64,000 nucleotides of DNA. It comes from Myxococcales bacterium. GTDB lineage: Bacteria > Myxococcota_A > UBA796 > GCA-2862545. The stretch's first letter is position 1. Every line of letters begins with the position of its first letter. Both the position numbers and the translations under genes were made by a program. The notes beneath the pieces are model-generated. The model did not search any database, had not been told where the DNA came from, and saw only the letters and a program-made list of their open reading frames with translations. The stretch spans positions 38 to 64,037 of the forward strand of contig JAHQVJ010000214.1 of the NCBI GenBank assembly GCA_019634415.1, read 5' to 3'. Positions 1 to 64,000 of the stretch are shown here, one piece after another.

Positions 1-1026
1 GTGTCGCGGGTTGCAGGGAAAGACGCGGATGATCCGCTGGCCGCCCGCGCCTCCGTGGAGCGGCTGGCGGTGCTTCGAGCGGGTCGGCTGCTCGACGACG
101 ACACCTTCGAGGCCAGCCTCCTGGCGGCCTCGGCCACGCCGTCCAAGGAGCAGTGGGCTCGGTTCTTGGCCACGCTGCTGCTGCTGGTGGGTGCGGCACT
201 CGTGCTCTCGGGCGCCATCTACTTCGTGGCCTTCAACTGGGACGACCTGGGGCGCTTCGCGAAGCTGGCGTTCACAGGCGGCTGGGTGCTGGTGGGCCTT
301 GCCATCGCGTGGTGGCGAGGGGCGCAGCCGGTCGGCCAGGTGGGGCTGCTCGGCGCCTGTGTGGGGGTCGGGGCGTTGCTCGCGGTGGTGGGGCAGACCT
401 ACCAGACCGGCGCCGACAGCTGGGAGCTGTTCGCGAACTGGGCCGTGCTGATCCTGCCGTGGGTGGTGGCGGGGCGCATGGGAGGCCTGTGGATGCTGTG
501 GCTTGCGGTGGTCAACGCCGCCATCTGGTTCTTTGGCGCTCAAGTACGGCCGGAGTGGAGCTGGTGGAGCTGGGTGCTCTTGGGGGCCGTGAACGGCCTT
601 GCCTGGGCCGTGTGGCTGTGGGCAGAGGAGCGAGTGGACTGGGTGCGGGGTCAGTGGCTGCCGCGGGTGTGGGTGGCCGTGGCGTTGTCGTGGCTCGTGC
701 TGCCAGCCGCGGCCACCGCCTTGCAGGTGCCCGACGGGGAGAGCGGCGGGGTGGCGGCCACGCTGCTGCTCGCTGCGGGTGCGGCGGCGACGCTGGCGCT
801 CGCCCTTCGTAGCTCTGCAGCGGATCGCTTCCCACTCACGGCGGCCACCGCGGCCGTGCTGGTGGTGGTGGACACCTGGATCGGTCGGTTCCTGCTCGAC
901 ACCCTCGATCTCGACGAGCTCGGCCTGCTGGTGCTCTCGGGGATCGTGCTCGGCCAGGCCGTGGCGTTCGTGGCGTGGTTGACTCGGCTCGGGCCATCCG
1001 ACGAGGAGAGGGGGGTGACGCCATGA
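1..1026 (+). CDS. DUF2157-like integral membrane protein (5' end at or before window edge)
   Basis: The frame is open from nt 1 (GTG) to TGA 1024-1026. A soluble N-terminus is followed by many hydrophobic helices (FVAFNWDDLGRFAKLAF...). The stop overlaps the next start (ATGA at 1023-1026). Confidence 0.6.
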   Translation: MSRVAGKDADDPLAARASVERLAVLRAGRLLDDDTFEASLLAASATPSKEQWARFLATLLLLVGAALVLSGAIYFVAFNWDDLGRFAKLAFTGGWVLVGLAIAWWRGAQPVGQVGLLGACVGVGALLAVVGQTYQTGADSWELFANWAVLILPWVVAGRMGGLWMLWLAVVNAAIWFFGAQVRPEWSWWSWVLLGAVNGLAWAVWLWAEERVDWVRGQWLPRVWVAVALSWLVLPAAATALQVPDGESGGVAATLLLAAGAAATLALALRSSAADRFPLTAATAAVLVVVDTWIGRFLLDTLDLDELGLLVLSGIVLGQAVAFVAWLTRLGPSDEERGVTP

Positions 1027-2081
1027 TCGTGCTGCGAGACAGCCTTCGCACCGTGCTGGCCCGCACCATGGGCGACGACGAGGCGCTGTTGCACCAGGCG
1101 CGCGACCTCGTCGCCGAGCACCAGGGAGCGCCCGTCTGGTACGTGCGAGGCTTCACTGGCTTCGTGGCGTGGCTGTCGGCCGTGCTGCTGGTGGGCTTCC
1201 TCGTCCTGGCCGACATCGCAGACGACGAGTGGGGTGCCTTGTTCGTCGGGGGGGTGCTGATGGTGGGGGCGGCGGTGGGCCGCGCCGCAGCACTTGCCGA
1301 GGAGAGCACCTTCGTGAACCAGCTCACGCTGGCCCTGGTGGTGGCTGGCGAGATCTTGGCCACGATGGGGCTGGCCGGCATCCTCGAGGCAGAGGCTGCC
1401 GCGTTCCTCGCGACCTCGGTGCTGATGGCCGTGATGGTGGTCGCGTTCGCCGATCCCGTGCACCGCTTCGGTGCCACCGTGGCGGCCGGTGCCTTCGCGG
1501 GCCTGTTCCTGTTTCAGCTCGACGACGCCATCCCGCTGCACCTGGGCGCCACTCCGCTGTTCGCTGCGGGCACGGCGCTGTTCCTGTGGGAGGCGCGCCT
1601 CGAGGCGGGGCCCGCTGCATCGCTGCGTGCACCCGTGGCCTTTGGCTGTGTGGTGGGGGCGTTCCTGCTGGTGATGATGGGCCTGTGGGGCCCCGACGAG
1701 CAGCGGGCGCTGACGCCGTGGACGGGCATGGGGCTCACGGCCGTGACCTTGGTGGGGCTCGGGTGGAGCGCCGTGAGCGAGATCGGCGACGTGGAGCAGC
1801 GTGCCGTGGGGATCGCCGTGGCGGTGGTGCTCGCGCTGGGGGCGATCACCGTGACCACGCCCGGGGTGGTCGCGGCCTTGGGCACCCTGCTGCTGGCCTT
1901 CCATCGCAGGAACCCCATCCTGTTCGGGCTGGGGACCGTGTTCCTCACGGTGTTCCTGACCTGGTTCTACTACGACCTGGCGCTGTCGCTGTGGGTGAAG
2001 TCGGGGGTGCTCGTGGGCAGCGGTGCGCTGCTGCTCGGAGCACGGTGGGTGCTGGTGAGCACGATGGAGGAAGCGCAATGA
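1023..2081 (+). CDS. DUF4401-like polytopic membrane protein
   Basis: I trimmed the 368-aa ORF to ATG 1023 (MIVLRDSL...). The protein is hydrophobic throughout, and the frame has high third-position GC. ATGA overlaps link it to both neighbours. Confidence 0.6.
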   Translation: MIVLRDSLRTVLARTMGDDEALLHQARDLVAEHQGAPVWYVRGFTGFVAWLSAVLLVGFLVLADIADDEWGALFVGGVLMVGAAVGRAAALAEESTFVNQLTLALVVAGEILATMGLAGILEAEAAAFLATSVLMAVMVVAFADPVHRFGATVAAGAFAGLFLFQLDDAIPLHLGATPLFAAGTALFLWEARLEAGPAASLRAPVAFGCVVGAFLLVMMGLWGPDEQRALTPWTGMGLTAVTLVGLGWSAVSEIGDVEQRAVGIAVAVVLALGAITVTTPGVVAALGTLLLAFHRRNPILFGLGTVFLTVFLTWFYYDLALSLWVKSGVLVGSGALLLGARWVLVSTMEEAQ

Positions 2082-2584
2082 ATCGATGGCTGCTGGGCGG
2101 AGGGTTGCTGCTGGCGCTGGGTGCGCCCGCGGCGAGCGTCGTGGACTACGAGCGGCACGTTCAGGGCGCCGAGCCGATGCTGCTGGAGCTGGCGCCCGTG
2201 GATCCGCGGTCGCTCATCCAGGGCGACTACATGGTGCTGAGCTACGCCATCACTCGCTCCCTGCGGCGCGAGGTGGACGAGTCGTGGCCCCGCACGGGCA
2301 CGCTCGCCGTCACGGTGGACGAGCGTGGCGTGGTGACGGACGCCCGGTTGCTCACCGACGACGGGCTGCAGGCCACCGAGCGAGCGCTCGACTACCGGCT
2401 GCGGCACCACCAGATCCGGCTCGGGGCGGAGTCGTTCTTCTTTCAGGAGGGCAACGCCGAGCACTACGAGCAGGCCGAGTACGGCGAGCTGCGCGTGGAC
2501 GCGTCGGGCCGTGCGGTGCTCGTGGGGCTGCGCGACGAGGCCCTGCAGATCCTCGGCCCTGCGGGGGACCACCCCCTACAGTGA
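2078..2584 (+). CDS. GDYXXLXY domain-containing protein
   Basis: It starts at ATG 2078 (MNRWLLGGGLLLALGAP, signal-like). It carries a literal GDYMVLSY motif, and an FFFQEG motif lies near the C-terminus. It occupies the 3' part of the 1169..2584 frame. Confidence 0.7.
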   Translation: MNRWLLGGGLLLALGAPAASVVDYERHVQGAEPMLLELAPVDPRSLIQGDYMVLSYAITRSLRREVDESWPRTGTLAVTVDERGVVTDARLLTDDGLQATERALDYRLRHHQIRLGAESFFFQEGNAEHYEQAEYGELRVDASGRAVLVGLRDEALQILGPAGDHPLQ

Positions 2585-3463
2585 GTGAGCGTCGAGGAAG
2601 GCCGTCAGGGTCTGGGTGAAGGCCTCGGGATCCTCCAGGAAGGCGCTGTGTCCGCCTTCGAAGCGGTGGACCTCCGCGTTCGGGATGCGACGGATCGCGC
2701 GACGGTTGCGCGACCAGCGGATCACTCGGTCGCGCTCGGCCCAGGCCACGAGGACCGGCATGGAGAGCCCGGGGAGCTTGGCGCGAAGATCGGCCTGTGG
2801 ACTGGCGAAGCTCTCCCAGGCCTGCCGGAGCACGCCCGCCATCTGTGGACCCGCCGCCACGATGGCCCGCCGCCGCTCCGTCGCCCTGGAGCCCGGCAGC
2901 ACGGTGTCGTAGAAGCGCTCGTACCACCGAGGGAACGACGCATGGTCCTCTTCGCCGCGCCGAAACCGCCTCACCACCGAGCCGATGTAGATCCGGGCCA
3001 GCCAGCCGCCGGGATCCATGCCGCCCGAGTCCACCAGCACCAGGCCGCGGACGCGGTGGGGCTGTGCGGAGGCGACCTCGATGGCTGCGGCGCCACCCAC
3101 GGAGTTGCCCACCAGCACCACCGACCTGAGCTCCAGGGCGTCGAGCACGTCGAGCAGGACCGCTGCGTAGCGCTGGGCACTCGGGGGGTGTGGATCGTCC
3201 TCCGAGGCCCCGTGACCGGGCCAGTCCAGCACCACGACGCGTCGCTCGGGGGCCAGGGCGCTGATCACGCTGGCGTAGTCCCCGCCGCCGTGGCCCACGG
3301 CGTGCAAGCACACCACGGCGTGGTCGGGGCCATCGGCGTCCGTGTCGTGCAGCGCGATGGCGAGCTGCTGGGCCGACACTGCGGCACGCGGCTCGGGGAC
3401 GGCCAGGGCCAGTCGGAGGGGGCTGGCCTGGGCGAGGGCGGTGTGGAGGAGCAAGGTGGTCAT
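2576..3463 (-). CDS. alpha/beta-fold hydrolase
   Basis: I trimmed the start to ATG 3463 (MTTLLLH). It has a GNSVGG nucleophile elbow (G-x-S-x-G), an HGxGG oxyanion region, and a C-terminal GGH typical of the fold. Confidence 0.75.
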   Translation of the reverse strand: MTTLLLHTALAQASPLRLALAVPEPRAAVSAQQLAIALHDTDADGPDHAVVCLHAVGHGGGDYASVISALAPERRVVVLDWPGHGASEDDPHPPSAQRYAAVLLDVLDALELRSVVLVGNSVGGAAAIEVASAQPHRVRGLVLVDSGGMDPGGWLARIYIGSVVRRFRRGEEDHASFPRWYERFYDTVLPGSRATERRRAIVAAGPQMAGVLRQAWESFASPQADLRAKLPGLSMPVLVAWAERDRVIRWSRNRRAIRRIPNAEVHRFEGGHSAFLEDPEAFTQTLTAFLDAHSL

Positions 3464-3526
3464 GCACCGAGGATGCGCCTGCGTCGTCGACGGGGCATTG
3501 ACCCAGGTCAAGGAATCGGAGATGCC

Positions 3527-4117
3527 ATGAAGTCGGCCATCGACGAGGTGGGACCGCTGCCCGCCGCCGACCGGAGTCGGCTGCTGCAGCGACTGACGAC
3601 GCGCCGACTCTCTGCAGGGGACCACCTGCTGCGGCCTGGGGATCCCTGCCGTGCCCTCGGGGCGGTGCGCCACGGCGTGATGCGCGAGTTCTATGCCTTG
3701 CCCTCGGGCGTGCAGCGCACCAAGGCCTTCGCGGTGGAGGGGCAGTTCGTGGGCTCGCTGCCCGATGCGCTGTGCGGCGGAGCCTCGGTGTGCGGGGTGG
3801 TGGCGGAGACCGAGGTGGAGCTGCAGCTGTGCTCCGCTGCAGCCTTCCTCGACTGGATGCACTCCAGCGACGGCACCCGCCGCTGGGGCCTGGCGCTGCT
3901 GGAGCGCCTGGTGCTCACGAAGGCCCGGCGGGAGCGGGAGCTGGTGAGCTTGGATGCCTGGGGCCGATATCAGGCGTTTCGGCTAGCGTTCCCCACGGTG
4001 GAGGCCCGCGTGTCGCAGCGGGTGGTGGCCAGCTACGTGGGGATCTCGCCGGAGCACCTGTCGCGGCTGCGCTCGCGTCAGCGGCGGCCCACGTCCCCAT
4101 CTGACGGTCGTCACTGA
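3527..4117 (+). CDS. Crp/Fnr-family transcriptional regulator
   Basis: It starts at ATG 3527 (MKSAIDEV). It has an N-terminal cNMP-binding-like barrel and a C-terminal HTH (SQRVVASYVGISPEHLSRLR). It is the 3' part of the 510-aa ORF 2585..4117. Confidence 0.65.
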   Translation: MKSAIDEVGPLPAADRSRLLQRLTTRRLSAGDHLLRPGDPCRALGAVRHGVMREFYALPSGVQRTKAFAVEGQFVGSLPDALCGGASVCGVVAETEVELQLCSAAAFLDWMHSSDGTRRWGLALLERLVLTKARRERELVSLDAWGRYQAFRLAFPTVEARVSQRVVASYVGISPEHLSRLRSRQRRPTSPSDGRH

Positions 4118-4131
4118 CGGACGTCCGTCAG
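4114..4131. promoter_or_regulatory. perfect 18-nt palindrome CTGACGGACGTCCGTCAG overlapping the Crp/Fnr gene stop
   Basis: The sequence is self-complementary when read directly. The half-site CTGACGG also occurs at 4101-4107. No T-tract follows. Confidence 0.35.
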
Positions 4132-4211
4132 TAGGTCGAAGGCCAGCAATTCGGCATGTCTAGGCTCGGGCTTCCTCTACCCGAGACGAAGAGACGCCGA
4201 CTATCGATGGC

Positions 4212-5252
4212 GTGCCGCTTGCACCGAGCCGCATCAGGCGTGGCCAAGGTGCCCGCCTAGATTCGGAGTGGCATCTGCCTACACCCCACGACAGCTTGTT
4301 CCGGCTCGTGTTCGGCCAGACCGCCATCGCTCGTGCACACCTTCGGCCGCTGCTACCTGCCGTGCTCACCGAGCAGCTCGACTGGCGCCGCATGGCGCGT
4401 GTTCCCGGCACCACCGTGGACGAGCGCTTCAAGAAGCTCCACAGCGACCTGGTGTACCGGGTGTTCACGAGGGGAGGAGAGCCGCTGCTGCTCTACCTGC
4501 TCTTCGAGCACCAGCGGACCCCTCATGTCCGAATGCCCCTGCGGATGTCGGCCTACATCCATCGTGTGTGGATGGACTGGGAGAAGTCCGATGCAGCGAA
4601 GGGATCAAGCGCTGTCCCTCTGATCTTCCCGATGGTGCTCTACAATGGTTCTCGCGCTTGGGTGGCTCCCACCTCGATGGACGAACTGTACGGGAGCGAC
4701 AGCCTCGTCGAGGCGCTCGGACGGTTTCGTCTGCGGCTGGACTTCTTCCTCATCGACCTGTCCCAGATCCCCGACGAAGAGCTCACCGGCACAGCCCTCG
4801 GCGCACTCACCTTGCTGGTCTTCAAGCACGTGGACAGTGACACCTTCTGGGAGAAGTTTCGTTTGTGGGCGCACCTCATGGAGGAAGTGCTCCGGGTCCC
4901 TGGAGGCCTTCGGGCGCTGGAAGCTGTGTTTCGCTACGGTTGGCTTGCCGCCGGCCGGCCCGAGCCCGAAGTTGAGGCGCGGGTATGGGCTGCGTTACCC
5001 TCGGAGTTGGAGGAGCTTGCTGTGACCTGGGCCGAGAGTACCCGAGAGGAAGGGCGCCGAGAAGGACGCCGGGAAGGACGTCTCGACGAGCTGCGGCAGG
5101 TTGTGCTGGACGTCGTCGGACGCGACGGAGAGGTTCCAGTGGACGTGCGAGCACGCATCGAGGCCGCCACTGTCGATGAGTTACGGGACTGGCTCCGCGA
5201 CGCATTGAGTGCCGCCACGATCACCAAGCTCCCCGGCGACATCGAAGGCTAG
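4212..5252 (+). CDS. Rpn-family (YhgA/transposase_31-like) PD-(D/E)XK recombination-promoting nuclease
   Basis: It has the N-terminal TPHDSLFRLVFG motif, then HSDLVYRV and LLYLLFEHQ blocks, and a C-terminal EEGRREGRREGR repeat region typical of the family. The start is GTG at 4212. Confidence 0.7.
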   Translation: MPLAPSRIRRGQGARLDSEWHLPTPHDSLFRLVFGQTAIARAHLRPLLPAVLTEQLDWRRMARVPGTTVDERFKKLHSDLVYRVFTRGGEPLLLYLLFEHQRTPHVRMPLRMSAYIHRVWMDWEKSDAAKGSSAVPLIFPMVLYNGSRAWVAPTSMDELYGSDSLVEALGRFRLRLDFFLIDLSQIPDEELTGTALGALTLLVFKHVDSDTFWEKFRLWAHLMEEVLRVPGGLRALEAVFRYGWLAAGRPEPEVEARVWAALPSELEELAVTWAESTREEGRREGRREGRLDELRQVVLDVVGRDGEVPVDVRARIEAATVDELRDWLRDALSAATITKLPGDIEG

Positions 5253-5319
5253 TGGCTCGAGTGTCGGACCCGCTACCTGCTCGGGTTGGTGTGCATCCAG
5301 CGGCGTTAGGAGCAGGTCC

Positions 5320-6489
5320 ATGCAACCTCTGCTCATGATCCCCGGACCCATCGAGGTCTCGCCCGCCGTGCGCGAAGCAGCGGCCACCGCACCTCCTTCC
5401 CACACCGCTCCCGGACTCATCGAGGCGTTCGGCGCCTCACTGGGCGCCATGCGCTCCATCTGGCGGGCGCCCGAGGGCGCTCAGCCCTTCGTGCTCGCGG
5501 GCTCGGGCACGCTGGCCATGGAGATGGCGGCCACGAACCTGGTGGAGCCTGGCCAGTCCGTGCTGGTGGTGCACCACGGCTACTTCGGTGCCCGCATGGC
5601 CGACATGCTGAGCCGTCGCGGGGCTCGGGTGCGCACGCTGGCCACGGATCCGGGCCACGCCGTGCCTGCCGATCAGGTGGATGCGGAGTTGAGCGAGGAG
5701 CCCGCGGTCGCGGTGTTCGTGACCCACGTCGACACGTCCACCGGCGTTCGCGCGGACGTGGCGGGGATCGCGGCGATGGCGAAGGCCCATGGTGCGATGG
5801 TGGTGGTGGACGGCGTGTGCTCCACGGTGGGGGAGGTGCTGGACCAGGCCCGACTCGACGTGGACGTGTTCCTCACGGCGTCTCAGAAGGCGGTGGGGGC
5901 ACCCCCCGGACTGGCGCTGCTCGTGGCCTCGCCCCTGGCGCTTCAGGCCCGCAGCCGCCTGCTGACGCCGCCGCCCATGAGCCTGGACTTCGAGCAGTGG
6001 ATCCCCATCATGGAGGCCTACGAGCAGCGGCGCCCCAGCTACTTCGCCACACCGGCCACCTCGCTGGTGCTGGCCCTGCGGGCGGCGCTGACCGAGATCG
6101 AGGACCACCACCACGCAGGCCACACCGGCGTGGAGGCGGCCTGGGTGCAGCACGCACAGGTGGCCCAGGGGATGCGCGCGGCGTGGCAGGCGCTGGGCTG
6201 CAGCCTGCTGCCCGCCACCGAGGAGGTGGCCGCGAACACGCTGTCGGCGTTGCGCTACCCCGAAGGTGTGGGCCCCGAGCTGGTGGCCGCGGTGGGACGG
6301 CGCGGCGTGGCGGTCGCGGGCGGACTGTTGCCGCAGCTCAAGCAGGCCTACTTCCGCGTGGGTCACATGGGCTGGGTCACGCGCCAGCCCGAGCTGCTGG
6401 AGCGGACGGTCCGTGCCATCGGGGAAGCCCTGGTGGAGTGCGGACACGCAACCGATCCCGAGGCGGGTGTGGCGGCGCTGCGCGGCTGA
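5320..6489 (+). CDS. class V PLP-dependent aminotransferase (serine-pyruvate/alanine-glyoxylate type)
   Basis: It starts at ATG 5320 after AGGAGCAGG. It has the MIPGP N-terminus, a TASQKAVGAPPGLA PLP-lysine block, and FRVGHMG near the C-terminus. Confidence 0.8.
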   Translation: MQPLLMIPGPIEVSPAVREAAATAPPSHTAPGLIEAFGASLGAMRSIWRAPEGAQPFVLAGSGTLAMEMAATNLVEPGQSVLVVHHGYFGARMADMLSRRGARVRTLATDPGHAVPADQVDAELSEEPAVAVFVTHVDTSTGVRADVAGIAAMAKAHGAMVVVDGVCSTVGEVLDQARLDVDVFLTASQKAVGAPPGLALLVASPLALQARSRLLTPPPMSLDFEQWIPIMEAYEQRRPSYFATPATSLVLALRAALTEIEDHHHAGHTGVEAAWVQHAQVAQGMRAAWQALGCSLLPATEEVAANTLSALRYPEGVGPELVAAVGRRGVAVAGGLLPQLKQAYFRVGHMGWVTRQPELLERTVRAIGEALVECGHATDPEAGVAALRG

Positions 6490-6495
6490 GGTGGA

Positions 6496-7158
6496 CTACT
6501 CCGCCTCCACCTCTTCGAAGGGCCAGTGCGCGAGCGGCGCCACGTCTTCCTCGGGATCCGACAGCAGCAGCGGCTCCACGTAGCCGCTGAAGACCTCACC
6601 CAGACTCAGGTGCACGCGCACCTCGTCGGCGCGCACCTCGGGATCCTCCGACAGCGCCACCACGTCGAGGGAGCCAGCGAGCTGGCTGATCTCGGCCTCG
6701 ACGTACAGCTGCTCGCCCAGCGTCTCGGCCACGGTCTCGACGGACTCGTCGAGGCGACCATCGGAGGTGACGACGACCAGGGAGACGGGTAGCTCCAGGC
6801 GGTCGGGGCAGAAGATCGCCGCATCGGTGCCCGGCCCCTCGCTCTGGGAGCCGACGTTGTCGTAGACCACGTGGTCCGCTGATCCGGGACGCGACAGCGT
6901 GGCGGTGATCTCGGCGATCTCGCCCGTCTTCATCCAATGGATGGGGTGGGTGGCCACCTGGGCGGCACTCGCGCGGAACACGGCGATGTCCACGTCCACG
7001 TCGCCGTCGTAGCCCGCCAGGGTGATCACGGCGTCGTCGGCTACGGGCGTCCTCGACGTCTCCTCGCAGCGGATCTGCTCTTCCTCTCCGAACTGGCCCC
7101 TGAGGGGCTCGGGCCCCGAGCATCCCCAGACCAGCGCACAGGCCATCCATCCTCTCAT
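6496..7158 (-). CDS. hypothetical lipoprotein
   Basis: I trimmed the start to ATG 7158 (MRGWMACALVWGCSG, lipobox). The protein is acidic. I recognise no family. Confidence 0.55.
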   Translation of the reverse strand: MRGWMACALVWGCSGPEPLRGQFGEEEQIRCEETSRTPVADDAVITLAGYDGDVDVDIAVFRASAAQVATHPIHWMKTGEIAEITATLSRPGSADHVVYDNVGSQSEGPGTDAAIFCPDRLELPVSLVVVTSDGRLDESVETVAETLGEQLYVEAEISQLAGSLDVVALSEDPEVRADEVRVHLSLGEVFSGYVEPLLLSDPEEDVAPLAHWPFEEVEAE

Positions 7159-7263
7159 CGCGTCCTCCGTCGCCCTGTGGGAACTTGCCGTGGCGCGGTG
7201 CATGCGTCCATGACGACCCTGCACATTCCATGGGCCGTGGATGCTCGATCATGTGCAGATTCG

Positions 7264-9114
7264 TCAGGGTGTGCTGGGGGGTGCCTCGGCGGCTCGCAGC
7301 TCCAGGAGCTTGCCTTCGGCCCAGTCCCGTCGTGCGGTTCGCTCGGAGGCGGGCACCCGCGGATCGGCGTCGAGCAGAGCGAGGGCTCGCTCATAGGCGG
7401 CGATGGCGGCCTCGGTCTTGCCGGCAGCGGCCAGCGCCTCGCCGTGGCTGTCGTGGGCGTTGGAGGAGTCGGGGAAGGCGGTGGCCACCATCTGCAGCAG
7501 CATCACGCCGCGCGCGGTGTCGCCCTGGCCGAGCAAGACGTAGCCGCGCTGGTTGAGGGAGGCCTCGTCGCAGCCCGACCCCTCGTCCGTCGCGGCGGTG
7601 CGGCAGGCCTCCACGGCCTCGTCGAGCTGTCCCTGGGCGAGCCACTCCAGGGCGGTGGGGGGCTCGGTGGTGGGAGAGGCGACGCTGACCTCCGAGTCCT
7701 CTCGCAGAGAATCGATGCGCACGGTGCCGTCGGCCTGTCGCTGCACGCGCCAGCCGTCCGTCGTGGAGACGAAGCCGTCGGCGGTGGGGACCAGCGGCGT
7801 GCGCTCGCCCATGGGCTCGGCGCGTACCAGCTCCTCTCCCTGTCGCACGAGCACGACGAGCTCCCCGGCTTCGTTGCGGTAGCGGCCGGCCACGGCATCG
7901 AGGCCGTCGGCGTCGACCGCCATGGGCACGATGGGCTCGTCGAGGCCTGGCCATCCGTCCCGGGCGCTCAGGGTGCGGATGATCTCGTCGAAGAGCACCG
8001 AACCCCGGTCGGAGTTCGTCATGATCACCAGGCCGTGGCTTCCGTCGACGGCACCCATCATCTGGGCGCGGAATCCTTCGTTGGCGCCGCCGTGGGCGAA
8101 CTGGGCGACCCCTCGGTCCTCTGCGAGGAAGGTGCCCAGCGCCACGCCGTCTGCGGTGGTGCCCTGCACGGGCTGGGTGAGCTGCTGCGCCACCTCGGCC
8201 GACAGCACCGACGGCTGACCGTTGGCCGCCTGCTGCACGGCGATGACGAAGCGGGCGAGGTCGCTGGGCGTGGTCCACAGACCGGCGGCGGCCTGCTCGG
8301 GGTAGGTGTGCCACTTGCCGACCACCACCGATCCGTCGGGGCGGTGCCCCGAAGCGGCCTGAGCGCGGCGATCGGAGGGAAGGGGCTGGGCGAAGGTGCT
8401 GTCCGCCATGCCCATCGGGCCGAGCACCAGCTTCTGCAGCACGTTCGCGTAGGGGGCGCCGCGCATGTCCACGATGGCCTGCTGCACGATGGTGGTGCCC
8501 CCGCCGGAGTACCTCACGGCCGTGCCCGGGGCTTGGTCCACCACCACGGCAGCGCTGTTGGCGGGCGGAACGCCCTGCAGCACCTGCACGGCGGTGGGCA
8601 GCTCCTCGCCCTCGGCGTAGCCACGGAAGCCGTGCACCGTGGTGCCGCCGGTGTGGCTCAAGAGGTGCTGCAGGGTGACGGGTGTCCGTGCGGTGAGGTC
8701 CGATGCGGGCAGCTGCCAGGAGCGCAGTGCCTCGTCGATGGGTCCCTGCAGGGTGAGCTCGCCCTTGTCGGCCATGGTCAGGGCCGCGGCTGCGGTCACG
8801 GGCTTGCTGATGGAGGCGGCCTGGAACAGCGTGCGGTCGGTGACCGGCGTGTCGCTGCCTGCCTCGAGCACGCCCCAGGCCCCGGTGAACACGATCTCTG
8901 CATCCTCGATCACGGCCACCGACAGCCCCGGGACCCGCTCCTCCTCCATGCGGTCCACCAGCCGCTGCAGCGCAGGCTGACCCTGCACGCGCACCGGTGG
9001 CAGCAGGCCGACCTCGAGCTGCTCACCGATCGTCGGCACGGCAGGCTCCTCGGATGCGGGCTGTGTCGCGCAGCCCATCCACAGTGCACTCCAGATCATC
9101 GTCCTCACCCCCAC
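7264..9114 (-). CDS. serine hydrolase (beta-lactamase/PBP4* family) lipoprotein with C-terminal TPR-like region
   Basis: It has an SxxK motif (ASISKPV), a lipobox (LWMGC), and a C-terminal helical repeat region (GDTARGVMLLQMVATAFPDSSNAHDSHGEALAAAGK). The start (GTG 9114 or ATG 9099) is uncertain. Confidence 0.75.
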   Translation of the reverse strand: MGVRTMIWSALWMGCATQPASEEPAVPTIGEQLEVGLLPPVRVQGQPALQRLVDRMEEERVPGLSVAVIEDAEIVFTGAWGVLEAGSDTPVTDRTLFQAASISKPVTAAAALTMADKGELTLQGPIDEALRSWQLPASDLTARTPVTLQHLLSHTGGTTVHGFRGYAEGEELPTAVQVLQGVPPANSAAVVVDQAPGTAVRYSGGGTTIVQQAIVDMRGAPYANVLQKLVLGPMGMADSTFAQPLPSDRRAQAASGHRPDGSVVVGKWHTYPEQAAAGLWTTPSDLARFVIAVQQAANGQPSVLSAEVAQQLTQPVQGTTADGVALGTFLAEDRGVAQFAHGGANEGFRAQMMGAVDGSHGLVIMTNSDRGSVLFDEIIRTLSARDGWPGLDEPIVPMAVDADGLDAVAGRYRNEAGELVVLVRQGEELVRAEPMGERTPLVPTADGFVSTTDGWRVQRQADGTVRIDSLREDSEVSVASPTTEPPTALEWLAQGQLDEAVEACRTAATDEGSGCDEASLNQRGYVLLGQGDTARGVMLLQMVATAFPDSSNAHDSHGEALAAAGKTEAAIAAYERALALLDADPRVPASERTARRDWAEGKLLELRAAEAPPSTP

Positions 9115-9187
9115 ACGAGGACGGTACCAGACGGCTTGGTGCGGCGACCCACACGAATCTGCACGCGATCTGCCCTCTGGTGCTTGG

Positions 9188-9202
9188 ATGTGTGCGATAT
9201 CG
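9188..9202. promoter_or_regulatory. ATGTGTGCGATATCG motif upstream of the first DUF4423 regulator (shared with 48920..48934)
   Basis: It matches ATGTGTTCGATATTG at 48920..48934 in 13 of 15 positions. The core CGATATCG is palindromic. Confidence 0.3.
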
Positions 9203-9224
9203 TGAGTATGACGGAGAGGGTCCG

Positions 9225-10184
9225 ATGCAGGTCGATCGTCACAGCCTCGCCCGGGAGCTGATCCGCGCGCTGCGGGGGGACCGGTCCCAGGTGCAGCTCA
9301 GCCGTCGCCTGGGGTTCAGCACGAACGCCGTGTACAGCTGGGAGTCGGGACGGCGCTGGCCGTCTGCGTCACGCTTCTTCTTCGTGGCCCAGCGCGTGGG
9401 GATCGACGTGGTCGACGCGCTCGGGCGCTTCTACCCCACGCCGCCGGACTGGCTGCAGCAGGAGCCGGCCACGCCGAGCTGGGTGCTGTCGTTCCTGCAG
9501 GAGCTGCGGGGCACCGTGCCCATCGGGGTGCTGGCGGAGCGCATGGGTCGCAGCCGGTTCACGGTGTCGCGCTGGCTGTCGGGTCGATCGGAGCCGAGGC
9601 TGCCGGATCTGCTCGCGTTGGTGGACGTGGCCAGCCTGCGGCTGCTGGACTTCGTGAGCTGCTTCGTGCCGCCCGACTCCTTGCCCACCACACGCCGCGC
9701 CTGGAGGCGGCTGCAGGCGGCGCGCGAGCTGGCATGGGGCTCTCCCTGGGCCCAGGTGGTGCTGCTGGGCTTGGAGCTCGCCGACTACGCGGCGCTGCCG
9801 GCCCACGACGATGCGTGGCTCGCCCAGCGCCTGGATCTGCCGGAGGAGGAGGTGTCGGAGGCGCTGCGCAGGCTGCGGGCGGCGGGTCAGATCCGGCGGG
9901 TGGGGAGCCACCTCCGGCCGGCGGAGATCCTGTCGGTGGATCTGCGGCGCGCCGGAGCCATCGCCCTCAAGCGACACTGGACGGAGGTGGCGGCCAGGCG
10001 GCTGCAGCACGACGACACGATGGCGTCGTACAACGTGTTCACGGTCTCGGAGCCGGTGCTCGAGCAGATCCGGGAGCTGCAGCGAGCGCACTACCGCGCG
10101 GTGCGGGCGCTGGTGGGGAGCGCTCCGCGCGCGGACCGTGTGGTGCTCATGAACCTGCAGCTGGTGGCGCTCGACCGACCGTGA
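9225..10184 (+). CDS. DUF4423/TIGR02147-like regulator with two N-terminal HTH modules
   Basis: It starts at ATG 9225 after GGAGAGGG. It has two Xre-like HTH segments (SQVQLSRRLGFSTNAVYSWESGRR; IGVLAERMGRSRFTVSRWLSGRS). It is a paralog of 47968..48921. Confidence 0.6.
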   Translation: MQVDRHSLARELIRALRGDRSQVQLSRRLGFSTNAVYSWESGRRWPSASRFFFVAQRVGIDVVDALGRFYPTPPDWLQQEPATPSWVLSFLQELRGTVPIGVLAERMGRSRFTVSRWLSGRSEPRLPDLLALVDVASLRLLDFVSCFVPPDSLPTTRRAWRRLQAARELAWGSPWAQVVLLGLELADYAALPAHDDAWLAQRLDLPEEEVSEALRRLRAAGQIRRVGSHLRPAEILSVDLRRAGAIALKRHWTEVAARRLQHDDTMASYNVFTVSEPVLEQIRELQRAHYRAVRALVGSAPRADRVVLMNLQLVALDRP

Positions 10185-10221
10185 CGGCGACCTCCGCGGG
10201 GGGGCGCTGTACACTCGGTGC

Positions 10222-11679
10222 ATGGCCGAGACGTCCGAGCTGGTGGCGCGCCTGCGCCAGGCGCTGCCCGCGCACGCCGTGATCGACGACCCCGTGGCGC
10301 GCCGCGCCTGGGACACCGACGGGCTCACCATGCATCGCGCGCTGCCGCTGGTGGTCACGCTGCCGGGGAGCACCGCGGAGGTGGTGGCGGTGATGCGGAT
10401 CTGCCACGAGCTGGGCGTGCCCATCGTGCCGCGCGGGGCAGGCACGGGCCTGTCGGGGGGCGCGCTGCCCCACGAGCAGGGGGTCACGGTGGCCCTAAGC
10501 CGCATGAACCGCATCCTCGAGGTCGACCTCGACAACCGCTGCGTGGTGGCGCAGCCCGGCGTCACCAACCTGTCCGTCACCGAGGCGGTGGCGGCGCAGG
10601 GCTACTACTACGCGCCCGATCCCTCCTCGCAGGTGGTGTGCTCGCTCGGCGGCAACGTGGCCGAGAACTCCGGCGGTGTGCACTGCCTGAAGTACGGCCT
10701 GACCACCCACAACCTGCTCGGGGTTCAGCTCGTCACCGTGGACGGCGAGGTGCTGCGGCTGGGCGGCAAGCACCTCGACGCTGCAGGCTACGATCTGCTC
10801 GGCATCGTGACGGGCTCGGAGGGCCTGCTGGGGATCGTGACCGAGGTCACCGTGCGCATCCTCAAGACGCCGGCGGTGGCGCGCGCGCTGCTGCTGGGCT
10901 TCGCCTCGGAAGAGGACGCCGGGGCCTGTGTGGCCGAGGTGATCGGCGCGGGGATCGTGCCCGCCGGCATGGAGATGATGGACCGGCTGGCCATCCAGGC
11001 CGTCGAGGCGTTCTGCGCGCCTGGGTACCCCGCGGACGCTGCAGCGGTGCTGATCGTGGAGCTGGACGGGCCGCAGGTGGAGGTGGACGAGCTGGTGGCG
11101 CAGGTGCAGGCCATCGCCGAGGGCTGCGGTGCCACCTCGGCGCGAGCCAGCGCCGACGAGGCGGAGCGGCATCGCTTCTGGCAGGGCCGCAAGGCGGCGT
11201 TTCCGGCGATGTCACGCATCCAGCCCGACTACTACTGCATGGACGGCACGATCCCGCGCCACCAGCTGCCGGCGGTGCTCGAGCGGATCCGCTCGCTGTC
11301 GGCGGAGCACGGGCTGCAGGTGGCCAACGTGTTCCATGCTGGCGACGGCAACCTGCACCCTCTGGTGCTCTACGACGCGCAGGACCCCGCACAGATCGAG
11401 CGGGCGGAGGCGCTGGGTGCGGACATCCTGCGGGCGTGCGTGGCGGCGGGGGGCGTGCTGTCCGGGGAGCACGGCATCGGCGTGGAGAAGCGGGCGCTGA
11501 TGTCGGAGGTGATGGGGGAGACGGATCTGCGCGTGATGCAGCGGCTGAAGTGCGCCTTCGATCCCGAGGGGCTGCTCAACCCGGGCAAGGTGTTCCCCAC
11601 GCTGCACCGCTGTGCGGAGGGAGGTCGCATGCACGTGCACCACGGCGATCCGCGCCATGCCTCCATCCCGAGGTTCTAG
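10222..11679 (+). CDS. glcD: glycolate oxidase subunit GlcD (FAD-linked oxidase)
   Basis: It is 485 aa with an FAD-binding PCMH domain (PRGAGTGLSGGALP). GlcE- and GlcF-like genes follow with overlapping start/stop codons. Confidence 0.85.
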   Translation: MAETSELVARLRQALPAHAVIDDPVARRAWDTDGLTMHRALPLVVTLPGSTAEVVAVMRICHELGVPIVPRGAGTGLSGGALPHEQGVTVALSRMNRILEVDLDNRCVVAQPGVTNLSVTEAVAAQGYYYAPDPSSQVVCSLGGNVAENSGGVHCLKYGLTTHNLLGVQLVTVDGEVLRLGGKHLDAAGYDLLGIVTGSEGLLGIVTEVTVRILKTPAVARALLLGFASEEDAGACVAEVIGAGIVPAGMEMMDRLAIQAVEAFCAPGYPADAAAVLIVELDGPQVEVDELVAQVQAIAEGCGATSARASADEAERHRFWQGRKAAFPAMSRIQPDYYCMDGTIPRHQLPAVLERIRSLSAEHGLQVANVFHAGDGNLHPLVLYDAQDPAQIERAEALGADILRACVAAGGVLSGEHGIGVEKRALMSEVMGETDLRVMQRLKCAFDPEGLLNPGKVFPTLHRCAEGGRMHVHHGDPRHASIPRF

Positions 11680-12779
11680 TGAAGCAAGCGCGCCTCACGC
11701 CCGCATCGGCCAGCGACGTGGCGGCGGTGCTGACGGACGCGGCGGCGAAGGGCACGCGGCTCGCCGTTCGCGGGGCCGCCACCCGCGACGGCCTGGGGCA
11801 CCCCACCCACGCCGACCGCGTGCTGGATCTGTCGGCGCTCGCGGGGATCGTGGACTACCAGCCGCGGGAGCTGGTGCTCACGGCCCTTCCGGCCACGCCC
11901 CTGGCCGAGATCGAGCAGGCGCTGGCCGCCGAGGGGCAGATGCTGGCCTTCGAGCCCCAGCTGCGAGGCGGCACGCTGGCGGGCGCGTTGGCCACCAACG
12001 ACAGCGGTCCGCGGCGCTTCCGGCTCGGCGCTGCCCGCGACCACCTGCTGGGCTTCGAGGCCGTGAGCGGCAGGGGGGAGGCGTTCGTAGCGGGCGGGCG
12101 CGTGGTGAAGAACGTGACGGGCTACGATCTGTCGAAGCTGATGTGCGGCAGCTACGGCACGCTGGCCGTGCTCACGCTGGTGCACGTGAAGGTGTGGCCC
12201 GCCCCTGCGAGCGTCGCCACGGTGGTGCTCCGCGGCCAGGGGCCAGCGGACGCCCTGCGGTCCTTGGCGCGGGCGGTGGCGAGCCCCCACGACCCCACTG
12301 CGGCCGCCCACGTAGGCGGGGTGACCGCGGTGCGCCTGGAGGGGCCCGAGCGCTCGGTGGCGCACCGAGCCGAGGCGGTGTCGGCGCTGCTCGGTGCCGA
12401 CGAGGTGCTGGACGACGACGCCTCTCGGGCGTGGTGGGCGGCGCTGCGAGACGAGCCGATGGCGGGTAGCGAGGTGTGGCGGGTGTCGCTGCCCCCCACC
12501 GACGCGGCTGCGCTACTGGCAGCCACACAGCCCGATCGCGTGGCCATCGACCAGGCCGGGGGCCGGCTGTGGCTGGGCTACGACGGCGTGGGACCCGACG
12601 TGCGCGGCCTGCTGCGCGCGGGGCACGCCACGCTTGTGGTGGCACCGCCTGTGCGCAAGGAGGCGGTGGGGGTGTTCCACCCACGGCCAGCGGCGGTGGC
12701 GGCCCTCGAGCGCCGGGTGAAGGCGCAGTTCGATCCCTCTGGGATCCTGGAGCCGGATCGCATGGGGAGGCAGGCGTGA
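11679..12779 (+). CDS. glcE: glycolate oxidase FAD-binding subunit GlcE
   Basis: GTG 11679 overlaps the glcD TAG by 1 nt. It has an FAD-binding domain (LAVRGAATRDGLG ... VVKNVTGYDLSKLMCGSYGTLAVL). It is the 3' part of the shadow-extended ORF 10218..12779. Confidence 0.75.
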   Translation: MKQARLTPASASDVAAVLTDAAAKGTRLAVRGAATRDGLGHPTHADRVLDLSALAGIVDYQPRELVLTALPATPLAEIEQALAAEGQMLAFEPQLRGGTLAGALATNDSGPRRFRLGAARDHLLGFEAVSGRGEAFVAGGRVVKNVTGYDLSKLMCGSYGTLAVLTLVHVKVWPAPASVATVVLRGQGPADALRSLARAVASPHDPTAAAHVGGVTAVRLEGPERSVAHRAEAVSALLGADEVLDDDASRAWWAALRDEPMAGSEVWRVSLPPTDAAALLAATQPDRVAIDQAGGRLWLGYDGVGPDVRGLLRAGHATLVVAPPVRKEAVGVFHPRPAAVAALERRVKAQFDPSGILEPDRMGRQA

Positions 12780-14050
12780 GGACGCGGTTCACCGAGGCGC
12801 AGCTTGGCGATCCCGATCTGGCGGTGGCGGCCGAGCAGCTGCGCAGCTGCGTGCACTGTGGCTTCTGCCTGCCTGCGTGCCCCACCTACGCCGTGACGGG
12901 CAACGAGCTCGACAGCCCCCGCGGTCGGATCGTGCTCATGCAGGAGCTGCTGCAGTCCGAGGAGGTGGGGCCGGCGGTGGTGACCCACCTCGATCGCTGC
13001 CTGTCCTGCCTGGCTTGCCAGACGGTGTGCCCCTCGGGCGTGGACTACATGCACCTGGTGGACCACGCGCGGGCCCGCATCGAGGCTGCGCCTGCTCGCA
13101 GCGCGCTGCAGCGGTGGCAGCGCGCGGTGCTCGGCTGGCTGCTGCCTCGTCCGGCGGCGTTCCGGTGGGCGCTGGTGGGGCTGCCCCTGGGTCGCGCGCT
13201 GTCGCCGCTGCTGCCTGCGTGGATGCGCAGCTGGCTGCAGCTGGCTCCGGCGCAGCGCATCCGCCGCTTCGATCCGGCCGGGGCGGGGGTGGCTGCTCCC
13301 GTGGTGGCGCCCGAGCAGCCGCAGGTGGCGCTGCTGGTGGGCTGCGTGCAGTCGGTGCTGGATGCCGACGTGCACGACGCCACCGTGCGGGTGCTGCAAT
13401 CCTTGGGCGCACGCGTGGTGCAGATCCGCGGCCTGGGGTGCTGCGGTGCGGTGGCGCACCACCTGGGCCAGCACCAGACGACGGTCGAGCGCGTGCGCGC
13501 CAACGTGGCTGCGCTGCAGCCCCACCTCGAGCACCTGCAGGCGGTGGTGAGCACGGTGTCGGGCTGCGGCACCATGCTCGAGGACTACGCCCACCTGCTG
13601 CGCGACGACCCGCTGGCCCCAGCCGCCGCCCGGGTGTCGGAGCTGTCGATGGACGTGCTGGAGGTGGTTCAGCTCCTGGGGCTTCCCGAGGATGCCGTGG
13701 CCCCCGAGCCGAAGCGCGTGGCCTACCACGCAGCCTGCAGCTTGCAGCACGGCCAGGGCGTGCGGTCGCTGCCCGTGGAGCTGCTGCGCGGGCTCGGGCA
13801 CACCGTGGTGCAGCCGGCCGACGCACACCTCTGCTGCGGATCCGCCGGCACCTACAACCTGCTGCAGCCCGAGCTCGCAGCGCAGCTGGGGGACCGCAAG
13901 GCGGAGGCGCTGCGGGCCGTGGCTGCAGACGTGATCGCGGCTGGGAACGTGGGCTGTGCGCTGCAGATCGGCGGGCGGGTGGCGGTGGCGGTGCGCCACC
14001 CCATCCAGCTGATCGACGATGCCCTCGAGACACGACGGCCGCCTGGATGA
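12776..14050 (+). CDS. glcF: glycolate oxidase iron-sulfur subunit GlcF
   Basis: GTG 12776 overlaps the glcE TGA (GTGA). It has two 4Fe-4S motifs (CVHCGFCLPACP and CLSCLACQTVCP) followed by Cys-rich CCG-type repeats. Confidence 0.8.
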   Translation: MRTRFTEAQLGDPDLAVAAEQLRSCVHCGFCLPACPTYAVTGNELDSPRGRIVLMQELLQSEEVGPAVVTHLDRCLSCLACQTVCPSGVDYMHLVDHARARIEAAPARSALQRWQRAVLGWLLPRPAAFRWALVGLPLGRALSPLLPAWMRSWLQLAPAQRIRRFDPAGAGVAAPVVAPEQPQVALLVGCVQSVLDADVHDATVRVLQSLGARVVQIRGLGCCGAVAHHLGQHQTTVERVRANVAALQPHLEHLQAVVSTVSGCGTMLEDYAHLLRDDPLAPAAARVSELSMDVLEVVQLLGLPEDAVAPEPKRVAYHAACSLQHGQGVRSLPVELLRGLGHTVVQPADAHLCCGSAGTYNLLQPELAAQLGDRKAEALRAVAADVIAAGNVGCALQIGGRVAVAVRHPIQLIDDALETRRPPG

Positions 14051-14080
14051 CGCGCACGCTCGAGCTGTCCGATGTGACGG

Positions 14081-14491
14081 TCAGGGCCAGGCCGCCAGGA
14101 TCGTGGAGATCGCCAGGATCATCGCCACCTGACTGCCGCCGGCGATGGCCGCCACGCGCCACCGCTTCAGGAAGGCCTGGCCCGGAAGGATGGTGGCCAT
14201 GGCGAAGCCCACGGCCACGAACAGCCCGATGCCCAGGCCACCCGCCACCCCCTCGATGCCCACCATCCGGTGCAGCACCGCCAGCGACAGCGTGAGCGCC
14301 ACCGTGCACAGCAGCTGGACCCCGTAGGTGTAGCCGGGCACCTCTGCGGTGTGCTGCTGCCGTGACTCGGCACCGTACTCCTGCGCCCATGGGTCGCCGA
14401 ACAGCACCGTGAACCACAGCGTCGACAGGATCTGACCCGCGATGATGCTGACGACGACGGCCAAGACGTTGATCTGGGAGACGTACTCCAT
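14081..14491 (-). CDS. DUF1761-like small membrane protein
   Basis: It is 136 aa with four hydrophobic helices and a WFTVLFGDPW motif. GGAGAG precedes ATG 14491. It is a paralog of 60219..60623. Confidence 0.6.
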   Translation of the reverse strand: MEYVSQINVLAVVVSIIAGQILSTLWFTVLFGDPWAQEYGAESRQQHTAEVPGYTYGVQLLCTVALTLSLAVLHRMVGIEGVAGGLGIGLFVAVGFAMATILPGQAFLKRWRVAAIAGGSQVAMILAISTILAAWP

Positions 14492-14540
14492 GGGGCTCTC
14501 CGGGGGAATGCGGTTGTCCGTGGGACGCCCCGACTCTATG

Positions 14541-14603
14541 ATTGATGCGAATAGAGAACAATAGCGGCGATTTCATCAATGTTAATATTGATTCAGCATC
14601 AAT
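14541..14603. promoter_or_regulatory. AT-rich divergent promoter/operator region with four ATTGAT/ATCAAT half-sites (LysR box candidate)
   Basis: The half-sites are ATTGAT 14541-46, ATCAAT 14575-80, ATTGAT 14587-92 and ATCAAT 14598-603. The middle pair forms ATCAAT-N6-ATTGAT. Confidence 0.4.
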
Positions 14604-15519
14604 GAGCGTGGATCCGCAGGACGTGCTGGTCTTCGCGGAGGTGGTGCGGGCTCGCGGCTTCAGTGCTGCGGCTCGTCATCTCGATCTGCCGCAGTCGGCG
14701 GTGAGCCGGCGGGTGAAGCGGCTCGAGGAGTCGCTGGGCTGCAAGCTGCTGAACCGGACCACCCGACGAGTGGGGCTCACACCGGCGGGCCGGGTGTACT
14801 TCGAGCACGTGGCACGCGTGCCGCGGCTGCTCGACGAGGCCACCAAGGCGGTGCAGGCCATCGGCTCCACCCCCACGGGCACGCTGCGAGTGGCGGCGCC
14901 GCCGGAGGACGGAGGCGTGATCTGGGACACGCTGCGCGGCTTCGTGATGAACCACCCCGACGTGGAGCTCGAGGTGCTGCACTCGCTGGACTACGTGGAT
15001 CTGATCGACGCCGAGATCGACGTGGCGCTGCGCGGGGGCGCCCCTCCGGACTCGCCGGATCTGGTGGTGCACCAGCTGTGGGACTCCCGCATGCTGCTGG
15101 TGGCGAGCCCCGAGTACCTGGAGCGCAAGGGCACGCCCCTGCGCGTGGAGGAGCTGTCGCGCCACGACGGGGTGTGCATGGACGGCTGGGCACCCAACGC
15201 GCTGAAGCGGCTGTCGGGGGACCGCGGGCCGGTGCGGGTGACCATGCGCAACCGCGTGCGCTCCAACAGCCTCACCACGGCGCGAAACGCCGCACTGGAC
15301 GGCCTGGGGATAGCTCCTCTGCTGGAGCTCACGTGCCAGGGCGATCTGGACCGGGGCGCGCTGGTGGAGGTACTGCGGGGGGCCCTACCCATGTCGGCCA
15401 AGGGCTGGTACGTGTACCCGGTGGCCCGTAATCGCTCGGCGGCTGCCCAGGCACTGATCGGGCATCTCGGGGCGGTGGCGGCGGAGAACCTGGCAACGTC
15501 GCGACAGCCGGCGATGTGA
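14602..15519 (+). CDS. LysR-family transcriptional regulator
   Basis: I trimmed the start to ATG 14602 (MSVDPQDVLVFAEVVRARGFSAAARHLDLPQSAVSRRVKRLE), which gives the canonical LysR N-terminal HTH. It is divergent from the DUF1761 gene. Confidence 0.85.
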   Translation: MSVDPQDVLVFAEVVRARGFSAAARHLDLPQSAVSRRVKRLEESLGCKLLNRTTRRVGLTPAGRVYFEHVARVPRLLDEATKAVQAIGSTPTGTLRVAAPPEDGGVIWDTLRGFVMNHPDVELEVLHSLDYVDLIDAEIDVALRGGAPPDSPDLVVHQLWDSRMLLVASPEYLERKGTPLRVEELSRHDGVCMDGWAPNALKRLSGDRGPVRVTMRNRVRSNSLTTARNAALDGLGIAPLLELTCQGDLDRGALVEVLRGALPMSAKGWYVYPVARNRSAAAQALIGHLGAVAAENLATSRQPAM

Positions 15520-15627
15520 GTCCCAACCCAGCCCCCAACTCGGCGAAGTGGCTGTGGACCCATAAGTACACCCGCGGGCATCTCCGAGAGATGACCCCGA
15601 GGTCTCACGCTCTGGTCAGGAGTCACC

Positions 15628-16653
15628 ATGCTTCCCCTCGTCGCTGCTCTGGCGACGGCCACGCCGTCCGAGCCAGCCGATGTGTCCGCGTTGAGCACCC
15701 GAGTGATGGCTCATCACAATGGCCACTCCGATGACCCAGGGCTGGTCGCGGCACTCGATGCCCACGTGTCGGCGCACCCGGAGGATCCCGTCGGCCACAT
15801 GTGGAGAGCCCTCTTCTCTGCTCGGGCCGAGGAGTGGAACACAGCACTGACCCACAGCCGCCTCGCCTGTGAACGAGCGCCGAGCTGGGCCACCGCTCGG
15901 CGTGTCCGAGTCGTTGCGCTGGCGGGCGCGGGTCGGTGGGATGACGTCGTCAGCGACGTCGCGCTCCTCCCCGTCGAGGAGCGCAGGCGTTGGATGGGGC
16001 CTGCACTCGCCGAGGCTGGACGGTGGTCCGAGGCCGAAGCTGCTGTTCGGACACTGCTCCAGCAAGACGATCTGCTGCCCGCCATCGCCCACCAGCTCAC
16101 GCGCTGGCACGCCGCCATGCACGTTCACCAGGGCAACGTGGACGCGGCCAAGGCCATCTGGAAGAGCACCGACGCAGCGGGGTCTGGAGAGGAAGCTGGG
16201 TTCTGGTACCAGCACCACCATTGGAAGCTGGCCGTCGCGGTCTGGACCGCCATGGGAGCGTCAGGTGACATGGCGGCCTTCAACAACGCTGCCTGGGTGC
16301 TGGCCACCGCCCCCGACGAGTCCGCACGCGATGGCGAGCGCGCGGTCCGATTGGTCCGGCGGGCGCTGGCCACCAATGCCGACGCAGTCAACTGGCGGCA
16401 CACCCTCGGGGCAGCGCTGGCGGCCGCCGGCGACTTCGACCAGGCCATCGCCGAGCTGCAGGCGCTCTACGACCGCGGGAAATACCGTGGCAGCATCGAC
16501 AGCGTGTTCCCCGAGATCCGAGACTACCAGGCCCGTCAGCTGCGGACGAACACGCCCAAGCACGGGGCTCACTGGGACTTCTCGGAGCTCCTCCAGGTCA
16601 TCCACCCGCCGTGCGACTCCAGCTGGGCAATCCAAGGCCAACCCTGCTCGTAG
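15628..16653 (+). CDS. TPR-like repeat protein (hypothetical)
   Basis: It is 341 aa and helical, with Ala/Trp-rich repeats (AAFNNAAWVLATAPD ... GDFDQAIAELQALYD). A/T-ending codons are visibly more frequent than in its neighbours. Confidence 0.5.
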   Translation: MLPLVAALATATPSEPADVSALSTRVMAHHNGHSDDPGLVAALDAHVSAHPEDPVGHMWRALFSARAEEWNTALTHSRLACERAPSWATARRVRVVALAGAGRWDDVVSDVALLPVEERRRWMGPALAEAGRWSEAEAAVRTLLQQDDLLPAIAHQLTRWHAAMHVHQGNVDAAKAIWKSTDAAGSGEEAGFWYQHHHWKLAVAVWTAMGASGDMAAFNNAAWVLATAPDESARDGERAVRLVRRALATNADAVNWRHTLGAALAAAGDFDQAIAELQALYDRGKYRGSIDSVFPEIRDYQARQLRTNTPKHGAHWDFSELLQVIHPPCDSSWAIQGQPCS

Positions 16654-16695
16654 TTCCATGCTCGGCGGCCCGGCTGTCGGAGCCGTCACGCAGTG

Positions 16696-18204
16696 TCAGA
16701 CAGGTCGCGTGACCCGGTTGGGTGCCGTGGAGAAGGCCAGGGCGCCGCTGGAGGAGCCGTCGCCGGAAAACGCCCACAGGTCCACCAGATAGTTCTGGTG
16801 GATGCGCCAGGGGGCCCTCGTGCCTTGGCGAGGCAGCTCGTCGGCGGCGCGCTTCACGTAGGTGGAGGTCAGGGAGAGCAGCGGCTCCTCCGAGGGCTCC
16901 CCCGCCTCGGGCATGCAGGTGGTGAAGCCGTGCTGGTCCATGTGCTGGAGCAGCCGGCAGACGTGGGCCGCCACGAGCTCGCACCTGAGCGTCCACGAGG
17001 CGTTGGTGTAGCCAAGCGAGGCCGCCAGGTTCGGCACGCCGCTGCACATCACTCCGCGGTAGGTCATCGTGTCGGCCAGGCGCACGGGCTCGCCGTCGAC
17101 CACGAGCGCCACGCCGTCGAGCAGCTTCAGGCGAAGCCCCGTGGCCGTGACCACCAGGTCGGCGGCGAGGTGCTCCCCCGAGGCCAGGGTGAGACCGTCC
17201 TTCGTGAAGGAGGTGAGCTGATCCGTCACCACCGACGCCCGGCCCGACTGCAGCTCTCGGAACAGATCGCCGTCGGGGGCGACGCACAGCCGCTGGTCCC
17301 AGGGATCGTAGGGCGGATCGAAGTGGGCATCGAGGTGATCGGGCTCGGCGGCCCCCAGGTCCGTCAACACTTGCTTGCGGGCCAGCCCGATCAGCCGTCG
17401 CATGAGCTGCGGCCGCCACCGCGACAGCTGGTACCAGAACATCTGGCGCCCGATGTTGCGCCAGCGAACCAACCGATGGGCGAGCGAAGTCGGCAGCGCG
17501 CGATGTGCGGCGTGGGCGAGGCGGTCCTGGCCGGGCTGAGGCACCACGTAGCTCGGCGTGCGCTGCAGCATGGTGACGTGGGCGGCGCGCTCGGTGAGCG
17601 CGGGGATCAGGCTCACCGCGGTGGCGCCGCTGCCGACCACCACCACCCGCTGGTCGGTCCAGTCCAGATCCTGCGGCCAGTGCTGCGGATGCACGATCTG
17701 GCCCTCGAAGGACTCCTGACCAGGCCAGGTGGGGCTGTGGCCTCGGTCGTAGGTGTAGTAGCCGGTGCAGGCGTAGAGGAAGCTGCAGGTGATCCGGGTG
17801 GGAGACTGGCCCGTGCGCTCCACCGTGACGGTCCAGGTGCCCGACTCGCTCGACCAGGCCGCGCGCACCATGCGGTGGCCGAAGCGGATGTGCTGGTCGA
17901 TGCCGAAGGCCTTCGCGGTGGACTCGATGTAGTCGCGGATGGCTGCACCGTCGGCGAAGGTGGCGCCGCTCCCCCAGGGCCGGAAGCTGTAGCCCAAGGT
18001 GAACATGTCGGAGTCGGACCGAACGCCGGGGTAGCGGAACAGATCCCAGGTGCCGCCGATGGCCTGCCGCGCCTCCAGGATCGCGTAGGAGCGGTCTGGG
18101 CAGCGCTGCTGCAGGTGGTAGGCGGCGGCGATCCCCGACAGACCTGCCCCCACGATGAGCACGTCGACGTGCTGCTCGACGCCTGGCTCGTGTGCGCTGA
18201 CCAC
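16696..18204 (-). CDS. flavin-containing (Baeyer-Villiger type) monooxygenase
   Basis: It has GxGxxG (VLIVGAGLSG), a BVMO fingerprint (FEGQIVHPQHWP), and a second Rossmann motif (VVGSGATAV). I placed the start at GTG 18204, 8 nt after GGAGG; GTG 18213 is an alternative. Confidence 0.8.
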   Translation of the reverse strand: MVSAHEPGVEQHVDVLIVGAGLSGIAAAYHLQQRCPDRSYAILEARQAIGGTWDLFRYPGVRSDSDMFTLGYSFRPWGSGATFADGAAIRDYIESTAKAFGIDQHIRFGHRMVRAAWSSESGTWTVTVERTGQSPTRITCSFLYACTGYYTYDRGHSPTWPGQESFEGQIVHPQHWPQDLDWTDQRVVVVGSGATAVSLIPALTERAAHVTMLQRTPSYVVPQPGQDRLAHAAHRALPTSLAHRLVRWRNIGRQMFWYQLSRWRPQLMRRLIGLARKQVLTDLGAAEPDHLDAHFDPPYDPWDQRLCVAPDGDLFRELQSGRASVVTDQLTSFTKDGLTLASGEHLAADLVVTATGLRLKLLDGVALVVDGEPVRLADTMTYRGVMCSGVPNLAASLGYTNASWTLRCELVAAHVCRLLQHMDQHGFTTCMPEAGEPSEEPLLSLTSTYVKRAADELPRQGTRAPWRIHQNYLVDLWAFSGDGSSSGALAFSTAPNRVTRPV

Positions 18205-18226
18205 CCTGGTCACCTCCTCGGTGCGG

Positions 18227-18290
18227 CTGGTACCGGCGGGTACCAGCTGTGGATCGGATACCGTGTCGCGGGTGGTACTGTCAAGTACCA
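18227..18290. promoter_or_regulatory. two related palindromes (TetR operator candidates) between monooxygenase and TetR genes
   Basis: The palindromes are CTGGTACC-GGCG-GGTACCAG (18227..18246) and TGGTACT-GTCA-AGTACCA (18273..18290). They share the half-site TGGTAC. Confidence 0.45.
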
Positions 18291-18301
18291 GTGGGGAGTA
18301 G

Positions 18302-18901
18302 ATGGAGGAGAAAGCACCAGGAACACCGCGTGAGCGGCTCATGCACGGTCTGGCGGAGGCCATCGAGGCGATGCCCTTCGATCAGATCACCACGGCCGAG
18401 ATCGTGCGGCGAAGTCGGACCTCGAAGCGCACGTTCTACGAGCACTTCTCCACCAAGGCCGACTGCTTCTTGGCGCTGTACGACGAGCTGTCGATCATGA
18501 TCCTCGCCGTCGTCCGCGAGGCGATCGCCCAGGCTCCGCCGGGTGCCGAGCGGATCCGGCTGGGCACGGCGGCATACCTGGCGGCGCTACAGCAGCGTCC
18601 GGGGTTGGCCCGCACGCTGCTGCTGGAGATCGTACGGCTGGGGCCCGAGGGTGAGCGCCTGCGTCGTCGGGTGCTGCAGGCCTATGCCGAGCTGCTGGCC
18701 GAGGAGTTCACCGCCTCGGGGGTGCCGCCCACCCAGGCGGCACTGCTGTCGCGCGTGTTGGTGGGGGGCATCAGCGAGCTGGTGCTGGAGGCGGCGGAGC
18801 TGCAAGGGATCGACTCGCTGCGGAGCCTCAGCGAGGGGGTGGTGGAGGTGCTGGAGGCCTTCTTGGCCGTCGGCCGCTACTCCACGCAGTCCGGGGTCTG
18901 A
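18302..18901 (+). CDS. TetR/AcrR-family transcriptional regulator
   Basis: It starts at ATG 18302 after GGGGAG. It has an N-terminal HTH (FDQITTAEIVRRSRTSKRTFYEHFSTKADCF). It is divergent from the monooxygenase. Confidence 0.85.
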   Translation: MEEKAPGTPRERLMHGLAEAIEAMPFDQITTAEIVRRSRTSKRTFYEHFSTKADCFLALYDELSIMILAVVREAIAQAPPGAERIRLGTAAYLAALQQRPGLARTLLLEIVRLGPEGERLRRRVLQAYAELLAEEFTASGVPPTQAALLSRVLVGGISELVLEAAELQGIDSLRSLSEGVVEVLEAFLAVGRYSTQSGV

Positions 18902-19953
18902 GGGTCCCGCATCACGGGCAGCCGGATGCGGGTCTCGTTGGCGAAGCCGTCGACGGAGAAGTCGAGCTGCCAGTCGTGCAGCTCCCCTGGGTTGAGCGGA
19001 AGGCGCCAGCCCACGGTCTTCAGCGTCTCGAAGGAGCGCTCGGCCTCGGTGAACAGACGCTCCAGATCGTCGCCGGCGAACACCTGGCCGCGGCCCGCAT
19101 CGGCGAAGCGGTCGAGCACGTCGTCGTCGATGTCGTCACCTAGGGCGAGCAGGGAGACCTGCACGAAGTCCAGCGCCTCGAGGCGCGCGATGACGTCGTC
19201 CTCGGTGACCACGGGGGTGCGGTGCACGGCGAACTCGGCGTCCGTCTCCGTGGTCCCCTCGGCGAAGGGCACCTCGGGGCTGACCCGTCCGCTGGAGTTG
19301 TCGCGTCCGTCGGTGAAGACCACGAGCAGGTGGTTGTCGCGATCGCCAGCGGCCACCCCGGCCTCGCGCAGGTCCCGGATCTGCTGTGTGGAGAAGTCGA
19401 TGGCGGCGTACATGCGGGTGAAGCCGTCGTCGTCCATCTGTGGGGCGGGGATCGACGGGATGTCGTCGAAGGTCCAGCTGCTGTCGGCCTCCCAGACCCA
19501 CTGGTTGAACCAGAGCACCCGCCACGTGAAGGTGCCGGGGCGCTCGGCCCAGCGGGCGTCTCCTTGCTCGAGCAGTCGCTGGGCGGCGGCCCGCATGTCG
19601 TCGAACAGACCGTCATCGACGATGGAGCGACTGGCGTCGAGCACCAAGGTGACGTGCAGGTTGCTGTCGAGATCGGTCTGATCGAGGGACTGGCCGCCCT
19701 CCCAGCGACCGCTCCCGGGCCGATCTCCGTCGATGGTCTGCGCCACCGACGAGACCTCGCCAGTGACGGGAACGCCGTCGACATCGGAGAGCACGAAGGA
19801 GGCGAAGCCCTGGGTGGCGTCTCCGTCCACGCACAGGGCCAGCGAGCGCGTGGAGACGCCGGGCCTCCGCTCGGTGGCGGAGCGCTGGGGAAGCTCTTGC
19901 ACGGCGCAGCCCGACAGGAGCGACAGGCCGATGGCAGCGGTGAATGGACGCAC
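18877..19953 (-). CDS. von Willebrand factor A domain lipoprotein
   Basis: It starts at GTG 19953 after GGAGGG. It has a lipobox (LLSGC) and a MIDAS DxSxS motif (LDASRS) with a downstream TDGRDN. Confidence 0.7.
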   Translation of the reverse strand: MRPFTAAIGLSLLSGCAVQELPQRSATERRPGVSTRSLALCVDGDATQGFASFVLSDVDGVPVTGEVSSVAQTIDGDRPGSGRWEGGQSLDQTDLDSNLHVTLVLDASRSIVDDGLFDDMRAAAQRLLEQGDARWAERPGTFTWRVLWFNQWVWEADSSWTFDDIPSIPAPQMDDDGFTRMYAAIDFSTQQIRDLREAGVAAGDRDNHLLVVFTDGRDNSSGRVSPEVPFAEGTTETDAEFAVHRTPVVTEDDVIARLEALDFVQVSLLALGDDIDDDVLDRFADAGRGQVFAGDDLERLFTEAERSFETLKTVGWRLPLNPGELHDWQLDFSVDGFANETRIRLPVMRDPQTPDCVE

Positions 19954-20133
19954 GTGTACCCTCCGACTCGCAGGTGCGAGAAGACATCGACGTCACCGCC
20001 GCGTTGTGTGGGTCGCGCGCGGATGACGCCGTCTGCTATGGCGTACGAGGAGCGGTCCGAACCGTTACGTCGGCAGCGACTGCAGGTTCGCCGGATCCGC
20101 GGGAATGGAGGGTCCAGCGGCGCGGAGGCTCGA

Positions 20134-21690
20134 ATGTGTTGGTTGTTGGTGTGGGCGATCGCCCCTTCGTTCGCGCAAGGCCTCGAGCGGTGGTTTCCGG
20201 AGCGACCGCTGACCACGGCGGATGCCCGAGAGCTGCTCACACGCGACCTGCTGGGGGCGCCAGCCGCCCGCTACGACACGGCGACTGCGGCCGACGGTGA
20301 GGATCGTGACCGCCGGATCCTGGCCCGGGCTCGCTCGGTGGAGGAGGCTGCGCTTCGGGTGCCGGATGGCGCGCAGCGGTACGCGAGTGCGGTGCTCGCG
20401 CTGCTGCGCCGCGGCAAGCCGCAGGATGCCCATCGCTGGTTCGTGGCGGAGCACGTTGGCCTGGCGCTGGCGCCACGCGCCGTGAGCACCTTCGTGGTGG
20501 CGAGCGAGGACGACGCGGTGGAGGTGGTATCGAAGGCGGTGGCGCACCACGTCGACGTGGCCGTGGCGGTGGCGACCACCGAGGTGGACGTGGGCCTGGG
20601 CGGCATCGTGGTGGTGCTGGACGACTCCGTGCGGCTCGATCCGCTCCCCCGGAGGGTGGAGCCCGGCGCCACGCTCACGCTGACGGGCACCCGCTCGACG
20701 CGCACGCCCACCTCGCTGTGGGTGGCGGGAGCCCACGGATCGGAGGCGCTGCCGCTTCAGGGTGACACCTTCGAGGTGACGTGGACGGCACCCGAGGCGT
20801 CCGGCCCGGTGCGCATGGCGCTTGCCCCCACGGACGCGAGGCGGCTGCCTGCGAGCAGCTTCTTCTTCACGGTCTACGTGGGGCAGTCGCCCCCCGAGGG
20901 GCTGCCCGCTGCCTCGGAGCGACCGAAGGCGGGGCTGCCAGTGGACAAGTTCGAGCGCAAGCTGCTCGACGCCATCGACGCGGCCCGTAAGGAGCGTTCT
21001 CGTCCGCCGCTGACCCGCGGGGAGCTCCCCGACGCGGTGGTGAAGGCGGTGCAGGAGGTACAGCCCGGCGATCGCACGCTCGCGCCGCGCCTGAAGCGGC
21101 CCCTGCACGCAGATCCGGTGCCGCGCACGTCCCATGGCTCCTGGGGGGCGGTGCTGCTGCGGGATGGCCTGGACGGGGCCTCGGCCGCGCGCTTCCTGGT
21201 GGCGCATCCGGTGTGGGGGCCGCGGCTGCTGGCCGCCGAGACCACCCAGGTGCTGCTGCACACCCGGGTGGATTCGCTGGGTCGCTTCGAGTCGGTGGCG
21301 GTCACGGTGGAGGGCGCTCCGACGGTGCCGCTGCGGGAACGCGCCCTCGCGCAGGTGACCAGCCGCTGGCCCGGGGAGGCGGCGCCTCTGCCGGCTCCCA
21401 AGCTGGAGGCGGCGCTGACGGAGCTGGCGCAGCTGCGTGCTGCGGGTCAGCTCTCGGAGTCGGAGTTCCACAACCGCCTGGGGATCGTGCTGCTGAACAC
21501 GAAGATCGCCCCGGGACGGGCCTCGGCGTACTCGCGCCTGATCCGACCGGGAGAGTCGCTGGACCTAAGCGAGCTGAAGCTCGACGACGAGCTGGTCCAC
21601 TTGGCCGTGGGGGCCGCCCGCGGCAAGGAAGGCACCACTCGCGCCAGCTACGAGTTCGTCGTGGTCGTGGCCTCGGATCGCGCGTACTGA
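20134..21690 (+). CDS. hypothetical secreted protein (possible CAP/SCP-like region and SHOCT-like motif)
   Basis: I trimmed the 822-aa ORF to ATG 20134 (MCWLLVWAIAPSFAQG signal) after GGAGG. Its upstream part is antisense to the VWA gene. The LTELAQLRAAGQLSESEFHNRL segment resembles a SHOCT motif. Confidence 0.5.
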   Translation: MCWLLVWAIAPSFAQGLERWFPERPLTTADARELLTRDLLGAPAARYDTATAADGEDRDRRILARARSVEEAALRVPDGAQRYASAVLALLRRGKPQDAHRWFVAEHVGLALAPRAVSTFVVASEDDAVEVVSKAVAHHVDVAVAVATTEVDVGLGGIVVVLDDSVRLDPLPRRVEPGATLTLTGTRSTRTPTSLWVAGAHGSEALPLQGDTFEVTWTAPEASGPVRMALAPTDARRLPASSFFFTVYVGQSPPEGLPAASERPKAGLPVDKFERKLLDAIDAARKERSRPPLTRGELPDAVVKAVQEVQPGDRTLAPRLKRPLHADPVPRTSHGSWGAVLLRDGLDGASAARFLVAHPVWGPRLLAAETTQVLLHTRVDSLGRFESVAVTVEGAPTVPLRERALAQVTSRWPGEAAPLPAPKLEAALTELAQLRAAGQLSESEFHNRLGIVLLNTKIAPGRASAYSRLIRPGESLDLSELKLDDELVHLAVGAARGKEGTTRASYEFVVVVASDRAY

Positions 21691-24600
21691 AACGACGGGA
21701 TCAGGCTGCGCTCACCGGTGTACTCGCCGCGCGACAGCCGAGCGACGACCGAGCCCTCGTCGTCCACCAGCGTGATCGTGAAGCGGCCGCGTCGCTCGGA
21801 GGTGTCGGGCTCCATCTCGAGGTGGCAGCACACGCGCTTCGCGGGCAGCGGGCCGAACTGGCGGTACTCGCCCATGGCGCACGGGAGCGCCGCCGAGCCG
21901 TGCTTCTCGCGCACCCACAGCACCATCAGCTGCAGCGCGGAGTCCAGCGTCACGGGATCGGTGGCCCAGTGGTCGCCCGACACCCCCAGGCGGACGGGCC
22001 GCGAGGTGTGCAGCCAGGCCATGGCGCCGTGGTCGCTGATCCCCATCACCTCGTCGATGCCGCGTAGCGCAGGTCCGTGGAACAGGAAGCGCTGGTACGC
22101 CTCGTCCACGGCGTAGGGGTAGGGGTCGGCGGCGAGGCCGTTGGCCTCGTGATCCGGCGGATCGAGCGTTCCTGGCTCCTCGAGCTCCACCACCGCGCGG
22201 TAGTGCAGCCGATCCGATGCGTCGCCGGGAATGCGCAGCTCGAAGCACAGGGCGTGCCTGCCTTCCCGAGGTACCACGGGCTCCCACGACAGCGCCACCT
22301 GCGTGACCCCGGGCTCCAGCACCACGCCCTTGAGCACCTGCAGATCGCGCACGCTGCCCACGCGCAGCGACGGCGCCACGTCGCGGGCCACGCTGGTCAT
22401 CCACTCGAGCACCATCACCGCGGGCACGACGCAGCGCTCGCCGATGCGGTGATCCGCAAGCCACGGAGCCTCGGGGGTCAGCGGCCGAACCTGTCGCCCG
22501 GTGGCCGGGCGAGCACCGTCCACCACGACCTCCACCGCACCGGACCTACCCAGCTCGTCCACGCAGGCTTCGGCGCCAGCACTCAGGTCGATGACCGTGC
22601 GGCCCTGTGCGGCGAAGTGGGCCTTGAGCCCCTCGGTGACCATGCCTCCGTCCCAGGGGCCCCAGTCCAGCGCCCGCACGAGGGCGTCCTTGGCCTGCCG
22701 CTGCAGGTCCAGCGCGCGCTGCACGATGGCCTCGTTGGCCATGGCGTAGTCCACCTGACCTGCGTTGCCCTCCCGCCCGGCGATGGACGAGAAGAGCCCC
22801 ACCACGCGCAGCTCGTCGGGATTGCAGGCGTCCAGTACCGCGGACAGGCCGTCCACCTTGGTGGACCAGACGCGATCGAACTGCTCTGTGGATTTCTTGG
22901 CGATCTCCTTGTCGGCGAGCACGCCGGCTCCGTGGATCACGCCGCGCACGGGTCCGTGCTCGGCCACGGCGGCATCGACGGCAGCGGCCACCGAGGAGGC
23001 ATCGCGCACGTCCACCGAGGCGTAGTGAGCGGCCACGCCGGTGGTGCCCAGCGCCTCGAGGGTGGACCGGATCTCGCGATCCGCGAGCACCCGGGAGGCC
23101 TCGGTGGTCGCGCGCTTGGGAGAGGCGTCGTCCTCGTGCTTCAGGTAGGCGGCGATGAGCTCGCCGTCGTCTACGCCCTCGGCCCACTCGGGCTCGGCCT
23201 CGGACAGCGGGGTGCGGCCGAGCAGCAGCAGCGCCACTGGCACGCGACGAGCCAGGGCTCGAACGCAGGCTGCCGTGACGCCGCGTGCGCCACCCGTGGC
23301 CACCACGAGGTCCCCGACGGCCAGCGGAGGCACGTCGGGTGCGGCGGGCGGCGCGGCCTGCAGCGGGGAGGTGACCAGGGTGTGCACACCCTCGGTGGTG
23401 AGGCCCACCTCCGCCGTGCGCCGATCCGTGAGCACCTCGTCGACGACGGTGCTGGCGTCGACCCCGTCGCCCAGATCGAGGGCCAGCGGCTGGGTGTCGG
23501 GCCACTCGGCGAGCAGCGTCTTGGCGAGCCCGCTCAGAGCGCCCGCTTCGGCGGGTGCCGTGCTGGAGGTGCGGCCGAACTGGCCACCACGGGCGCTCGC
23601 CACGACGAACCGCGGCACCGGACCGGTCGCGCGCGCCACCCAGAAGGCCCCGCGCACGCGTCGCGCGGCGCCCTCGGCGTCGGTGGTCCCCACGGCGGCG
23701 AGATGCACCACGCCGGACAGACCCTCGGGCACGGCCTTGGCCACGGCGCGCTCCGACGACCAGTCGGGGTCGACCATCGTCACCTCGCACCCTCGCTCCG
23801 ACAGGATGCGCACCACCTCGCGGGCGAGCGTGCCCTCCACGTCGCGGGTGACGAGCCAGGGGCCACGAGCGGGCAGCGGGGCTCCCTGCGGAGCGTCCAC
23901 CACCACCACCTCGGCCCGACGCAGATCGGCCGGAGGTGGGCTGGCCAGCTCGGACACGCTGCGCACGGGCGGCAGCGAGGCTTCGGTGGCGGGGGGCGGG
24001 CTGGGGGCCTCGGGGGGCACGAGCAGGGCCGGCTGGCCCCCCTCGGCGCCCGAGCCGATCAGGGCGAAGCCGAGCCCCGCGGCCTGGGAGGCCAGGTGGT
24101 CCACCACGTCTGCCAGCGTGCGCAGCGTGGCCATGGCCTCGTTGTCGAGCTCCGGCAGATCAGGCATCTCGTCGCGCACGGCGGAGAGGATCTCGACGCG
24201 CTTGATGCTGTCGACGCCGAGGTCGGACTCGAGGTCCATGGACAGCTCGAGCGCTGCGAGGGGGTAGCCGGTCTTGGCCGCCACGGCGCCGAGCACGGCT
24301 TGCTCCATGCGCTCGCGGGAGGGTTGCTCCGGCACCTGGAGCACGGCGGGCACCACGGCCGCAGCGGCCGCGCCGCCCGTGGCCTTCGCCAGCTCCTCCA
24401 CCACGTCGGCGAGGGTGCGCAGCCCCGAGAGGCGCTCGCTGTCCAGCTCGGGCAGATCCGGACGCTCGTCGCGCACGGCGGAGAGGATCTCGACGCGCTT
24501 GATGCTGTCGATGCCCAGATCGGACTCCAGGTCCATGGACAGCTCGAGGGCCTCGCGCGGGTAGCCGGTCTTGGTGGCGACGGCGGTGAGCACTGCGTCG

Positions 24601-27600
24601 GAGAGGGGAGGGCCGGTGGGCGTGGGCGCCACTGCGGTGGCCGCTGGCGCGGTAGAGCGGGAGGCCTGTACCGCTGCGGCGGCGTCCAGTAGCGGTGGCA
24701 GATCGGAGGCCACCTGGGTGGTGGCGGACGACGTCACCACCCGGCCGAGATCGAGCAGCTCGGGCGTGGGCGCCTCGGGCGCGGCGGCGACCGGCTGAGG
24801 GGCCACGGGCAGCTCCAGCGGCGTGGGCACGCTCGGCGCCTCGGGCAGCGACGGGGTGGTCAGGCTCGGCGTGGGCACCGTGCCCCCGGAAGCCACGTGT
24901 TGCACGAGCTGGGTCTGGGCCTCGAACAGACGGGCGAAGTTGTCGTTGGCGCGGGCAAAGGCGTCGAGGAACTGGCTGTGGACCTCGGCGGTCTTCTCTT
25001 GGGTGCGCTGGAACGCCTGCAGCGTCTGGCGGGTGCTCTCCAGCAGCTGGGCGAGCTGCCCGCCATCCATTGCAGCGCTCGTGGGCGAAGCCTGCAGAGA
25101 GGCCTCGGGCAGCACCGCGGGGGGCTCGGGCTCGGCGTGCTCGAGGTGAACCGGCTTGTCCATGGGGGCGCCCGTAGAGGGCACGGCACCCCATCCGTCG
25201 GAGGGAAGCTTGGGCATGGGCGGCTCCAAGGTGGTGGGCTCGCGATGGTTGGCACCCGCCAGCCACACGGTGGCGGGGCCGCCTGCGGTGGGTGGGTCGA
25301 CGGGAGCGCGCTCCGCCAGCAGCGGGGCGGGATCGATGGGCACGCCCGCAGCAGCGAGCTGGGCCAGCACGCGCTTGAGCTGCGTGTCGCCGTGTTCCTT
25401 GTGGCCGCGGCGGTCGAGACCCACGACGGTGGCGAGGCGACCGTCCAGGCAGGCCTCCGTCAGGCCGCACAGCACGCCGCGCGGGCCACACTCGACGAAG
25501 ACGGTGACGTCGCGGGCCACCAGGGCCTCCACCACCCCCACCCAGTCCACGGGCTGCACGATCTGCGACGCCAGCTGGTCGCGGACGGCCTCGGCGCCGT
25601 CGGGGTAGGGCTGCGCGGTGGTGCAGCTCAAGACCTCGAGCTGCGGGGCGCGGAGGGTCAGCTCGTCGAGTGCCTCGCGAAACGGCTGCTCGGCCTCGGC
25701 CACCAGCGGGCTGTGGAAGGCGGCCGACACCGTGAGCGGCTTGCTGCGCAGCCCCTCGCGGTCGAGCTGTGAACAGGCCGCCTGCACCGCCTCGGTGGGG
25801 CCGCTGATCACGCCTTGCTGGGGATGGTTGCGGTTGGCGAGCACCACGTCGGGGTGGTCCGCGAGCACCGCGCGGATGCCCTCGAGCGGGCCGTCGATGG
25901 CGGCCATGGTGCCGCGGTCGCCGCCGTCGCCCGCCATGAGCTGGCCGCGGATGCGGCTGGCGGCCATCAGGCCATCGGCGTCCAGCGCGCCTGCCGCGCA
26001 CAGGGCAGCGAGCTCGCCGTAGCTGTGGCCCGCCACCACGTCGGGGGTGACGCCGAAGGCGTCGAGGAGGCTTGCCAGCCCGGTGGACAGGGCGCCGATG
26101 GCGGGCTGTGCCCACTCGGTGGCGCGGAGGTCCCGCTGCTGGGCCTCGGTGTGCTCGGGCGTCCATGCGGGAGGGGGAAAGACCGTCTGCGCCAGGCTCG
26201 GCCACCCCCGGCTGCGGAAGGCTTCCTCGGCCTGGTCGAAGGCGGCGCGCACCGCGGGGTGGCGCACGGCCACCGTGCGGCCCATCTCCACGTACTGGGA
26301 GCCCTGGCCGGGGAACAGCCACGCCACCTTGGGGGCAGCGTCGCCGCGGCCGATCCACACCTCGTCACGGGGGCTTGGGCTGGCGCCACCCAGGCGCTCC
26401 TTGCAGGTGTCCACGCGCTGGCCAAGCTCGTCCAGCGAGCGCGCCAGGAAGGCTGCCACGTGCGCTTCGCCCGGCGTCCACGCGGCCAGGGCCGCCCGCG
26501 CCGCATGGGTCACGGTGGCACCCCCGAGGGCGTCGAGGGCTTGGGCCAGCGCATCGGGGCTGTCTGCACCCACCAGGAACAGCTCCGTCGGCGCTGCAGA
26601 CAGTGCGGCGACCTCGGTGGCTCCGTGCTCCTCGAGCAGGGCGTGGTAGTTGGAGCCGCCGAAGCCGAAGGCGCTCACCGCCGCGCGGCGCGGATGGTCC
26701 GCCGCTCGGATCCAGGGTCTGGATCGGTCCGACAGGTACAGCGCGCTGTCTTCGAAGCCCATCTTCGGGTTGGGGCGGTCGATCTTGGCCGTGGGGGGCA
26801 GCACGCGCTGGTGCAGGGCCAGGGCGATCTTGACGAGGCCCGCGGCACCGGCCGTGGACTTGGTGTGCCCGATCTGGGACTTCACCGTGCCCAGCGCACA
26901 CCACTGGCCATCCCGCTCGGCGTCGGAGAACACCTCCGACAGTGCGGTGACCTCCGCCACGTCGCCTGCCTTGGTGCCGGTGCCGTGGGCCTCCACCAGC
27001 TCGATGGTGCCGGGGCTGACGCCGGCCTGGGCGTAGGCGCGTCGCAGGGCCTTCGCCTGGCCCACGGGGTTGGGTGCGTAGATGCTGCGGTGTCGCCCGT
27101 CGCTCGAGGCCGACAGGCCGCGGATCACGGCATAGATCCGGTCTCCGTCTCGCTCGGCATCCGCCAGGCGCTTGAAGGCGCAGATGGCCAGGCCCTCGCC
27201 GATGAGGATGCCGTCGGCCGAGGCATCGAAGGGGCGGGCATCACCGGTGGCGGAGAAGGCGGGGGTGCGGGTGAAGCACTCGAACATGAAGATGTCGTTG
27301 AGGGTGTCGACGCCGCCGGTGAGCGCGACGTCGCAGGCGCCCGACACCAGCTGCGACACGGCGTACTGCATGGCCGCCAGGGAAGAGGCGCAGGCAGCGT
27401 CCACCACGGCGTTCGCGCCACCCAGATCCAAGCGGTTGGCGATGCGACCCGACACCACGTTGCCCAGCAGGCCCGGGAAGGTCTGCTCCGTCCAGGTGGG
27501 GAAGTGGTTCGCGATGTCCTTCACGACGACGTCGGCCAGGGCCGGATCCACGCCGCACCGCAGCATCGACTTGCGCCAGATCGGGCCCTGCAGCCTCGCC

Positions 27601-28019
27601 CCTGCCGTGATGGCCATCTCCTGGGTGCCGGTGATGCCCAGGATGCAGCTCACCCGGTCGCGGTCCCAGTCGTCGGCGTCCGGGTCGAGGCCAGCGTCGC
27701 GCAGGGCCTCGCGCGCGACCACCAGGCCGAGGAGCTGGCTGGTGTCGATGGACTCCAGCATCAGCGGCGGGATCCCGTACGCCATGGGATCGAAGGGCAC
27801 CTTGTCGAGGAAGCCGCCTCGCGTCACCCAGGTCTTGTCGGGAGCGGTGTGGTCGGGATCGTAGTAGTCGCTGACCGACCAGGAGTGGTCGTCGGGCACG
27901 TCCGAGATGCAGTCCCGCCTGGCCAGGATGTTGCGCCAGTAGGACTGCAGATCGGCGGACTGTGGAAACAGGCAGCCGATCCCGACGATGGCGATGGACA
28001 GCGGATCGGGCTGACGCAT
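21648..28019 (-). CDS. PfaA-like type I polyketide/PUFA-type synthase (KS-AT-ACP-ACP-KR-DH)
   Basis: It is 2123 aa with these domains:
- KS: VVDAACASS, Cys codon at 27390-27392
- AT: GHSYGE, about 26015-26032
- two tandem ACPs: LG(I/V)DSIKRVEILSAVRDE
- KR: VATGGARGVTAA
- PKS-type DH: HRIGERCVVP ... DSALQ. Confidence 0.9.
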   Translation of the reverse strand: MRQPDPLSIAIVGIGCLFPQSADLQSYWRNILARRDCISDVPDDHSWSVSDYYDPDHTAPDKTWVTRGGFLDKVPFDPMAYGIPPLMLESIDTSQLLGLVVAREALRDAGLDPDADDWDRDRVSCILGITGTQEMAITAGARLQGPIWRKSMLRCGVDPALADVVVKDIANHFPTWTEQTFPGLLGNVVSGRIANRLDLGGANAVVDAACASSLAAMQYAVSQLVSGACDVALTGGVDTLNDIFMFECFTRTPAFSATGDARPFDASADGILIGEGLAICAFKRLADAERDGDRIYAVIRGLSASSDGRHRSIYAPNPVGQAKALRRAYAQAGVSPGTIELVEAHGTGTKAGDVAEVTALSEVFSDAERDGQWCALGTVKSQIGHTKSTAGAAGLVKIALALHQRVLPPTAKIDRPNPKMGFEDSALYLSDRSRPWIRAADHPRRAAVSAFGFGGSNYHALLEEHGATEVAALSAAPTELFLVGADSPDALAQALDALGGATVTHAARAALAAWTPGEAHVAAFLARSLDELGQRVDTCKERLGGASPSPRDEVWIGRGDAAPKVAWLFPGQGSQYVEMGRTVAVRHPAVRAAFDQAEEAFRSRGWPSLAQTVFPPPAWTPEHTEAQQRDLRATEWAQPAIGALSTGLASLLDAFGVTPDVVAGHSYGELAALCAAGALDADGLMAASRIRGQLMAGDGGDRGTMAAIDGPLEGIRAVLADHPDVVLANRNHPQQGVISGPTEAVQAACSQLDREGLRSKPLTVSAAFHSPLVAEAEQPFREALDELTLRAPQLEVLSCTTAQPYPDGAEAVRDQLASQIVQPVDWVGVVEALVARDVTVFVECGPRGVLCGLTEACLDGRLATVVGLDRRGHKEHGDTQLKRVLAQLAAAGVPIDPAPLLAERAPVDPPTAGGPATVWLAGANHREPTTLEPPMPKLPSDGWGAVPSTGAPMDKPVHLEHAEPEPPAVLPEASLQASPTSAAMDGGQLAQLLESTRQTLQAFQRTQEKTAEVHSQFLDAFARANDNFARLFEAQTQLVQHVASGGTVPTPSLTTPSLPEAPSVPTPLELPVAPQPVAAAPEAPTPELLDLGRVVTSSATTQVASDLPPLLDAAAAVQASRSTAPAATAVAPTPTGPPLSDAVLTAVATKTGYPREALELSMDLESDLGIDSIKRVEILSAVRDERPDLPELDSERLSGLRTLADVVEELAKATGGAAAAAVVPAVLQVPEQPSRERMEQAVLGAVAAKTGYPLAALELSMDLESDLGVDSIKRVEILSAVRDEMPDLPELDNEAMATLRTLADVVDHLASQAAGLGFALIGSGAEGGQPALLVPPEAPSPPPATEASLPPVRSVSELASPPPADLRRAEVVVVDAPQGAPLPARGPWLVTRDVEGTLAREVVRILSERGCEVTMVDPDWSSERAVAKAVPEGLSGVVHLAAVGTTDAEGAARRVRGAFWVARATGPVPRFVVASARGGQFGRTSSTAPAEAGALSGLAKTLLAEWPDTQPLALDLGDGVDASTVVDEVLTDRRTAEVGLTTEGVHTLVTSPLQAAPPAAPDVPPLAVGDLVVATGGARGVTAACVRALARRVPVALLLLGRTPLSEAEPEWAEGVDDGELIAAYLKHEDDASPKRATTEASRVLADREIRSTLEALGTTGVAAHYASVDVRDASSVAAAVDAAVAEHGPVRGVIHGAGVLADKEIAKKSTEQFDRVWSTKVDGLSAVLDACNPDELRVVGLFSSIAGREGNAGQVDYAMANEAIVQRALDLQRQAKDALVRALDWGPWDGGMVTEGLKAHFAAQGRTVIDLSAGAEACVDELGRSGAVEVVVDGARPATGRQVRPLTPEAPWLADHRIGERCVVPAVMVLEWMTSVARDVAPSLRVGSVRDLQVLKGVVLEPGVTQVALSWEPVVPREGRHALCFELRIPGDASDRLHYRAVVELEEPGTLDPPDHEANGLAADPYPYAVDEAYQRFLFHGPALRGIDEVMGISDHGAMAWLHTSRPVRLGVSGDHWATDPVTLDSALQLMVLWVREKHGSAALPCAMGEYRQFGPLPAKRVCCHLEMEPDTSERRGRFTITLVDDEGSVVARLSRGEYTGERSLIPSFQYARSEATTTTNS
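24130..24593 (-). repeat. tandem in-frame duplication encoding the two ACP domains (297-nt period)
   Basis: Segment 24130..24296 and segment 24427..24593 are near-identical. For example, ctcgtcgcgcacggcggagaggatctcgacgcgcttgatgctgtcga occurs at 24168 and at 24465, an offset of 297 nt (99 codons). Confidence 0.85.
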
Positions 28020-28145
28020 GGGGACCCCGGTTCTCCGAAGGCGGCCCTGTAACCCTTACGGCCTGTCGCATCCGCGGTCCGTTAGACGTTGGTGGCATCC
28101 AGGACCCCTTCAGTCCGACGGTGCCCGTTCGGGCCGTGTGAGGTG

Positions 28146-30872
28146 TCAGGGGCCGGAGTGCACCGTGACCGAGACGGAGGCCTCGGACAAGGCACTGTAC
28201 AGCGCCTCGGGGCCCGACGCCGTGCGTGTGTGGGCCTTCGCGCAGTCCGCCGCCAGGGCGGCCACCTGCTCGGCACGCACGGCCGCCAGCGCCTTCGGCT
28301 CGTCGGCCAGCTGCTTCAGCGAGCCACCGCTCCGCAGCACCCACGAGGCCGTCGCGAAGGTAGCGTCGCGACCGTCGTACTGGCGGCGAAGGCGGTTGGC
28401 GGCGTTCAGCTTCGCGTAGGCCAGATCGGTGGCGTCGACGCCCTCCGACACCTCCTTCAGGATCTGCGTCCAGGTGTCGAGCACGAGGGGCACCTCCACG
28501 GGGTTTGCCAGCGTGGACAGGGTGAGCGAGGCCTCGGTGCCGGCAGGCTGGGTGAAGGCCCAGGCGCCGTAGGCCACGCCAGCCTCGTCTCGCAGCGCTG
28601 CCCAGGTGCGCTCCTGGAGTAGCGCGCGGAGCACCTGGCCCGCAGGACCCTGCTCCGTCGGGCAGAGCAAGCGCACCTGGGCCACGGAGGTGGTGGGGTT
28701 CGGCGCCAGCAACACCTCGTCCTGCCCAGCACCCGTGGCAGGGGTCGCCACACTCGGCAGCGACTCGTCCGAGCGGTCCTTCCAGTCGGAGAACCAGGAC
28801 GACGCCACGTTGGTGACCCGCTCGGGGTCCGTGGGCCCCACCACCAGCAGGATGGCGTTGGACGGCCTCCACTGCGCCTCGTGCCATGCGCGGATCTCCT
28901 TGCCACGCACGGCCCTGTAGGCATCCGCGTCGTGCCACGACACGTGCAGGCCCGGGTGGATCGACCGCTGTGCGGCCTCGTGCAGGGTGAGCCAGGGACG
29001 CTCCGTCAGGTACTCCTGGTAACGCTCCTCCCACTGCCGAGAGGGGCGGCGCTTGGACAGGTCGAGGCTGACGCGGTCGACCATGTCGCGGAGCAGGTAG
29101 AGCTGCCCGTCCAGGTTGCCGGAGCCGCCCGACAGCGACACCTCGACACCCATGCCGTCCAAGCGGGCGCGCCAGCTCCCCAGGAAGGTCGCGGGCGCCC
29201 TGTGGTTGCTGAAGCGCCCCTGTCGGTAGAACAGCTCGGTGGTGCGCCAGGACGAGCGCGCGAGCGCACTGCCGGGGGTCGCGAAGTGGCCGCCCGGGAG
29301 CAGCAGGCCCGTGCGGGCCATCGGCGCGCCAGGGGTCTGGATCGCCACGATGGTGAGGCCGTTCTCCAGCGTGTGCGCCCGGTGTCGGGCCAGGTCTGGA
29401 CTGGCGATCAGGGACGCCAGCCGTGCGGTGTCCGGGTCGGGAGGGGCCGGGCGCTCGGCGCCGGCGAGGGTGGACGTGCGCTCTCCCGACCAGCTGGCGC
29501 CGTACGCGCCGTTGGGTAGCAGCACCACCGAGGCCATGCGCTTCTTGGTGATCCAGCCGCGCAGCATGCGAGCCACCCGATCCGGATCCATGTGCGATAG
29601 CCAGCTCAGGCGATCCATCGTGGGGGTGCCCGAGCCCGTGACGTGGACGTGCTGAGCCATGTCGTGGGCACGAGAGATCAGCGAGCCGTTGCCGAAGCCG
29701 CCCTCGATCTGTCGGCGCTTGCTCGCGTAGAAGGTGTTCATCCCTCGATGGACGAGGAAGTCCAGGTCCAGGGTGGACATGTCGCCCAGGGCTTGCCGCA
29801 CGGCGGCCAGCGCGCGCTGGGGGCGCCTGCGGGTGTCCACGCTGATGGTGCAGCTGAGCAGGCTCGTGTCGGGCCTGGGCTGCAGCGTGCACCGCGTGGC
29901 GTTGGACAAGCCGTCCTCGGTGGGCATCTCGCCTACCTGCCTGGACAACAGGGACTGCAGCAGCGTGGCCGCGAAGGCCAGGGAGTAGTGGTCCCGGCGG
30001 TAGGATCCGGGCAGCGTCCAGGCCACCTGCACCACCGGCTCCTCCACGGGTGCCTGCACCTCGAGGGTGTCGGTGGTCTGGGGATCGGGCGGTAGGTGGG
30101 TGCGCTCTGGTGGCAGTCGTCGGGCACATCGGCCCTCGGTCCGGTCGGGACGTGACGGATCGACGAGCAGGCTGTGGGGGACCACCTCGCGGATCACGTC
30201 GCCGAGGGTGGAGACGTCGACGTCGCCCACCACCACCATGGTGGTCTGTGAGGGGCGCCAGTGGCGGCGCACGTAGCTCGCCAGGTCGGATAGCCCGATG
30301 GTGGCCACGGACTCGGTGGACTCGGTGATCTGAGCCAGGGGATCGTCGGGGGGCAGCGCGGCGCGAGCCACGTGGGGCACGTTCCCGAGGGGGCGACGCC
30401 ACACGCGCTCGTTCTCGAGCACCTGCTTCTCGTGCTCCATCATGGCCTCGTCCACACCCCGCAGGGGCATGACCATGCGCATGGTCTCGAGCTTGAGCAC
30501 GGAGTTGAGGGCCTGGGCGGGAGCCTCCACGTCGAAGCCCATCCAGTCCGCCGCGGTCTGGCCGTTGGACACCACGCCGAGGCGGTCGTGGTGGGCCTGC
30601 ACGGTGTGGCGCCCCACCTGGGTGTGGAACCACAGGTGCTCGGCCAGGTGCCCCACGCCCTCCTTGCCGCGCGTGGGGCGGTGGGTGTGCAGCGTGCGGA
30701 TGGCGACGAGCGGGCGGCTGGTGTCGGTCTGCGCCAGCACCCTCAGGCCCGAGGGGAAGCACAGATCGAGCACCTTGGCGGTGTTGTCCGTTTGGCGAAG
30801 GGCGAGATCGGGCTTCGTGGGACGCGCCAGGGCGTCGCCTATCCAGAGGGCTCCGACGAGCGACAACGACAT
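28146..30872 (-). CDS. secreted M16 (pitrilysin/insulinase) family zinc peptidase, fused two-half form
   Basis: It is 908 aa with a signal-like N-terminus (MSLSLVGALWIGDALA). It has the inverted zinc motif HxxEH (GHLAEHLWFH) and a downstream ENE region. GGAGGA precedes the ATG. Confidence 0.8.
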   Translation of the reverse strand: MSLSLVGALWIGDALARPTKPDLALRQTDNTAKVLDLCFPSGLRVLAQTDTSRPLVAIRTLHTHRPTRGKEGVGHLAEHLWFHTQVGRHTVQAHHDRLGVVSNGQTAADWMGFDVEAPAQALNSVLKLETMRMVMPLRGVDEAMMEHEKQVLENERVWRRPLGNVPHVARAALPPDDPLAQITESTESVATIGLSDLASYVRRHWRPSQTTMVVVGDVDVSTLGDVIREVVPHSLLVDPSRPDRTEGRCARRLPPERTHLPPDPQTTDTLEVQAPVEEPVVQVAWTLPGSYRRDHYSLAFAATLLQSLLSRQVGEMPTEDGLSNATRCTLQPRPDTSLLSCTISVDTRRRPQRALAAVRQALGDMSTLDLDFLVHRGMNTFYASKRRQIEGGFGNGSLISRAHDMAQHVHVTGSGTPTMDRLSWLSHMDPDRVARMLRGWITKKRMASVVLLPNGAYGASWSGERTSTLAGAERPAPPDPDTARLASLIASPDLARHRAHTLENGLTIVAIQTPGAPMARTGLLLPGGHFATPGSALARSSWRTTELFYRQGRFSNHRAPATFLGSWRARLDGMGVEVSLSGGSGNLDGQLYLLRDMVDRVSLDLSKRRPSRQWEERYQEYLTERPWLTLHEAAQRSIHPGLHVSWHDADAYRAVRGKEIRAWHEAQWRPSNAILLVVGPTDPERVTNVASSWFSDWKDRSDESLPSVATPATGAGQDEVLLAPNPTTSVAQVRLLCPTEQGPAGQVLRALLQERTWAALRDEAGVAYGAWAFTQPAGTEASLTLSTLANPVEVPLVLDTWTQILKEVSEGVDATDLAYAKLNAANRLRRQYDGRDATFATASWVLRSGGSLKQLADEPKALAAVRAEQVAALAADCAKAHTRTASGPEALYSALSEASVSVTVHSGP

Positions 30873-30947
30873 AGATCCTCCGAGGTCCTGGGACGGATGG
30901 CCCGCGCGGATCGGACAGCCGTCTTCAGTTCCTCGGAGAATACGGGA

Positions 30948-32342
30948 TCAGGCGGCCACGCCGTCGCCTTTGGCGTGCCCTGGGCCGTAGCGCATGATGT
31001 AGCCGATGAGCAGTGCTGAGGGCACGGCGAACAGGGCCGTGGTGAAGTAGAAGCCTGCCCAGCCCACGGTCTCGGCCAGCGGGCCCGAGGTGGTGGAGGC
31101 TGCGAGCTTGCAGAACAGCGAGTACGCCGAGCTGAACAGGGCGTACTGGGTGGCGGCGAACTCTCGCTCCGTCAGCGACGACAGGTAGGCCACGAACACG
31201 GTGCCGACGTAGCCAGCGGCCAGGTTGTCGGCGACCACCACGATCAGCAGAGCCCAGTTGGGTGGGGTGTTCACCACGGCAGTGACGTCGCCGTTGGCGG
31301 CCAGATCGAGGCCGGGCCCCGCAGCCAGGGCCAGCGCCGCGAAGGCGCCATTGGTGAGCAGCGTGATGACGGCCCCCACCAGCAGGGCGGGCATCAGCCG
31401 GAAGCGCACCGCCACGAAGCCGCCCAGGAAGCCGCCCGCCACGATGGGCCACGGACCGAAGACGCCCGTGATCAGGCCCACGGCTTCCTTGCTGTAGCCG
31501 AGGTCCGCGTAGAATGGGCTCGCCATCACGCCCATGGTGAAGTCCGACAGCCGGTAGATCGCCACCAGCGAGAGCACCGGCACCACCCACCGCCCGAAGC
31601 GGGCCACCACCTGCCAGAAGGGCTGCACGATGGCATCGCGGATCTGAAGGTACATCGGCGTGTCCGAGGCCACCTGGGGGCGCTCGGGCTCGCGGATCAG
31701 GAACACCATGCCGCCCACGAGCGTCATGGCGCCCGCCATCACGGTGTAGGCCACCAACCAGCTGAAGCGACTGGCGAGGATCAGTCCGACGCCCGCGAAC
31801 ATGATGGCCAGGCGGTACCCGAAGATGTAGACGGCTGCCATGTTGGCCTGCTCGTCGTTGGGTGCTGACTCGATGCGCCAGGCGTCCACGGCGATGTCGA
31901 GTGTGGCGCCTCCGTAGGCGAGCACGAAGGCGCCCACCAGCGTCTGGGTGAGGTTCACCTCGGGATCGGAGGTGGCGATGAGCAGTAGCCCGACGACCGT
32001 GCCGCTGATGGCGAGCAGCATCCAGCTGCGCCGCTGGCCCAGGGCCGCGGTGAGCACGGGCAGTCGCAGGCGGTCCACGAAGGGAGCCCAGAACACCTTG
32101 AGCGAGTAGGCCAGGCTCACGGCGTAGAAGCCGCCGATCACCGACCGGTCGACGCCCACCTCGCGCAGCCAGAACGACAGCTTCGAGAAGACCATCATGA
32201 GTGGAAGCCCGGAGGCGAAGCCGAGCACGAGCATCGCGGCCATGGACCACGACAAGTAGACGGCCACGAGCTCGGACCAGGAGGGGCGAGGAGGGTCGGA
32301 GGAGGTCACGGGGGATCCGGGGTCGGAGTCATGCGGGGGCAT
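30948..32342 (-). CDS. AmpG-family MFS transporter
   Basis: It has LGFASGLPL, KVFWAPFVDR and GQRRSWMLL blocks that match the AmpG N-terminal signature. It has about 12-14 hydrophobic helices. I prefer ATG 32342 over the track's TTG 32387. Confidence 0.75.
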   Translation of the reverse strand: MPPHDSDPGSPVTSSDPPRPSWSELVAVYLSWSMAAMLVLGFASGLPLMMVFSKLSFWLREVGVDRSVIGGFYAVSLAYSLKVFWAPFVDRLRLPVLTAALGQRRSWMLLAISGTVVGLLLIATSDPEVNLTQTLVGAFVLAYGGATLDIAVDAWRIESAPNDEQANMAAVYIFGYRLAIMFAGVGLILASRFSWLVAYTVMAGAMTLVGGMVFLIREPERPQVASDTPMYLQIRDAIVQPFWQVVARFGRWVVPVLSLVAIYRLSDFTMGVMASPFYADLGYSKEAVGLITGVFGPWPIVAGGFLGGFVAVRFRLMPALLVGAVITLLTNGAFAALALAAGPGLDLAANGDVTAVVNTPPNWALLIVVVADNLAAGYVGTVFVAYLSSLTEREFAATQYALFSSAYSLFCKLAASTTSGPLAETVGWAGFYFTTALFAVPSALLIGYIMRYGPGHAKGDGVAA

Positions 32343-32376
32343 CGATCCGCGTCGACGTCGCTGGACCCCATTTCCT

Positions 32377-33975
32377 TCAAGGGGCAAGGGGGCGCGGACG
32401 CCAGTGGATCGGACCTGGATCCACGCCCTGGGCCCGCAGCCAGGTCAGGCGCGTCTCGAAGGCGGCCCCCGCCATCAGGTTGGCCCCCACCACGGCCACC
32501 TGCCGGTTGTGTGGCTCGGCGAGGAAGGTGCCAGCGGTCCAGTCGTTGAAGGTGCCGATGCCCGGACCGCACCAGATTTGCAGATCCGTGCGGCGACTCT
32601 CCTCGCCCCCGATGGCCCAGCGGCTCGACAGGCCCAGGTACCAGCGGAACACGAGCGCCATCTTGTGCTTCGGATCGCCGGCTGCGCGCTCGAGCTGCGC
32701 CGGATCGCGCTCGGAGAAGAAGGCCACGCACCTCTCCCAGACCTCGTCGAAGCTCGCGCCCAGGATGCGCTGTTGCACTCGCTTGGCGTCGGCAGCTCCG
32801 ATCGCCTGAAGCGACGGGTGGGCGCGGTACAGCTCGTACAAGGTGGCCCCGCGCTGGGCGAACAGTGTGCCGCGCTTGAGCACCTGGACCTGCACGCCCC
32901 CCTCGAACATGTCCGACGCCGGCGCCATCGCCACGTCCGCCATCGAGGCTTCGGCCAGCATCCGCCGCACCAGATCGGAGGTGCCGGCCTCCACGCAGGC
33001 CTGGTGCACGGTGCCCACGAGCACGTAGGCTGCTCCCATCGCGAAGGCACCTGCGGCGGCCCGTGGCGAGCCGATGCCGCCTGCCGCTCCCACCCGCACC
33101 CGATGACCCGTCTGTGAGGCCACTCGGTCGCGCAGGGCGCACAGCAGGGGCAGCAGCACCGGCAGGGGACGGTTGTCGGTGTGCCCGCCGCTGTCGGCCT
33201 CGGCGGTGAGGTCGTCGGCCATGGGCAGCGTGGCCGCCAGCTTGGCCTCGTTGTCGCTGATGCGCCCCGCCGACACCAGCTGCCGCAGGATCTCGGTGGG
33301 GGGTGGGCGCAGGAAGCGCTCCGCCACCTCGGGACGACTCACCTTCGCGAGGATGTGCGTCTTGGGTCGCACGCTGCCGTCGGCGGCGGCCTCGAGCCCC
33401 GAGGCTCGCAGCTGCACCACCATGGGGGTGAGCCCCATGTAGGCAGAGGTGCTCACCAGGCGCACACCGCGCTCGAGGTACAGCTCCACCGTGCGCTGCT
33501 CGTGCTCGGGCTCTGCGGGGCTGTGGATGAGGTTCGCCCCCCAGGGCAGGTCTCCCACCTCGCGCTGCAGCACGTCGAGGGCGTCGGCGATGCGGGGTAG
33601 CGACAGGCCCGCGGCCCCGAAGAACCCCACCATGCCGGCGCGCGCCAGGGCGATGGCGATGTCGGTGGAGCCGATCCCGTTGGCCATCGCGCCGCCCACG
33701 TAGGCCACGCGGACCCCTGTGGAGGCTCGGAACTGGGGGTCGCCGAGGTCGTGGGGCTCGAGGGCAGGCACGTGGGCGAGCAAGGGGATGGCTCCAGCGA
33801 CGCGCCCCAGGCGGGTCTCGCCGCCTCGGGCCACGGCGGGTCCGTCCGCGGTGTGCACCACGGCGAAGGGCTCGTCGAGCTGCTCGAGCGCTCGCACCAG
33901 GGCTGCGCGGCCGGGCTCGGGGGCCGAGTCGCCGGGCACCCAGGTGCCGAGGTGGCGGGAGGACGGCTGCTGCAT
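32377..33975 (-). CDS. PfaD-like trans-acting enoyl reductase (FMN, nitronate monooxygenase fold)
   Basis: I trimmed the 812-aa ORF to ATG 33975 (MQQPSSRHLGTWVPG; ATG 33999 is an alternative). It has VAYVGGAMANGIGS, GANLIHSP and ADSGGHTDNRP blocks typical of the PfaD family. The upstream 280 codons are low-complexity shadow. Confidence 0.85.
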   Translation of the reverse strand: MQQPSSRHLGTWVPGDSAPEPGRAALVRALEQLDEPFAVVHTADGPAVARGGETRLGRVAGAIPLLAHVPALEPHDLGDPQFRASTGVRVAYVGGAMANGIGSTDIAIALARAGMVGFFGAAGLSLPRIADALDVLQREVGDLPWGANLIHSPAEPEHEQRTVELYLERGVRLVSTSAYMGLTPMVVQLRASGLEAAADGSVRPKTHILAKVSRPEVAERFLRPPPTEILRQLVSAGRISDNEAKLAATLPMADDLTAEADSGGHTDNRPLPVLLPLLCALRDRVASQTGHRVRVGAAGGIGSPRAAAGAFAMGAAYVLVGTVHQACVEAGTSDLVRRMLAEASMADVAMAPASDMFEGGVQVQVLKRGTLFAQRGATLYELYRAHPSLQAIGAADAKRVQQRILGASFDEVWERCVAFFSERDPAQLERAAGDPKHKMALVFRWYLGLSSRWAIGGEESRRTDLQIWCGPGIGTFNDWTAGTFLAEPHNRQVAVVGANLMAGAAFETRLTWLRAQGVDPGPIHWRPRPLAP

Positions 33976-34075
33976 GGTGGGCCTCGGGCTGGGGCCCATA
34001 ACGGGTCGCCTCCGAGTGTGGACGGTCAACTGGTTGCCCGATGTGTCGATGGGAGAGCGGAGCGGGGGAGAGGGC

Positions 34076-34870
34076 ATGGGCTGGTTCAAGCAACGCAGCG
34101 GCAGCCGACCGAAGAAGAGGAAGAAGACCAAGGCGCCTCGCGCGGAAGCCGCGCCTCCGGAGGCACCGGAGGTCCCGAGCCTCGTGGTGGCGGTGCGACA
34201 GGAGGGGCAGGCGGTGGTGCTCTTCCAGAACCCTCCGTCGAGCTTCCGGGCGCGGCTCGTGGTGCTGTGCGAGCAGACGGTGACCCTTCGCCTGTACGAG
34301 GTGCCCGATCCCTTGCCTGGCCCTGGACAGGTCTGCTGCGTGCAGTACTTCCACGAGGGCGGCATCGCGGTGTTCCTCGCGCCCGCGGTGGCGCTGGACG
34401 AAGACGACGAGGGGATCTTCCTGACGGTGCAGCGCCCGTCGCAGGCCGTCGGACTCGACGGTCGCCGGGCTTTTCGGATCCCCGTCGCACAAGATGAGGA
34501 CGTCCGCTGGAACATCCGGACCGAGGGTGGCCAGTTGGTGTCGGGCTCGGTGGCCGACATCAGTCGCCTCGGGGCCCACGTGGTGAGCCCCCGAGCTCCT
34601 CGTCGCGCGGAGCCACCGCAGGTCGCCGTCGGCAGCGAGGTGACCCTCCAGCTGGAGCTCCACCATGCCTCGATGGACCAGCCGCTGCGCGCCGCGGTGG
34701 CCGCTCGCGTGGTGCGGCGGAGCGAGCAGGGCTGGGGGGTGGCGTTCGACTGCCCGGCCGAGGACGCCGCGCACCCGGATCTGTCGCGGCTGGTCTCGGA
34801 GGTGGAGCGCCGCATGCTGCGGCGTCAGCGCAGCACGCGGCCCACCTTCAGCCAGGTCAAGCGCGCCTGA
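34076..34870 (+). CDS. PilZ domain protein (YcgR-like two-domain layout) with polybasic N-terminus
   Basis: It starts at ATG 34076 after GGGGGAGAGGG (ATG 34049 is an alternative). It has PilZ motifs RxxxR (GRRAFRIP) and DxSxxG (ADISRLG). The N-terminus is MGWFKQRSGSRPKKRKKTK. Confidence 0.65.
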   Translation: MGWFKQRSGSRPKKRKKTKAPRAEAAPPEAPEVPSLVVAVRQEGQAVVLFQNPPSSFRARLVVLCEQTVTLRLYEVPDPLPGPGQVCCVQYFHEGGIAVFLAPAVALDEDDEGIFLTVQRPSQAVGLDGRRAFRIPVAQDEDVRWNIRTEGGQLVSGSVADISRLGAHVVSPRAPRRAEPPQVAVGSEVTLQLELHHASMDQPLRAAVAARVVRRSEQGWGVAFDCPAEDAAHPDLSRLVSEVERRMLRRQRSTRPTFSQVKRA

Positions 34871-36166
34871 TCAGCGGCCGTGCGCCTCGTCGCGTAGGTA
34901 CAGCCACACACCGCCCAGACCCACGGCACTCGCTGCCAGGAACACCGCCCACCCGAACCACGGGATCGCCGACAGGATCACCAGCGGCGCGAGGCCAGTG
35001 GCGAGGTTCCAGTAGGGGGAACGAGCCCGGGCCGGGCTGGCCCGCTTCAGGATGATCTCCCCCACCATCAGGGCCGCCATGAGCCGTGCGGCGTAGACGC
35101 CCAGGCCCCACAGCGAGATCCCGATGACGCCGAGCTGGAGCACCACGGCACCCAGGCCGAAGGGCAGCGCCACGGCGGACAGGCCGAGGAAGCCCGACAC
35201 GATGGGCACCACGATCAGCACGGCCGCACCGAGCACGAAGCTGATCACGGGCTGCTTGGCGGCGGTCTTGCCGGGCCCCTGCGCGAGCTTGCCCAGGGCG
35301 AGCAACATCAACGCACCCAGCGCGAACTGGGCCACGAAGTTCCCGATGATGCCGATCACCCGGTACAGCAGGTTCTGTAGGATGAACATGGGCCCACCCG
35401 GGGGCTCCTCTTCGCCGTCGTCCACCAGCGAGAACGCCACCTCTCCCGTGGTGGCCTCCTTCAGATCGGGCTGGGCCTCGGGCGCCACGTAGCGAACGTC
35501 GCCCGCGATGGCGGCCTTGTTGGTGATCTGGGCTCGCCCGAAGTTCAGCTTGGCGTCGCCGCCGATGGTGTTGCCCAGCTTCATCTCGGCGGCGCGCAGC
35601 GACACGCTGCCCGTCACGGGTCCGTTCAGCGTGAGGTTCTGCGACGCGGCGATCACGGTGCCGCCGATGCTGCCGTCCCCAGTGACCACGACCTCCTGGC
35701 CCATGGCGTACAGGTCGCCCCCCACGGGTGCGTCCACCCGCACGTTCATGCCCATGGCGACCACGTCGCCGTCGACGGGCTCGCTGATGGTGACCTGTCG
35801 GCCCAGGAGGAACGCGTTGTCGCCCACGTTGCCGGTCACCCGCAGATCGTCGCCCGTGGCGAACACGTCGCCCGGCGCCTCCTCGATCTCCACCCGGTTG
35901 CTGGCCTCGAAGGTGGCCAGCGCTGGCATGGGGGCGGCCTCCTGCACGACCTCGGGGACCTCGACAGGCGCGTCGTCGGCCATGGGATCACCCTCGGCAC
36001 CGTCCTCCGAGTCGGCCTCGGATCCCTCCTCGTCGGTGGGCACCGCCTCGTCGCCCGCCTCGTTGGCGTCGACGTCCTCCGCGGCCGCGTCCTCGTCGGC
36101 CTCGTTGGGAATGGGAGTGGCTGATGATGAGGGAGCGAGCGTCAACATCAACGCGATGAGGGACAT
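34871..36166 (-). CDS. bactofilin-like (polymer-forming cytoskeletal repeat) protein with acidic linker and C-terminal polytopic membrane domain
   Basis: I trimmed the start to ATG 36166 (MSLIALMLTLAPSSSA). An acidic stretch is followed by repeated G-D/N-V...V.V.G segments (TGNVGDNAFLLGRQVTI..VDGDVVAMGMNVRVDAPVGGDLYAMG...). Four to five hydrophobic helices follow. Confidence 0.5.
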   Translation of the reverse strand: MSLIALMLTLAPSSSATPIPNEADEDAAAEDVDANEAGDEAVPTDEEGSEADSEDGAEGDPMADDAPVEVPEVVQEAAPMPALATFEASNRVEIEEAPGDVFATGDDLRVTGNVGDNAFLLGRQVTISEPVDGDVVAMGMNVRVDAPVGGDLYAMGQEVVVTGDGSIGGTVIAASQNLTLNGPVTGSVSLRAAEMKLGNTIGGDAKLNFGRAQITNKAAIAGDVRYVAPEAQPDLKEATTGEVAFSLVDDGEEEPPGGPMFILQNLLYRVIGIIGNFVAQFALGALMLLALGKLAQGPGKTAAKQPVISFVLGAAVLIVVPIVSGFLGLSAVALPFGLGAVVLQLGVIGISLWGLGVYAARLMAALMVGEIILKRASPARARSPYWNLATGLAPLVILSAIPWFGWAVFLAASAVGLGGVWLYLRDEAHGR

Positions 36167-36251
36167 GGGGCTCTCCGTTTGTCTGCGGCACACTCTACGA
36201 CGGGCGCCGTCGCTGTGTGGGTCGGCTAGAGTGCGGAGCGGAGGTCTGCGG

Positions 36252-37316
36252 ATGCGAACGGGTCCCTGGATACTGCCGATCGGCGTCATGGTGGGGGCCT
36301 GTGCCGGGTCCGACGGTGGCGCCACCGATCGGCAGCCCGACGATCGGTCCACGGTGCCGGTGCTCGATTCGGCCACGCCTCGGGATTGTGTCGACGGTGA
36401 GCTGGTGGGAGAGCTGCCCATCATGGTCGCGGGCACCACGGTGGGATCCGCCAACGACGTGGCGGGGGCGTGCGGCGGAGTGCGCGCCGAGGACGCGGGC
36501 TACCGGTTCGTGGCGCCCTTCGACGCGGGCTTCGTGTTCGAGGCCACCTCCGACGACTTCGACGTGGTGCTGTACGCCCAGGACGGATGTCGGGGGAGCG
36601 GCCTGGGCTGTGTGGATCTCACCTCGCCGGGGGAGGGGAGCGCCACCGAGTCGCTGCTCGTGCCCATGACGGCGGGACAAGAGCTGGTGGTGCAGGTGGA
36701 CGGATTCGATCACCTGCCGATCGGGCAGCCAGAGTCGGGCACCTTCGAGCTCACGGTTCGGGAGGCGCCGCTCACGGAGCAGGTCTGCGACGACGGGATC
36801 GACGACGACCTGGACATGCTGCTGGACTGTCGGGATCCGGACTGTGCATCGCTGCCGCTGTGCATCGAGGACTGCACCGATCAGCTCGACAACGACTTCG
36901 ACGGAGCGGTGGACTGCTGGGACGCGGACTGCGCGGGCGACGCCTGGTGCGTGGACGTCTGCCCCCGCTCCGATCTCACCAAGGTGCCAGGCACACTGAC
37001 GGACAGCACCTTCGGTCTACCCGATCAGGTCACGCCGCCGAAGGAGTGCGCCGAGAGCCGCGCCTCGGACTTCAGCCTGTCGTTCACGGCGCCCGAGGAC
37101 GGGGTGTACACCTTCCACACCGTGGGATCCGACTTCGACACCGTGCTCTTGGTCTTCGACACGTGCGGTGGCACGGTGCTGGCCTGCAACGACGATGCGC
37201 AGGGGCTGATGCGCAACTCGCTGGTGTCTGTGGACCTCGTCGCCGATCAGACCGTGATCCTGGTGGTGGACGGCTACGACCTGTCGGACGGCACCTTCGT
37301 GCTCAACGTCCAGTGA
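36252..37316 (+). CDS. lipoprotein with two PPC-like beta-sandwich repeats flanking a Cys/Asp-rich metal-binding-like repeat
   Basis: It starts at ATG 36252 after GGAGG and has a lipobox (MVGACAG). There is an internal duplication (F.AP.D.G..F....DFD.VL.....C....L.C.D ... VDG(F/Y)D ... G.F.L.V). The central CDDGIDDDLD..DCRDPDC..CIEDCTDQLDNDFDGAVDCWDADC resembles myxobacterial Cys-rich repeats. Confidence 0.6.
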   Translation: MRTGPWILPIGVMVGACAGSDGGATDRQPDDRSTVPVLDSATPRDCVDGELVGELPIMVAGTTVGSANDVAGACGGVRAEDAGYRFVAPFDAGFVFEATSDDFDVVLYAQDGCRGSGLGCVDLTSPGEGSATESLLVPMTAGQELVVQVDGFDHLPIGQPESGTFELTVREAPLTEQVCDDGIDDDLDMLLDCRDPDCASLPLCIEDCTDQLDNDFDGAVDCWDADCAGDAWCVDVCPRSDLTKVPGTLTDSTFGLPDQVTPPKECAESRASDFSLSFTAPEDGVYTFHTVGSDFDTVLLVFDTCGGTVLACNDDAQGLMRNSLVSVDLVADQTVILVVDGYDLSDGTFVLNVQ

Positions 37317-38649
37317 TCGAGGAACGAGCCACCGTGCGGGTCTGCAGCCGGGCTCGGGCGCGGTACAGACCGTAGGTCTGCTCCGGGATGGGCAACGTGC
37401 CGGCCAGGATCGTGGGCTCGCAGCGGCGCACCAGGACGTGGCCGGAGTGCCTGCTCATCCACTCGATGGGCTGGGTGCCCCTGTCCGAGCCGCAGCGCGC
37501 GACCCAGCCCGGCAGGCGCTGATCGGGGCTGGCCTCGGGCTCCGTGGGGACCACGGCGATCCCCAGCGTGCGAGCGTCCATGCGCACGGCGAGGCACTGA
37601 GCGGCGCGCGCGACGCGGGGTCCCGCGCCGAGCCGGGTGGGCGTGGCGGTGGCCATGGGCGAGGCCTGGGTCGTGCACTGGCGATGCACTGCCGCCAGCA
37701 CCTGACCCAGGGTCAGGGGGGCATCGGGGCACAGGCGGTTGACCTGGCGCAGTCGGCGCTCCAGCGTGCGCTGCGTGGCCTCGGGGAGTCGCACGCCGAG
37801 CTCCGCCAGGCAGCGGTCGAGGCCTGCGCGATCGCCGCGATGCCAGGCCGCCTCGGCGATGGGCAGACGCCAGTCCGACAGCGGCGTGAGCACGTGGGCC
37901 GAGCGCAGCGCGTCGTCCACCGGCACGTCGTCCAGGAGTCGCCCGAGGTGGATCATGGCCTCTCCCCGCGGATCGTCTCGCGACGCCAGGAAGTCGGCGA
38001 GCACCTGCCAGGCGTCGGCGTCGTCGGGCCGTGCGGCGAGACGGGAGGCCAGCGTGGCGCTCACGTCCCTGTCGGTCCCGGACAGCGCCAGCGTGGGTCT
38101 GTGCCACTGCGCCAGCAGGCTGCTGGACAGCCTGCGTAGGTCGTCGGTGTCGGTCGGTGCCAGGAGCGCGGAGGGCAGGGGAGCGATGCCGAAGAGGCGT
38201 GGGTTGTAGGGGTGGGGAGCCAGCCCGTCGCCGCCGTCGGGAATCCACAACCCTGCCACTGGGTTTCGGCGGACCAGCTGGTTCAGCCGCTCCGCATCGG
38301 CAGTGCTCAGGGCGTCGTCGCCCAGGAGCGTGCCGTCCTCCGCCCAGCGTCGATCTCGGATCACGAGGTGGCCGTGGTGCCAGGTGTCTCGGCGCGGTTG
38401 GCCGGAGGGGTACCACAGCCACTCCGGGCCGTGGGACTCGCTCGTGGGCCGCGACGCGTACCATTGGTGGATCCCGTCGGCGTCCCAGCTCATCTGAGGC
38501 CCTCGTGGCCACCCCGCCTCGACGAAGCCGATCTGCAGCTGTGGCTCGTCCGAGCACACGAATCCCGTGAAGGGAGTCGCCGCGTCCAGCATGAGACGGG
38601 CGTCGTGTGCGGTGTGCAGGGTGTCCTCGTGGACCAGGGAGAGCTGCAT
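37303..38649 (-). CDS. hypothetical protein containing a TIGR02996-type motif
   Basis: I trimmed the 629-aa ORF to ATG 38649 (MQLSLVHED). It has an internal DDADAWQVLADFLASRDDPRGEAMIHLG (ADWL..GDPRGE-type signature). It begins 11 nt downstream of the DUF3224 gene's stop codon. Confidence 0.5.
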   Translation of the reverse strand: MQLSLVHEDTLHTAHDARLMLDAATPFTGFVCSDEPQLQIGFVEAGWPRGPQMSWDADGIHQWYASRPTSESHGPEWLWYPSGQPRRDTWHHGHLVIRDRRWAEDGTLLGDDALSTADAERLNQLVRRNPVAGLWIPDGGDGLAPHPYNPRLFGIAPLPSALLAPTDTDDLRRLSSSLLAQWHRPTLALSGTDRDVSATLASRLAARPDDADAWQVLADFLASRDDPRGEAMIHLGRLLDDVPVDDALRSAHVLTPLSDWRLPIAEAAWHRGDRAGLDRCLAELGVRLPEATQRTLERRLRQVNRLCPDAPLTLGQVLAAVHRQCTTQASPMATATPTRLGAGPRVARAAQCLAVRMDARTLGIAVVPTEPEASPDQRLPGWVARCGSDRGTQPIEWMSRHSGHVLVRRCEPTILAGTLPIPEQTYGLYRARARLQTRTVARSSITGR

Positions 38650-38660
38650 GTCGCTGGACA

Positions 38661-39041
38661 CTACTCCGGCAGGACGTACTCCAGCACATAGTTGTGCGTG
38701 CCGTCGCTGGCGATGTCGATCGTCATCTGGCCCGTGATGCCCTTCAGCGCGCCCGTTCCGGAGTCGGGCACGATGGCCACCGACAGCTCGCCTTCCCCTC
38801 GACGCATCAACCCGCGATGCACCAGCTCGAAGGTCCCCGTTCGGCCGGCCAGCCTGCCCCGGACCTGCTCTAGGGCGACGTAGGCCGCCGAGCCGCCGTC
38901 GTGGCGCGTCATGAGCATCTGCCCTTCGGCGGGACCGGTGAGGTCGCCGTGGAAGGTCTTGTCGATGTGCATGCGGCCGAACCCGCTGCCGCCTTCCTGG
39001 GGCGTGAGGGTGACGTCGAAGGTTCCGGCTGCGCGACCCAT
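38661..39041 (-). CDS. DUF3224-like protein
   Basis: It is 126 aa. GTFDVTLTPQE ... IDKTFHGDLTG ... GTGALKGITGQMTID matches my recollection of DUF3224. Confidence 0.55.
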   Translation of the reverse strand: MGRAAGTFDVTLTPQEGGSGFGRMHIDKTFHGDLTGPAEGQMLMTRHDGGSAAYVALEQVRGRLAGRTGTFELVHRGLMRRGEGELSVAIVPDSGTGALKGITGQMTIDIASDGTHNYVLEYVLPE

Positions 39042-39135
39042 GGTTCTCCTCCTGGAGGGTGTGGAAGTGTAGACCGTGTCTGTGTCTGCGTGCTTGGAGA
39101 TCCACGACAGTGGCGCTGGGGTGGCGATCTCTTAT

Positions 39136-39155
39136 ATAAACGGTCGTCCGTTTAT
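39136..39155. promoter_or_regulatory. palindrome ATAAACGG-TCGT-CCGTTTAT immediately upstream of the ABC operon RBS
   Basis: It has perfect 8-nt arms in an AT-rich patch (cttatATAAACGG...). It ends 2 nt before GGAGG (39158-62) and 11 nt before GTG 39167. Confidence 0.45.
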
Positions 39156-39166
39156 TTGGAGGCATC

Positions 39167-39844
39167 GTGATTCGACTGCGAGGAGTGAGCAAGCGCTACG
39201 CCCCGGAGGGGCCCTGCGTGCTGCGCCAGCTGGATCTGCAGGTGGCGCAGCGCGCCTACGTGTCGCTGACGGGGCCGTCGGGCAGCGGCAAGTCCACGCT
39301 GCTGAACCTGGTGGGCGGGCTGGACAGGCCCACGGAGGGCCGGCTCGAGGTGGCGGGTCAGGACCTGGGTGCGCTCGACGAGGACGGGCTGGCCCGGTTC
39401 CGCGGCACACACGTGGGCGTGGTCTTCCAGTTCTTCCAGCTGCTGCCTTCCCTGTCGCTGCTGGAGAACCTGCGCTTCGCCATGGACGTGGTGGGCGCGG
39501 TGCCTCGTGCGCAGCGCTCGGACCGGGCGCGGGCACTGCTGGGGGAGGTGGGGCTGGCGGATCTCGCGGATCGGCTTCCGTCCCAGGTGAGCGGCGGGCA
39601 GCAGCAGCGCGCCGCCATCGCGCGGGCCCTGGCCAACGAGCCGAGCCTGGTGGTGGCGGACGAGCCCACGGGCAACCTGGACTCGGCCTCGGCAGGGCGC
39701 GTCCTGGACGCCTTCGATGCGGTGGTGCAGCGGGGAGCGACCTTGGTGGTGGTCACGCACGATCCGGCGGTGGCGGCTCGTGCGGATCGCACGGTGCAGC
39801 TGGTGGACGGACGCGTGGTCACGGACGTGGGGGTGGTGTCGTGA
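39167..39844 (+). CDS. ABC transporter ATP-binding protein (MacB/LolD type)
   Basis: It starts at GTG 39167 after GGAGG. It has Walker A (GPSGSGKST), the signature (VSGGQQQR) and Walker B (LVVADEPT). Confidence 0.9.
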   Translation: MIRLRGVSKRYAPEGPCVLRQLDLQVAQRAYVSLTGPSGSGKSTLLNLVGGLDRPTEGRLEVAGQDLGALDEDGLARFRGTHVGVVFQFFQLLPSLSLLENLRFAMDVVGAVPRAQRSDRARALLGEVGLADLADRLPSQVSGGQQQRAAIARALANEPSLVVADEPTGNLDSASAGRVLDAFDAVVQRGATLVVVTHDPAVAARADRTVQLVDGRVVTDVGVVS

Positions 39845-42141
39845 GGGGGCTGCTGCTCAAGATCGTCGCGGATCTGCGGCATGCGCCAGGCCGTGCGGGG
39901 GTGCTGGTGGCGGCGGTGGCGGTGGCGACGGCGTGTCTGGGTGCGATGACGGTGGCGAGCGCGGTGCTGCGCCGCGAGGTGCCCCAGAGCTTCCTGGCGG
40001 CGGTGCCGCCGCACGTCGTGGTGACCACGGCTGCGCCCTTCCACACGGCGCAGCTGCCGGATCTGTCCCAGGTGCAGGGCGTGGCCGCGGTGACGACGCG
40101 TCGGTTGGTCCGCGGCCGCGTGCGGTCGCCGGATGGGTCCTGGCGACCGCTGCTGCTGTTCGTGGTGGAGGACTTCGACGACCTGCCGGTGTCACGGGTG
40201 GTGCCCGACACGGGTGCGTGGCCTCCACCCGAGGGAACGCTGGCGCTGGAGCGATCGGCGCTGCCGGTGGTGGGCTCGGCGGACTCGCTGCACGTGCGGG
40301 CCGTTGGCCTGGACGCCCACGTCCGCGTGTCGGGAACGGTGCACGACGGCTCTGTCGCGCCAGCGTGGCAGGACGACAACGCGCCGGTGTTCGTGACGAC
40401 ACGGACGGCACGGGCGTGGGGGCTCGGCGCAGGGCTCGACGAGGTGCGCCTGCTACTCCACGACGATGCAGTTCCGGCCGAGGTGTCGGCTGGTGTCGTG
40501 GGCGCGCTTCGGGACTCGGGGATCGATGTGCTGCGCGTGGAGGCGCCGCTGCGGCGCCATCCACACCAGGATCACGTGGACGCGCTGTTGGCCTTGGTGA
40601 GCGTGTTCGGTGCGGTGGCGTTGGTGCTGGCGGCGCTGCTCACGGCCAACCTGGCGGCGTCGCGGGTGGCGCTGCACCGTCGCGAGGTGGCGGTGATGAA
40701 GTCGCTGGGCGCGCGCAGCTGGCAGGTGGCGGTGGTGCTGCTGGGCTTCGTGGCGCTCCCCGCGGCGATTGGCGTGCTGCTGGGGGTGGGTCCTGCGCTG
40801 GCGCTGGGGCGTGCCTTCGCCGGCATGGCCGCGGAGCAGCTCAACCTGGGGGATCCGTCCCTGGCCCCGCCGGGGAGCGTGGTGTTGGCGGCGCTGTCGA
40901 TCTGTTGGGGGGTCCCGGTGGCGGCCGCGGGGCCCCCGCTGTGGCGTGCCGTTCGGGCGTCCGTGGCGGAGGGCCTGCGACCGGCGGTGGCCTCCGCTCG
41001 GATCCGCGGCTGGCCGCGCTCGCCCCGCGCGGCCCTGGCCCTGCGCTCCCTGCTGGCGCGCCCGGCGCGCGTGCTGGGGACCGTGGTGTGCCTGGCGGTG
41101 GGTGGTGCTGCGCTGATGACCACCGTCAACGTGCAGCGGAGCCTCGAGGCGGTGGTGCAGGCTGAGGTGGCGAAGCGTGCGGACGACGTGGAGGTCCGCC
41201 TGCAGCGACCTGCGGATCCGGCTGCGATGGTGGCAGTGGCGCTCGGGGAGGGGGCTGCGAGCGCAGCTCCCTGGGGCCTGGCCCTGGCCAGCGTGGTGCG
41301 CGCCGACGGCACGGCCACCTCGCGCGTGGCGGTGCAGTCGCCGCCCGCGGGGTTCGCGCCGCCCCAGGTGGTGCGCGGACGCTGGCTGCGCTCGAGTGAA
41401 GAGGCCGTGGTGAACCGCGTGCTGGTGAGCCGCCACCCCGAGGTGGCCCTGGGGCGCACCCTGGTGCTTCGAGCGCCGGCGGGGCGGCGACGGGTGAGGG
41501 TGGTGGGCGTGGTGGACGAGGTGGCCCCTCCCGGGCTGTACACGGGGCCTGCGGTGGTGGCGGCGTTGACCGGTGACGCCGAGCGCATGGCCGCGATGCG
41601 GCTGGTGGCCGGTGCCACGGAGCCGAGCCGGCTGGCGACGGCGGTGGAGCAGGCGCTGGTGCAGGCTGGCTTCTTCCCGCTGCTGGTGATGGACGTGCGG
41701 CAGCTCGGGAACGCCATCGCCGAGCACCTGGGGATCCTGCTGGCGGTGCTGGGGGCGCTGTCGCTGGGCAGCGTGGCCGTGGGCGGGTTGTCGCTGGCCA
41801 CGATGTTGTCGGCGAGCGTGCTGGAGCGCACCCGCGAGATCGGCATCGTGAAGGCGGTGGGAGGCACCTCGGGCACGGTGGCGGGGCTCGTCGTGGCGGA
41901 GGGCGCGACGGTGGCTGGGATCGCCTGGGTGGCCAGCGTGGCGCTGATGGTGCCGCTGTCGGCGCTGGTGGTTCGGGTGCTGTCGGAGCACGGGCTGAAC
42001 GTGACGGTGCCGCTGGTGATGGATCCGACGGCGCCTGTGGTGTGGGCGGTTGCACTGGTGCTGGTGGGTGCGGTGGCGGTGTGGCTGCCGGCTCGTCGCG
42101 CCGTGCGACAACCGGTGCACGAGGGGATGCGGCTCGAATAG
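39841..42141 (+). CDS. ABC transporter permease with two FtsX-type modules
   Basis: GTG 39841 overlaps the ATPase TGA (GTGA). It has two FtsX motifs (VAVMKSLGARSWQV and IGIVKAVGGTSGTV), each followed by TM helices. It is about 766 aa. Confidence 0.8.
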   Translation: MRGLLLKIVADLRHAPGRAGVLVAAVAVATACLGAMTVASAVLRREVPQSFLAAVPPHVVVTTAAPFHTAQLPDLSQVQGVAAVTTRRLVRGRVRSPDGSWRPLLLFVVEDFDDLPVSRVVPDTGAWPPPEGTLALERSALPVVGSADSLHVRAVGLDAHVRVSGTVHDGSVAPAWQDDNAPVFVTTRTARAWGLGAGLDEVRLLLHDDAVPAEVSAGVVGALRDSGIDVLRVEAPLRRHPHQDHVDALLALVSVFGAVALVLAALLTANLAASRVALHRREVAVMKSLGARSWQVAVVLLGFVALPAAIGVLLGVGPALALGRAFAGMAAEQLNLGDPSLAPPGSVVLAALSICWGVPVAAAGPPLWRAVRASVAEGLRPAVASARIRGWPRSPRAALALRSLLARPARVLGTVVCLAVGGAALMTTVNVQRSLEAVVQAEVAKRADDVEVRLQRPADPAAMVAVALGEGAASAAPWGLALASVVRADGTATSRVAVQSPPAGFAPPQVVRGRWLRSSEEAVVNRVLVSRHPEVALGRTLVLRAPAGRRRVRVVGVVDEVAPPGLYTGPAVVAALTGDAERMAAMRLVAGATEPSRLATAVEQALVQAGFFPLLVMDVRQLGNAIAEHLGILLAVLGALSLGSVAVGGLSLATMLSASVLERTREIGIVKAVGGTSGTVAGLVVAEGATVAGIAWVASVALMVPLSALVVRVLSEHGLNVTVPLVMDPTAPVVWAVALVLVGAVAVWLPARRAVRQPVHEGMRLE

Positions 42142-42159
42142 GGGGAGGTCGGAGGCGGT

Positions 42160-42753
42160 GTGGGCCGAACCAAGACGGTGTCCGACGACGAGGTGGTGCG
42201 GCGGGTTCGCGCCCTCTTCCTGCGGCGCGGTCACGACCTGTCGGTGCGGGAGCTGGCGGCCGAGGTGGGGCTGTCCACGGCCACGCTCTACCAGCGCTTC
42301 GGCAGCAAGGACGACCTGTTCTTCCAGGCTCTGGCGCCTTCTGGGCCCGACACCTCGGGGTGGCCCGATCCCGAGGAGGCCACCTCGGGGCTCGTGCACC
42401 TCGGGCAGCTGTGCGAGGCGGTGGCGTCGTGGCTCGACGAGACGCTGCCCAACGTGTTGCGGCTGATGGCTCACCCCGCGGCCTCGGAGCGGCTGCTCTC
42501 GGGACACCACCTGAGCCTGCATCAGCAGCTGGTGGCACAGGTGTCGCAGCGCCTCGAGCGGCTGGCGGAGCGCGGGCTGCTGGAGGTGCACGGCGATCTG
42601 TCGCTGACGGCTCGGCTCCTGGTGTCGGTGGCCCACGACGCAGCGGTGGCGCATGCGCTGCTGGGCGAGGGGGCGGGGCGGGACACCCGGGAGCTGTCGC
42701 GCCGCGTGGAGCTGGTGTGGCGCGGGCTCGCCCCCGGATCCGGAGGGGGGTGA
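42160..42753 (+). CDS. TetR/AcrR-family transcriptional regulator
   Basis: It has an N-terminal HTH (LSVRELAAEVGLSTATLYQRFGSKDDLF). It lies 18 nt after the permease. Confidence 0.85.
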   Translation: MGRTKTVSDDEVVRRVRALFLRRGHDLSVRELAAEVGLSTATLYQRFGSKDDLFFQALAPSGPDTSGWPDPEEATSGLVHLGQLCEAVASWLDETLPNVLRLMAHPAASERLLSGHHLSLHQQLVAQVSQRLERLAERGLLEVHGDLSLTARLLVSVAHDAAVAHALLGEGAGRDTRELSRRVELVWRGLAPGSGGG

Positions 42754-43574
42754 TGGCGGAGGAGCGCCCGACGATGCCGGAGCCGCGAGGGGCGGTGCTG
42801 GATGGGCGAGCGGCACAGCGGGCGCTGCGGGTTCGTCGGCTGGCCCCCGATCCGTCGCTGGCCCCCTTCGTGCGGCACTACTGGCTGATCGACTGGGACC
42901 TCGGAGCGCCCCACACCCAGTCCGTGCTGCCGGTGCCGGCGGCGAATCTGGTGTTCGAGGCCGACGTCCTCGTGCTCAGCGGGGTGCAGACCCGGCGCTT
43001 CGACCGCACCTTGGACGGGCGCGGGTCGGTGGTGGGGGTGCTGTTCGAGCCGGGCGGGCTGTATGCGTTCTGGCCTCGGCCGATGATCGCGCTGCGCGAC
43101 GTGACCGAGGACGCCTCGGCGCGGCTGGGGCTCGTGGCCACCGACGCCCACGAGGCGCTGCGCACGGCCGACGACGACGAGGCGCGGGCGCGTTGGCTCG
43201 ACGACTGCCTAAGGGCGCTGCACCCCGCCCCCTACGACGCCATGGACGAGGTGAACGGCTGGATGGCGCTGGCGGCGGAGCGCGCCGAGCTGCTTCGCGC
43301 GGATGCATGGGCGAAGGCAGCGGGATGCTCCCTGCGCACGCTGCAGCGACGGCTGCGGCGGTACGTGGGCGTGTCTCCCAAGGCGGTGCTGCGCCGGCAT
43401 CGGCTGCAGGAGGCGGCGGCGCGCCTGGCAGCGGGAGCGCGCATCGATCAGGCGCAGCTCGCGCTGTCGCTGGGGTACTTCGATCAGGCGCACTTCGTGC
43501 GCGACTTCCACGATGCGGTGGGCGTGCCCCCCGCAGCCTACGGAGCGCGCCAGGAAGAGCGCTCGGGCGGGTAG
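42753..43574 (+). CDS. AraC-family transcriptional regulator
   Basis: ATG 42753 overlaps the TetR stop (TGATG). It has a C-terminal AraC HTH pair (AGCSLRTLQRRLRRYVGVSPKAVLRRHRLQEA ... LGYFDQAHFVRDF). Confidence 0.8.
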   Translation: MAEERPTMPEPRGAVLDGRAAQRALRVRRLAPDPSLAPFVRHYWLIDWDLGAPHTQSVLPVPAANLVFEADVLVLSGVQTRRFDRTLDGRGSVVGVLFEPGGLYAFWPRPMIALRDVTEDASARLGLVATDAHEALRTADDDEARARWLDDCLRALHPAPYDAMDEVNGWMALAAERAELLRADAWAKAAGCSLRTLQRRLRRYVGVSPKAVLRRHRLQEAAARLAAGARIDQAQLALSLGYFDQAHFVRDFHDAVGVPPAAYGARQEERSGG

Positions 43575-43930
43575 CACAGGCTCTTGGAGCAGGCCTGCAG
43601 CTCGATCTCGCCAGCGTGGGCCGCGGTCTTCGCCTCGATGCGCACGGTGCCCTCGAGCCAGTACGACGCCGGCAGCTCCGGGTCCACCACCACCCGGCGT
43701 CCCTTGGGCACGCGTGCGGGCACGGGCTCGCCGTTCACCGTGACCTGCGGCGGCATCCCGTGGGGCTCCTTGCTGCCGTAGACGTGCAGGCCGCAGGGCA
43801 CCTCGATCTTCAACACCACGCGCTCGTGGTGGCGCTCGGCGGTGATCTGTAGATCGTCGGGGGTGTGGTCGTGCAGGCAGGCCTGTCCGGGGGGCCCGGC
43901 CGCCGCGAGGGCAGCCCACAGCAGCGTCAT
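43538..43930 (-). CDS. small secreted protein, DsbD N-terminal-like (thiol:disulfide interchange domain)
   Basis: I trimmed the start to ATG 43930 after AGGAGGA (MTLLWAALAAAG signal). It has LKIEVPCGLHVYG and a C-terminal LQACSKSLCYPPE resembling the DsbD-N/DsbC-type domain. Confidence 0.45.
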   Translation of the reverse strand: MTLLWAALAAAGPPGQACLHDHTPDDLQITAERHHERVVLKIEVPCGLHVYGSKEPHGMPPQVTVNGEPVPARVPKGRRVVVDPELPASYWLEGTVRIEAKTAAHAGEIELQACSKSLCYPPERSSWRAP

Positions 43931-44003
43931 CGTGTGTCCTCCTGGGACCGAGGTCCCACTAGCCTGTCGACCGTTACGTGGGGTGGGTGGCGCGGGAGGG
44001 CGG

Positions 44004-44747
44004 GTGGACGACGCTGAGCGGTCGCTGGTGGAGCGGATCCGCGCCGAGCCCCTGGAGGCTGCTCCTCGGCAAGTGTACGCCGACTGGCTCGACACGCAGG
44101 GGGATGCGCGGGCAGCGCTGGTGCGCGCGGATCTGGACTTCGCGGCGGGCCGTGAGCCCGACGCGGCTTGGGAGGTGCTCGCGCGTGCGGTGCACACGAC
44201 GGATCTGCAGTGGATGAGGTGGGCGCTCCATCGCTACGAGGTGATCCTCGAGGCCTACGACCCAGGGTTGAAGCTCAACGCGATCAAGGAGATCCGGCGG
44301 CTCACGGGCGTGGGGCTGAAGGAGGCCAAGGAGGCGTCGGAGTCGTTGCCGAGCACGTTGTTCGGGGGCCTCGACGCCGCGCGCGGGGCGGCTGTCCAGG
44401 GACTGTTCGAGCGCCTGCGGCACCCGACTCTTCTCACCGGCGACGTTCGGCTCGTCCTGTCCCCCTCCATGCAGCGAGCAGACGCAGCGATCTACTCGGG
44501 TCGCTGGTGCGCGGAGCTCTCCGGATCCGGTGCTGATTCGTGGGACGAGCTGTGGTCCCATCCCGACGTGGCCGTGCGCGGTGTGATGGACAGCTTGCCG
44601 GAGCATGCGCGGTTCGGGCTTCCCTGCGGGGAGGCCATCGTGGTGCGCGAGCGGCTCTGCCGTGTCGTTCCACGCGAGGTGCGGGTCAGCCTCGCGCCCC
44701 TGCATCCCAGGCCAGCGTCTCCGTCTGAGAGCCGTCGTCGTGGGTGA
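44004..44747 (+). CDS. TIGR02996 domain fused to a ribosomal protein L7/L12 C-terminal-like domain
   Basis: I chose GTG 44004 after GGGAGGG, because the track ORF start overlaps the upstream gene. The N-terminus is LVERIRAEPLEAAPRQVYADWLDTQGDARAALV. Residues encoded at about 44232-44425 (YEVILEAYDPGLKLNAIKEIRRLTGVGLKEAKEASESLPSTL) align closely with E. coli L7/L12 ([41 protein letters not shown]). Confidence 0.65.
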   Translation: MDDAERSLVERIRAEPLEAAPRQVYADWLDTQGDARAALVRADLDFAAGREPDAAWEVLARAVHTTDLQWMRWALHRYEVILEAYDPGLKLNAIKEIRRLTGVGLKEAKEASESLPSTLFGGLDAARGAAVQGLFERLRHPTLLTGDVRLVLSPSMQRADAAIYSGRWCAELSGSGADSWDELWSHPDVAVRGVMDSLPEHARFGLPCGEAIVVRERLCRVVPREVRVSLAPLHPRPASPSESRRRG

Positions 44748-45198
44748 CGATGCCCTCGGGCTGCATGCCCACCTTCAGCAGCACCCGGCGCGAGGCCAGG
44801 TTCTGGGGGGCGATGGTGGCGATGATGCGCGTCAGGCCGAAGGTGGTGGTGCCGTACTGCAGCAAGGCGGCGGCGGCCTCGGTGGCCAGGCCCTGCCCCC
44901 ACACCTCGCGCCGTAGCGCGTACTTCAGCTCGGCGTCGGGCTGGCTGCCGGGGTGCACGAGCCCCATGAAGCCGCACACCCCGGGCGTGTGGCGTAGCTC
45001 CAGCGCGAACATGCCGTAGCCCCGGGTGGCGTAGTTGCGCAGGGTGATCTCGATCCAGCGTCCACAGTCCTCGAAGGGGATGGGCTGGCCGTCGTCCACC
45101 CAGCGCATGGCCTCGGCGTCGCCGTACACGGTGAACAAGGCATCGACGTCGCCGTCGGTGAGGCGCCGGATGGTGAGTCGTTCGGTCTGCAGGATCAT
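44686..45198 (-). CDS. GNAT N-acetyltransferase, RimJ/RimL-like
   Basis: I trimmed the start to ATG 45198 (MILQTERLTIRRLT, the TERL.LR N-terminal signature). It has an acetyl-CoA motif region (REVWGQGLATEAAAALL). It lies 10 nt downstream of the hydroxylase gene. Confidence 0.75.
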   Translation of the reverse strand: MILQTERLTIRRLTDGDVDALFTVYGDAEAMRWVDDGQPIPFEDCGRWIEITLRNYATRGYGMFALELRHTPGVCGFMGLVHPGSQPDAELKYALRREVWGQGLATEAAAALLQYGTTTFGLTRIIATIAPQNLASRRVLLKVGMQPEGIVTHDDGSQTETLAWDAGARG

Positions 45199-45208
45199 GC
45201 CGCCCACC

Positions 45209-45868
45209 CTACCCAGGCTGGACCCAGCGTCGACCCAGCTCTGCCTCCACGCTGCACAGCGACAGGAACAACTCGCGCTGATCCTCGAGGGCCTCGACCT
45301 GCTCGATGGCGCGCCGCAGCGTGGCCATGAGCTCGCGGTCGCGAGGCTCGCGGAACATGCTCTGCACCCAGCCGATGGCCGCCAGGCGCTGCCCGCGAGT
45401 GATGGGCTGCACTCGGTGCAGGGCGGCGGAGTCGTAGAAGACGGCGCTGCCGGCAGCCAGCTTGAAGACCCGCTCGCCGTCCGGCGTGCGCACCACCAGC
45501 TCGCCGCCGTCGTAATTGTCGGGCTCCGACAGGAACAGGGTGTAGGAGATGTCGGCGCGGATGCCGGACTGGATGGGGTTGTCGGTGTGCCAGTCGTAGC
45601 CGTCGCCCACCTCGTAGCGGTTGATGACGGGCGCCAGCGCACGGCCCGGACGCACCCGAACCGACACCTCGGGGTGCGTCATCATGCGATCCAGCAGCTC
45701 CTTGCGCCCCTCGTCGAAGGTGTCTGCGCGGAGCTGGCCGTTGCGCTTGCTGGTCTGGCCGAAGCGACCGGCGGTCTGCCGACCTTCGTCGAAAGGCAGG
45801 GTGAGCACGGCTTGTCGACACTGCTGGGCCTCGGCCGAGGAGAGCAGGTCATCGACGACCAAGAACAT
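45209..45868 (-). CDS. Fe(II)/2-oxoglutarate-dependent PKHD-type hydroxylase (PiuC/YbiX-like)
   Basis: It starts at ATG 45868 after GGAGG (MFLVVDDLLS). It has an HxD...H facial triad context (YDWHTDN ... SAALHRVQPITRGQR). Confidence 0.75.
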   Translation of the reverse strand: MFLVVDDLLSSAEAQQCRQAVLTLPFDEGRQTAGRFGQTSKRNGQLRADTFDEGRKELLDRMMTHPEVSVRVRPGRALAPVINRYEVGDGYDWHTDNPIQSGIRADISYTLFLSEPDNYDGGELVVRTPDGERVFKLAAGSAVFYDSAALHRVQPITRGQRLAAIGWVQSMFREPRDRELMATLRRAIEQVEALEDQRELFLSLCSVEAELGRRWVQPG

Positions 45869-45893
45869 CTGGACCTCCACGGAGCGAGGAACG

Positions 45894-47309
45894 CTACCAG
45901 TCGCAGTGGCTGCTGGGGAACTTCTCGCGGGCGGACTGCATGAAGTCGAAGACGCGGCTGCGCAGCTTGATGCCGCGGTTGTCGGAGCCGGTCCAGGTGC
46001 CCTTCACGTGCGCCACGATCTGGCGGTTGCCGCCGTTGTAGTCGTAGATGGGCGAGCCGCTCTGGCCCTCGTTGGTGTCGTGGTCGTGGAACACGTACGA
46101 CACGCTGGTGGAGTCGATCTCGGCCTTCATGCCCCACATCGATCCCTTGCACTGATCGTCGGCGACGGGGGAGGAGCTCGGGCACTCCTTGCTGTGCAAG
46201 GGGTAGCCGAAGTTCCAGTGGTCGGTGCCCGCCAGGGAGTAGTCCACGCGATAGCCCAGTCCGCCGAAGGAGCAGCTGTTCGCGTTGTCGTAGAGTACCA
46301 GAACCACGAAGTCGCGCGTGTCCCAGCCGTTCTCCACATATTTCTTGTCGTAGTAGTACCACTGGATGTTCTTGTAGCCATTCGGTGTGGGGTCCCCGCC
46401 GTCGTTCACGTCGTGGATCCCGTCGGCTCCGGGCCACCAGTCGCGGGTCTTGAGGCTGCCCTCGCCGCCTCCCTCGGAGAACACACAGTGGGCTGCAGAC
46501 AACAGGTGTCGCTCCCCGTACTTCGACGCAGTGCAGCGACCCACAGGGGTCTGGTCGCGTGGCTTTCCGTTGGTCTCGAGGGATCCGATCACGCGCCAGG
46601 GGAACCGGGTCATGTCGTGGCCGCTGTAGGCCGACCGCATCGAGCGCCCGTCCCCGCCGAGCACGGCGCGCAGGCCCTGCAGCTCCACCTCCTCCTGCAG
46701 ATAGTGCGACTCGTCGGCGGCCCGGGTGTCCACGTCTCCGCGGGCGGCCCGCTCGGCCTCGAGGGATCCCTTCAGGTCGCGCGGGAGCCAGTCCCACATC
46801 TCGCCTGCGTCGTTGACGAAGGTACCCGCGAGCTCGTCCTCGTACAGCTCGCGATCCTCTTCGGCCAGCTCCTCTCGGCTCGGCTCCGCAGGCTCCTTGT
46901 CTTCGCGGGCGAGGCGGTCGCGCTCCTGCTCGTCGGCCGTGGCGATGCGCATGTAGCCAGCGAACTCGAACTGGGGATCCTCGGGATCGTCCGACAGCGA
47001 GGGCGGCACGGTGGGGATAGCACCGGTGGCCTGGTAGGCCTCGCGGCGAGCCTCGAAGAAGGCCATGTCGCGGGCGTACTGCTCCTCCTCTGCTGCGATG
47101 TCGTCGGGGAAGTCCGCCGGGTCGCCGAAGGGGAAGCTGTGGGGGGGCTCGGTGGAGCTGTCGGGCTCGGTCGTGGTGTCGGGGGGCAGGCCCGTGTCGA
47201 GCCCGGAGTCGGGGCACTCGACGTCACCGAAGCCGCAGCATCCAGAGGCCAGCAAGGCCAGCGCGGGAAGCAGTGCGATCGAGGAGCCCGTGGTTCGGGA
47301 AGGGGTCAT
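45894..47309 (-). CDS. secreted S1-family (V8/glutamyl endopeptidase-like) serine protease lipoprotein
   Basis: I trimmed the start to ATG 47309 after GGAGGA and found a lipobox (LLASGC). A long acidic propeptide-like region follows. The catalytic residues are His (LLSAAHC), Asp (RDFVVLVL) and Ser (NEGQSGSPIY). Confidence 0.75.
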   Translation of the reverse strand: MTPSRTTGSSIALLPALALLASGCCGFGDVECPDSGLDTGLPPDTTTEPDSSTEPPHSFPFGDPADFPDDIAAEEEQYARDMAFFEARREAYQATGAIPTVPPSLSDDPEDPQFEFAGYMRIATADEQERDRLAREDKEPAEPSREELAEEDRELYEDELAGTFVNDAGEMWDWLPRDLKGSLEAERAARGDVDTRAADESHYLQEEVELQGLRAVLGGDGRSMRSAYSGHDMTRFPWRVIGSLETNGKPRDQTPVGRCTASKYGERHLLSAAHCVFSEGGGEGSLKTRDWWPGADGIHDVNDGGDPTPNGYKNIQWYYYDKKYVENGWDTRDFVVLVLYDNANSCSFGGLGYRVDYSLAGTDHWNFGYPLHSKECPSSSPVADDQCKGSMWGMKAEIDSTSVSYVFHDHDTNEGQSGSPIYDYNGGNRQIVAHVKGTWTGSDNRGIKLRSRVFDFMQSAREKFPSSHCDW

Positions 47310-47429
47310 GGTGGTGCGTCCTCCTGCCTGGTGGATTGCAGGCGGTGTGCCGCACCGAGCAGCCCATTCGCGAGGTTGAACCATCCAGGAGACGCGCGGT
47401 GTGCGCGAGTGTGCGCGGGCCTGCGCGCG

Positions 47430-47879
47430 TCAGCTCACCAGGAGCAGCGCCGCGCCCACGGTCAGCGCGCCCAGCAGGAAGAAGCCGCCGAGCGCCAGGC
47501 ACCCCAGCGCGTTGCGGAACCCCGAGCTGCGCCGCCGAGGTGCGTTCACCGGCTGCAGGTCTTCGTCGAGGATCTCGGTGGCTGCGTCATCCATGCGCAG
47601 GGCTTTCAGCCGCGCCACCGACGGCGACGTCACCGGGCCAGCGGCGACCCGAGCGGCGAGCTCGGAGCCCAGGCGCCCGAAGGGGCGACCTCCATCGGTG
47701 GGCAGCGCCTCGACGTTCATCGCCGCACCGCGACGGGCCGCCTTCACGGCCGCGGTGGGCACGAAGGCGCTGCGCCGGCTGCCGTCCGACAGCTCCAGGT
47801 GCACGTGGGCTCCGCGGGGGCCCCACTCCACCTGTGTCAGGTGGCGAATCGTGATTCCCTCGGAAGGTCGGGGCATCAC
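47430..47879 (-). CDS. hypothetical tail-anchored membrane protein
   Basis: It is 149 aa with high GC3 and a single C-terminal helix (CLALGGFFLLGALTVGAALLLV). I recognise no family. Confidence 0.5.
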   Translation of the reverse strand: MMPRPSEGITIRHLTQVEWGPRGAHVHLELSDGSRRSAFVPTAAVKAARRGAAMNVEALPTDGGRPFGRLGSELAARVAAGPVTSPSVARLKALRMDDAATEILDEDLQPVNAPRRRSSGFRNALGCLALGGFFLLGALTVGAALLLVS

Positions 47880-47967
47880 AGGGCCCTAAGGCATTGGATC
47901 GCGCCTGGAGGGGACAGACCCGTAACAGCGGTCGTCGGCATCTTGCGGTCCCTCCCAACGTGCGAAG

Positions 47968-48921
47968 CTACGTGATCGGGGGATCGTCATGCAAGCCCAG
48001 TAGCTGCACGTTGATCATGGCTGCGACCTCGGGAGTGGACTCGGCGACCACCGCTCGTACCGCTCGAAAGTAGTCGATGTGCAGCTGGCGAATACGCTCG
48101 AGGTCCCGCCGAGAGACCGACATCACGTTGTAGGAGACGAGGTCGCCCGGGCGGGGCGTTCGGGCGCGCCGCACCCCCAAGCTGGCCCAGTGGGACTTGA
48201 GATCACGCATGGCGGTGGGGGCGTCTCGGGTGTCCACGGTGAGCACTCCACGGGCCCTGAACGTGCCGCGTCGGCGGGCCACCACGCCCGCCGCCAGGAG
48301 GGCTTGCAGGCAGTCCTGTGCCTCGTCCTCGGAGATGCCCAGGCACGTCGCCACCCGATCTGCGCGCACGCCCGGGTTGCACTCCAGGATGCGGACCACC
48401 GCCTCCGTCCACGGCTGCTCGAAGGCGAGCCGCCGCGAGGCGTGCACCCGCGCGTGCTGGTCGCGTAGGGCGGGGACCTGCTCGATGGGGACCAGCGCGC
48501 TCACCAGATCGGCGAGGCGGCCCGTGAGCGCGTCCACCAGGGTCAGGAACGCGGGCAGGCGGGGGCGGGTCACCCCGTTCATCCAGCGGGTGACCGCAAA
48601 GCGCGACAGATCCGCGCGGCGGGCGACCTCGGCGCGACTCAGCTGGCCCCGCAGCGCATCGAGCCACCGGGCCACGCCGGCCGTATCCCCCACGCCGAAG
48701 GCTTCGGCGGCTTCGGCGTGGAAGCTTCGCACAGCGGCCGCCACGTCGATGCCCGCCACGCGAGCGGCGGCGAAGGTACCGTCGGCCGTCGGGAAGCGGC
48801 GCCCGGCCTCCCAGCTGGCCACGGGGTTGCCCGTGAACCCGAGGCGCCGGGAGAAGGCTCGCTGGCTCCGGGATCCGCGAAGGGCGCGAAGGAGCTGTTT
48901 TGCTGCATCGTCGTAGTTCAT
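47968..48921 (-). CDS. DUF4423/TIGR02147-like regulator with two N-terminal HTH modules (paralog of 9225..10184)
   Basis: I trimmed the start to ATG 48921 (MNYDDAAKQLLRALRGSRSQRAFSRRLGFTGNPVASWEAGRR). It is collinear with the first paralog through to the C-terminal SYNV..VS...LE.IR.L...Y.RAVRA.V block. Confidence 0.6.
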   Translation of the reverse strand: MNYDDAAKQLLRALRGSRSQRAFSRRLGFTGNPVASWEAGRRFPTADGTFAAARVAGIDVAAAVRSFHAEAAEAFGVGDTAGVARWLDALRGQLSRAEVARRADLSRFAVTRWMNGVTRPRLPAFLTLVDALTGRLADLVSALVPIEQVPALRDQHARVHASRRLAFEQPWTEAVVRILECNPGVRADRVATCLGISEDEAQDCLQALLAAGVVARRRGTFRARGVLTVDTRDAPTAMRDLKSHWASLGVRRARTPRPGDLVSYNVMSVSRRDLERIRQLHIDYFRAVRAVVAESTPEVAAMINVQLLGLHDDPPIT

Positions 48922-49045
48922 GTGTTCGATATTGCTCCATGTGTCGCGGATCTGGCACCCAGAAAATGCAGAATCGAGAGGGTTCGGCCTTGTGTCGTGG
49001 CCGGCGCCCGGCGATGTTGGAGGCAGAGGGCACGAAGGAGGCACC

Positions 49046-49750
49046 GTGAAGACGCTGGCCATCACACTGTTTGCTGGTCCAATGCTCGCGGCCTGCGAGG
49101 TGGGGACCGCAGCCGACGATCCCACCCGTGGGGGCAATCAAGGAGGGCAGTCGGGATCCTTGATTCCCGCACAGTGCCAGGAGGTGGATCGGGTGACTGT
49201 GGCGGATCTCGCCTGGGTGCCCGACGGCGTGGGCCACTCGGCCCAGGACGTCATCGACGTGCAGATGGGGACCTTCGAGGGTGACTTCGCGGGGCAGCCC
49301 CTCACGCTGGGGCTCGAGGTGGCAGGGCCGGTGGAGCTCGTGTACGTCGAGGTCGTCGACACGGGTAGCGGACCCAAGACGGGGCCGGCCCCGGGGGCGC
49401 CTGCGGTTCGCTGTGGCCCGTTCCAGTGGGAGATCCCCATCACCGTCACGATGCAGTCTGCGCCGGACTTCGACGAGGTGTGGGAGCTCACCATGGCAGC
49501 AGACACGGTGGACTTGGGCCGGTGGTCGGCGCGGCTGGGGGTGGGAGAGCTGCAGGGGACCTACGCGCCGAACCACGATCCAGACGAGTGGGACGAGACG
49601 TGGCTGCACGTGGACGCACAGCACGGATCAGGCGCGTGGGACGGCTCTGCCGGGTGGATCTCCCACCGCGGGTCGGATCGACCGAGCGGTCCCAGCGAGG
49701 TGACGCTGGGCGGCGGCAGCGACTTCTTCAGCGCGAGTCCGGCGCGGTAG
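49046..49750 (+). CDS. hypothetical lipoprotein
   Basis: It starts at GTG 49046 after GGAGG and has a lipobox (MLAAC). I recognise no family. It is divergent from the DUF4423 regulator. Confidence 0.5.
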   Translation: MKTLAITLFAGPMLAACEVGTAADDPTRGGNQGGQSGSLIPAQCQEVDRVTVADLAWVPDGVGHSAQDVIDVQMGTFEGDFAGQPLTLGLEVAGPVELVYVEVVDTGSGPKTGPAPGAPAVRCGPFQWEIPITVTMQSAPDFDEVWELTMAADTVDLGRWSARLGVGELQGTYAPNHDPDEWDETWLHVDAQHGSGAWDGSAGWISHRGSDRPSGPSEVTLGGGSDFFSASPAR

Positions 49751-50669
49751 CGGGGGAGGTGGACGCCGCACGGGAGCGCTGCTTGTCGAGGGTCTGGCGG
49801 AACCGCTGCTCGAGCTTGCTGGCGAACGGCCCGAACGACTCGGCGTCCACGAAGGCCAGCGGATCTCCCGAGAGCAGGGCGCGGCGTTTCGCGGCCATGT
49901 CGAAGAACTCGGGGTGGTTGGCCAGGAACACGTCGGGCTTCCAGGTGCCGATACGCTCGAAGGTGGCCTCGTAGTCGGCGGCGATGCCTGGGTATTGCTC
50001 GGGTGCGACGAGCCGGTTGCCGGCCACCGTGGCGCTGCAGAAGAACATCACGTCGTAGGACGTTCCCTCGTGCTCGGTGGTGTGCCACCACGAGGTGCAG
50101 CCGCGGGTGTGGCCCGCGGTGACGTGGGGCACGAGGGAGACGGCGCCCAGCACCACGGGCTGCTCGTCCGACAGCACCTGGTCCACCTGAACGGGTGGCA
50201 TGGCGAACATGGGGTCGTCTTCCGAGCCCAGGTGGTGACCCCCCTCGAGGGCGGAGCGATCGCCCTCGCTGGCCACCAGCACCGCACCGGTGCGACGCTT
50301 CAGCTCGGCGAGGCCGCCGCTGTGGTCCAGGTGGGCATGGCTGTTGAGCAGCCACTTCACGTCGCCGAGCGACAACCCCAGCGCCTCGATGCTCGACGCG
50401 ATCATGGGCGCGTTCTCGGGGAGCCCGCCATCGAGCAGCACGTGACCCTCGTCGGAGGTGATCAGGTAGCTGCCCAGGCCGGCGCTCCCGACGTAGTAGA
50501 CGTTGCCGAGGATCCGGAAGGGATCGATGGGCTCGAGCCACGTGTCGAACCGCTCCAGCAGCTTCGGAGAGGTGGCATAGGTCCGCGGCTCCACGGCAGG
50601 CGCCGCGACGGGCTCGGGGACTGCGGTGGGAGGCGGGGCGGCGGTGCACGCGAGCAGCAGGGTCCACAT
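49728..50669 (-). CDS. subclass B3-like metallo-beta-lactamase-fold hydrolase
   Basis: It has a signal/lipobox-like N-terminus (MWTLLLACT) and an HxHxDH motif (NSHAHLDHSGG). The flanking YYVGSAGLGSYLITSDEGHVLLDGG and GHTRGCTSW blocks are typical of B3 enzymes. Confidence 0.75.
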   Translation of the reverse strand: MWTLLLACTAAPPPTAVPEPVAAPAVEPRTYATSPKLLERFDTWLEPIDPFRILGNVYYVGSAGLGSYLITSDEGHVLLDGGLPENAPMIASSIEALGLSLGDVKWLLNSHAHLDHSGGLAELKRRTGAVLVASEGDRSALEGGHHLGSEDDPMFAMPPVQVDQVLSDEQPVVLGAVSLVPHVTAGHTRGCTSWWHTTEHEGTSYDVMFFCSATVAGNRLVAPEQYPGIAADYEATFERIGTWKPDVFLANHPEFFDMAAKRRALLSGDPLAFVDAESFGPFASKLEQRFRQTLDKQRSRAASTSPATAPDSR

Positions 50670-50737
50670 GGGGCAACGCTAGCACGGGCGTTCGACCGTC
50701 TCTCCGTGACGTTACGGCACCCGGCGCAGGAGGCAAC

Positions 50738-51370
50738 GTGGCCATTCGTCTCGGAGATACCGCCCCGGACTTCACCGCCCCCACCACCGAGGGAGAGATC
50801 TCCTTCCACAGCTGGTTGGGCGACAGTTGGGGCGTGCTGTTCAGCCATCCCAAGGACTTCACACCGGTGTGCACCACGGAGCTCGGTCGTGCAGCGGCGC
50901 TGAAGGAGGCCTTCGCGTCGCGGAACACCAAGATCATCGGCGTGTCCGTCGACAGCGTCGAGGACCACCACGCCTGGGCTGGCGACATCGAGCGCACCCA
51001 GGGCCATGCGCTGAACTTCCCCCTCGTCGGGGACCCGGACCGCACGGTGGCCACGCTCTACGACATGATCCACCCCAACGCCGACAACACGCTGACGGTG
51101 CGGTCGGTGTTCGTGATCGCGCCCGACAAGACCGTGAAGCTCACCCTGACCTACCCCGCGAGCACCGGACGGAACTTCGACGAGCTGCTGCGCGTGATCG
51201 ACAGCCTGCAGCTCACGGCCCACAAGCAGCTCGCCACTCCGGCCGACTGGAAGGCCGGTGACGACGTCATCGTGGCGCCCAGCGTGTCGGACGACGAGGC
51301 CCGCGAGCGCTTCGGCGACTTCACCGCCCACACCTCGTACCTGCGCACCATTCCCGCGTCGAAGGCCTAG
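50738..51370 (+). CDS. 1-Cys peroxiredoxin (Prx6 type)
   Basis: It has LGDTAPDF and the peroxidatic Cys block HPKDFTPVCTTELG. It is 210 aa. Confidence 0.9.
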   Translation: MAIRLGDTAPDFTAPTTEGEISFHSWLGDSWGVLFSHPKDFTPVCTTELGRAAALKEAFASRNTKIIGVSVDSVEDHHAWAGDIERTQGHALNFPLVGDPDRTVATLYDMIHPNADNTLTVRSVFVIAPDKTVKLTLTYPASTGRNFDELLRVIDSLQLTAHKQLATPADWKAGDDVIVAPSVSDDEARERFGDFTAHTSYLRTIPASKA

Positions 51371-51373
51371 ATC

Positions 51374-52291
51374 ATGTCCATCTACGGCTGGTTTCAACGC
51401 ACCGGAGAGAGCGGCTTCGGCTACAACTCGAGCGCCGAGGACGTCACCGCCGGGCTCGATCTGTCCGGCAAGACCTACCTCGTCACCGGCAGCAACTCGG
51501 GGCTGGGGCTGGAGACGATGCGGGTGCTGGCGATGCGGGGGGCGCGCGTGCTCGGCTGTGCGCGCACCCAGGAGAAGGCTGATGCGGCCTGCGCTTCGGT
51601 GTCGGGCGATGCGGTGGGGGTGGCCTGCGAGCTGTCGGAGCCCGACTCGGTGCGCGCGTCGGTCGAAGCGGTGAAGGCCCTGGGCCATCCGCTCGACGGC
51701 ATCGTGGCCAACGCCGGCATCATGGCGCTGCCCACGCGCGAGAAGAAGCACGGGCTGGAGATGCAGTTCCTCACGAACCACGTGGGGCACCACATCCTGA
51801 TCACGGGGCTCCTCGACGAGCTGACCGAGGACGGGCGGGTGGTGATGCTGTCGAGCTCGGCCCATCGCGGGCCCTACCGCCAGGGGATCCGCTTCGACGA
51901 CCTGTCGGGCGACGAGCACTACTCGGCCTGGGGGGCCTACGGCCAGTCGAAGCTGGCCAACGTGCTGTTCGCCACGGGTCTGGCCAAGCGGCTGCCCGAG
52001 GGCCAGACGGCCAATGCGGTGCACCCCGGCGTCATCGCCACCAACCTCGGCCGCCACATGCCCGCACCCATGCGCGCGCTGCTGAACACCGTGGCCCCGG
52101 TCGCGTTCCTGAAGAACGTGGGCCAGGGAGCGGCCACGCAGACCTACGTGGCGACCCATCCCTCGCTGTCCGGCGTCACGGGCCGGTACTTCGAGGACTG
52201 CAACGAGGCACGGCCGAGCGCGTTCGGGCGAGACGAGGCGATGGTGGAGCGCCTGTGGGAGACCACGGAGTCGCTGGTGGCGGACCTATGA
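51374..52291 (+). CDS. short-chain dehydrogenase/reductase (retinol dehydrogenase-like)
   Basis: It has [10 protein letters not shown] (TGxxxGxG), NAG, and the YGQSK catalytic Y-x-x-x-K. It lies 3 nt after the Prx stop. Confidence 0.85.
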
Positions 52292-52749
52292 GCACCCACC
52301 GCTTCGAGCTGAACGGGCGCGAGGTGACGGTGGAGGCCGAGCCCGACATGCCGCTGCTGTGGGTGCTGCGCGACCTGCTGGAGCTCACGGGCACCAAGTA
52401 CGGGTGTGGCATGGGTCAGTGCCGAGCGTGCACGGTGCACGTGGACGGTTCTGCGGTGGCGGCGTGCCTGATGCCCGTGAGCGGTGCTCAGGGGCGCGCG
52501 GTGACCACCATCGAGGGGCTGAGGACCGACACGCTCCATCCGCTGCAGGAGGCCTGGGTGGCCGAGCAGGTGCCCCAGTGTGGCTACTGCCAGTCGGGGC
52601 AGATCATGACGGCAGCGGCCCTGCTGGCGACGAACCCGACTCCCACCGACGACGACATCGACGCCGCCATGTCGGCCAACCTGTGCCGCTGTGGGACCTA
52701 CAACCGGATCCGGCGGGCCATCCACCGCGCCGCCACGGGAGCGTCGTGA
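52288..52749 (+). CDS. (2Fe-2S)-binding small subunit of a molybdopterin oxidoreductase (IorA/aldehyde oxidase type)
   Basis: ATG 52288 overlaps the SDR stop (ATGA). It has two Fe-S motifs ([11 protein letters not shown] and CGYCQSG...CRCGTY). Confidence 0.85.
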
Positions 52750-54854
52750 TGGATCGACGCACGTTTCTGCGAGCGGGCGGAGGGGCCCTGGTGCTGGGCT
52801 TCACGTTGCCAGGCTGCCTGCGGCGGGAGATGGCGACGGCGCCGGCGGGAACGGTGTCGCAGGCCAACGTGCCCGTGCCCGGTGCGGGGCAGGACGTCTC
52901 GGCTTGGGTGCGCATCGGCGCCGACGGCGCGGTGCAGCTCTCGGTGCCGGAGGCGGAGATGGGGCAGGGCGTGCACACCGCGCTGGCCCAGATCCTGGCG
53001 GACGAGCTCGGCCTCGAGTGGGACGCCGTGCAGGTGTTCCATGCGCCTGCCGACGAGGCCACCTTCGGGCGTCAGAGCACGGGGGGCAGCACCTCGATCC
53101 GACATGGCGAGAAGCCCACGCGCCTGGCCGCAGCGGCCGCGCGGGAGATGCTGGTGGGCGCCGCTGCGGCGGAGTGGGGCGTGGACGTAGCCCAGTGCGA
53201 GGCCGTGGCAGGCCGCGTGACGGGCCCCGAGGGGCGCTCGGCCAGCTTCGGTCAGCTCGCCGAGGGCGCGTCTCGCCAGCCGATGCCGACCTCGCCTGCG
53301 CTGCGCGCGGGACCGGCACGCTACGTGGGCCGGCCGATGCCGCGCCTGGACGTGCCGTCGAAGGTCGACGGCACGGCCGTCTTCGGTCTCGACGTGCGCC
53401 TGCCCGAGGGCATGCGCTTCGCCTCCATCGAGCGCAGCCCCACCTTCGGCGGCACGGTGGCCGAGGTGGACGACACCGCCGCTCGGGCGGTTCGGGGTGT
53501 GGTGGACGTGGTGACCGTCGACAGCGGTGTGGCGGTGGTGGCGGAGCACACCTGGGCCGCGCTGAAGGGCCGCGAGGCACTGCGCGACCGGATCCGCTGG
53601 AGCGAGGGCCCGCACCCCTCGCTGTCGTCGGAGCAGGTGCGCCAGGCGTGCGTGGAGGCGCTGGCCGGGGCGAAGAAGGCCGAGGGGGCCCGGGGCGACG
53701 TGGCCCGCGGCATCGAGGGGGCCACGAAGACGCTGGCCGCCACCTACGATGCTCCCTACCTGGCCCACACGGCCATGGAGCCACTGTCGTGCACCGCCCG
53801 CGTCACCGAGGGGGGCTGCGACCTGTGGGTGGCCACCCAGAGCCCCACCGCGTGCGTGAAGGCGGCGGCGAAGGTCACGGGGCTGCCCGAGTCCTCCATC
53901 CGGGTGCACTCCACCATGCTCGGCGGTGGCTTCGGGCGCCGGTCCCACACGGACTACGTGGAGGACGCGCTGCACGTGGCCAAGGCCGTGGACGGCCCGG
54001 TGCAGGTGGTGTGGTCGCGCACCGACGACGTGCGGGCGGGCTGGTACCGTCCGGTGGCGCACAACGTGCTGCAGGGCGGTGTGGACGAGCGGGGCCTGCC
54101 GGTGGTGTGGTCGCATCGGCTCGCGAGCCCCTTCATCCGTGGCTACGACGGTCCCACCACCGAGGGTGCGGCGAACCTCCCCTATGCGGTGCCCGACTTC
54201 GAGGTGCGCTACGCCGACGTGTCGCTGCCGGTGCCCGTGTGGTGGTGGCGATCGGTGGGTAGCTCCCAGAATGCGTGGGTGACGGAGTGCTTCTTCGACG
54301 AGCTGTGCCGCCTGGGGGGCTCCGATCCGGTGGAGGCCCGAGTGGCGCTGCTGGCGGCGCATCCGCGGCACGTGGCGGTGCTGAAGACGGCGGCGGAGCG
54401 GGCGGGGTGGGGCACACCGCTGCCCGAGGGGCGCGCTCGGGGCGTGGCGGTGCATCACAGCTTCGACAGCGTGGTGGCCCAGGTGGTGGAGGTGTCCATC
54501 GACGAAGGTCAGGTGCGGGTGCACCGGGTGGTGTGTGCCGTGGACTGCGGCCAGGTCATCAACCCCGACACGGTGGTGGCTCAGATGGAGAGCGGCATCG
54601 TCTACGGCCTGTCGGCTGCCTTGCACGGCGAGATCACGTTCGCGGACGGCCGAGTGCAGCAGAGCAACTTCCACGACTACGCCGCACTGCGGATGTCCCA
54701 GATGCCGTCCATCGAGACGCACCTGGTGCCCAGCGGCGACGCCCATGGCGGGATCGGCGAGCCGGGCACGCCCCCCATCGCGCCGGCGGTGTGCAACGCC
54801 GTGCTGGCGCTGACGGGCACCCCCGTGAGGAGCCTGCCGATCCGCCTGGCTTAG
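52749..54854 (+). CDS. molybdopterin-binding large subunit (IorB/aldehyde oxidase beta-like), Tat-exported
   Basis: ATG 52749 overlaps the preceding TGA. It has a twin-arginine signal ([18 protein letters not shown]) and an EMGQGVHTALAQILADELG block typical of the xanthine dehydrogenase family. It is about 701 aa. Confidence 0.8.
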   Translation: MDRRTFLRAGGGALVLGFTLPGCLRREMATAPAGTVSQANVPVPGAGQDVSAWVRIGADGAVQLSVPEAEMGQGVHTALAQILADELGLEWDAVQVFHAPADEATFGRQSTGGSTSIRHGEKPTRLAAAAAREMLVGAAAAEWGVDVAQCEAVAGRVTGPEGRSASFGQLAEGASRQPMPTSPALRAGPARYVGRPMPRLDVPSKVDGTAVFGLDVRLPEGMRFASIERSPTFGGTVAEVDDTAARAVRGVVDVVTVDSGVAVVAEHTWAALKGREALRDRIRWSEGPHPSLSSEQVRQACVEALAGAKKAEGARGDVARGIEGATKTLAATYDAPYLAHTAMEPLSCTARVTEGGCDLWVATQSPTACVKAAAKVTGLPESSIRVHSTMLGGGFGRRSHTDYVEDALHVAKAVDGPVQVVWSRTDDVRAGWYRPVAHNVLQGGVDERGLPVVWSHRLASPFIRGYDGPTTEGAANLPYAVPDFEVRYADVSLPVPVWWWRSVGSSQNAWVTECFFDELCRLGGSDPVEARVALLAAHPRHVAVLKTAAERAGWGTPLPEGRARGVAVHHSFDSVVAQVVEVSIDEGQVRVHRVVCAVDCGQVINPDTVVAQMESGIVYGLSAALHGEITFADGRVQQSNFHDYAALRMSQMPSIETHLVPSGDAHGGIGEPGTPPIAPAVCNAVLALTGTPVRSLPIRLA

Positions 54855-55609
54855 AGGCCCTTCAGTTGCAAGCCCTGCAGCTGACGCAGGGCTGCGCGGG
54901 TGTATCCGCGCTGGTTGGGCTCCAGCCAGCGCAGCAGGCGCCAGCGTGGCCACCAGCCGAGGGTGCGCGCTCGAAGGGTCGCGGCGAAGGCGAAGCTCAT
55001 CATCTGCGGCGACAGGTAGCCCGACTGTGACCAGCGGTAGCCGCTGTACAGCGCGGCACCGCGCTCCTCGGCGAAGCTGCGGTAGCGGTAGGTGTTGTTG
55101 ACCGTGAAGACGCCGAAACCCAGGTAGATGGTGGTCAGGTCCGTGAGGCACTCCTCTTCGTCGCGGTCGTCGCGCACCAGCCCAGCCTCGTGGCGGTAGG
55201 CGTGGGCGGCCTCGTGGGCCAGCACGCCCACCAGCTGCTCGCCAGCCTCCTCGAGCTGCTGCACGGCACAGCCGAAGTGGGCCACGTCGCGGTGGATGCC
55301 GCCGAACCAGGCCGCCGCTCCGTGGTGGCGGTAGGACGCCTCGCCGTGCGCCGAGACGTGGTCCACCGTGGACTCTCCCTCGAAGCGCTCGATCAGCAGC
55401 TTCAGGTGGTCTAGGCCCACGTAGCCGAGGATGCGCCGCAGCAGGCGCTCGAGAGAGGGCACGTCTCCGTTCCAGGGGTCGGGGAAGGCCTCGTCGGTGG
55501 GCAGCCAGATGGGACCTCGCACCAGCGGATCAGGACCTCGGGCCTGTACGAGGGCTCCCAGCTCCTCGAGGATCCAGTCTTGCTCGTCTGGCGTGGGCAG
55601 TCGGCTCAT
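54851..55609 (-). CDS. hypothetical HEXXH zinc metallopeptidase-like protein
   Basis: It is 252 aa with an HEAAH motif (VLAHEAAHAYRHE). I recognise no further family. Confidence 0.5.
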   Translation of the reverse strand: MSRLPTPDEQDWILEELGALVQARGPDPLVRGPIWLPTDEAFPDPWNGDVPSLERLLRRILGYVGLDHLKLLIERFEGESTVDHVSAHGEASYRHHGAAAWFGGIHRDVAHFGCAVQQLEEAGEQLVGVLAHEAAHAYRHEAGLVRDDRDEEECLTDLTTIYLGFGVFTVNNTYRYRSFAEERGAALYSGYRWSQSGYLSPQMMSFAFAATLRARTLGWWPRWRLLRWLEPNQRGYTRAALRQLQGLQLKGL

Positions 55610-55668
55610 CGCTCCTCCGGCCCCTCCCTACGATCCAGGGCCGGGTTGGCTTGCCCCACGCGCCGATC

Positions 55669-56721
55669 TCACTGCGCGAAGTCGCGTGTCACGATGCTGG
55701 ACAGACCCCAGGGCAAGCGCCAGTCGTCGTCGCGCTCGTCGTTGCTGGCGAAGAAGACGCCGAGATCGGAGTCCGGGTAGCGGATCGCCATGGCGTAGAA
55801 GATGCCGTTGCCGCCGTCGTGCCACACCTCGGGGCCGGCATCGGTGTCGCTCACCACCCAGCCGTAGCCGTAGAACGTGCTGCCGTCCTCGAACTCGCGC
55901 ACGTAGGGGGTCTGCGAGGCGTCGACGGCGTCGGCGGTCAAGGCCGTGTGGTCGCGCAGGGCCCGGTGCCACGCGAACAGGTCGTCCACCGTGGAGAGCA
56001 GGCCGCCGTTGGCGCGCAGGTTCCACCAGGGACCGTCGTCGTCCCAGTCGAACTCGAGCGGCGTCTTCCAGCGAGCCGGCCACGCGTGTCGGCCCTGGGC
56101 GATGCGCTCGTCTGGCCAGCTGGGCAGCAGGTAGCCGGTCTCGGACAGCCCCGCTGGAGCGAAGACCAGGTCCTGCAGGGCCTCCTCGTACGGCAGGCCG
56201 GTCTCGATCTCGAGGATGGCCCCGAGCAGCGAGTAGTTGTGGTTGGCGTAGCTGTAGCCGGTGGGGCTGGCGTCGGGCTGCAGGGAGCGACGGGAGATGG
56301 TGTCGATGACGTCGTCGCGGGTGATCTTGGCGTAGTCCCGGAGGAGGCTGGGATCGAGGATGCCGGACGTGTGGGTCATCAGGTCGTGCAGGGTGAGGTG
56401 GGCCTTGTCGTCGGGCAGCTCCACCCAGCGGGTGACCAGATCGTCGGGGGTGAGCACCCCTCGGTCGGCCAGCGCCATGATGCCAGCGGCCGTGAACTGC
56501 TTGGTGAGCGAGCCGATGTCGTAGACGGTGTCGCGGGCGCAGGCCACGTCGGGGCGTCGGCAGGTGCCGGAGGCGTCGGCGAGGAGCACGTCGTCTCCCT
56601 GGGTGACGAGCACCGTGCCGGCGAAGCCGTCCTCGGCGAAGGCGTCGAAGTAGCTCTGCAGATCGTGGTCTGCGGGATCGGGCAGGGGCACGTCGGTGCA
56701 GCCGAGCAGGGCGAAGAACAT
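55669..56721 (-). CDS. serine hydrolase (beta-lactamase family) lipoprotein
   Basis: I trimmed the start to ATG 56721 after GGAGG and found a lipobox (FALLGC). It has an SxxK motif (IGSLTKQF) and a YSN-like YANHNY. Confidence 0.75.
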   Translation of the reverse strand: MFFALLGCTDVPLPDPADHDLQSYFDAFAEDGFAGTVLVTQGDDVLLADASGTCRRPDVACARDTVYDIGSLTKQFTAAGIMALADRGVLTPDDLVTRWVELPDDKAHLTLHDLMTHTSGILDPSLLRDYAKITRDDVIDTISRRSLQPDASPTGYSYANHNYSLLGAILEIETGLPYEEALQDLVFAPAGLSETGYLLPSWPDERIAQGRHAWPARWKTPLEFDWDDDGPWWNLRANGGLLSTVDDLFAWHRALRDHTALTADAVDASQTPYVREFEDGSTFYGYGWVVSDTDAGPEVWHDGGNGIFYAMAIRYPDSDLGVFFASNDERDDDWRLPWGLSSIVTRDFAQ

Positions 56722-56778
56722 GGGAACCTCCAGCAACACACACGAACAGTGTGGTGACAGGTTCCGGCGGATCACGGA

Positions 56779-57624
56779 TCAGACCTGCTCGACGCGCTCC
56801 ACCTGATCGGGGAAGGCCTGCTTGAGGGTGCGCTCCACGCCGTGCTGCAGGGTGGCGCTGCTCGCCGGGCAGGAGCGACAGGCGCCGGTGAGCGCCACGC
56901 GCACCACGCCGTCTGCGATGCCCACCAGCTCGATGTCGCCTCCGTCGCGGTGGATCGCAGGCGCGATGCGCTCCTCGATCACCTGCCGCACGGCGGTGTG
57001 CAGTTCCCCCTCCGCGCCTCTAGCCTCCGTCCCCATCACCGGGCCACCGCACAGCAGGAAGTGCTCGCGGATGGCAGCGTCTACCGCGCGGTCCAGGCGA
57101 TCCCAGGGGGTGTCGGGCACGCGCTCCACGGTGACGGTGTTGTCGCGGAACAGCACGGACTGCACCCCGTCGATGGCCAGCAGCCGTGCGGGTAGGCCCG
57201 TCAGCTCCCCGTCGGGAGTGACGAAGGCGGGTCGGCCGCTTCCCAGGGGGCGGCTCGCCATGTACAGCCTGCCGTCGGGGTTCGGCGTCTCTCGGCCGCG
57301 CAGCTCCATCTGAAGCGAGATCAACCAGCGGTCGTCGCGCAGGTCGAGGGTGCGGCCGCGGAGCAGGTCCAGATCGGCGTCGGAGGCGGTGAGGGGGAGG
57401 GGATCGAACTCCGGGGCGGGTGGCCCCTGGGAGTCTCCCTCGGTGACTTGCACAGCCCGTCCGTTGAGGACCTCGACGGTCTCGACGTGCACCCCGCTGC
57501 CGTCGGGCAAGGACTGCAGGCGCTGGCGTGCCGCGTCGGACAGCGCCAAGGGTGCCGTGTGGTCGTGCATCTGCAGGGGTCGCTGCAGGCCGAGCGCGTC
57601 GCGCAGGGTGGAGAAGAGTCCCAT
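56779..57624 (-). CDS. NifU-family Fe-S cluster protein (Nfu_N plus NifU C-terminal CxxC domain)
   Basis: I trimmed the start to ATG 57624. It has an Nfu_N-like block (ETPNPDGRLYMASRPL ... IDGVQSVLFRDNTVTV) and a C-terminal RDGGDIELVGIADGVVRVALTGACRSCP. Confidence 0.7.
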   Translation of the reverse strand: MGLFSTLRDALGLQRPLQMHDHTAPLALSDAARQRLQSLPDGSGVHVETVEVLNGRAVQVTEGDSQGPPAPEFDPLPLTASDADLDLLRGRTLDLRDDRWLISLQMELRGRETPNPDGRLYMASRPLGSGRPAFVTPDGELTGLPARLLAIDGVQSVLFRDNTVTVERVPDTPWDRLDRAVDAAIREHFLLCGGPVMGTEARGAEGELHTAVRQVIEERIAPAIHRDGGDIELVGIADGVVRVALTGACRSCPASSATLQHGVERTLKQAFPDQVERVEQV

Positions 57625-57741
57625 GGGTGGTGTCCTCGCCCCCGCCCGTAACACCGAGCTGCCGGAAGGCCCGCAGCCGAAGGCTAGGGCCCAAGGGAAT
57701 CGTAGCGCGAGGGAGTCGCGCGGGATTCCGGCGTCAGGGGC

Positions 57742-58242
57742 TCACTCGGTGGGGGGGATGTCGAACTCGAACGCCCGCTCCCACGTCTGCACGGAGGTGT
57801 CTGCGGTGGTCTGCTCTCCGGTCCACCCCACGGCTCCGGTGACGGCACCGTCCTCGTACAGATCGAGGTCCACTGTGCTGCGCTTGTCGGTGTAGTCGTC
57901 GGGGTCCGTCTCCATGGCGGGGAAGACGGCGTCGCCGAAGGCCCCCTGCAGTGACAGTGTCACCACCCCGTCTCGGTTCACGGGCTCGCCGGGAGCGGCG
58001 ATGTGAACGGGCCCGGAAGCATCCACGGCGAGGGCGCCGTCCTCGGACGTGACGGAGGCCTCGACGGGAACGCGTAGGCCATCCGGACAGCTCACTCCGA
58101 TGGTGAGATAGACGCTACCGAAGCCCGGCTGGCGTGTGGTCTGGGTCCCAGACTCCTGATCCACCCACTCGGCGGCACCCTCTCCGCGGGTCACCATGGC
58201 GTCGACCTCCCCCTCCTCGCCGTCGAACCAGTGGCCGAGCAT
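57742..58242 (-). CDS. hypothetical protein (start uncertain)
   Basis: This is the 3' part of the 559-aa track ORF. The frame has high GC3 from at least ATG 58242 (MLGHWFDGEEG) to the stop. The frame stays open for 125 nt upstream with no canonical start. Confidence 0.4.
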   Translation of the reverse strand: MLGHWFDGEEGEVDAMVTRGEGAAEWVDQESGTQTTRQPGFGSVYLTIGVSCPDGLRVPVEASVTSEDGALAVDASGPVHIAAPGEPVNRDGVVTLSLQGAFGDAVFPAMETDPDDYTDKRSTVDLDLYEDGAVTGAVGWTGEQTTADTSVQTWERAFEFDIPPTE

Positions 58243-58367
58243 CGGCCCGTCCCGCTCGAGGATGGCCCGTGCGTCGGCCAGACTCTCTGCACGCTTCGCT
58301 CCAGCGGTGCCCCATCGCAGCGTAGCCGTGGTGTGGGCGGAGTGTCGCGTGGTCTTCTCGTCTCGAC

Positions 58368-59072
58368 TCAGGGCTCGATCTCGATCAGCGCGGTGATGGG
58401 GATCACCTGCCAAGACACGTTGTCGGGTGCAGAGGGATAGTCGGACCAGCCGAGGTCGTTCAGCGACGGGTCCACCATGAAGACGATGGCATCCTCGATG
58501 CCGAGGGCGTTGTTCGGCTGGTCGAAGAGCCACCCCGGAACGTCGACGGCCTCGCCCGTGATCCAGCGGAACCCGCCCGCCGGCTCGGCCGAGGCGGGGC
58601 GCTGGATCCCTCCGATCCACGGGCCGATGTCGAACCCGTCGCTGTTGCGGACGAAGGCGTCGTCGAAGTCTTGGAGGAGCTCGGCCTCGATCCACTCGTC
58701 CTCCGGCACGGAGTCGATGCAGGCGAGGTAGCCGCCGAGGGCCTCGGCCTCGGCCTTTGCCTGGGCCCAGGTCAGGGCCTCGGTCTTCAGGATGCCGTAG
58801 TAGTGACCGTTGCCGCCTACGGCCGGATCCCACAGCATGGGTGGTGTCAGGAACTGTCCCGCCCAGCGCTCCCGTGGATTCGACGGATCGAAGGCCAGGT
58901 CCTGCCCGGCGACACCGTCCTGGCCCATGGGCCCGGTCGGTCCTGTAGGGCCCTCGGGTCCGGTGCCACCTGGGAGCCCTGCTTCGCCTGCTGGACCCTG
59001 GGGTCCTTCGGGACCCTCCAGCCCCACGCATCCGCCGAGAATCGCGAGCCACACCACTGAAAGCCGCATCAT
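58368..59072 (-). CDS. lipoprotein with collagen-like Gly-X-Y stalk and C-type lectin-like domain (collectin-like)
   Basis: It starts at ATG 59072 after GGAG and has a lipobox (AILGGC). Fourteen uninterrupted GXY triplets occupy 58899..59024. A CTLD-like region follows: HYYGILKTEALTWAQAKAEAEALGGYLACIDS..E..WI, WIGG, FRWITGE, QPNN and WSD. Confidence 0.65.
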   Translation of the reverse strand: MMRLSVVWLAILGGCVGLEGPEGPQGPAGEAGLPGGTGPEGPTGPTGPMGQDGVAGQDLAFDPSNPRERWAGQFLTPPMLWDPAVGGNGHYYGILKTEALTWAQAKAEAEALGGYLACIDSVPEDEWIEAELLQDFDDAFVRNSDGFDIGPWIGGIQRPASAEPAGGFRWITGEAVDVPGWLFDQPNNALGIEDAIVFMVDPSLNDLGWSDYPSAPDNVSWQVIPITALIEIEP

Positions 59073-59136
59073 GGAACTCCATACGAACGGGTCGTTCGAC
59101 CTGCCTGCGTCGTATGGGACGACCGTGGGGGCGACC

Positions 59137-59164
59137 CTTCCGCTCCCTTCCGCTGGCTTCCGCT
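59137..59164 (-). promoter_or_regulatory. three exact AGCGGAAG direct repeats at 10-bp phasing upstream of the collectin-like gene
   Basis: The plus-strand cttccgct occurs at 59137-44, 59147-54 and 59157-64. The repeats lie 65-92 nt upstream of ATG 59072. The last copy overlaps the upstream gene's stop codon. Confidence 0.4.
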
Positions 59165-60176
59165 ACCCGGGTCGGCGCATGCCGAACCAGGTCATGATGC
59201 CGCCGATGATCGTGCTGATCACGGCGAAGAGACTCATCACGTCGTCGACGGGACCCGCGAGCCCCAGCACGTCGCGCAGCACCGAGGAGTCCGCCACCAC
59301 CACCGGCAGCGCGATCTGCTCGAGGCGCAGCGGCGAGAAGGTGTCGGACTCCACCGTGCCCAGGTAGACCTCGAGCAGGCAGTCGTCGCCTGTCTCCTTG
59401 GCCGTGACCGTCCAGGTCCACACCATCGGGACGGCGGTGCTGTAGGCCACGCTGCTGCGATCCGCGGGGTCCACCGTGAAGCAGCGGCCACCGATGGCCT
59501 GAGCGGCGTACACGTCCGCCTTGGGGGTGTCGCCCGTGGTGAGGGCCCCGGTCTGGTTGGCCAGCGCCTTCTTCGGGTCTCCGTCGGGACGGGCGTCGAT
59601 GACGAAGCGCACCTCCTCGGAGCTGTCGAGCTGCATGGCCTTGGGGTGCTTGACCCCCCAGGGCAGCTTGTCGACGGGGACCGCGGGCGCCTCCTCGACC
59701 GGCTCGGTGGGAGGGAGCTCCACGACCACGTCCGACGCCATCGACCGCACGGCTCGCTTGGCGCGCCGCTTCGCCGCGCGCGGGGTGGCGGGGGGCAGGG
59801 CACGGGTGGCTGCTGGCTCTGCGGCGACCTCTCCGAGAGCATCGAGTCCCTCGTCGGCCACGGCCTCTGCGGCCTTGGCAGCCTCCGCAGGCGCTTCCAT
59901 CGCCAGCTCTGCCTCCGGCTTGGCGGCGGCCGTGGCCACAGCAGGCGGTGGAGCGGCCACCTCCTCACCTGCCGTCGCGTCGTCGTCGGGCCAGTAGATG
60001 GAGTCGTCGAACTCCACCACGGCCGTGGGAGCGGGCTCGACGAGCATGTCGCCCCAGCCCTCGTGAGGCTTCAGCGGCGAGTCGACCCACTCGTAGTAGT
60101 GGTTGGCGGAGGTGAAGCCGAGACTGGCTCCCCCCATCAGGAGCACGAGCCCCACCACAGAAGCGATCGTACGCAT
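59163..60176 (-). CDS. hypothetical membrane protein (N- and C-terminal helices, Ala/Glu/Pro-rich linker)
   Basis: It is 337 aa with an N-terminal helix (IASVVGLVLLMGGASLGF) and a C-terminal helix (LFAVISTIIGGIMTWF). I recognise no family. Confidence 0.5.
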   Translation of the reverse strand: MRTIASVVGLVLLMGGASLGFTSANHYYEWVDSPLKPHEGWGDMLVEPAPTAVVEFDDSIYWPDDDATAGEEVAAPPPAVATAAAKPEAELAMEAPAEAAKAAEAVADEGLDALGEVAAEPAATRALPPATPRAAKRRAKRAVRSMASDVVVELPPTEPVEEAPAVPVDKLPWGVKHPKAMQLDSSEEVRFVIDARPDGDPKKALANQTGALTTGDTPKADVYAAQAIGGRCFTVDPADRSSVAYSTAVPMVWTWTVTAKETGDDCLLEVYLGTVESDTFSPLRLEQIALPVVVADSSVLRDVLGLAGPVDDVMSLFAVISTIIGGIMTWFGMRRPG

Positions 60177-60218
60177 GCCTGCCCTCCGGTGCCCGCTCTG
60201 TTTACCGCACCTCGCGCG

Positions 60219-60623
60219 TCATGGGGAGCGCCGCCACCCCCCGAACAGCGCTCCGAACACGCCGAACGCGATGGCATGGAACGACATGTTGATGGCGAGC
60301 ACCGTCATGGAGCGGCCCGCGAACAAGGTGCCGCCGAGGTGGATCACCACCACCGCGCCGAGCCACACGAGCCACGCCACCTTCATGCCGTCCCAGGCAC
60401 TCTGGGGCTTGGTGAGCCCCACGACGGCGGCCACGCACCACACCTTGAGCAGGTTGGCGGCCATGGAGATGCCGTACACCGCGCCGTTGCCCTCCATGGA
60501 GGAGGGGTCGAGACCCTGCTCGGCGAACCAGAGGGCACCGAAGAGCGGGCCATACCAGGCGAAGCCGAAGAACACGTCGAACAGGAACGCCGCCACGACG
60601 GCGGGCCAATGGATGGACGTCAT
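60219..60623 (-). CDS. DUF1761-like small membrane protein
   Basis: I trimmed the start to ATG 60623 (MTSIHWPAVVAAFLFDVFFGFAWYGPLFGALW). It has four helices. An ATGA overlap links it to the upstream SRPBCC gene. Confidence 0.6.
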   Translation of the reverse strand: MTSIHWPAVVAAFLFDVFFGFAWYGPLFGALWFAEQGLDPSSMEGNGAVYGISMAANLLKVWCVAAVVGLTKPQSAWDGMKVAWLVWLGAVVVIHLGGTLFAGRSMTVLAINMSFHAIAFGVFGALFGGWRRSP

Positions 60624-61042
60624 GCACCCTCCCCAGGATCGAGGCTGACCAGCAAGCGGGCCAGCTTGGAGCGGATCTGCGGCCGCCAGCCCAGTGCGTG
60701 CACCAGGCGGAGGAACAGCCCGCGAAAGCCGGTGTGATCGAGCTGCAGCAGGGTGCCGCCGTCGACGGCGGTGAGCTGCCAGCTCACGGTGGTGGGGGCT
60801 GCCATGGCGCTGCCCTGCCAGCTGTAGACGAGGCGCTCGGGAGGATGGCACTCGAGCACCTCGCCTCGGATCTGCCCGTCCCATCCTGGCCAAGCGGGCA
60901 TGCGCAGGGTGAATTGCGCGCCCACCTCGGCGCGGAAGTCGCTCGGCGCCAGCCACCGCTCCAGCAGCTCGGGCTCCGTGAGGCAGCGCCAGACGAGCTC
61001 GCGAGGGTGGGGCAGGTGCTCCGACAGCTGGATGTCCCTCAT
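60620..61042 (-). CDS. SRPBCC (AHSA1/START-like) domain protein
   Basis: I trimmed the start to ATG 61042 (MRDIQLSEHLPHPRELVWRCLTEPELLERW). This N-terminus is typical of the Aha1-like SRPBCC proteins often paired with ArsR. Confidence 0.65.
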   Translation of the reverse strand: MRDIQLSEHLPHPRELVWRCLTEPELLERWLAPSDFRAEVGAQFTLRMPAWPGWDGQIRGEVLECHPPERLVYSWQGSAMAAPTTVSWQLTAVDGGTLLQLDHTGFRGLFLRLVHALGWRPQIRSKLARLLVSLDPGEGA

Positions 61043-61374
61043 GCCGAGCCGCCGTCGAGCTCGGACAGCAGCGACCGGAGCGCCCCCAGCCGCTCGCCCC
61101 AGAACACGTGGTACCGCGCCGTCCACTCGGCGACGGCGCGCAGTGGCTCTGCGTGGAGCTGGTACACGCGCTGTCGGCCCTGCCGCCGCACGCGCACCAG
61201 GTCTGCCTCGCGCAGGATCTTGAGGTGCTGCGACGTGGCCGACATCGACAGGCCCAGCGGCGCAGCCAGCTCGGCCACGGGCCTGTCGCCCCCACAGAGC
61301 AGGTCGAGGATCTGGCGCCGCGGTGGTGCCGCTAGGGCGCGAAACGTATCGGTCGACGATGAGGTGCGAGGCAT
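61039..61374 (-). CDS. ArsR/SmtB-family transcriptional regulator
   Basis: It is 111 aa with a winged HTH (FRALAAPPRRQILDLL ... VAELAAPLGLSMSATSQHLKILREADLV). Its stop overlaps the next start (ATGA). Confidence 0.85.
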   Translation of the reverse strand: MPRTSSSTDTFRALAAPPRRQILDLLCGGDRPVAELAAPLGLSMSATSQHLKILREADLVRVRRQGRQRVYQLHAEPLRAVAEWTARYHVFWGERLGALRSLLSELDGGSA

Positions 61375-61407
61375 GCCGATTTATATTTTAGCAGTTCCTA
61401 AAGTCAA
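61375..61407 (-). promoter_or_regulatory. sigma70-like promoter giving a leaderless or near-leaderless arsR transcript
   Basis: The minus-sense sequence reads TTGACT-16 nt-TATAAA-TCGGC-ATG. There is no Shine-Dalgarno sequence between the -10 element and the ATG at 61374. Confidence 0.4.
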
Positions 61408-61544
61408 GAAGGATCGAGGGGGCCACGAGTTCCTGGAGCTGGGGCTCGCATGGCAGGATGCGGTGAGGCGATGCTGGTGTGGGCGGTGACCGCTCTGGGA
61501 GGCTCGACCATCTACTTCGACGTTCGATCGCAGAGCGTGACCTG

Positions 61545-62423
61545 ATGCGCGCCGGGTGGTTGCTGTGGCTGGTGGGGTGTGGTGGGGCTGCCCCCGAGGG
61601 CTTCGAGCCTGCCGATCTGTCGGACCCCGACACGCTGGCGCACCTGGAGCGGCAGCTCCATCCCGACCTGCTCTCGAGCTGGGGCAACCCCTTCCTCGGG
61701 ACCTTCCCCAAGTGCGAGTCCGTGTTCTTCGACAAGGACGGGGGCGTCATCTTCGATGGCTGGTGCGAGCAGGACGACCTGATGCTCTACGGGCGAGCGG
61801 TGCGAACGAGCACATCGGCCTCGACCCGCATCGTCTACAACGGGCTGGTGCTGGAGAACGACGTGTCGTGCACCAACGGCACCTGGTCCAACGCACTGAG
61901 TACCTCGGCCCATCGCGTGGAGGTCCGCTACGACGGGGTGACCAGCCGATGGGCGGACGGATCGGCTTGGTACTCGCTGACGGGCCACGTGCGTACCTTC
62001 CCGAAGTTCGGGGAGATCGAGTCCTCCTGCGACGATCGGTCCTACGCCTTCGTGCTGGACTACAGCGGCGCTGTCTCGACGGACGGCACGTGGACCGCCG
62101 AGGGCACCTACGCGGACACCCTGGTGGGCGAGGTGGCCTTCGAGACTCCACGCCGCGACGACGATCCGGCCGGTACCCGCTGCACCTTCGAGCCGGTGTC
62201 GGGAAGCACGACCTACCGTGCCGGCGAGCGGGAGGCCGTGCTGGTCTACGATGGAGCCGTGGCCTGTGATGGTGCGACCCCCTGGACCCTCGACGGTGAA
62301 CCCCAGGAGATGGCCGTGTTCACGAAGGGCTGCAGCACATCTCCAGGGGCGGCGGGGTGGCTCGGCCTCGGCCTGGTGATGCTCGCGCGACGCCGCCGCT
62401 TTGCAGGTACGATGGCCACTTAG
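61545..62423 (+). CDS. secreted lipoprotein with MYXO-CTERM-type C-terminal sorting signal
   Basis: I trimmed the start to ATG 61545 (MRAGWLLWLVGCGG lipobox). The C-terminus GCSTSPGAAGWLGLGLVMLARRRR matches the Gly-Cys / hydrophobic / Arg-cluster MYXO-CTERM pattern. Confidence 0.6.
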   Translation: MRAGWLLWLVGCGGAAPEGFEPADLSDPDTLAHLERQLHPDLLSSWGNPFLGTFPKCESVFFDKDGGVIFDGWCEQDDLMLYGRAVRTSTSASTRIVYNGLVLENDVSCTNGTWSNALSTSAHRVEVRYDGVTSRWADGSAWYSLTGHVRTFPKFGEIESSCDDRSYAFVLDYSGAVSTDGTWTAEGTYADTLVGEVAFETPRRDDDPAGTRCTFEPVSGSTTYRAGEREAVLVYDGAVACDGATPWTLDGEPQEMAVFTKGCSTSPGAAGWLGLGLVMLARRRRFAGTMAT

Positions 62424-62438
62424 CTGGGAGTCTTCACC

Positions 62439-64000
62439 GTGTGGGTTGTGTTGTTGCCGCTTCTCGGGTGCAAGCCTGACGATGCCTCCAAAGAAGAGGG
62501 CCGGGCCACGGGGATGGTGCACCGGTTGACCCCCACGCAGCTCGACTGGGCGCTGCTCGATCTCGCGCCCGGTCTGGCGGACGGAGTGGTGGAGCCCGTG
62601 CGCGAGCCGGTGCCTGCGGGATTCGTGGACGACCTGACCCGTCCTGCCACCCCGTACCTGGTGGAGGAGCTGGTGCGCTGGGTCGACGAGGCCGCCCCGG
62701 TGGTGGCCACCGCCTTTCCAGGCCAGATGTCCGCCTGCGATCCCGACGTGCCTGCGTGTGGCCGACGCATCGCCGGGTCGCTGCTCGAGCGCGCCTGGCG
62801 GCGTCCCGTGACCGAGGACGAGCGGGCCTGGATCGGGGACGTATTCGAGGCCTTCCAGGCGCAGCAGAGCTTCAGCAAGGCGCTGACCAACACGTCTGCC
62901 CTGGTGCTGTCGTCTCCCGAGTTCCTGCACCTCGTGATGGAGGGGCAGGGCACAGCACAGGGCACGCAGGTGCGGCTCGCCGATCACGCGATCGGGAACC
63001 GCCTGAGCTTCCTGTTGTGGGATGCGCCCCCCGACGAGCTGGTGCACGACGCGCTGGCGTATGGCCTTCAGCAGCCCGATCAGGTTCGGGCCTTGGCCGA
63101 GACGATGCTCGACGATCCGCGGCGCACCCAGGGGCTGGACCGCTTCTTCGTGCAGTGGCTCGACGTGGAGTGGGGGCTCAACGAGTCGGCGTGGGACCTG
63201 CCGACCTTCGGGCCTCTGCTGAACCCGTCGCTGGCCGAGGAATACGCCGAGGCCGTGGCCGAGGGGAACGACGCCGCCATCGTGGCCGACGAGGTGTCGT
63301 GGCGTGCGGAGCAGCGCGACTTCAAGGCGGATCTGCGCCAAGAGGTGGAGATGATCGTGGCGCGGCTGATGCGGGAGGGCGCTTCCCTGCGCACCCTGCT
63401 CACCACGCCGTGGGCCTATGTGGGGCCCGCCAGTCAGCACATCTACGACGTGGTGGATCCCACCACGCGACCCACGGGCCGGTGGGTGACGTTGGACGAG
63501 GAACAGTGGCCGGGGCTGCTCACTCGGGGGGCCGTGTTGGCGGCTCGGGGGCATCCCACGGAGCCCTCTCCGGTGCTGCGCGGCGCGTTCTTGGCGGAGC
63601 GGCTGATGTGTCTGCCGCCTCCGTCCCCGCCGGCGGGGATTCCGTCGCTGCAGGCGGCCACGGAAGACGAGGAGTGGACGACGAACCGAGAGCGCTACGA
63701 GGTGGCGGTGGCACCGTCGGCGTGTGCGGGTTGTCATGCCCAGTTCAACGGCTACGGCTACGCCCTGGAGAGCTTCTCCGCCATCGGGGCGCCCCGCGCG
63801 CTGATCGACGGCCAGCAGGCAGACACGAGGGCCGATCTGCCCGGGCTCGGTGTGGTCTCGGGTCCGGCGGAGATGATGGAGGCGCTGGCCTCGAGCCGCC
63901 AGGTGCACGACTGCTTCGTGTCGCAGTTCTTCCAGTTCGCCACCTACGGGTTGGCCACCACTCCGCGCGACGACGAGGTTCTCGGCGAGCTGCAGGATGC
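62439..64000 (+). CDS. DUF1592/DUF1588-family lipoprotein, 3'-truncated by window end
   Basis: This gene is not in the ORF track. My hand translation from GTG 62439 (8 nt after GGGAG) is open to nt 64000. It has VWVVLLPLLGC (lipobox), NRLSFLLWDAPPDELV, LDRFFVQWL and CAGCHAQFNGYGYALE blocks, typical of the planctomycete/myxobacterial DUF1592-1588 family. Confidence 0.6.
   Translation, partial: MWVVLLPLLGCKPDDASKEEGRATGMVHRLTPTQLDWALLDLAPGLADGVVEPVREPVPAGFVDDLTRPATPYLVEELVRWVDEAAPVVATAFPGQMSACDPDVPACGRRIAGSLLERAWRRPVTEDERAWIGDVFEAFQAQQSFSKALTNTSALVLSSPEFLHLVMEGQGTAQGTQVRLADHAIGNRLSFLLWDAPPDELVHDALAYGLQQPDQVRALAETMLDDPRRTQGLDRFFVQWLDVEWGLNESAWDLPTFGPLLNPSLAEEYAEAVAEGNDAAIVADEVSWRAEQRDFKADLRQEVEMIVARLMREGASLRTLLTTPWAYVGPASQHIYDVVDPTTRPTGRWVTLDEEQWPGLLTRGAVLAARGHPTEPSPVLRGAFLAERLMCLPPPSPPAGIPSLQAATEDEEWTTNRERYEVAVAPSACAGCHAQFNGYGYALESFSAIGAPRALIDGQQADTRADLPGLGVVSGPAEMMEALASSRQVHDCFVSQFFQFATYGLATTPRDDEVLGELQD

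Follow-up and report, generated by a model that had tools for sequence, protein, structure and literature searches.

A bacterial protein that joins a TIGR02996 domain to a ribosomal stalk head without its ribosome anchor

The ribosomal stalk protein bL12 (L7/L12) has a C-terminal domain (CTD) that makes the ribosome's first contact with IF2, EF-Tu, EF-G and RF3. The TIGR02996 domain is found in the 'repeat-companion' proteins of the Planctomycetota and also of the Myxococcota, in which the domain sits N-terminal, ahead of a repeated C-terminal module. Helices 4 and 5 of bL12 bind IF2, EF-Tu, EF-G and RF3 (PMC6753160), and residues V66-V68, K70, L80 and E82 contact the G' subdomain of EF-G (PMC5887453). 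Non-ribosomal bL12 domains have precedents in phage and in conflict systems. In phage, the bL12 CTD occurs alone or within larger non-ribosomal proteins, with the residues that contact uL11, EF-G and EF-Tu kept (Mizuno et al. 2019, PMC6375957), and L12/ClpS domains are inserted in proteins of the vWA-MoxR systems (Kaur et al. 2020, PMC7159879).

The window analysed here, a stretch of 64,000 nucleotides, contains a gene in which such a domain is joined to TIGR02996. Its features, in window coordinates, are as follows.

43994..43999 (+): Shine-Dalgarno-like GGGAGG, 4 nt 5' of the GTG start, read from the sequence
44004..44747 (+): CDS of a soluble protein of 247 aa, from the ORF list and translation
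44004..44228 (+): N-terminal five-helix domain, residues 1-75, from NCBIfam TIGR02996 and AF2
44232..44465 (+): L7/L12 CTD-like fold, residues 77-154, from Pfam, phmmer against PDB, AF2 and Foldseek
44271..44342 (+): helices 4 and 5, residues 90-113, KLNAIKEIRRLTGVGLKEAKEASE, from alignment to E. coli K65-E88
44466..44744 (+): C-terminal region, residues 155-247, from alignment A1, jackhmmer and AF2

The gene starts with GTG at 44004 and stops at 44745-44747, and encodes a product of 27.3 kDa (pI 5.9) in which no signal or transmembrane segment was found (Kyte-Doolittle hydropathy maximum 0.82). The start is consistent with the N-termini of homologues (MSD-EQAFL...) and was the same when genes were called independently on a Logan contig whose sequence matches window positions 43758-44979 with 100% identity. 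GC3 is 0.83 over the ORF and 0.92 across the L12-like part, which in a 70% GC genome is consistent with a coding frame.

The protein has a true stalk head, as on the ribosome, but not the ribosome-anchoring part. The L12 CTD-like domain, which the earlier note had recognised from the letters alone, matches Pfam PF00542 (Ribosomal_L12) with E 5.7e-10 and 39.8 bits, where the gathering score is 25.9 (residues 79-127 are aligned to positions 2-49 of the model, which has 67), and the top phmmer hit in PDB was the E. coli L7/L12 CTD, 1ctf (residues 77-132 on 7-61, E 2.4e-4). The AF2 model of residues 77-154 has the topology strand-helix-helix-strand-helix-strand (strands 78-85, 117-123 and 148-154; helices 87-101, 105-113 and 125-136), with pLDDT values of 85-98 over the first two domains of the protein. 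In Foldseek the top match of the model was again 1ctf, with a target-normalised TM of 0.90, an rmsd of 1.4 Å and 30% identity, and it was also superposed on the solved CTDs 6gb2_BL, 2zjq_5 and 8yeq. The domain has a pI of 8.3. Used alone as a profile query it drew matches dominated by genuine bL12, which we take as proof of closeness, and a profile built from non-ribosomal copies only scores genuine bL12 at about 105-109 bits. The position-by-position alignment with the E. coli CTD that had been described was reproduced, although not over the extent given: the 47 residues quoted are 77-123, encoded at nt 44232-44372 and not as far as 44425, while the whole L12-like fold extends to about residue 154 (nt 44465).

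The N-terminal domain of L12 and the hinge are missing, as had been claimed: Ribosomal_L12_N (PF16320) has no match at E<=1 in the 247-aa protein, and the bL12 equivalog TIGR00855 reaches 33.6 bits, over the CTD part only, which is below its cutoff of 84.4. As the L10-binding domain and hinge are absent, the protein is not ribosomal and cannot sit on uL10 in the stalk. Compared with bL12 (PF00542, 1ctf), the target has the same fold and the same helix-4/5 residues but lacks the N-terminal dimerisation/uL10-binding domain and hinge, is encoded in a different neighbourhood and has drifted outside helices 4 and 5.

The assignment of the N-terminus to TIGR02996 is borne out by an NCBIfam score of 37.5 bits, above the cutoff of 29.05; the core spans residues 5-45 (nt 44016-44138; model positions 2-43 of 45) and includes the VYADWLDTQGD motif at residues 24-34. 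AF2 predicts helices at 3-14, 19-31, 36-48, 52-62 and 68-74 (pLDDT 88-98 for residues 1-75), and Y25, W28 and W70 are invariant across the family alignment A1. Searches of PDB with the fold of residues 1-75, including a separate model of this region, gave no significant match; TPR-like hits were weak (best E 0.7). The target shares with the repeat-companion proteins the N-terminal domain, the YADWL(E/D)ExGD motif and the conserved Trp near residue 70, but the usual C-terminal module of those proteins is leucine-rich repeats and that of the target is the L12-like domain. Here too TIGR02996 is N-terminal, and after it come an intact L12-like copy and one that has probably decayed. The fusion is undescribed in the literature found, in agreement with the statement that no function was known for this architecture: our searches found no paper on a TIGR02996 and L12 CTD fusion, no papers on TIGR02996 and, for PF00542, nothing relevant.

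Residues ~166-228 probably represent a second L12-like copy that has decayed; a tail rich in Pro, Ser and Arg comes after it. In alignment A1, residues 155-247 run collinear with the homologues' second L12-like copy, and jackhmmer started from residues 151-247 converges on L12-like domains. The direct profile match of residues 151-247 falls short of significance (E 0.023 in hmmsearch at Z=1; probability 1.5% in hhalign), the AF2 pLDDT for residues 155-247 is low (50-73), and the other reading frames hold no better or frameshifted second copy.

Residues 90-113 correspond to the part of bL12 to which translational GTPases bind, and may bind them here too. The GTPase-contact residues, on whose conservation the earlier note had made its proposal depend, are present within conservative classes at all eight positions checked (8/8): K90, L91, I94, K95, R98, L105, E107 and K109 are aligned with E. 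coli K65, V66, I69, K70, R73, L80, E82 and K84, respectively. Non-ribosomal copies hold on to the helix-4/5 face while much of the remainder drifts. Among 331 such L12-like copies, the helix-4/5 columns are the most conserved, with frequencies of 0.7-0.9 for K65, I66, I69, K70, R73, T76, G79, L80, E82, A83, K84, E88 and P91. T52, F54, V71, K95, K100 and K107, near-invariant in genuine bL12, are lost or clearly relaxed in both groups of non-ribosomal copies; for G62, G114 and A115 this holds chiefly where the copy is linked to TIGR02996. K81 and D85, likewise near-invariant in genuine bL12, are reduced in the non-ribosomal copies. In a family alignment of 59 TIGR02996 and L12-like proteins, K90, I91, I94, R98, L105 and P116 are each conserved to 90% or more. 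The copy adjoining TIGR02996 is the best preserved (7.47/8 key residues kept, compared with 6.23/8 in second copies), in keeping with the target, where the first copy is intact and the second decayed. Since the helix-4/5 residues also have a partly structural role, conservation by itself is no proof that the ligand is the same.

The target belongs to a large, unstudied family that joins the L12 head to adaptor or immune-type domains. An exhaustive search found 897 relatives, the nearest with 41% identity, and the gene is not one of a kind. Among the best 150 of the 897 relatives, which were chosen by similarity to the target so that their apparent conservation is inflated, the TIGR02996 and L12-like unit is present in 104 and arrays of 2-8 L12-like domains in 46. 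Some arrays are fused to TIR (P0112, with three L12-like copies, and P0115), Ser/Thr kinase (P0120, also with three), KAP P-loop NTPase (P0142, again with three, and adjoined by a second KAP NTPase gene) or LRV/HEAT modules. P0156 combines TIGR02996, an L12-like domain and SUKH, and elsewhere TIGR02996 is fused to SMI1_KNR4/SUKH, DUF1963, LRR, pentapeptide or Sel1. In P0014 a lipoprotein signal accompanies six well-conserved L12-like copies, and this protein is probably located outside the cytoplasm. The named relatives come from Gemmataceae and Planctomycetaceae MAGs.

The target is collinear over its full length with the TIGR02996 and L12-like family, with fixed domain spacing (alignment A1): residues 5-126 align with residues 4-129 of most top hits, the L12-like domain begins at residue 70-86 in each 190-290-aa member listed, and the length and layout of the target are those of the commonest family form (220-260 aa). 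The neighbourhoods of three relatives contained no conserved partner gene. A word-index protein search with the whole protein matched itself alone, and among GTDB species genomes a scan turned up only genuine rplL genes and TIGR02996 fragments standing alone, with no close relative.

Like the phage bL12-domain proteins, the target carries the domain off the ribosome, and in BFVD the proteins that match its fold best are RplL and bL12-CTD proteins of phages. It differs from them in being cellular, in having no phage genes among its annotated neighbours and in its fusion to TIGR02996; its PHROG match is weak (E 0.0017) and has no annotation. The L12/ClpS insertions of vWA-MoxR systems and the TIR, KAP NTPase and kinase fusions contain the same non-ribosomal domain, often in multiple copies, but the target and its neighbours have no effector, NTPase or vWA domain.

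From the established architecture, fold, binding-face residues, family membership and absence of ribosome-anchoring parts, we infer a ligand for the L12-like face and a consequence of its binding. The best explanation, which we hold tentatively and at a little under even chances, is that the gene product is a cytoplasmic, non-ribosomal adaptor for translational GTPases or other stalk ligands. In it a small TPR-like helical TIGR02996 domain (residues 1-75) is joined at fixed spacing to an intact bL12 CTD (residues 77-154), and a probably degenerate second copy comes next. Away from the ribosome, the positively charged helix-4/5 face may bind a translational GTPase or some other natural ligand of the stalk head, and a further partner would be bound by the TIGR02996 domain. 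The protein would act on translation factors, by tethering, titrating or reporting on them, and not in translation itself. Since the face that captures IF2, EF-Tu, EF-G and RF3 is kept, binding of a GTPase or stalk ligand is the most likely mechanism, and the three L12-like copies of the kinase P0120 fit a role of the domain as a recruitment module. A single bL12 CTD, however, binds factors weakly, so a protein with one copy would be a poor sequestering agent. P0014 also counts against the adaptor, as its copies probably lie outside the cytoplasm, in a place where one would not expect EF-Tu and EF-G of the cell itself, and the gene neighbourhoods show no functional link to translation.

A large family that carries the stalk head off the ribosome and preserves just its factor-binding face, in some members in stalk-like multiples, suggests an unexplored layer in which cells may monitor, titrate or imitate the translation machinery. 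If true, this would provide the first functional handle on TIGR02996, which is abundant in Planctomycetota-type genomes.

A possible but doubtful alternative is that the L12-like head is a decoy or bait in a conflict system and binds invader molecules that dock on bL12, such as toxins or phage factors, in place of the ribosome. The outcome would be neutralisation, or signalling via a partner, in the TIGR02996 form and effector activation in the TIR, kinase and KAP NTPase fusions. In P0112, P0115, P0142 and P0120 the L12-like arrays are C-terminal, the usual sensor position, and this and the second KAP NTPase gene beside P0142 argue for a decoy; the target itself, however, has no effector Pfam domain and no PADLOC match at E<=1. 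The fusion partners of TIGR02996 given above are typical of immunity proteins, and P0156 includes SUKH, yet the annotated neighbours of the target show no toxin gene or defence island, there is no adjacent, co-directional toxin gene as in polymorphic-toxin immunity proteins, and the three relatives share no conserved partner gene. We know of no bacterial toxin that is neutralised by a stalk mimic, which also counts against this alternative. A survey of polymorphic toxins (PMC3482391) mentions neither L12 nor ClpS. Further points in favour are the L12/ClpS domain that conflict systems of the vWA-MoxR type carry as an insertion in their vWA components (PMC7159879), a cyanobacterial orthocaspase listed with Ribosomal_L12 (PMC8283722) and the docking of the CRISPR-associated RNase Cami1 on bL12 (PMC12179292), PDB 8phj being among the phmmer and Foldseek hits of the target. 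The arrays of 2-8 copies overlap the four or six bL12 copies of the real stalk (PMC3299993).

Extended to the whole class, free L12-CTD domains, from single to eight, would be widespread bacterial conflict 'stalk mimics' that guard or imitate the GTPase-recruiting stalk, which we consider unlikely. Phage or toxin proteins aimed at bL12 or the translational GTPases would be caught by the forms with TIGR02996 and SUKH, or else would set off effectors of the TIR, kinase, KAP NTPase or caspase type, and the target would be an adaptor or decoy form.

To much the same degree it is unlikely that the L12-like fold is a generic scaffold, that is, a neutral spacer, an oligomerisation module or a binder of an unrelated ligand (for example uL11 on the ribosome or a non-translation protein) with no role for translational GTPases. 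The frequent decay of second copies, the fold common to ClpS (TM about 0.6-0.7) and the six copies of the lipoprotein P0014, probably outside the cytoplasm, are consistent with a scaffold. The exposed charged helix-4/5 residues, and not the whole fold, are selectively retained, however, and the family-built profile gives real bL12 about 105 bits. In bL12 it is the N-terminal domain, absent here, that multimerises; in favour of a scaffold, the inserted L12/ClpS domain has been termed 'multimerizing'. That term is from Kaur et al. (PMC7159879).

Improbable is a decaying, non-functional gene remnant. No relative exceeds 41% identity among about 15 billion proteins, the second L12-like copy is degenerate, GC3 drops in the C-terminal third, the last 62 nt of the CDS overlap the 3' end of a convergent GNAT gene (44686-45210, (-)), and none of the RNA runs searched for the gene sequence held it. 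Against this, the 247-codon frame is intact and preceded by the Shine-Dalgarno-like motif, the first two domains are modelled with pLDDT 85-98, the helix-4/5 face keeps 8/8 key residues, a frameshifted copy is absent, and the protein matches the commonest family form in length and layout.

A divergent but genuine ribosomal bL12, in favour of which there is CTD similarity only, is practically excluded by the missing N-terminal dimerisation/uL10-binding domain and hinge, by the TIGR00855 score (33.6 compared with 84.4 bits) and by the position of the gene outside an rplJL-type (rplKAJL-rpoBC) neighbourhood.

The N-degron adaptor ClpS has a related fold (SCOP ClpS-like), but the sequence signature of the target is that of L12. 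ClpS (PF02617) was rejected on the basis of no Pfam match and a TM of 0.6-0.7 at about 15% identity, compared with 0.90 at 30% for L12.

The neighbouring genes encode a small lipoprotein-like ORF, TetR, GNAT, a 2OG oxygenase and a trypsin-like protease. The flanking genes are divergent or convergent to the target gene and have no toxin domains, and the context, with no toxin, defence-island or phage gene among the annotated neighbours, is chromosome-like. No promoter or terminator consensus match was found close to the gene, and the 64-kb window contains neither a paralogue nor rplL. The content of the window, with PSD/PSCyt domains and 70% GC, is Planctomycetota- or Myxococcota-like.

The gene encoding the TIGR02996-L12 fusion protein has an open frame with a GTG start, preceded by a Shine-Dalgarno-like motif, and is flanked on its downstream side by a co-directional three-gene run on the opposite strand. 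The features at the locus are as follows.

43538-43931, minus strand: small divergent ORF with a lipoprotein-like N-terminus (MTLLWAALAAAGPPGQAC…), 72 bp from the start of the fusion gene
43974-44705, minus strand: long antisense ORF overlapping the fusion gene
43994-43999, plus strand: Shine-Dalgarno-like GGGAGG, four bases before the GTG start
44004-44747, plus strand: fusion gene, open frame of 247 codons
44686-45210, minus strand: GNAT acetyltransferase gene, convergent, its 3′ end overlapping that of the fusion gene by 62 nt
45209-45880, minus strand: 2OG-Fe(II) oxygenase gene
45894-47384, minus strand: trypsin-like serine protease gene, with a long acidic N-terminal region

The GC3 of the frame is 0.83 and reaches 0.92 in the L12-like part, values that a real gene would show in a window of ~70% GC; the antisense ORF is the usual high-GC shadow. 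The N-termini of homologues fall at the residue equivalent to the start, and the identical gene call is present on a Logan contig of plant-metagenome origin that matches window positions 43758-44979 at 100% identity.

A Pfam scan identified the Ribosomal_L12 CTD on residues 79-127 (39.8 bits, gathering score 25.9, E 5.7e-10) and nothing else, and NCBIfam placed TIGR02996 on residues 5-45 (37.5 bits, cutoff 29.05). Both domains had been proposed in the earlier note from the sequence; the observation as a whole is correct and well outside what chance would give. The absence of the L12 N-terminal domain and hinge, also claimed there, was borne out, with the bL12 equivalog model TIGR00855 scoring 33.6 bits, below its cutoff of 84.4. 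As it lacks both parts, the protein cannot join the ribosomal stalk. It has no hydrophobic segment and is therefore predicted to be soluble and cytoplasmic.

An AlphaFold2 model was built from a 59-sequence family alignment (mean pLDDT 80, pTM 0.65). Residues 1-75 form five helices (pLDDT 88-98), residues 78-154 are modelled as strand-helix-helix-strand-helix-strand (pLDDT 85-94 up to about residue 130, in the 70s over the last strand) and residues 155-247 are a low-confidence tail (pLDDT 50-73). In a Foldseek search of the PDB, the E. coli L7/L12 CTD structure 1ctf, also the top match in a sequence search of solved structures, ranked first (target-normalised TM 0.90, rmsd 1.4 Å, 30% identity), followed by other bL12 CTDs and then by ClpS adaptors (TM ~0.6-0.7, roughly 15% identity). 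This ranking supports an L12 CTD fold for the modelled domain; ClpS is only a distant relative in fold, as already known. In BFVD, the closest folds are those of phage RplL and bL12-CTD proteins. A separate model of the N-terminal domain (pLDDT 79.6) had no significant PDB fold match, the similarities being weak and to TPR-like helical hairpins (best E 0.7).

The CTD of bL12 binds IF2, EF-Tu, EF-G and RF3 via a conserved positively charged site on helices 4 and 5 (PMC6753160), and the G′ subdomain of EF-G is contacted by V66-V68, K70, L80 and E82 (PMC5887453). Alignment with E. coli bL12 is gap-free through this region, where K90, L91, I94, K95, R98, L105, E107 and K109 of the fusion protein correspond to K65, V66, I69, K70, R73, L80, E82 and K84. 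All eight key residues are kept within conservative classes, and with them the factor-capture face of the L12-like head, which is basic (pI 8.3).

The same face is retained across relatives. Among 331 non-ribosomal copies, conservation is highest at L58, K65, I66, I69, K70, R73, T76, G77, G79, L80, E82, A83, K84, E88, P91 and A103. Compared with 113 genuine bL12 CTDs, near-invariant positions outside helices 4 and 5 have drifted: T52, F54, V71, K95, K100 and K107 are relaxed both in TIGR02996-linked copies and in arrays, and the loss of G62, G114 and A115 is concentrated in the former and only partial in the latter. Within helix 5, K81 and D85 are reduced, not lost; the remaining helix-4/5 face is kept. 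The mean number of the eight key residues retained per copy is 7.47 for the first TIGR02996-linked copy, 6.23 for the second and 7.1-7.9 for arrays without TIGR02996, counts that come from relatives picked by similarity to the fusion protein and from a signature that is partly structural. A profile built from the non-ribosomal copies alone gives true bL12 ~105-109 bits.

In a word-index protein search the sole hit was the query, and no close relative turned up when GTDB species genomes were scanned. When 1.84 billion cluster representatives were searched exhaustively with phmmer, 897 relatives matched at E<=1e-3; of these, 132 reached E<=1e-10 and 3 reached E<=1e-30, and the nearest relative shares 41% identity. 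Among the best 150 of the 897, a TIGR02996-like N-terminus precedes 1-5 L12-like copies in 104; the other 46 have no TIGR02996 and 2-8 copies each. Among the matches listed, the 190-290-aa members have an L12-like domain beginning at residue 70-86, which indicates a fixed two-domain unit. JGI names these relatives 'uncharacterized protein (TIGR02996 family)' and occasionally 'ribosomal protein L7/L12'. The protein belongs, as a diverged member, to a large and uncharacterised family that is visible to databases.

The C-terminal third appears, with moderate confidence, to be a decayed second L12-like copy. Residues ~166-228 line up collinearly with the second copy of homologues in the family alignment, and a jackhmmer search started from residues 151-247 settles on L12-like domains. 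A direct profile match of residues 151-247 falls short of significance (E 0.023 at Z=1; hhalign probability 1.5%), and the helix-4/5 signature has been lost. The other reading frames of this region hold no better L12-like copy.

The reading we tentatively prefer is that of an off-ribosome adaptor, in which helices 4 and 5 would capture a translational GTPase, or some other ligand of the stalk, and a second partner would be engaged by the TPR-like TIGR02996 domain. Phages encode non-ribosomal bL12 domains, alone or inside proteins of up to 724 aa, with the residues that contact uL11, EF-G and EF-Tu retained (PMC6375957). The earlier note knew of no described function for the architecture, and our literature search likewise found no paper describing a cellular TIGR02996-L12 fusion, tandem L12-CTD arrays or what TIGR02996 does. 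Given the phage precedents, the protein is best seen as a variant of an already documented non-ribosomal use of bL12.

That the protein serves conflict systems as a decoy of the stalk, or as bait, is a rather doubtful alternative. It draws on the fusion of TIGR02996 to SUKH-type partners, on vWA-MoxR systems with L12/ClpS inserts (PMC7159879), on an orthocaspase fusion (PMC8283722), on the docking of Cami1 on bL12 (8phj; PMC12179292) and on the TIR, kinase and KAP NTPase entries among the following fusions to L12-like copies, all without TIGR02996.

P0112, P0115: TIR
P0120: Ser/Thr kinase
P0142: KAP P-loop NTPase
P0020, P0053: LRV/HEAT repeats

The gene for P0142, with three L12-like domains, follows a second KAP NTPase (445 aa) and a 147-aa ORF; the three together span 6220-10043 of locus L013 (GCA_945893145.1 contig). 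This three-gene arrangement recurs at locus L014 and resembles a conflict module, for which it is a candidate. The TIR-L12 gene stands alone. Around the fusion gene, the annotated ORFs of the window include no toxin, phage or defence gene, PADLOC gave no match for the protein, and the small divergent ORF has no Pfam match. TetR and FtsX/MacB permease genes lie further away, and neighbours of three relatives on long contigs are unrelated.

That the L12-like domain is a generic scaffold, or binds an unrelated ligand, is unlikely; in its favour, the inserted domain is labelled 'multimerizing' in PMC7159879 and the metagenomic relative P0014 (803 aa) is probably exported. P0014 has a lipoprotein-type signal (…FVGC), then Ser-rich linkers and six well-conserved L12-like domains, a layout that suggests that some arrays act outside the cytoplasm. 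A decaying gene is highly improbable, and a true ribosomal bL12 is refuted. The window contains neither an rplL nor a further L12-like or TIGR02996 sequence.

The usual partner of TIGR02996 is leucine-rich repeats; others are SMI1_KNR4/SUKH, DUF1963, pentapeptide, Sel1, MshEN and CsrA modules, and P0156 combines TIGR02996, an L12-like domain and SUKH. CsrA precedes TIGR02996 in two relatives of the N-terminal domain, P0193 and P0234, where it occupies residues 1-51; leucine-rich repeats follow in P0234. The joining of this RNA-binding regulator to the adaptor domain is unexpected.

Elsewhere, the window encodes a polyketide/PUFA-synthase-like protein of 2135 aa (KS-AT-ACP-ACP-KR-DH; 21648-28055, minus strand) and, nearby, a FabD-helical-insert/nitronate-monooxygenase protein resembling a PfaD-like enoyl reductase (32377-34824, minus strand), with an M16-family peptidase and an MFS transporter between them (28146-30947 and 30948-32444, minus strand). 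Two PF00144 beta-lactamase-family serine hydrolases (7264-9297 and 55669-56778) and a metallo-beta-lactamase-fold protein (49728-50678) are also on the minus strand. A PSD/PSCyt protein (DUF1585, DUF1588, DUF1592, DUF1595), whose domains were first defined in Planctomycetes and, taken with the 70% GC and TIGR02996, hint at a source of Planctomycetota- or Myxococcota-like character, begins at 62424 on the plus strand (62424-63998) and runs past the window end.
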